Positions 1-19,254 of a stretch of 19,254 bases of DNA are shown here, in pieces. Position numbers and translations under genes: made by a program. Below the pieces are notes generated by a model. The model made no database searches. It saw only the letters and a list, made by a program, of their open reading frames with translations, and had not been told where the DNA came from. Numbering within the stretch: the first letter of the stretch is position 1; the number at the start of each line of letters is the position of its first letter. The DNA is from Candidatus Thorarchaeota archaeon (lineage in GTDB: Archaea; Asgardarchaeota; Thorarchaeia; Thorarchaeales; Thorarchaeaceae). The DNA is taken from NCBI GenBank assembly GCA_016839445.1, contig JAEOUG010000126.1:1-19254 (forward strand), read 5' to 3'.

Positions 1-263
1 GCAATGATGATCCCGTCGGCTCGCCTCATGGCTTCTTCTACCCTAGGCATGTCATCTGATGCACTCTGAGGACAGGGCTTCTTCCTTACACACGAGTCGC
101 ATCCAGTGCAGTGGCGAATGTCGAAATCAGAAACGTTCAGTAGCTGTGTTGTGACTTCACCGTAGGACTCGTTCTCAGAGGCGGCCTCCAATGCCTTCGT
201 CAACAGGAACCGCGTGCTTGATTTGTCAGTCTTGGGGGATCCGCAAATGCCTAGAATGTGCAT
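1..263 (-). CDS. Iron-sulfur flavoprotein (Isf) / NADPH-dependent FMN reductase family; only the 5' part is in the window
   Basis: Not in the ORF track. Manual translation from ATG at 263: MHILGICGSPKTDKSSTRFLLTKALEAASENESYGEVTTQLLNVSDFDIRHCTGCDSCVRKKPCPQSASDDMPRVEEAMRRADGIII. Has the flavodoxin-like GSP motif and the compact CX2CX2CX5C cluster motif of Isf. RBS GAGAGGTGA just upstream. Confidence 0.9.
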   Translation of the reverse strand, partial: MHILGICGSPKTDKSSTRFLLTKALEAASENESYGEVTTQLLNVSDFDIRHCTGCDSCVRKKPCPQSASDDMPRVEEAMRRADGIII

Positions 264-335
264 CAGTTCACCTCTCTCGAAGAGGCGTGTGTTCAGGCTA
301 CTTCTCTCTTTCTACTGATGTGTTGAGGCACCGAA

Positions 336-1073
336 TTAGCTCAGCGCCTCATCCAAGGAGTAAGCGAGGTCGCTCACAACTCCAATGGCATGAAGAGGGC
401 TTTCTCCCTCGTGGGATGCAGCCACAACGGTGAAGGAACTGACCCGCAGCATCTGAATCTTGTCTTCGCCAGAAGTCACAGTTGTTGGGGCGATATCTGT
501 GACTGGCTTGATTACTCCCTGTGCTATCTCGACCTCAATCCTGAAGAGGTGTATCTCTGGAACGTTCCCGCTGATTAGCTCCCCATGAGAATCGAACACG
601 CCCACAAAGCCGACCTCGGGCTTCTCGAGGGCAGAATCAACTATCTTGTCGATCTTGCGCTTGAGGGACGCATCTGCGGGACCCATATCAACACTGACGT
701 AGCTATCGCATAGCTCGTTCAGGTCCACAATCTCTGCCATACTGCCGCCCCATGAACGGACCAAATCTCCAAGTTGATGTGCGACAGCCTTGCCAAGAGA
801 CATGACTTGGCTCTTCAGGGGCGTGATTGCTTCTCCCTTCCTTGAAAGAGCCACCAGAGCGAAGTCTTGGAAGAAGGCATAGGTCCAGATATCGCCATCA
901 TTCTCAAGGTGATAGGCACGCTCTGAAGAAGTGGTTGGTCTGGAGGCAAACAGGGCCACGCTGTTCCGGACAAAGGACGGGACATCACACATGTCAGAGT
1001 CGACATCATCATCGTAGGACCTTCGGTACACTGGCTCGCCATCGCTCTTGACAATGTAGACACAGCGTATCAT
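336..1073 (-). CDS. Putative longin-domain protein with a C-terminal roadblock/profilin-like domain
   Basis: N-terminus MIRCVYIVKSDGEPVYRRSY matches the longin beta1-beta2 pattern (AP sigma/mu, SRX, sedlin), and the domain ends in a helix-W-G segment. The C-terminal ~110 aa (KIDKIVDSALEKPEVGFVGVFDSHGELISGN...FTVVAAS...IGVVSDLAYSL) follow the roadblock alpha-beta-beta-alpha-beta-beta-beta-alpha pattern. The ORF is solid; the domain calls are by eye. Confidence 0.65.
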   Translation of the reverse strand: MIRCVYIVKSDGEPVYRRSYDDDVDSDMCDVPSFVRNSVALFASRPTTSSERAYHLENDGDIWTYAFFQDFALVALSRKGEAITPLKSQVMSLGKAVAHQLGDLVRSWGGSMAEIVDLNELCDSYVSVDMGPADASLKRKIDKIVDSALEKPEVGFVGVFDSHGELISGNVPEIHLFRIEVEIAQGVIKPVTDIAPTTVTSGEDKIQMLRVSSFTVVAASHEGESPLHAIGVVSDLAYSLDEALS

Positions 1074-1208
1074 TCTGCTCCCAGTGAGTAACTCCAGCCG
1101 CTAGCGTAGTCATAAGCATTCTTTGTCCATAGTGGTCGGCGCGAGGGGGTCGCGGACTCCAGTGAGTTTATGTGTCCTTCTGTGCCCTACGAGGGCAGGT
1201 TGCATGAG

Positions 1209-1544
1209 ATGTCGGATGATGCCAAGCCTGCAGCTCCTAAGAAGAGAAAGAGGAAGGAACTTCAGAAGCGTACAAGATACGACATCTACGCAGAGCTTCT
1301 TAGAGTCATCTACATCTGGGGCTACTGTCCTCTCACAAGAGCCGCAAGGTCCACGAATATGCCCGTCGACAGGGCAAAGGAGTCCATAACAGAACTTGTC
1401 GAGAGAGGACTCCTGGAGGAGGAGGACGATGACGGAATGCGGGTGTACAAAGTCAGTGTAAGGGGGCACCAGTATCTTGAGCTATACAAGAGGATGGCTA
1501 CTCTTGTGGGAATTCCGATACCCGAGCCCATAATCGGAATGTAG
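1209..1544 (+). CDS. Archaeal winged helix-turn-helix transcriptional regulator (HTH_45-like)
   Basis: KRTRYDIYAELL...LTRAARSTNM...ITELVERGLL...YKVSVRGHQYLE is the typical pattern. ATG at 1209 (MSDDAKP) is preferred to the track start at 1170. Confidence 0.85.
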   Translation: MSDDAKPAAPKKRKRKELQKRTRYDIYAELLRVIYIWGYCPLTRAARSTNMPVDRAKESITELVERGLLEEEDDDGMRVYKVSVRGHQYLELYKRMATLVGIPIPEPIIGM

Positions 1545-1592
1545 GAGGCATCCCGGACATGTGGAGTTCTCCGGAAAGCACCCCTTCATGTA

Positions 1593-1607
1593 GTCACATC
1601 TTGTGAC
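1593..1607. promoter_or_regulatory. Perfect 6-3-6 inverted repeat GTCACA-tct-TGTGAC, candidate operator
   Basis: Intergenic, about 18 bp upstream of the TATA-like TTTAAATA at 1626-1633. Confidence 0.4.
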
Positions 1608-1625
1608 CCTCTTTCGTGATTCTCC

Positions 1626-1672
1626 TTTAAATATGGAAATTGGGGGATATTGTTTGGAAATAACTGAGGTGA
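1626..1672 (+). promoter_or_regulatory. TATA box (TTTAAATA 1626-1633) and RBS (GAGGTGA 1666-1672) of the bactofilin-like gene
   Basis: AT-rich island in a GC-richer background; the RBS ends 9 nt before ATG 1682. Confidence 0.65.
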
Positions 1673-1681
1673 AGGCCCAAA

Positions 1682-2923
1682 ATGGCTGAAGTCAAGAAAT
1701 ACAGAAACGAACAAAGACTCGAGCTCGGCACCATAGAAGGTGATGTTGAGCTCAAAGACTGCTATCGGATCTACCCACAACAGGGCGATGAGATAGTCAT
1801 CTCCGGGACACTAACCATTTCTGGAGAAACTACATTTGAGGGCTCATTGAGATGCGGAAAGCTCGTATCCAAGAGCAGAGACACAATAACGGTGATTGGA
1901 AATCTGCATGTCCAGAGGATTGTGGATGTGCCGCGGGGAAGTGTGAGCGTCGAGTTTGACATGACTGCTACCGAAATCCAGGTTGGCGCTTCCCTCAGGG
2001 TTGGCCGAAACCTTGAGTGCACATCAGGCAAGGCAGGAGCTTCAATCAAGGTTGTAGGAAATGCCAAGGCAAGCAGACTCACAGCTGGAGGAAGCGTCAA
2101 GATCGAGGGGACTGCAGATGTCGAACGCATCAACGGAGGCGGCTCGGTTGTTGTGAACGGAGTGATTCAGGCCGAGGAGTTCGATGCAGGCGGCTCTGGC
2201 AAATGCAGTGCTGGTACAATCGAGAAGGTCTCGGTTGGAGGTAGCTTCAAGGCCACCGAGGCAATAACGATCAGCGAGCTGGATGTTGGAGGGACTGCGA
2301 AAGTCGGTGCCGGCTCCAAGGTCGAGAGGGTTGATGTTGGAGGATCCTTCAAAGCTCTCGGTCAGTTGGAGTTCGGTGAAATTGATGTCGGCGGAACCGT
2401 CAAGATTGAAGGACCAGCAAAGGGCAAGACAATAGATGTCGGCGGTACAGTGAAGGTTGACGGAGACCTTGAGCTGGAAGGCGGTATCGAGGTCGGAGGG
2501 ACCGTCCGTGTCGACGGTGGCCTGAAATGCGGGGACAAGATCAAGGTCGGCGGGACTGTAAGGGTCGAAGACAGAATCGAAACTTACAGAATAATCGTTG
2601 GCGGAGAGATTGACGCCAAGTACATCAAGGCCACTGGTGGTTTCCGACTCGGAAGACGAGGAGAGGTCAGAGGCTTTGTCGAGTCCCCAGAGATACTCAT
2701 CCGAGAGAGGGCCAGAACGGACAGCCTCTACGGCGATGACATAAGAATCGAAGAGAGAGCAAGAGTGGGTGGTCTCTATGGCAAGAAGATCTACATCGAG
2801 AGGGACGCTGTGGTTGAAGGCGAGGTCCTGTACACGGACTCAATTGATTCAGAAGACGGCGTCGTCTTTCGCAGTGAGCCCAAGAGAGTCGACTCATTGC
2901 CAGACCCTGACAGTCTGAACTAG
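1682..2923 (+). CDS. Polymer-forming cytoskeletal (bactofilin/CcmA-like) beta-helix repeat protein, 413 aa
   Basis: Nearly the whole protein is 17-18-aa repeats such as I(D/E/K)VGG(T/S)V(K/R)(V/I)xG, ending in GDDIRIEERARVGGLYGKKIYIERDAVVEGEVLY, as in Bacillus YhbE/YhbF-type bactofilins. Strong RBS. Confidence 0.75.
   Translation: MAEVKKYRNEQRLELGTIEGDVELKDCYRIYPQQGDEIVISGTLTISGETTFEGSLRCGKLVSKSRDTITVIGNLHVQRIVDVPRGSVSVEFDMTATEIQVGASLRVGRNLECTSGKAGASIKVVGNAKASRLTAGGSVKIEGTADVERINGGGSVVVNGVIQAEEFDAGGSGKCSAGTIEKVSVGGSFKATEAITISELDVGGTAKVGAGSKVERVDVGGSFKALGQLEFGEIDVGGTVKIEGPAKGKTIDVGGTVKVDGDLELEGGIEVGGTVRVDGGLKCGDKIKVGGTVRVEDRIETYRIIVGGEIDAKYIKATGGFRLGRRGEVRGFVESPEILIRERARTDSLYGDDIRIEERARVGGLYGKKIYIERDAVVEGEVLYTDSIDSEDGVVFRSEPKRVDSLPDPDSLN
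2282..2605 (+). repeat. Coding tandem repeat (xVGG motif) with 51/54-nt period
   Basis: xVGG codon blocks start at 2282, 2333, 2384, 2435, 2489, 2543 and 2594 (spacings 51, 51, 51, 54, 54, 51). Confidence 0.9.
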
Positions 2924-2953
2924 AGCTTAGGCTGCCTTCACCTTCTAGATCAC

Positions 2954-2984
2954 GGGAACTCAGGACCGGCGGTCCTGGGTTCTC
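2954..2984 (+). terminator. 14-bp stem-loop between convergent genes (terminator or 3' stability element)
   Basis: GGGAACTCAGGACC-ggc-GGTCCTGGGTTCTC pairs fully on the + strand with two G-U wobbles. No U-tract follows. Confidence 0.5.
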
Positions 2985-2986
2985 AG

Positions 2987-3781
2987 TCACTCACGGCTTT
3001 TCCCCAGAACAAGTATCCTACGGCTGCTGTCCTTTGTGTATGGATGACGCTCAAAGTCACCGTATTCTGCGAGCAGCTCTAGACCTGCAACTCGCATGAG
3101 AAGGTCCGCCTCTCTGTTGAAGATTACCGCGGCGCCAGAGCTCACTTCAATTGTGTCCCTGACACTCTTTTCCTTGGTCCGTACAATGTATCTGAGGTCG
3201 ACCCTGATTAGCTGGCCAATTGGATCCATCTGCATCTCTCCGGTTCGGGACACAGACGAACCATCTGGAAGGTTGACAGGTCTATCTTCGAACCGGGCGT
3301 GCTCGTGTTGAAGTGCACCAGGAAACAGATCTAGAACGAAGACACCTTCGGAAGCCAAGTGCTCGCGCACGCATTGGAGTACCGAAATCTGTGATTCTGT
3401 TGTCATTGCGTGACCAAACGAGTTGGGAATGATGATTAGCCTGAACAACCTTCCGAGGTCGAACGCAGTCATGTCGCCTTCCACGATTTCCAGACGCGAT
3501 TGGACCTCAGACGGAAGACGCCTCATCTTCCCTCTTGCGCATTCCAGCATGGATGGAGAACTGTCCAGCGCGACTACCTCAAAGCCGGCTTCGGCCAATG
3601 GTATCGCAATTCGCCCTGTGCCTGCGGCCAAGTCCAAGATGGGGGAACCGTACTCGTTGGCAATCTCAAGGTAGAATGGTATGTCTGAGTTGTCGGCGAA
3701 GAGGTCATAGAACGCACCCACTCCTTCGTAGCCAGGACCCAATGAATCAGAGGATACGTCATGCCGAGGCAATGGACTCAC
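2987..3781 (-). CDS. Class I SAM-dependent methyltransferase
   Basis: Motif I ILDLAAGTGR, VVALDSSPSML, IVEGDMTAFDL, HLASEGVFVLD and C-terminal YGDF. Substrate unknown; start codon uncertain. Confidence 0.92.
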   Translation of the reverse strand: MSPLPRHDVSSDSLGPGYEGVGAFYDLFADNSDIPFYLEIANEYGSPILDLAAGTGRIAIPLAEAGFEVVALDSSPSMLECARGKMRRLPSEVQSRLEIVEGDMTAFDLGRLFRLIIIPNSFGHAMTTESQISVLQCVREHLASEGVFVLDLFPGALQHEHARFEDRPVNLPDGSSVSRTGEMQMDPIGQLIRVDLRYIVRTKEKSVRDTIEVSSGAAVIFNREADLLMRVAGLELLAEYGDFERHPYTKDSSRRILVLGKSRE

Positions 3782-3923
3782 GTCTGTTCTCTATGACAGA
3801 GCTTGCGCTAATCAAGTTGTCCAAGTATGTCAGATTAGTGAGGACTCTTCCCACAACGTTGCTTTTTATTCGTACGTGCGCTTTCGTTCCTCATAAGCTC
3901 AAATCGGGCACTGATGGCTCTGG

Positions 3924-6920
3924 GTGATTCTGTTGAAGCTGAAGTCTGCCACCACTCTGATTCTATTTGCGATTCTGTTAGCAGGGACTCTTATTGCTCC
4001 CGACACAACCAATCGCATTTCTCGCGAACCTGCGGAGGAACTCCCAGCCGCCTGGGAAGACCATAGACTGGCTCAAGATCTTGCGCTAGAGCCTGCCTCG
4101 ATTCTTGTCTACACTCAGTTCGTCGACGATAGGGTAGGTGAGGAGTATCACAACACAATGACTGCAATCAACAACACCTACGGCACCAACTACTACTATA
4201 CCAACCTCACAGACTACACAGCCCTTGATGCCCAATTGCCTGGCAATGACATCCTCTTGATACCAGAGCAAGAGAATGCAAACGTGACGTTCATGAAGAC
4301 AGTTGGAGCGACCTGGGGATCTACTCTCTCAGATTTCGTTGAGAACGGTGGAGTCATTGTGCTCCTTGATTTCGGAAATGAGACCGCCCCCGGACTTGGA
4401 CTACACATCTACAATGAATCAAGTCTAATGGCATTCGGCCCTGTTCTTGGGCAGTATCCAAGTGCTGCACTAACGGAGATGAACCGGCTGACGTTTGGCG
4501 ACGCACTTTGCAGGCAGGTAAAATACAGATGGACTCCACAGACCCACACTTTCGCCGTCGCTACAACAGATGGGACCACTGCGATTGCCGACTATGACAC
4601 CGACAGCCCAGTGTGTGTTCATAAGATCATGGGGCGCGGACATGTTGTCTTCCTCGGCTTCGACCTTTCAGACCCAGACCCATACTATGAGCAGATTGTT
4701 GGAAACGCAGTTCGACTCCCAAACCATGTAGTCTTTGACTATTCACAGCAGAGCGAGTATACGTGGCTGAACGAACGTGCAGACCAGTACTACAATGACG
4801 ACCACCCTGCAATCGCGTTCGTGGAGGACCTAGTTGAGGCGGGGTTCGCAGTTTCTCGGATGGACACATTCAATGCAGCCTTCCTCAATGCTAGCGATGT
4901 GATTGTCTGTCCTCTGCCGAAGCAGTACATTGACGACTATGACGCCGGAGAGATAGCAGTACTCGATGATTATGTGGCAAATGGCGGTGCTATATTCATC
5001 CAGTCTGATTGGTCAACCTATGGTGATGATATCAGAGATCTCGCAAACAACTTCGGCTATGATTGGGCAAGAGATGACCTCTGGGATACTGACGATGCCA
5101 TGCACTGGTACTACGAGAGTCAGATTGCGTACACTGGCGACAACATTCTCTCCCATCCAATAACATACAATGTGTCGCGAGTCGAGTTCTACGCCAGCGA
5201 CGGCTTCACGACACTCCCAGCAAACGCAGAGCGAATAATAGTGACGGACTGGGATAGGACCAGTTGCTGGGGAGAGGGCGGCTGGTGGGACAACTGGCTA
5301 GGAGCAGACGGGATAACGCTCATGGCAGTGTCACACTATGGATCCGGCAGGGTATCAGTGGTTCTTGATAGCAACTTCATGGACAGCATAACCTATCCAC
5401 TCGATGAAGACCAAGACAATGATGGTGTGATTGACTACTTGGACAGCGAGAACGAGGTCCTTCTCCTTAACACAATCCACTGGCTTGCCGACGATAGGCC
5501 TGCCAATGATGCCCCACTGCTGACAGGTCTCACTCACACACCTGCGAGTCCTAGCAACGGAGAGTCTGTCAACATCACAGTGGTCGCTACTGATAGTGAC
5601 GGACTGGCCAACATAACCTGTCACTACCGACTTGATGTCGGAGACTGGATGAATGTCTCAATGACTCATGAAGGTGGGAACCTCTACTCCGCAGAAGTCG
5701 GAACGTTCTACGATACCGATTTCCAGGACTACTACATTCGTGCTTTCGACAATTCCGCAGACCAGATCGAGTCAGTGACTTCGGTTGCTCATTTGAATGG
5801 AATCAACTACCTGCCGACAACTCCCATGCTCACGGACCCCGGAACCACGGATGATGACGGCGTGTTTCTCCTCAACTGGACAGCATGTGACGATGTCGAC
5901 GGATACGTAGACCATTATGACATCCAGATGAGTGACAGTAGTTGGTTCACGACCATCATGGCCGAGCAGTCTGCGCCTAATGATGACTACGAGATGACGG
6001 TGTTCGACAACGACACCTACTACTTCAGGGTCCGAGCAGTAGATGACAACGGAACTGGGGGCTTCTGGTGCTTCCCGCAGTCAATCCATGTAGTGATAAC
6101 GGAGGACCTAGTAGGGCCATCCATCACAGACATTTCCAATACACCTGTTGAGCCTATGCAAGGAGACACAGTGACTATCTCCGCAGACATAATCGACGCG
6201 CGTGGCGTGAAGAACGCAACCTGTTACTACGCTGTGAATTCAGGGAGCTGGACATCAGCCATTATGAGTACGTCTGATGGGATCAACTTCGAGTGCGAGA
6301 TTGGACCCTTCTTGGTTGATGATGCCGTCGGGTTCTACATTGAGGCGTACGACAATTCGACCAATCTCAACGCAGAACAGAGTGGCGTGAACTCCTTCTA
6401 CATCAGCAACCAACCGCCGACTGCCCCAATACTGATTGACCCTGGCACGGTTTCTTCGGTTTCCTACTTGACCATTAACTGGACTACTTCAATTGATCAT
6501 GAGAATGCCCTAGATCACTACGAACTCCAGATGGGTGCCACTTCTGACTTCAGCCTGCTTCTGGGTGAGTGGAATGAAACTGAAACTGACAAGGACCTCA
6601 CAGGGCTCTCTAATGGAGTGTACTATTTCCGTGTCCGTGCTGTAGATGATCACGGCGCTGCGAGTCTATGGAGCAACGTGGAGTCAGTCGAGATCATCCT
6701 CACGACAAGCACATCCACGACCACTACGACCACAACCACTTCCACGACTACCTCAACCACCACTACTGCAACTTCGAACGGAACCACAACCGCCTCGTTC
6801 TATGACCCCGCTTTGCATAGCCTAGTGCTTCTCATAGTCACTGGTGGAACAATGGCAGTGATTGTGATGATTGTGTGGAGCTACGTACGGCAGCGCTCAC
6901 GACCGGGATATCAATTCTAG
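3924..6920 (+). CDS. Membrane-anchored cell-surface glycoprotein: signal peptide, two GATase1-like (GIFT/DUF4350-type) domains, (Ig-like + FN3) x2, Thr-rich linker, C-terminal TM helix
   Basis: Hydrophobic N-terminus after KLK. Motifs DILLIPEQ..DFVENGGVIVLL..GRGHVVFLG and DVIVCP..DYVANGGAIFI..GSGRVSVV..LNTIHWL. Two FN3 units with LNW/INW..DHY..YYFRVRAVDD. More than a dozen NxS/T sequons. TM LVLLIVTGGTMAVIVMIVW followed by a basic tail. Confidence 0.85.
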   Translation: MILLKLKSATTLILFAILLAGTLIAPDTTNRISREPAEELPAAWEDHRLAQDLALEPASILVYTQFVDDRVGEEYHNTMTAINNTYGTNYYYTNLTDYTALDAQLPGNDILLIPEQENANVTFMKTVGATWGSTLSDFVENGGVIVLLDFGNETAPGLGLHIYNESSLMAFGPVLGQYPSAALTEMNRLTFGDALCRQVKYRWTPQTHTFAVATTDGTTAIADYDTDSPVCVHKIMGRGHVVFLGFDLSDPDPYYEQIVGNAVRLPNHVVFDYSQQSEYTWLNERADQYYNDDHPAIAFVEDLVEAGFAVSRMDTFNAAFLNASDVIVCPLPKQYIDDYDAGEIAVLDDYVANGGAIFIQSDWSTYGDDIRDLANNFGYDWARDDLWDTDDAMHWYYESQIAYTGDNILSHPITYNVSRVEFYASDGFTTLPANAERIIVTDWDRTSCWGEGGWWDNWLGADGITLMAVSHYGSGRVSVVLDSNFMDSITYPLDEDQDNDGVIDYLDSENEVLLLNTIHWLADDRPANDAPLLTGLTHTPASPSNGESVNITVVATDSDGLANITCHYRLDVGDWMNVSMTHEGGNLYSAEVGTFYDTDFQDYYIRAFDNSADQIESVTSVAHLNGINYLPTTPMLTDPGTTDDDGVFLLNWTACDDVDGYVDHYDIQMSDSSWFTTIMAEQSAPNDDYEMTVFDNDTYYFRVRAVDDNGTGGFWCFPQSIHVVITEDLVGPSITDISNTPVEPMQGDTVTISADIIDARGVKNATCYYAVNSGSWTSAIMSTSDGINFECEIGPFLVDDAVGFYIEAYDNSTNLNAEQSGVNSFYISNQPPTAPILIDPGTVSSVSYLTINWTTSIDHENALDHYELQMGATSDFSLLLGEWNETETDKDLTGLSNGVYYFRVRAVDDHGAASLWSNVESVEIILTTSTSTTTTTTTTSTTTSTTTTATSNGTTTASFYDPALHSLVLLIVTGGTMAVIVMIVWSYVRQRSRPGYQF
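6702..6797 (+). repeat. Low-complexity Thr/Ser linker (ACN codon run)
   Basis: Encodes TTSTSTTTTTTTTSTTTSTTTTATSNGTTTAS just before the TM anchor. Confidence 0.9.
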
Positions 6921-6938
6921 CAGGCACATCGAGGCCAC

Positions 6939-8681
6939 TCACGGATTGAGTTCCGTTGCGTCTACTGCTATGCTGTGCTCAAGATGACGCCTGTAGCGTT
7001 CAGGAACAGGATAGTTGTGAAACGAATGAGCGAACCATCTGCCCATCATATCCTCAAGCTCTCTGTTGATTCTCTCCCAGAGCTGCTCTGATAGAGACGG
7101 GGACACAGACCAGACCTTCCCGTGTGGTGTTGCTCGAATCCTTCCCCTCTTCGAAACAACAACCCCCCTCTGCAGTGTGAGATATGCCTCTGAGAAGGCG
7201 CGTACAATTCTGTCCGGATAGTCTGAGATTCTGCTCTGCGTTGGGTCGATAGCGTAGACCGCCACGTCTGCATCAGCGCCGTGGCCGAGATGGCCTTTGG
7301 TCTCGTGGATGCCCAGAATCTTCGCAGGTGCTGCGCGAGTCGCAATTGCCACCTCTTGGAGAGTCCACTCTCGGTCAATGTCTGGCAGATTGGAGCGCTC
7401 TGAAGCGAGGGGATGAACCTTCTTGAGCCACTTCTGTCGTTGCTTGTGACTCATGAGCCATGACAGCACTAGCGGGTACTTCGTGAAGGGGCCAGCGTTG
7501 GGATGGTCTGTGCTCAACGCACATCTCCAGGGGTCTCTGATACTCAGCGCGAACTCCAGAGGGATTGCCCACTGGATCGAGTTCCCGGGGGAGTTCTCCC
7601 TGTACACATATGGCACTACTCCCGCGCCGCCTGGAAGCTCAACATCCATTGTGAGATGGGTCCACTTCCGCTTGGTCAATCCATGAAGATAGAACTCAAA
7701 CGGTCCGTCGGCGGTCATTGTTGTCGCATTGCCAAAGGTGATCTGACCCAGATCTACGCTGAAGTGATGGTTTCTGTTATAGTATTCTGCTAGTCTGAAA
7801 CCACCAGAGGAGAGATCCTTCCAATCATCGCTGTTCTCATCTACAGAGTCGTAGCTCTCAAATGACATATGTGTGAGGTGTGCAACTGAAGACCTCCCGT
7901 CATGACCCTTGATGCCCTCCAGTGACTCCAAGTGCCTAAGGGTCGTTTCGATATTGCCCACTCTACCAAGATTGACCGGGTGAAGATGGAGAGGATGCGG
8001 CAGGCCTAGCGATTCTACGGCCCTGCAGAGACCTACAGTGATCTGTCTGGGCGTTATGCCCCAGTGCGGGACTTCCACGTCAATGTCATTGATGTCTTCG
8101 CCGTGAGCCCACGCGTAGTTCCCACCGGGGTTCACAGCCTTCACACCAAGACCACCAACACTCCGAAGGGTCCAAGCAATGTAGGCTGCGAGACCGCTGA
8201 TATCGCCCTCTCTAACATAGTGGAAGGTGATCATGCTGTTGCAGAACATCGGAAGCATGCCCATGTCTAGATTGGGTATGTCCTCGAGCTCCTCCCAAGC
8301 GCTAAGCGCCTTCAGTGCTGGCAGTGCTGGTTCGATGACAGTGGTGTAGCCCATAAAGGAGTAGCGATAGCCCGTAACGTGAGAGGTCGGCATTGTATGT
8401 CCTACACCCCCACGAGTCTTGCTTGTCCTTGGTACAACATCATCACGATGATCCTCAGGACACATCGCACGACCAAAGCCAAGCTTACTCCCTACGATGT
8501 GCGAGTGTAGGTCCACCCCTCCTGGCATAACAACGAATCCCTTCAGGTCAATACTCCTTGCCCTCTCGCCTACAGACTCGGTGACCTTACCATCTGAGAT
8601 ACAGATGTCCATGATTTCTCCGTCTATACTGTTCAGTGGATCATAGACACGACCGTTCTGGAGGAGTATTTCTGCCGGCAT
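6939..8681 (-). CDS. fwdA: Formylmethanofuran dehydrogenase subunit A (amidohydrolase)
   Basis: NGRVYDPLN, GGVDLHSH, GRAMCPEDH, GVKAVNPGG (carboxy-Lys), HLHPVNLG, HLTH, TTMTADGP, STDHPNAGPF and KGHLGHGADADVAVY. The metal ligands look intact. Confidence 0.96.
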   Translation of the reverse strand: MPAEILLQNGRVYDPLNSIDGEIMDICISDGKVTESVGERARSIDLKGFVVMPGGVDLHSHIVGSKLGFGRAMCPEDHRDDVVPRTSKTRGGVGHTMPTSHVTGYRYSFMGYTTVIEPALPALKALSAWEELEDIPNLDMGMLPMFCNSMITFHYVREGDISGLAAYIAWTLRSVGGLGVKAVNPGGNYAWAHGEDINDIDVEVPHWGITPRQITVGLCRAVESLGLPHPLHLHPVNLGRVGNIETTLRHLESLEGIKGHDGRSSVAHLTHMSFESYDSVDENSDDWKDLSSGGFRLAEYYNRNHHFSVDLGQITFGNATTMTADGPFEFYLHGLTKRKWTHLTMDVELPGGAGVVPYVYRENSPGNSIQWAIPLEFALSIRDPWRCALSTDHPNAGPFTKYPLVLSWLMSHKQRQKWLKKVHPLASERSNLPDIDREWTLQEVAIATRAAPAKILGIHETKGHLGHGADADVAVYAIDPTQSRISDYPDRIVRAFSEAYLTLQRGVVVSKRGRIRATPHGKVWSVSPSLSEQLWERINRELEDMMGRWFAHSFHNYPVPERYRRHLEHSIAVDATELNP

Positions 8682-9977
8682 CTAGGATCCCGACCTCCGA
8701 ATCTCCTTGAGTATCAGCCTCAGGATGTCTCTATCTGATTTCACTCCCGGTGGTGGCTCAACACACTTCTTAAGATAGAGAGGGAGCCCATCCATCCGAG
8801 ATGCTGCACCATCGGCCTCAATACCTGACATAGCAGTGGGAATGTTCACAGCCGCCAGCAACGATGTCATATTCTGCTTCGGGTCCAGATTGATGATAGG
8901 AATCTTGCTCAGCTTACTCACAATGGAGCCGGGGAAGTGTGCCGCTGGGTCAGCAGCCACGTTCAGGATTGCGTCCACTTCGCCTCTTCGAATGAGATCA
9001 ATGGCAGTGTATTCACCGGGCTGGTAGCGAGGGTACGACCTGCTATAGTCGACAGCGAAGGGATAGCCAGTCTGCCAAGTGGAGGTCTTGTTTGCACCGG
9101 TGACGTTGTAGTGTCCCCGCATTGGCAGCATGGCCCATCTCGTATACTGGTTGAGGTCCTGAATCAGTCGAATGGCGGCATCGACGTTGCGGTGTTTGCC
9201 CCGCGATTGAGAAAGCCCTAGGCCGAAGAACAGAATGCCGTACTTCGTGGCTTTCATGGTCTGGACCATGTCATGGATACTCGCTATGGGCAGGCCTCCT
9301 ACCTGTTCTACGTCCAAGGTGTGTCCGCGCAGGAGCGCGCGCATAGTGCCAAGAATCTCCATGTCGTGGCCGGGTTCGATTTGGATGAACCGGTCGGCCA
9401 CTCCAGCGGTCACCGACTTCCGTATGTCAACAACCCAGAGCTCTCTGGTCTCGTTGTAGATGCCCGGGGCTCTGACAAAACGGTTCAAGTGGCGGGGGTG
9501 CGCGAACTGAGGGTTTGCACCCCAGTAGACTATAAGGTCTGCACGGTTGCGAACCTCACCAAGGGAACCATGAATCTCACCCGACTCCTGACTGCCTATC
9601 ACCGTCGGACCATGACATACTGAGGAGGTGTTGTCAACGACGCCTCCAATCTCCTCGGCAATGCGGTAAGCCTCCCGGTGCGCATCATTCTCGGTTGAAC
9701 TGAGACCATATACTAGAGGTCGCCTTGCTGATGCCAAGATGCCGGCTGCTACCTTGATTGCCTTCCCGAGATCGACAGACACGAACTCGCCGTCAATACG
9801 GACGGAGGGTGTGTTCATCCGGTCCTTCAAATGGTTGAGAAACTTGGACTTGCTTATGGCACAACCGTTCTCGTTCGCCACGATTCGGCCTTCCTCCAAC
9901 TCGAGGACTATGTCATCGCAGAGACACCCGCAGAAGGGACAGATGACATTCTCAAGCCGGCTCTTCGTCATACTCAC
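8682..9977 (-). CDS. fwdB: Formylmethanofuran dehydrogenase subunit B (W/Mo-bis-PGD catalytic subunit)
   Basis: CPFCGCLCDD..C [4Fe-4S] motif, SSVCHGP metal-ligand Cys/His, NRADLIVYWGANP..AHPRH and PMRGHYNV. Its stop abuts the fwdA ATG. Start is GTG 9977 (GTGA overlap with fwdD) or ATG 9971. Confidence 0.96.
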   Translation of the reverse strand: MSMTKSRLENVICPFCGCLCDDIVLELEEGRIVANENGCAISKSKFLNHLKDRMNTPSVRIDGEFVSVDLGKAIKVAAGILASARRPLVYGLSSTENDAHREAYRIAEEIGGVVDNTSSVCHGPTVIGSQESGEIHGSLGEVRNRADLIVYWGANPQFAHPRHLNRFVRAPGIYNETRELWVVDIRKSVTAGVADRFIQIEPGHDMEILGTMRALLRGHTLDVEQVGGLPIASIHDMVQTMKATKYGILFFGLGLSQSRGKHRNVDAAIRLIQDLNQYTRWAMLPMRGHYNVTGANKTSTWQTGYPFAVDYSRSYPRYQPGEYTAIDLIRRGEVDAILNVAADPAAHFPGSIVSKLSKIPIINLDPKQNMTSLLAAVNIPTAMSGIEADGAASRMDGLPLYLKKCVEPPPGVKSDRDILRLILKEIRRSGS

Positions 9978-10378
9978 GCTTCCCCTGAAGCCACTTGCAG
10001 TAGCAATTCCGACGGGCTCAGAATCTGCTCTCCCTGCGCCGCGAAGACTCTACACAGGAGACCCTTGAACTCAGGCATGCCGGACTCGCCAGTCTCAGGC
10101 CCCAGAACTGCGTTAGCATATGGACCACATGGTACGAAGACGATGCCGGCCGATCCCCTTCTGTCTAGTTTGGCCTTGACAACCACAGAGCCATACTCTG
10201 ACTCGAGGCGAACAAAGCCACTATCCCCAACTCCCAGAGCGTCCAGGCTTGCCTCATCCATCTCGCAAACAGCCACGGCATCCTGATACTCTCTTGTCAG
10301 TTTGCCTGACTCCATGGAACTTCCTTGTCTGAGAGTGCGCCCGGTTGTCAGATAGACCTGAACTCCATCATCATTCAT
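9974..10378 (-). CDS. fwdD: Formylmethanofuran dehydrogenase subunit D (molybdopterin dinucleotide-binding)
   Basis: LTTGRTLRQG..K..EYQDAVAVCEMD, GIVFVPCGPYAN and TGESGMPEFKG. ATG 10378 is preferred to the track start at 10444. Confidence 0.93.
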   Translation of the reverse strand: MNDDGVQVYLTTGRTLRQGSSMESGKLTREYQDAVAVCEMDEASLDALGVGDSGFVRLESEYGSVVVKAKLDRRGSAGIVFVPCGPYANAVLGPETGESGMPEFKGLLCRVFAAQGEQILSPSELLLQVASGEA

Positions 10379-10518
10379 TCGTCGTCGTTCTTCGAGTAGA
10401 GTAATCATGTTTAGAAGTCTTGTGACGAACCTAGCACGAACCACTTCGAAGCCTTTATCAATTAAGACTCTGGGGAGCGCCCAGAAAGTCTCAGTTTGAG
10501 CAGGCAGTTGAGAGACCC
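10379..10518. promoter_or_regulatory. Divergent promoter region between fwdDBA and the E1/E2 cluster
   Basis: 140-bp gap. CGAAGCC-TTTATCAATTAA (10447-10465) is BRE/TATA-like on +. A weaker TTCTAAAC lies on - at 10409-10416. Confidence 0.55.
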
Positions 10519-11487
10519 ATGGCAGTCGACAAGAAGACTCTCAAAGAACTATACACACGCACACTGAAAGTCCGGCTCTTCGAGGAAGAAGTATGGGACC
10601 TCTTCGGCCAGAATGTTGTCCCTGGCACTCTCCACCTATATTTGGGCCAAGAGGCAGTAGCAGCGGGTGTCACGGCGGCCCTCGAGGACGCAGATTGGAT
10701 ACAGAGCACTCACCGTGGCCACGGACATGTTGTGGCAAAGGGAGCCGACATGAACGCAGCTCTGGCCGAGCTTCTCGGGAAGAAGACAGGTTCCTGCAAG
10801 GGCAAGGGCGGGTCGATGCACATCACTCAGTTCGATGTGGGTGTTCTCGGTGCCACAGGGGTGGTTGCCTCTGGACTTCCCATTGCTGTAGGTGCGGCGC
10901 TCTCATGCCAGATGCGAGGCACGAAGGACGTGGTAGCCTGCTTCTTTGGGGATGGGGCAAGCAACAACGGCACGTTCGGTGAGTCTCTGAACATGTCAGC
11001 AATCTGGAAACTGCCGGTAATCTGGGTGGTCGAAAACAACTTCTACGCTATGGGTACGCCCATCAAACTGACCTGCCCGAGTCAGAGTATCGCACAAAGA
11101 GGCGAGGCCTATTGCATTCCAAGCAAGGTTGTGGACGGGAACAATGCCTTGGAAGTCTATGAGGCGACCGTAGAAGCCGTGAAGCGGGCCCGAGAAGGAG
11201 GAGGCCCCACTCTAATCGAGTGTCAGACCTACCGTATGAAAGGTCACTCACGGTTTGACCCCGCCAAGTACCGGCCGGAAGACGAGGCTGAGCGCTGGCT
11301 TAGTAGAGACGCAGTAGATATCATACGCAAGATCGCGATTGAGCAGGGAGCCATCACGGAGAAGGAGGCTGACAAGATACGAGAGAAGCTCCTGAAGGAA
11401 GTGAAGAAAGCCGGCAAATTCGCGTTGGAATCAGAGTACCCAGACCCAGAGGAAACTCTGGATGATGTATATGCGGAGGCAATCTAG
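10519..11487 (+). CDS. acoA: TPP-dependent acetoin/2-oxoacid dehydrogenase E1 alpha subunit (AcoA/PdhA family)
   Basis: GTLHLYLGQEA, STHRGHGH, GKGGSMH, TPP motif GDG-X26-NN and TYRMKGHS. THRGHGH is typical of the AcoA-like clade; the substrate is not certain. Confidence 0.9.
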   Translation: MAVDKKTLKELYTRTLKVRLFEEEVWDLFGQNVVPGTLHLYLGQEAVAAGVTAALEDADWIQSTHRGHGHVVAKGADMNAALAELLGKKTGSCKGKGGSMHITQFDVGVLGATGVVASGLPIAVGAALSCQMRGTKDVVACFFGDGASNNGTFGESLNMSAIWKLPVIWVVENNFYAMGTPIKLTCPSQSIAQRGEAYCIPSKVVDGNNALEVYEATVEAVKRAREGGGPTLIECQTYRMKGHSRFDPAKYRPEDEAERWLSRDAVDIIRKIAIEQGAITEKEADKIREKLLKEVKKAGKFALESEYPDPEETLDDVYAEAI

Positions 11488-11488
11488 A

Positions 11489-12463
11489 ATGGCGGAGATG
11501 ACTTATCGCGATGCCCTGAAGGAAGGACTCCGAGAGGAGATGGCGAGGGACGAACGCGTCTTCATCATGGGAGAGGATGTCGGCAAGAACTGGGGCGGTG
11601 CATTCAAGGTCACAAAAGGCTTAGCGGAGGAGTTCGGCGATGCCCGAGTCCGAGACACCCCAATCTCTGAGAACGCAATCGCGGGAGCAGCTGTAGGCGC
11701 AGCTATCACTGGCCTGATTCCGGTAGCCGAGATCATGTTCGGCGACCTGATCACGTTGGCTATGGACCAGGTTTGCAATCAGGCCGCAAAAATGCGCTAT
11801 ATGTTCGGAGGTCAGACGTCTGTCCCCCTAGTTCTGCGGACAGTCTTCGGCGGTGGCAAGAACATCGCATCTCATCACTCTCAGAGCCTAGAGGCTTGGT
11901 TCATGCACACACCCGGAATCAAGATTGCAGTACCTGCCTTTGCATCTGATGTGAAGGGGATGATCAAGACAGCAATCAGAGACCCCGATCCGGTCCTCTT
12001 CGCCGAGCACAAGCTTGTCTATGATAAGAAAGAGGAAGTACCAGAAGGGGACTACACCATCCCGTTCGGTGAAGCTAGGATTAGACGAGAGGGGACCGAT
12101 GTCACAGTTTGGGGAACCTTCTTCATGCTTCACAAGGCGCTCGATGTTGCCCAAGAGCTTCAGAAAGAGGGGATCAGCGTAGAGGTCATCGATCCGAGGA
12201 CCCTTGTGCCTCTTGATAAGAAGACCCTCATTGAATCCGTGAAGAAGACAGGGAGATTGGTTCTGGTCACTGAAGAAACCAAGACACTCGCCACCACAGC
12301 CGAAGTGGCGGCAATCGTTCAGGAGGAGGCATTCGACTGGCTCGACGCGCCCATAAAGAGAGTGAACGCACCAGACACTCCAGTGCCGTTCAGTCCACCC
12401 CTAGAGGACTACTTCATTCCTGATGAGAAGAGGATAGCCCAAGCCATTAGAGAGATTGTGTAG
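11489..12463 (+). CDS. acoB: Acetoin/2-oxoacid dehydrogenase E1 beta subunit
   Basis: GEDVG..GGAFKVTKGL, RVRDTPISE, AEIMFGD, DQVCNQAAKMRYMFGG, HHSQ and EVIDPRTLVPLD. ATG 11489 lies 1 nt after the E1 alpha stop. Confidence 0.92.
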   Translation: MAEMTYRDALKEGLREEMARDERVFIMGEDVGKNWGGAFKVTKGLAEEFGDARVRDTPISENAIAGAAVGAAITGLIPVAEIMFGDLITLAMDQVCNQAAKMRYMFGGQTSVPLVLRTVFGGGKNIASHHSQSLEAWFMHTPGIKIAVPAFASDVKGMIKTAIRDPDPVLFAEHKLVYDKKEEVPEGDYTIPFGEARIRREGTDVTVWGTFFMLHKALDVAQELQKEGISVEVIDPRTLVPLDKKTLIESVKKTGRLVLVTEETKTLATTAEVAAIVQEEAFDWLDAPIKRVNAPDTPVPFSPPLEDYFIPDEKRIAQAIREIV

Positions 12464-12472
12464 GTGAGTCTG

Positions 12473-13705
12473 ATGCCCACAGTGATGATAATGCAACGGA
12501 TGAGCGTCGCCATGGAATACGGCGTCATCCTCAAGTGGCTGAAGAAGGAGGGGGATGCCGTCAAGAAGGGCGACCCCGTAGTGGAGATCTTCGGTGAGAA
12601 GAACGAGTTCGAACTCGAAGCTCCAGACGATGGAATTCTCCTGAAGACGTTGTGCGACGTGAACGATGAGATACCCATCAGTGAGCCAATAGCAATCATC
12701 GGGAAGAAGGGCGACGAAATACCCGACATCAAGCCAAGGAAGATCAACGAAGCTGCTGCGCCAGCGGCTCCTGCAAAGACACCCACGGCACAGGCAGTCC
12801 CGGAAGTGAAGAGAGCTGCAGCGACATCGAAAGCGCCCGCCCCTGTTCTTGAAGGTGGCAGACTACGTGCATCTCCAAGAGCCAGGAAGACAGCGGCAGA
12901 GGCAGGAATTGACCTCTCTCAAGTCACAGGCACTGGGCCGGAAGGAAGGATCATCGAGAAGGATGTCCTCACTATTCAGAGCATGGCTCCCCAAGTGGCG
13001 ATTGATGATGACAGGAAGGTGCGTGGGATAGAGACCATGTCTCCGCTCAGGAGGACCATTGCGCGTCGAATGACCCAGAGTGCGCAGAACCCCCACATCA
13101 CCATGATCACTGAGATAGACATGACAGAGGTCGTTACGCTCCGGGAGGAGATCAACGATCAAGTGCAGAAGAAGCACGGCATTAGGATTTCCTTCAACGA
13201 TGTCATCGTCAAGGCGGTGGCCGATACACTGGAGAAGTTCCCCAAGTTCAACGCAACTCTCGCCGGAAATGATCTCCACATGTTTGACACCATAAACATC
13301 GGCGTTGCCATGGCCACTGACGAGGGTCTCATTGTTGTGACTGTTCGTGAAGCCAACAAGAAATCTATCACTGAGATCGCACTTGCCACAAAGGAACTGG
13401 GCAGGCGGGCCAAGGCCAATGAGCTCACTGCAGAGGAGATGACAGGGAGTACCTTCACAGTTTCCAATCTGGGCCCCTTCAATGTGGACCTCTTCATCCC
13501 GGTCATCAACCCGCCCGAAACGGCGATTCTAGCTCTTGGTCAGATAAAGAAGAAGCCCGTAGTTGTCGATGATAGCATTGCCATCCGGAGCACGATGATG
13601 GCCAGTTGTGCTGTCGACCACCGAATTCTTGATGGTGCACCAGCGGGCCAGTTCCTCCAGTCCTTGAAGGACACTCTTGAGAACCCGTTCATGATGAAAA
13701 TGTGA
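12473..13705 (+). CDS. acoC: Dihydrolipoamide acyltransferase E2 (one lipoyl domain, peripheral subunit-binding domain, catalytic domain)
   Basis: Lipoyl domain KWLKKEGDAVKKGDPVVEIFGEKN, Ala/Pro linker, PSBD ASPRARK..GTGPEGRIIEKDV, STFTVSNLG and catalytic DHRILDG. RBS GGTGA precedes ATG 12473. Confidence 0.92.
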   Translation: MPTVMIMQRMSVAMEYGVILKWLKKEGDAVKKGDPVVEIFGEKNEFELEAPDDGILLKTLCDVNDEIPISEPIAIIGKKGDEIPDIKPRKINEAAAPAAPAKTPTAQAVPEVKRAAATSKAPAPVLEGGRLRASPRARKTAAEAGIDLSQVTGTGPEGRIIEKDVLTIQSMAPQVAIDDDRKVRGIETMSPLRRTIARRMTQSAQNPHITMITEIDMTEVVTLREEINDQVQKKHGIRISFNDVIVKAVADTLEKFPKFNATLAGNDLHMFDTINIGVAMATDEGLIVVTVREANKKSITEIALATKELGRRAKANELTAEEMTGSTFTVSNLGPFNVDLFIPVINPPETAILALGQIKKKPVVVDDSIAIRSTMMASCAVDHRILDGAPAGQFLQSLKDTLENPFMMKM

Positions 13706-13771
13706 TTCGTCGTTGAACTGGACAGAAGAAAGGATTATCATCCTTCACGAGGAACGATTCCTGAGAAGAAC

Positions 13772-14095
13772 ATGATATCTAGCGGACGCTGTCCAAAGTG
13801 TGGCAGCACTCGAATCGCAGGCCCTCATAGACTCCATGGGGGCGACGCACATGTCAGGATTGACCTACCGGGATTCCCAACGGCTACATTGGAGGCATTC
13901 ACATGTGCTGAATGTGGCTACTCTGAGTTCTACGCCGACCGAGTGGGCCTCGACAACATCAGATCTGCGGGACGCTTCGTCCTCAACGCGCCGCCTCCTC
14001 GCGCAAGCCACGCTGTCAGCCATTGCCCAAACTGCAGAACACCAGTGAGAGAGGGCACGACGTTCTGTGGTGAGTGTGGGTATCCCCTCGGCTGA
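13772..14095 (+). CDS. Double zinc-ribbon protein
   Basis: CPKC..CAECGYSEFY (DUF2082-like ribbon) plus CPNC..FCGECG (zinc_ribbon_2-like). A purine tract and TTATCA lie about 31 nt upstream. Confidence 0.85.
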   Translation: MISSGRCPKCGSTRIAGPHRLHGGDAHVRIDLPGFPTATLEAFTCAECGYSEFYADRVGLDNIRSAGRFVLNAPPPRASHAVSHCPNCRTPVREGTTFCGECGYPLG

Positions 14096-14168
14096 CTATT
14101 AGGGCGCATTCGCGGAGGACGCGAAGTTAATGGTGCCCACTGCCTGAGGATTGGTCGGGGAGTGAAAC

Positions 14169-14663
14169 TTACCGCTTGAGGCTGCTGGCAGGTGGTCTGG
14201 AGAGTAGTTCAATTGCAGACCGTATTTCTCTCCCAAAATCGTCAAGCATCCGTCTTATGCTGGGGCCATCTTCACTCAAGGTTTTCTTGATGACATCTAG
14301 GTCGTCAAGGCTATCATGAAGTCTGTCTTCCATCGTGCGAATCATTAGGAATACTGGTGATGGAATCTCCTTGCGAATCCTATAGAGAATCCTCCTTCGG
14401 CCCCTTCCTGTCTGATTCAGATCGGTTTCTCCCTCGACTATACCAGCGGCTTCAAGCTGAGAGAGGATTAGGGTGACATTGCTGCGAGAGTAGCTTGTCG
14501 CTTCGGCCAGCTCTTCCAGACTCAGTCGTTCGCCGGTCGCGTATCGCTCTGCGTAGAGAACGGCTAGCAAGGAACCCGAGTTCCTCGAGAGACCTAGCCA
14601 TTCCACGAGCTTCTCAAAGAAATGAACCAGCGGTAGCATGTCCACAACCCTACTTGTCGTCAC
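14169..14663 (-). CDS. GbsR/MarR-family transcriptional regulator
   Basis: FFEKLVEWLGLSRNSGSLLAVLY..LSLEELAEATSYSRSNVTLILSQLEAAGIV..GRGRRRILY. GTG 14663 with upstream GAGAGGT is preferred (alternative ATG 14639). Confidence 0.85.
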   Translation of the reverse strand: MTTSRVVDMLPLVHFFEKLVEWLGLSRNSGSLLAVLYAERYATGERLSLEELAEATSYSRSNVTLILSQLEAAGIVEGETDLNQTGRGRRRILYRIRKEIPSPVFLMIRTMEDRLHDSLDDLDVIKKTLSEDGPSIRRMLDDFGREIRSAIELLSRPPASSLKR

Positions 14664-15008
14664 TTTGCCGACCTCTCTCTTCAATGGCAATTTTGACTGT
14701 AGAAAACGGCATAAAAGGTCATTTGTCGGGTGCATCCCCTCATCCATGCAGTACATCCTTCAGATAATCCTCGCGGAGAGGACGGACTGAGATGTTGACC
14801 TTAAATCGGATGGACTCGACATGAGGCTGCACGTATCATTCGTGCCAAGCCTCGAAAAACGACATCTGCTCCGACCCTCACTGTTGCTCTGAGGTCCCTC
14901 CGCTGGCGGCGAGCAACATTCATTCTGCCGCTGGCACCCTTCTCCATACAACAACCTAATGTGCCAGTGCTACCTGTGTGTTAGCTCGGCCCCTCAGAGG
15001 CGTGGCAT

Positions 15009-15812
15009 ATGCAGTGGCGTCTTCTCCTTGAGAAAGGAACTGATATCTACAGGAACCTAGCAGTAGATGAGGCTCTTGCTAGAGAAAGCGCGAAGAGGAC
15101 TGAGAAGACGAGCACTCTGAGATTCTGGATTGCTGACAGATCAGTAGTAATCGGCAGATTCCAGTGTGTCCACGAGGAAGTGAATCTGGCATTCTGCAGC
15201 TCGCAACGCATCTCCATAGCCAGAAGGTTCACAGGCGGTGGAGCAGTATACCATGACCTAGGCAACCTGAACTTCACTGTCTGTGGCGATCAGAAAGACC
15301 CGTCAGTATCACGGAACCTCATGGAGTTCTATAGCACTTTCATCGGAGCAGTCACCGAGAGTCTGAGGTCGCTCGGACCGGACGCGGAGTATGACGAAGA
15401 CCGGGCCTGCATCCGCGTACGCGGTCGGAAGGTTACTGGCACAGCCGGATGGATGAAGCAGGGGGTCTCGTTCCTTCATGGGACAATTCTCGTATCAGCA
15501 GATTTGGATACCCTAAGGGAGTCCTTGACTCCGGATGATGCCCAGCCGGCCTATCTCAGGGATAGCACCAGAATCAGATGCAAGAAGAGCAAACGCGACA
15601 CGGTAACGAACCTGAAGGATGAGATTGAAAGGACACCTTCAATGAAAGAGATCCAGACGGCAATTGTGACCGCGTTCCGAAAAGTCACAGGTGCGGACTT
15701 CGTCAAGGGCAATCTCACTGCACAAGAGAGAGATACTTCACAGGCTTTATATCAGAGCCGCTATTCCCAGTCCGACTGGAATCTAGGAACGCCACTTCTG
15801 GCAACACGATAA
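15009..15812 (+). CDS. lplA: Lipoate-protein ligase A family, catalytic domain only
   Basis: NLAVDEAL, VVIGRFQ, RRFTGGGAVYHDLGNLNF, GRKVTGTA (catalytic Lys), HGTIL, VTNL and Y..DWN. 267 aa with no accessory C-terminal domain. Confidence 0.9.
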   Translation: MQWRLLLEKGTDIYRNLAVDEALARESAKRTEKTSTLRFWIADRSVVIGRFQCVHEEVNLAFCSSQRISIARRFTGGGAVYHDLGNLNFTVCGDQKDPSVSRNLMEFYSTFIGAVTESLRSLGPDAEYDEDRACIRVRGRKVTGTAGWMKQGVSFLHGTILVSADLDTLRESLTPDDAQPAYLRDSTRIRCKKSKRDTVTNLKDEIERTPSMKEIQTAIVTAFRKVTGADFVKGNLTAQERDTSQALYQSRYSQSDWNLGTPLLATR

Positions 15813-15829
15813 GCTAGGTGAAGAAGACT

Positions 15830-16177
15830 ATGACTGATGATGTTGAGAAGACACTGAAGAGCTTCATGAAGCACTTCGGAGCTCTGAATCGTGACATACC
15901 AGATGCGAGGAACGCTTTTTCGGACCTGCAGAAGACCGTACACAAGGATGGAGCCCTTTCGGCCAAGTTCAAAGAGATAATCTGCATCGTGGCATCTGTG
16001 CTTTCTCCGTGCGAGGAGTGCATGGTCTATCACACTAAGCAGGCCATATCACTAGGAGCGACCAGAGAAGAGATCATGGAGGCCTGTTCAGTGGCCATTG
16101 TCATGGGTGGAGGTCCCGCAGCCTCTCACATCTCCACCGTTCAGGACTGTTTGGATGCATGGGCACCCAGAAAGTGA
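15830..16177 (+). CDS. Carboxymuconolactone decarboxylase / AhpD-like CxxC protein
   Basis: DGALSAKFKEIICIVASVLSPCEECMVYH..GATREEIMEA..MGGGP. RBS AGGTGA precedes ATG 15830, 17 nt after the lplA stop. Confidence 0.92.
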   Translation: MTDDVEKTLKSFMKHFGALNRDIPDARNAFSDLQKTVHKDGALSAKFKEIICIVASVLSPCEECMVYHTKQAISLGATREEIMEACSVAIVMGGGPAASHISTVQDCLDAWAPRK

Positions 16178-16179
16178 GG

Positions 16180-17223
16180 TCAACTCAAGTCAGTGAACAA
16201 GACCTTGATTGCTTGCTGCGTTTCCATTAGCTCAAATCCTCTCTCCCATTCGGAAAGAGCGATTCGATGAGTAATAAGTGGCGCTACGTCAATCTTCCGT
16301 GTGGACATCAATCGGAGCGTTGTCACCCAAGAAGATGGAAGGGTGCCCCACGTCCCCGACATAGTGAGTTCCTTCGTCACCATGGGATCCAGGTCTATGT
16401 TCAGAGACATTCCTCTTACGCCCAAGAGTGTAACATGCCCCGAGACCTTCACGAAGTCCAGGGCCTGAGTACAGGCAACACAGGCTCCAGATGCCTCGAT
16501 TACAACGTCAGCCCCGCGTCCATCGGTTTCATCCATAACCAGGCCTACAGGGTCAGCTTCAGCCTGAACATCAAGGGTGATGTCAACACCGGCCCTACGA
16601 GCTATGTCAAACCTCCATTGGTCGGAACTCACTCCTGTGAGGATGACCTTTCCTGCCCCCATGGCCTTGGCGACCTGCGCCGAGAGAAGCCCCATAGTTC
16701 CAGGTCCCTGTACGACGACAACGTCACCTGGTTGAATGGGCGATTTGTCAATGACCGAATGAACAACACACGCTGTGGGTTCAGCCAAAGCGGCCTCCTC
16801 CTCAGACACTCCCTTGGGAACCTTGTGAACGATATACTCGGGCACCACGATATACTTGGCAAAGGCCCCGTTTGCCAGGGAGGTCCCGAGGATTCTCTTG
16901 TCAGAGGCCGTACATCGGTTCATGTGTCCGGTCTTGCACTGGTAGCACTTCCCGCAGTATGCAGTTGCCGGTGACACAACCTGGTCGCCGACATTGACCG
17001 CAGAAACATCTCTCCCGACTTCGATGACTTCGCCCGAGTACTCATGACCAAGGATCACTGGAGGTGTGTAGAATGCCTGGTCGTGCTTGATGTGGACATC
17101 GGTGCCGCATATCCCTGCGGCACTGACCTCAATGAGTACTTGATCCTCTGCAGGTCTAGGATCTTCTACGTCCCTAAGCTCAAGATTGCCAGGACCCCGG
17201 GCGGTCTTCATCAATCCTCTCAA
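16180..17223 (-). CDS. Zn-dependent medium-chain dehydrogenase (sorbitol/threonine/butanediol dehydrogenase-like)
   Basis: GICGTDVH, LGHEYSG, structural Zn site CGKCYQC-X7-C, AALAEP and Rossmann GPGTMG. TTG start. Confidence 0.92.
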   Translation of the reverse strand: MRGLMKTARGPGNLELRDVEDPRPAEDQVLIEVSAAGICGTDVHIKHDQAFYTPPVILGHEYSGEVIEVGRDVSAVNVGDQVVSPATAYCGKCYQCKTGHMNRCTASDKRILGTSLANGAFAKYIVVPEYIVHKVPKGVSEEEAALAEPTACVVHSVIDKSPIQPGDVVVVQGPGTMGLLSAQVAKAMGAGKVILTGVSSDQWRFDIARRAGVDITLDVQAEADPVGLVMDETDGRGADVVIEASGACVACTQALDFVKVSGHVTLLGVRGMSLNIDLDPMVTKELTMSGTWGTLPSSWVTTLRLMSTRKIDVAPLITHRIALSEWERGFELMETQQAIKVLFTDLS

Positions 17224-17276
17224 GACTATGCCTCGACCGAGGCTGTGTCAGGTGGTTATAGAATCTTGTGGATAGG

Positions 17277-17549
17277 TCAGTGAGCCAGTATCTCATTGAA
17301 CCCGTTGTCTTCGTGGCCCTCATCGATCGACCGTACGCGATACGTCGTGCCGTGTTCATCTCTGATTCTACCAGCGGTGGTAGCACCAACGAACCGTTTT
17401 CTCACGGGGGCCTCCTTGCCAATCCAGAGGTACACCTTCTTGTTGAGTTCGTCAACAATGCAGAACACTGAGAAGGAATTCAGGTCGGACTTGGTGATGC
17501 TGACGCTGTTGGTTGTGCCGTCCTCATGCATCTCCAGTGCTTCGACCAT
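17277..17549 (-). CDS. Single-domain gelsolin-like protein (progelsolin type)
   Basis: DLNSFSVFCIVDELNKKVYLWIGKEA...A..IRDE...VRSIDEGHEDNGF follows the gelsolin-repeat consensus (LNS.d.FIlD...iyvW.G......v.eG.E...F). ATG 17549 is preferred. Confidence 0.85.
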   Translation of the reverse strand: MVEALEMHEDGTTNSVSITKSDLNSFSVFCIVDELNKKVYLWIGKEAPVRKRFVGATTAGRIRDEHGTTYRVRSIDEGHEDNGFNEILAH

Positions 17550-17575
17550 TGTAAAACCCACACTCGAGGGGTTAG

Positions 17576-17581
17576 TTATAA
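17576..17581 (-). promoter_or_regulatory. TATA box (TTATAA) of the gelsolin-like gene, probably a leaderless transcript
   Basis: Lies 27-32 nt upstream of ATG 17549; no clear RBS. Confidence 0.5.
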
Positions 17582-17657
17582 CATTGACGCATCATCGGCC
17601 CAGCGCATCTGCAAGAGCGCACGTGGGATGGTACGGAGTGGACCCAAACCGAGCTGG

Positions 17658-18017
17658 CTAGATTCTCTCAAACTTGGCCTTGACAGTTCCGCCGCAGTAG
17701 CCGCACTTGGCTTCCAGTGGACCTACCCAGTCTATGCCCTCATGACTCAGGGCAGCTCCGCAGGATGGGCACCTGTCTGGAAGTCTCACTGTCGACATCT
17801 GAGAGCCATCTGACCGCGTCTGTCCTCTGTACCGATCAGGAATCACAAAAGAGGGAGCCTCCATTGTGAACCCACGGCTAATCTCACGAGATATCGTCGA
17901 GCCGGCCCTACAGATTGTTACGCCGACAATGATGACAACCACTATTACGAAGACGAAGATTATCACGAACATGCTCTGGAAGAGCGAGAAGAATGAGTCG
18001 AAGAAGTCAAACTGCAC
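17658..18017 (-). CDS. Single-pass membrane protein with a C-terminal zinc ribbon
   Basis: TM MFVIIFVFVIVVVIIVGVTIC, then CPSCGA..CGYCG. GTG start with an upstream GTGAGG. Confidence 0.8.
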   Translation of the reverse strand: MQFDFFDSFFSLFQSMFVIIFVFVIVVVIIVGVTICRAGSTISREISRGFTMEAPSFVIPDRYRGQTRSDGSQMSTVRLPDRCPSCGAALSHEGIDWVGPLEAKCGYCGGTVKAKFERI

Positions 18018-18189
18018 CGCATAGCATCCTCACGCGATTCTTAAGGCCGTCCTCTTGCGAGCCCTTATTACCCTTTTCCTTGGCTTGAGACCTTCTCCAT
18101 GAAGTAGGGAGCCCCCCGAGTTCGGAACCTATATATCACGCTCCAGTTCCTGCCGTGCATGTAACTCAACTTGGAGGCCAAATGAAGAA

Positions 18190-18549
18190 ATGCAGATTCC
18201 CACTTTCCTCCTGAGGAAGTTGTACGTGAAAGGAAGCCTCGAGAATGTAGAGGACGGCTTCCACTTCAAGATCAAGAACTCAATCTCAAATGCCACCGCA
18301 CTGGCAATTGAGCCAATCAAGGTGAATGGTTCAGAGTATCCGCTCAACGCGACCGTCATCCGGTCAGGGGACACAGAGATCACAGGCGACCAGATAGGCG
18401 CTGACAACTCATTTCCCATCTCTGTGGGAGTTGAGATAGTCCTACATATCAAGGGCAGTCCTTTGCCTGAAGGTGAACACACTATCGACATCTCATTGAC
18501 AACGAAGGAAGTTGGCAAGCTGGCCTTCGACGTGAAGGATTCCATCTAG
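18190..18549 (+). CDS. Conserved hypothetical all-beta protein (IPxFLLxKLYVKGSLxN family)
   Basis: Clean ORF with TATA-like CTATATAT at 18129-18136. I recall this N-terminal motif from small proteins often loosely annotated as HMG-CoA reductase-associated; no reductase catalytic motifs are present. Confidence 0.75.
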   Translation: MQIPTFLLRKLYVKGSLENVEDGFHFKIKNSISNATALAIEPIKVNGSEYPLNATVIRSGDTEITGDQIGADNSFPISVGVEIVLHIKGSPLPEGEHTIDISLTTKEVGKLAFDVKDSI

Positions 18550-18559
18550 ACTCCTTGAG

Positions 18560-18700
18560 CTAGGATAGGCCGAGTATCCACACCAGAAGCAGAAGTGGAT
18601 AGACAAAGAGCATGAGCGTCAAGAGCACGCTCATAGCCAGTCCTAGCTTCCTCTCCACCAAGGGACAGACGGGCACCTCATCAGTTACTTCCTCAGACAT
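18560..18700 (-). CDS. Small tail-anchored membrane protein (46 aa; 50 aa if the start is at 18712)
   Basis: Not in the ORF track. Manual translation: MSEEVTDEVPVCPLVERKLGLAMSVLLTLMLFVYPLLLLVWILGLS*. It fills the intergenic gap without overlapping either neighbour. Confidence 0.65.
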   Translation of the reverse strand: MSEEVTDEVPVCPLVERKLGLAMSVLLTLMLFVYPLLLLVWILGLS

Positions 18701-18795
18701 CGTAGGTACCATGCTTCGGACTGCTGCTTATCATAGTTCTTGTTCGCCACAATAGTTTTGTGCGAAAGCAGGGAAGACGGGACTGGTGGAAGGAC

Positions 18796-19254
18796 ATGTA
18801 TGTTAAGATACGCCAAGATGGTGCTATCGGGATTGGCCGAGCCACAACAGGCAGCGAAGAGATCACTCTAGGTTATGGCGAAGCCCACATGATAGCCGCC
18901 GCGCTGGACAAGCTGGCCCAAACGGCCAGGTCCTACAAACAGACGTACCACAAGACTACCGATGTCGGGAGTGGGAACAGAATCGACTTCGAGCGTGCCG
19001 ATGATGGTACTATACTGGTCTCGGGCGATAGGCAGACCTACATCTGTACTGAACAGGAGGTTCGTGCCCTCTCAGAGAGACTCAAGAACCTGCCTCCAGT
19101 CAACGTAACCACGCCTTCAGACTACGTCAAGAAGATTACACCGAGAAACGGATTGTGCCTGCAGATCGTCAATGGAGGCCCATCCTTCTTGGTACGATTG
19201 CCAGAGGCAGCTATCCTGAAGACCGCCGTGCTTAGCAGCATTGACTCGAAGTAC
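18796..19254 (+). CDS. Hypothetical protein with repeated beta-beta-beta-alpha units; runs off the right edge
   Basis: Not in the ORF track. 153 open codons from ATG 18796: MYVKIRQDGAIGIGRATTGSEEITLGYGEAHMIAAALDKLAQTARSY...SSIDSKY. Purine-rich GGTGGAAGGA upstream. Confidence 0.85.
   Translation, partial: MYVKIRQDGAIGIGRATTGSEEITLGYGEAHMIAAALDKLAQTARSYKQTYHKTTDVGSGNRIDFERADDGTILVSGDRQTYICTEQEVRALSERLKNLPPVNVTTPSDYVKKITPRNGLCLQIVNGGPSFLVRLPEAAILKTAVLSSIDSKY

What the first reader, a model, noticed from the sequence alone, without database searches (positions are those of the whole stretch)
10519..16177. Candidate E3-independent lipoyl relay: E1a-E1b-E2 plus lipoate ligase plus AhpD-like CxxC protein
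Seen: a complete E1a/E1b/E2 cluster with no dihydrolipoamide dehydrogenase in the window. About 1.3 kb downstream, a lipoate ligase is followed 17 nt later by a CEEC-xxx-H AhpD-like gene, with a GbsR/MarR regulator divergent from them. Established: dihydrolipoyl-E2 must be reoxidised, normally by E3; in Mycobacterium, AhpD takes electrons from the lipoyl arm of E2 (DlaT) and passes them to the peroxiredoxin AhpC. Inference: the AhpD-like protein may oxidise the lipoyl arm and route substrate-derived electrons to disulfide or peroxide reduction. This would be a substrate-fuelled thiol-redox system I do not know to be described in Asgard archaea. The retained PSBD in E2 is also compatible with an E3 encoded elsewhere.
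Basis: partly seen in the sequence, partly recalled or inferred. Interest (0 to 1): 0.7.

Follow-up and report, generated by a model that had tools for sequence, protein, structure and literature searches.

The report
Lipoyl enzyme operon with AhpD-like partner
An Asgard (Thorarchaeota) archaeon keeps a pyruvate/acetoin-type dehydrogenase, its lipoic-acid attachment enzyme and a small two-cysteine AhpD-like protein in one conserved gene cluster, which points to an unstudied route that moves electrons off the enzyme's lipoic-acid arm, working beside rather than instead of the usual E3 enzyme.

Summary
The genes are there as described: E1a, E1b, E2 (lipoyl + PSBD + catalytic), then a Zn-ribbon gene and a divergent wHTH regulator, then a catalytic-domain-only LplA and a 115-119-aa CMD/AhpD-like CxxCxxxH protein.

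No E3 is found in this 89.8%-complete MAG.

The link between the AhpD-like protein and lipoyl-E2 is well supported:
- The E1ab-E2-LplA-AhpD order is kept in four Asgard families.
- Three genomes of two further Asgard families fuse E2 and the CMD domain into one 548-563-aa protein.
- Distant homologues in unrelated bacteria and archaea sit beside E2, true E3, LplA or LipA.

The "E3-independent" part is not supported as the reason for the linkage. E3-type genes occur elsewhere in most relatives, including two closed genomes and all three fusion genomes.

In this species, however, the conserved thrS-thiolase-E3 locus lacks E3. Contigs of four other public runs tile the new junction. E3 may therefore truly be lost here, or may lie in the unassembled tenth.

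Best reading: a lipoyl-arm thiol-disulfide oxidoreductase, a variant of the mycobacterial AhpD-DlaT relay. The scan has noted E2-AhpD fusions before on other DNA.

The parts
10519..11487 (+). E1 alpha subunit (TPP-dependent, PDH/acetoin type)
   Evidence: PF00676 at 268.8 bits. TIGR03182 at 351.4 bits, below its cut-off of 393.85.
11462..12463 (+). E1 beta subunit
   Evidence: PF02779 plus PF02780. NF006667 at 379.5 bits, over its cut-off of 321.
12464..13705 (+). E2 dihydrolipoyl acyltransferase: lipoyl domain (Lys46), PSBD, catalytic domain (DHR 385-387)
   Evidence: PF00364, PF02817 and PF00198. Invariant K46 and D385-H386-R387 in 14 E2s. It is the only E2 in the assembly.
13772..14095 (+). 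Zn-ribbon protein, variable insert between E2 and LplA
   Evidence: Zn_Ribbon_1 / DZR hits. A homologue is present in 6 of 18 Thorarchaeota loci.
14169..14756 (-). winged-helix regulator, divergent from lplA; a variable insert, not part of the conserved core
   Evidence: Weak HTH hits only and no NCBIfam hit. A homologue is seen in 1 of 18 Thorarchaeota loci (L070).
15009..15812 (+). LplA-type lipoate/octanoate-protein ligase or transferase, catalytic domain only
   Evidence: PF21948 at 158 bits. TIGR00545 at 173.4 bits, below its cut-off of 280. It lies directly upstream of the AhpD-like gene in all 18 Thorarchaeota loci and in 22 of 23 further Asgard loci.
15818..16177 (+). small CMD/AhpD-like thiol-disulfide oxidoreductase (Glu53, Cys65-x-x-Cys68, His72); likely start is the ATG at 15830
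   Evidence: PF02627 at 70.4 bits and TIGR00778 over its cut-off. Motif invariant in 25 homologues. AF2 model with pLDDT 93.1, six helices. Foldseek top hit 5dik_A with TM 0.87/0.92. It is the only CMD gene in the assembly.
16180..17223 (-). Zn-dependent medium-chain alcohol dehydrogenase (threonine/butanediol-dehydrogenase-like), convergent and conserved beside the operon
   Evidence: ADH_N plus ADH_zinc_N. TIGR00692 at 267.3 bits, below its cut-off. Present next to the AhpD-like gene in 18 of 18 Thorarchaeota loci.

Best explanation
This is a conserved Asgard operon. It encodes a PDH/acetoin-type E1ab-E2, its own LplA-type lipoyl-attachment enzyme, and a small AhpD/CMD-family CxxC protein whose substrate is the lipoyl arm of that E2.

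Proposed mechanism (inferred):
1. E1 plus its 2-oxoacid or acetoin substrate reduces the lipoyl arm of E2. Where E3 is present, E3 plus NADH can do the same.
2. The dihydrolipoyl arm reduces the Cys65-Cys68 disulfide of the AhpD-like protein by dithiol-disulfide exchange.
3. The reduced AhpD-like protein passes the electrons to a peroxiredoxin, a peroxide or another disulfide.

This gives the complex a lipoyl-dependent antioxidant or disulfide-reducing side branch that works beside E3, not in place of it. E3 is encoded elsewhere in most relatives. In this species it has been removed from its conserved locus and may be lost.

Shown: the genes, the motifs, the fold, the conserved order, the fusions and the distribution of E3.
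Inferred: the chemistry, the direction of electron flow and the acceptor.
For: 1. Family and active site. CMD and AhpD-core models are hit above their cut-offs. C65, C68 and H72 are invariant and E53 is kept in at least 90% of 25 homologues. The profile aligns positions 49-98 to residues 118-167 of M. tuberculosis AhpD. The model is confident and all-helical, and matches small CMD hexamer proteins.

2. Conserved order.
- All 18 Thorarchaeota loci have LplA->AhpD. 13 of the 18 also show E1/E2; the other five have at most 2.5 kb of upstream sequence.
- A Heimdall-labelled MAG has the order (L084), and so does Atabeyarchaeia. G033 has E2->AhpD.
- The orthologue is found in 30 of 151 sampled Asgard genomes, all in four families. 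The 22 operon-linked sequences form one clade with SH-aLRT 99.

3. Rosetta-stone fusions. G272, G273 and G274 (two other Asgard families) encode lipoyl-PSBD-catalytic-CMD proteins of 548-563 aa that keep CESCMKWH. LipA lies next to or near them.

4. Independent recurrences:
- Desulfurella: E1ab-E1ab-glyoxalase-E2-AhpD-LplA.
- Aliiroseovarius: E1a-E1b-E2-AhpD.
- An Acetobacteraceae MAG: E2-AhpD.
- Two Bipolaricaulota and one Desulfurococcales locus next to true E3 (482.8 and 468.4 bits against a cut-off of 408.8).
- An archaeon with GcvH, a CoADR-like flavoprotein, AhpD, LipA, LplA and LplB.

5. E3 coexists with the linkage.

6. Established knowledge. AhpD of M. tuberculosis and C. glutamicum is reduced by lipoylated E2. 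I read passages of PMC8945050 on this; Bryk et al. 2002 I saw only as a reference entry.
Against: - No biochemical data exist for any member of this subfamily.
- No peroxiredoxin gene is in or near the operon. The six AhpC/TSA matches of this genome lie on other contigs, so the electron acceptor is unknown.
- In Asgard operons the immediate neighbour is LplA rather than E2. One distant cluster centres on LipA, LplA and LplB. This fits a cofactor-maturation role as well.
- 53 of 61 distant homologues have no lipoyl-system gene in the fetched flanks, so the subfamily is not uniformly lipoyl-linked.
- M. tuberculosis AhpD is a 177-aa protein and a distant relative (E 5e-5).
Confidence: 0.55

Rival explanations
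1. E3-independent relay. The organism has lost E3. The AhpD-like protein is then the only route that re-oxidises dihydrolipoyl-E2, and perhaps dihydrolipoyl-GcvH. It would pass electrons to peroxiredoxins or to a CoADR/Nox-type flavoprotein.
For: - No class-I flavoprotein disulfide reductase is found in the assembly. The other FAD enzymes are CoADR/Nox-like, ferredoxin-reductase-like and TrxR-like.
- The conserved order is thrS <- | thiolase -> E3 -> (methyltransferase ->) <- 127-aa gene. All three of thrS, thiolase and E3 are seen together in five relatives, and parts of the order in four more loci. In this genome it reads thrS <- | methyltransferase -> <- 127-aa gene. The single thiolase orthologue sits mid-contig elsewhere, without E3.
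- Overlapping contigs from four other runs of four studies tile the thrS/methyltransferase junction at 95-100% identity.
- G049 (95% complete) and G101 (97% complete) also have the operon and no E3-type match at E 1e-25.
- Two distant loci pair a CoADR-like flavoprotein with the AhpD-like gene.
Against: - The assembly is 89.8% complete.
- E3 lies at contig ends in G015, G016 and G023. It is tandemly duplicated in G002, G020 and G021. It therefore assembles poorly.
- The genome keeps GcvP and two GcvH genes, which also need an L-protein.
- The AhpD linkage is just as conserved where E3 is present.
- The E2 keeps its PSBD.
- Inference from established redox chemistry: one peroxide or disulfide per substrate turnover cannot carry catabolic flux in an anoxic sediment organism.
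- No single laid contig has 31 or more letters in both genes at the junction.
Confidence: 0.12
2. Cofactor maturation or repair. The AhpD-like protein serves the ligase and synthase side. It would set or restore the redox state of newly attached or newly made (dihydro)lipoyl groups, or resolve mixed disulfides or over-oxidised lipoyl arms. It would not feed an antioxidant branch.
For: - In Asgard operons the gene directly follows LplA, at gaps of 21-344 nt.
- In Desulfurella it lies between E2 and LplA with overlapping or 2-nt junctions. In L117 it overlaps LipA and precedes LplA and LplB.
- LipA follows two of the three E2-CMD fusions directly.
- The operon ligase is a third, LplB-less paralogue. 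The genome also has a radical-SAM - LplA - LplB cluster and an LplA-LplB fusion.
Against: - The fusion partner is E2 itself, not LplA or LipA.
- G033, L118 and L136 have E2->AhpD with no ligase in the fetched sequence.
- Three distant loci pair the gene with true E3 alone.
- E3 already interconverts the two lipoyl redox states where it is present.
Confidence: 0.2
3. Generic antioxidant CMD protein with no specific lipoyl partner. Its position in the operon would be historical co-transfer only.
For: - Most distant homologues (53 of 61) have no lipoyl-system neighbour.
- The closest studied small CMD protein I read about, RclX, acts in HOCl/HOSCN defence, and no lipoyl link is mentioned (passages of PMC7950407).
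Against: - The gene order is kept across sequences only 48-55% identical, in four Asgard families.
- In-frame fusions to E2 exist.
- Unrelated lineages arrive at the same neighbourhood.
- It is the only CMD gene in this genome.
Confidence: 0.08

Closest known systems
Mycobacterium tuberculosis / Corynebacterium glutamicum AhpC-AhpD-DlaT(SucB)-Lpd NADH-dependent peroxidase relay
   Same: An AhpD-family CxxC protein takes electrons from the dihydrolipoyl arm of an E2. The Glu...CxxCxxxH spacing is the same (the M. tuberculosis residue numbers Glu118, Cys130, Cys133 and His137 are recalled). E3 coexists with the system.
   Different: - The protein here is a 115-119-aa single-domain protein of the small hexamer-type CMD group, not the 177-aa M. 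tuberculosis form (E 5e-5, against 3e-36 for 5dik).
- The gene sits with E1ab-E2-LplA, or is fused to E2, rather than with ahpC.
- No peroxiredoxin is nearby.
- The host is archaeal and mostly anaerobic.
Small CMD/AhpD-like proteins with solved structures: Legionella lpg0406 (5dik), Thermotoga TM1620 (1p8c, 1vke), Pseudomonas RclX (7y4r)
   Same: Same size, same six-helix fold and a CxxC motif. Profile E-values are 3e-36 for 5dik and 1e-26 for 7y4r. The best Foldseek TM-score is 0.87/0.92.
   Different: In what I read, none of these is tied to lipoyl enzymes. RclX is an HOCl/HOSCN defence gene regulated by RclR (passages of PMC7950407). Their reductants are unknown.
Lipoyl-dependent peroxidases Ohr and OsmC
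   Same: They use lipoylated E2 proteins as the electron source for peroxide reduction (passages of PMC8945050).
   Different: The fold is unrelated and they are themselves the peroxidase. Here the CxxC protein may be an adaptor, a peroxidase or both.
Classical archaeal and bacterial four-gene OADHC operon E1a-E1b-E2-E3
   Same: The E1a, E1b and E2 genes, their order and the E2 domain set are the same. Examples seen here are G006:C76 and G039:C10.
   Different: The position after E2 holds LplA plus the AhpD-like gene instead of E3. None of 19 Asgard AhpD-type loci has an E3-type gene within the fetched flanks of up to 8 kb.
E2-CMD fusion proteins of other Asgard archaea
   Same: The same two parts are joined. 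The CMD part is 41-43% identical to this protein and the E2 part 36-39% identical to this E2. The fusions keep CxxCxxxH and the PSBD.
   Different: There the two parts form one chain, followed by LipA. Here they are separate genes with LplA between them.

Membership tests
CMD / AhpD family (PF02627, TIGR00778) | Domain model matched above the curated cut-off | tested here: met
   PF02627 at 70.4 bits against 23. TIGR00778 at 44.1 bits against 27.8.
CMD / AhpD family (PF02627, TIGR00778) | Catalytic Glu...Cys-x-x-Cys-x-x-x-His signature | tested here: met
   C65, C68 and H72 are invariant and E53 is kept in at least 90% of 25 homologues. The register to M. tuberculosis AhpD comes from the profile alignment, 49-98 to 118-167.
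CMD / AhpD family (PF02627, TIGR00778) | All-alpha AhpD-like fold | tested here: met
   AF2 model with pLDDT 93.1 and six helices. Foldseek hits 5dik_A at TM 0.87/0.92, then TM1620 and RclX.
Mycobacterial-type AhpD (adaptor of AhpC) | About 177 aa, with ahpC as the adjacent gene | tested here: not met
   The protein has 119 aa. 1gu9 and 1me5 match only at E 5e-5 to 7e-5 over 50 residues. No AhpC/TSA gene is in the window.
Mycobacterial-type AhpD (adaptor of AhpC) | Reduced by dihydrolipoyl-E2 and reduces a peroxiredoxin | not testable with these tools
   This needs an enzyme assay. Only genomic linkage and fusion to E2 were shown.
2-oxoacid dehydrogenase complex (PDH/acetoin type) | E1a, E1b, and an E2 with a lipoyl-Lys, a PSBD and the catalytic DHR motif | tested here: met
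2-oxoacid dehydrogenase complex (PDH/acetoin type) | A dihydrolipoyl dehydrogenase (E3) encoded in the genome | tested here: not met
   None in this assembly, which is 89.8% complete. E3 is present in most relatives.
2-oxoacid dehydrogenase complex (PDH/acetoin type) | Substrate assignment by equivalog models | tested here: inconclusive
   E1a is below the TIGR03182 cut-off and E2 is below every equivalog cut-off. Only the E1b subfamily model is passed.
Lipoate-protein ligase LplA | LplA/LipB catalytic domain | tested here: met
   PF21948 at 158 bits.
Lipoate-protein ligase LplA | C-terminal accessory domain or an adjacent LplB, and the equivalog score | tested here: not met
   The gene and its neighbours carry no Lip_prot_lig_C domain. 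TIGR00545 scores 173.4 against 280. LplB domains lie elsewhere, on C190 and C81. A LipM- or LipL-type transferase cannot be excluded.

The most novel reading that the evidence does not exclude
Small AhpD-type CxxC proteins may be a widespread, hard-wired redox partner of the lipoyl arm. They are fused to E2 in some Asgard archaea. They are operonic with E2, E3, LplA or LipA in other archaea and bacteria.

This Thorarchaeota species has excised E3 from its conserved locus, yet keeps intact E1ab-E2 and glycine-cleavage genes. Here the relay may run without any E3. Dihydrolipoyl groups would be re-oxidised through the AhpD-like protein to peroxiredoxins or to a CoADR/Nox-type flavoprotein, in effect a two-protein substitute for E3.
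Probability: 0.12. Interest if true: 0.8.

Novelty: new variant of a known kind. Interest (0 to 1): 0.55.

Why it matters
- 2-oxoacid dehydrogenase complexes and lipoylation track aerobiosis in archaea (abstract and passages of PMC3904984). An Asgard lineage of anoxic sediments keeps such a complex wired to a thiol-redox protein. That suggests how lipoyl enzymes are protected, or put to other use, at low oxygen. This bears on the metabolism inferred for the archaeal relatives of eukaryotes.

- The operon and the natural E2-CMD fusions give a directly testable system for a lipoyl-to-CxxC electron route, which so far has been shown biochemically only in actinobacteria.

- The subfamily of small CMD proteins has solved structures but no known reductant. 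The neighbourhoods found here name a candidate: protein-bound dihydrolipoate.

- My full-text searches found no paper that describes CMD/AhpD genes in lipoate or OADHC gene clusters. The supplementary tables of PMC10332631 and PMC3904984 could list such neighbours, but I could not see them.

Tried and rejected
- **Co-fold of the E2 lipoyl domain (residues 1-88, 14-row alignment) with the AhpD-like protein (25-row alignment).** The verdict was 'no answer' (score 0.01, mark 0.32, controls not run). It is no evidence either way.
- **Search for fused forms with the single protein among longer proteins.** 351 candidates, none scored. This was weak evidence. The fusions were then found by a profile search of 400 Asgard genomes.
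- **True gamma-carboxymuconolactone decarboxylase.** Rejected because of the CxxCxxxH signature and the neighbourhood. This is a judgement, not a test.
- **AhpD-like gene as a stand-in for the missing LplB.** Rejected. The fold is all-helical, and LplB domains exist elsewhere in the genome.
- **E3 absence as a clade feature.**
  - The other same-genus genomes without an E3 match (G008, G010, G017, G018, G022) are 71-88% complete.
  - G010, G017 and G018 also lack the neighbouring thiolase.
  - G008 and G022 have the thiolase, but the sequence downstream of it that I fetched (about 1.5 kb and 0.45 kb) shows no E3 and is too short to decide.
  - The thiolase query found nothing in five genomes of other genera, so the synteny test could not be extended to G049 or G101.
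- **L086.** My tblastn scored its neighbour as 'E3', but it is a CoADR-type enzyme. I dropped it from the lipoyl-linked count. L117's flavoprotein is also CoADR-like, but that locus stays in the count because of LipA, LplA, LplB and GcvH.
- **Scan notes.** Look-ups by place, by sequence and by a long word list gave nothing relevant.
- **Read laying.** Parts of the stretch without cover in some runs are not interpreted.

Full report
**What is in the window**

The window is contig C98 of a 2.91-Mb, 190-contig assembly rated 89.8% complete and 6.45% contaminated. Names attached to close homologues place it in Thorarchaeota, an Asgard group.

On the + strand lie:
- E1a (10519-11487), E1b (11462-12463) and E2 (12464-13705);
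- a Zn-ribbon ORF (13772-14095);
- a catalytic-domain-only LplA-type ligase (15009-15812);
- a CMD/AhpD-like gene (15818-16177).

A wHTH gene lies on the - strand (14169-14756), divergent from lplA. A Zn-dependent alcohol dehydrogenase (16180-17223, -) converges on the AhpD-like gene.

E2 has a lipoyl domain, a peripheral-subunit-binding domain and a catalytic domain. Lys46 and Asp385-His386-Arg387 are invariant in 14 aligned E2s.

The AhpD-like protein reads ...SPCEECMVYH.... Its probable start is the ATG at 15830, 17 nt after the lplA stop. Homologues and the profile match begin there. The regulator gives only weak HTH matches, so 'GbsR/MarR' is not established.

**The AhpD-like protein**

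- It passes the Pfam CMD and NCBIfam AhpD-core cut-offs.
- In an alignment of 25 homologues that share 33-89% identity with it, C65, C68 and H72 are invariant and E53 is nearly so.
- A profile of that alignment matches Legionella lpg0406 (5dik, E 3e-36), RclX (7y4r, E 1e-26) and Thermotoga TM1620.
- It matches M. tuberculosis AhpD only distantly (E 5e-5). That alignment runs from profile 49-98 to residues 118-167. This puts E53, C65, C68 and H72 on the residues I recall as Glu118, Cys130, Cys133 and His137.
- The AlphaFold model is confident (pLDDT 93.1) and has six helices. Its best structural match is 5dik_A, with TM 0.87/0.92.
- It is the only CMD-family gene in the assembly.

**Is the linkage conserved?** Yes.

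- In 18 Thorarchaeota loci from a species-level genome collection, LplA lies directly upstream of the AhpD-like gene in all 18, and the ADH follows in all 18.
- E1/E2 are seen in 13 of the 18. The other five have at most 2.5 kb of upstream sequence.
- In many relatives the order is contiguous, E1a-E1b-E2-LplA-AhpD (for example G001). The Zn-ribbon gene is present in 6 of the 18 and the regulator in 1 of the 18, so both are variable inserts.
- A Heimdall-labelled MAG (53% identity) and a closed Atabeyarchaeia genome (54%) have the same order. G033 has E2 directly followed by the AhpD-like gene.
- In a sample of 151 Asgard genomes the orthologue (E up to 1e-25) occurs in 30, all in four families: 24 of 26, 3 of 3, 1 of 1 and 1 of 1.
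- In 23 further loci, LplA->AhpD holds in 22 and E2->AhpD in the other one.
- On a quick maximum-likelihood tree of 83 sequences, the 22 operon-linked Asgard proteins form one clade with SH-aLRT 99.

**Fusions**

- A single-protein search among longer proteins found none.
- A profile search of 400 Asgard genomes showed three matches inside open frames of 548-568 aa.
- I fetched them. They are single ORFs of 563, 550 and 548 aa in G274, G272 and G273, which belong to two further families.
- Their Pfam architecture is Biotin_lipoyl - E3_binding - 2-oxoacid_dh - CMD.
- They have no internal stops and keep CESCMKWH.
- Lipoyl synthase follows two of them directly and lies nearby in the third.

A natural fusion of the two proteins is the strongest computational evidence available that the CMD domain works on, or with, E2.

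**Beyond Asgard**

Of 61 more distant homologue loci (31-51% identity), seven have a lipoyl-system gene on the same strand within 1.5 kb:
- Desulfurella (E1ab, E1ab, glyoxalase, E2, AhpD, LplA);
- Aliiroseovarius (E1a-E1b-E2-AhpD);
- an Acetobacteraceae MAG (E2-AhpD);
- two Bipolaricaulota loci and one Desulfurococcales locus next to a true E3 (TIGR01350 at 482.8 and 468.4 bits against a cut-off of 408.8);
- an uncultured archaeon with GcvH, a CoADR-like flavoprotein, AhpD, LipA, LplA and LplB.

An eighth locus (Ancylobacter) has E1a/E1b 2-3 kb away.

Beyond 4 kb, only one unrelated hit appeared: an LplA on the other strand in L097. A peroxiredoxin was found anywhere in the flanks of only 3 of 61 loci.

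These lipoyl-linked loci are scattered on the tree. Five lie in a weakly supported group of 12 next to the Asgard clade, and the rest lie elsewhere.

Fifty-three of the 61 show no lipoyl gene. The association is therefore recurrent, not universal. Only the best 80 of 402 detected loci were examined.

**E3 in this assembly**

In this assembly there is none.
- TIGR01350 gave 25 weak matches with none over the cut-off. The only protein with the dimerisation domain is a CoADR/Nox-type enzyme on C136. It has a single active-site Cys and no His-Glu dyad.
- tblastn with three relatives' E3s found nothing.
- The other FAD enzymes are ferredoxin-reductase-like, CoADR-like and TrxR-like.

**E3 in relatives**

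- 19 of 24 same-genus genomes have a full-length E3-type gene. It scores 574 bits on NF004947 in G001 (cut-off 592) and 730 bits in the closed Atabeyarchaeia genome.
- These genes carry the GGxCLNxGCIPxK disulfide motif and the HxHPxxxE dyad.
- A closed Thorarchaeota chromosome has one 2.4 Mb from its operon.
- Across the family, 51 of 81 genomes, and 18 of 23 high-quality ones, have a match at E up to 1e-100.
- All of 8 further Asgard genomes with the operon or the fusion have one. Four are over the TIGR01350 cut-off, including all three fusion genomes.
- No E3-type gene lies within the fetched flanks of any of 19 Asgard AhpD-type loci. Classical E1a-E1b-E2-E3 operons without an AhpD-like gene also exist in the phylum (G006:C76, G039:C10).

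The AhpD-like gene is thus not a replacement for a missing E3. The two coexist.

**Is E3 really gone here?**

In relatives the order is thrS <- | thiolase -> E3 -> (methyltransferase ->) <- 127-aa gene. All three of thrS, thiolase and E3 are seen together in five relatives, and parts of the order are seen in four more loci.

In this genome thrS is followed after 136 bp by the methyltransferase and then the 127-aa gene. This lies mid-contig on C112. The single thiolase orthologue sits mid-contig on C164 with other neighbours and no E3.

Contigs of four other public runs from four studies overlap across this junction at 95-100% identity:
- one piece runs from 39 nt inside thrS through the whole spacer;
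- others run from the spacer into the methyltransferase gene;
- no single piece has 31 or more letters in both genes.

The rearrangement is therefore real, and E3 is not at its ancestral place.

Against a true loss:
- A tenth of the genome is missing.
- E3 sits at contig ends in G015, G016 and G023 and is tandemly duplicated in three relatives, so it assembles poorly.
- The genome keeps GcvP and two GcvH genes, which also need an L-protein.

Two high-completeness genomes of other genera (G049 at 95%, G101 at 97%) also have the operon and no E3-type match. Two of about 22 is near what incompleteness alone would give. My estimate that E3 is truly absent from this species is about even. This is a judgement, not a computed figure.

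**Mechanism**

Established: dihydrolipoyl-E2 reduces AhpD in M. tuberculosis and C. glutamicum, and lipoylated proteins also reduce Ohr and OsmC (passages of PMC8945050).

Shown here: an AhpD-type active site, a conserved operon with E1ab-E2-LplA, fusion to E2, and coexistence with E3.

Inferred: the AhpD-like disulfide is reduced by the dihydrolipoyl arm. The arm is loaded by E1 plus substrate, or by E3 plus NADH. The AhpD-like protein then hands electrons to a peroxiredoxin (six AhpC/TSA matches elsewhere in the genome), to a peroxide or to another disulfide.

As a sole outlet for catabolic flux this is unlikely, because each turnover would need one oxidant equivalent. This is an inference from redox stoichiometry.

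A cofactor-maturation or repair role remains a serious rival. It is suggested by the LplA and LipA adjacency, and by this ligase being a third, LplB-less paralogue.

The co-fold attempt gave no answer and is listed only under Tried and rejected.

**Novelty**

The chemistry has a known precedent in the actinobacterial AhpD relay. The fold is that of known small CMD proteins.

What appears undescribed is the hard-wiring of this small CMD subfamily to OADHC and lipoate genes, as an operon in four Asgard families, as a fusion in two more, and as scattered cases elsewhere. My full-text searches did not turn it up. PMC10332631 has no occurrence of 'AhpD' or 'carboxymuconolactone' in its main text.

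This scan has already reported E2-AhpD fusions and lipoyl-AhpD operons on other DNA. This window is therefore a further, unfused instance, with the added twist of the excised E3 locus.

Noticed in passing
window 6939-10444, - strand: Formylmethanofuran dehydrogenase genes in the order fwdD-like (9974-10444; 99 bits, below the cut-off), subunit B (8682-9977; TIGR03129 at 518 bits, over the cut-off) and subunit A (6939-8681; TIGR03121 at 660 bits, over the cut-off). They lie directly upstream of the E1a gene and divergent from it.
   Followed up: partly
window 1682-2923, + strand: A 413-aa protein with a bactofilin domain (PF04519 at 42.7 bits) in an Asgard genome. It has no NCBIfam hit.
   Followed up: no
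window 3924-6920, + strand: A 998-aa protein with an fn3 domain and a weak DUF4350 hit. Otherwise unassigned.
   Followed up: no
G000:C112:13720-16806 (L152) and G000:C164:16162-17376 (L153): Compared with at least five same-genus genomes, this species has lost the thiolase-E3 pair from between thrS and a 207-aa methyltransferase gene. The thiolase now lies mid-contig elsewhere, followed 4 nt later by a 237-aa ORF with no Pfam hit.
   Followed up: partly
G020:C123, G021:C1, G002:C5: Tandemly duplicated E3-type genes occur in three same-genus genomes. In G015, G016 and G023 the E3 gene is cut by a contig end.
   Followed up: partly
L058 (G006:C76:1-8726): A same-genus genome also carries a classical E1a-E1b-E2-E3 operon, with a true E3 at 482 bits, on a short 8.7-kb contig. 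This is in addition to its AhpD-type operon. It could be a second complex, a transfer or contamination.
   Followed up: no
L117:6700-10271: An uncultured archaeon has a tight cluster of a CoADR-like flavoprotein, the AhpD-like gene, LipA, LplA and LplB. A tblastn match to GcvH (not checked with a family model) lies about 1.2 kb upstream of the AhpD-like gene, within or overlapping the flavoprotein ORF. Gene junctions overlap. This resembles the DPANN 'lipoyl H-protein' operons noted earlier by this scan.
   Followed up: partly
G000:C190:1335-3081 (L064) and G000:C81:285-1568 (L065): The genome has two more lipoate-ligase systems: a radical-SAM fragment - LplA - LplB cluster, and a 427-aa LplA-LplB fusion. 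The operon ligase is therefore a third paralogue.
   Followed up: partly
L085:764-7793: The Desulfurella cluster holds two successive E1a-E1b pairs, a glyoxalase-family gene, E2, the AhpD-like gene and an LplA catalytic-domain gene.
   Followed up: no
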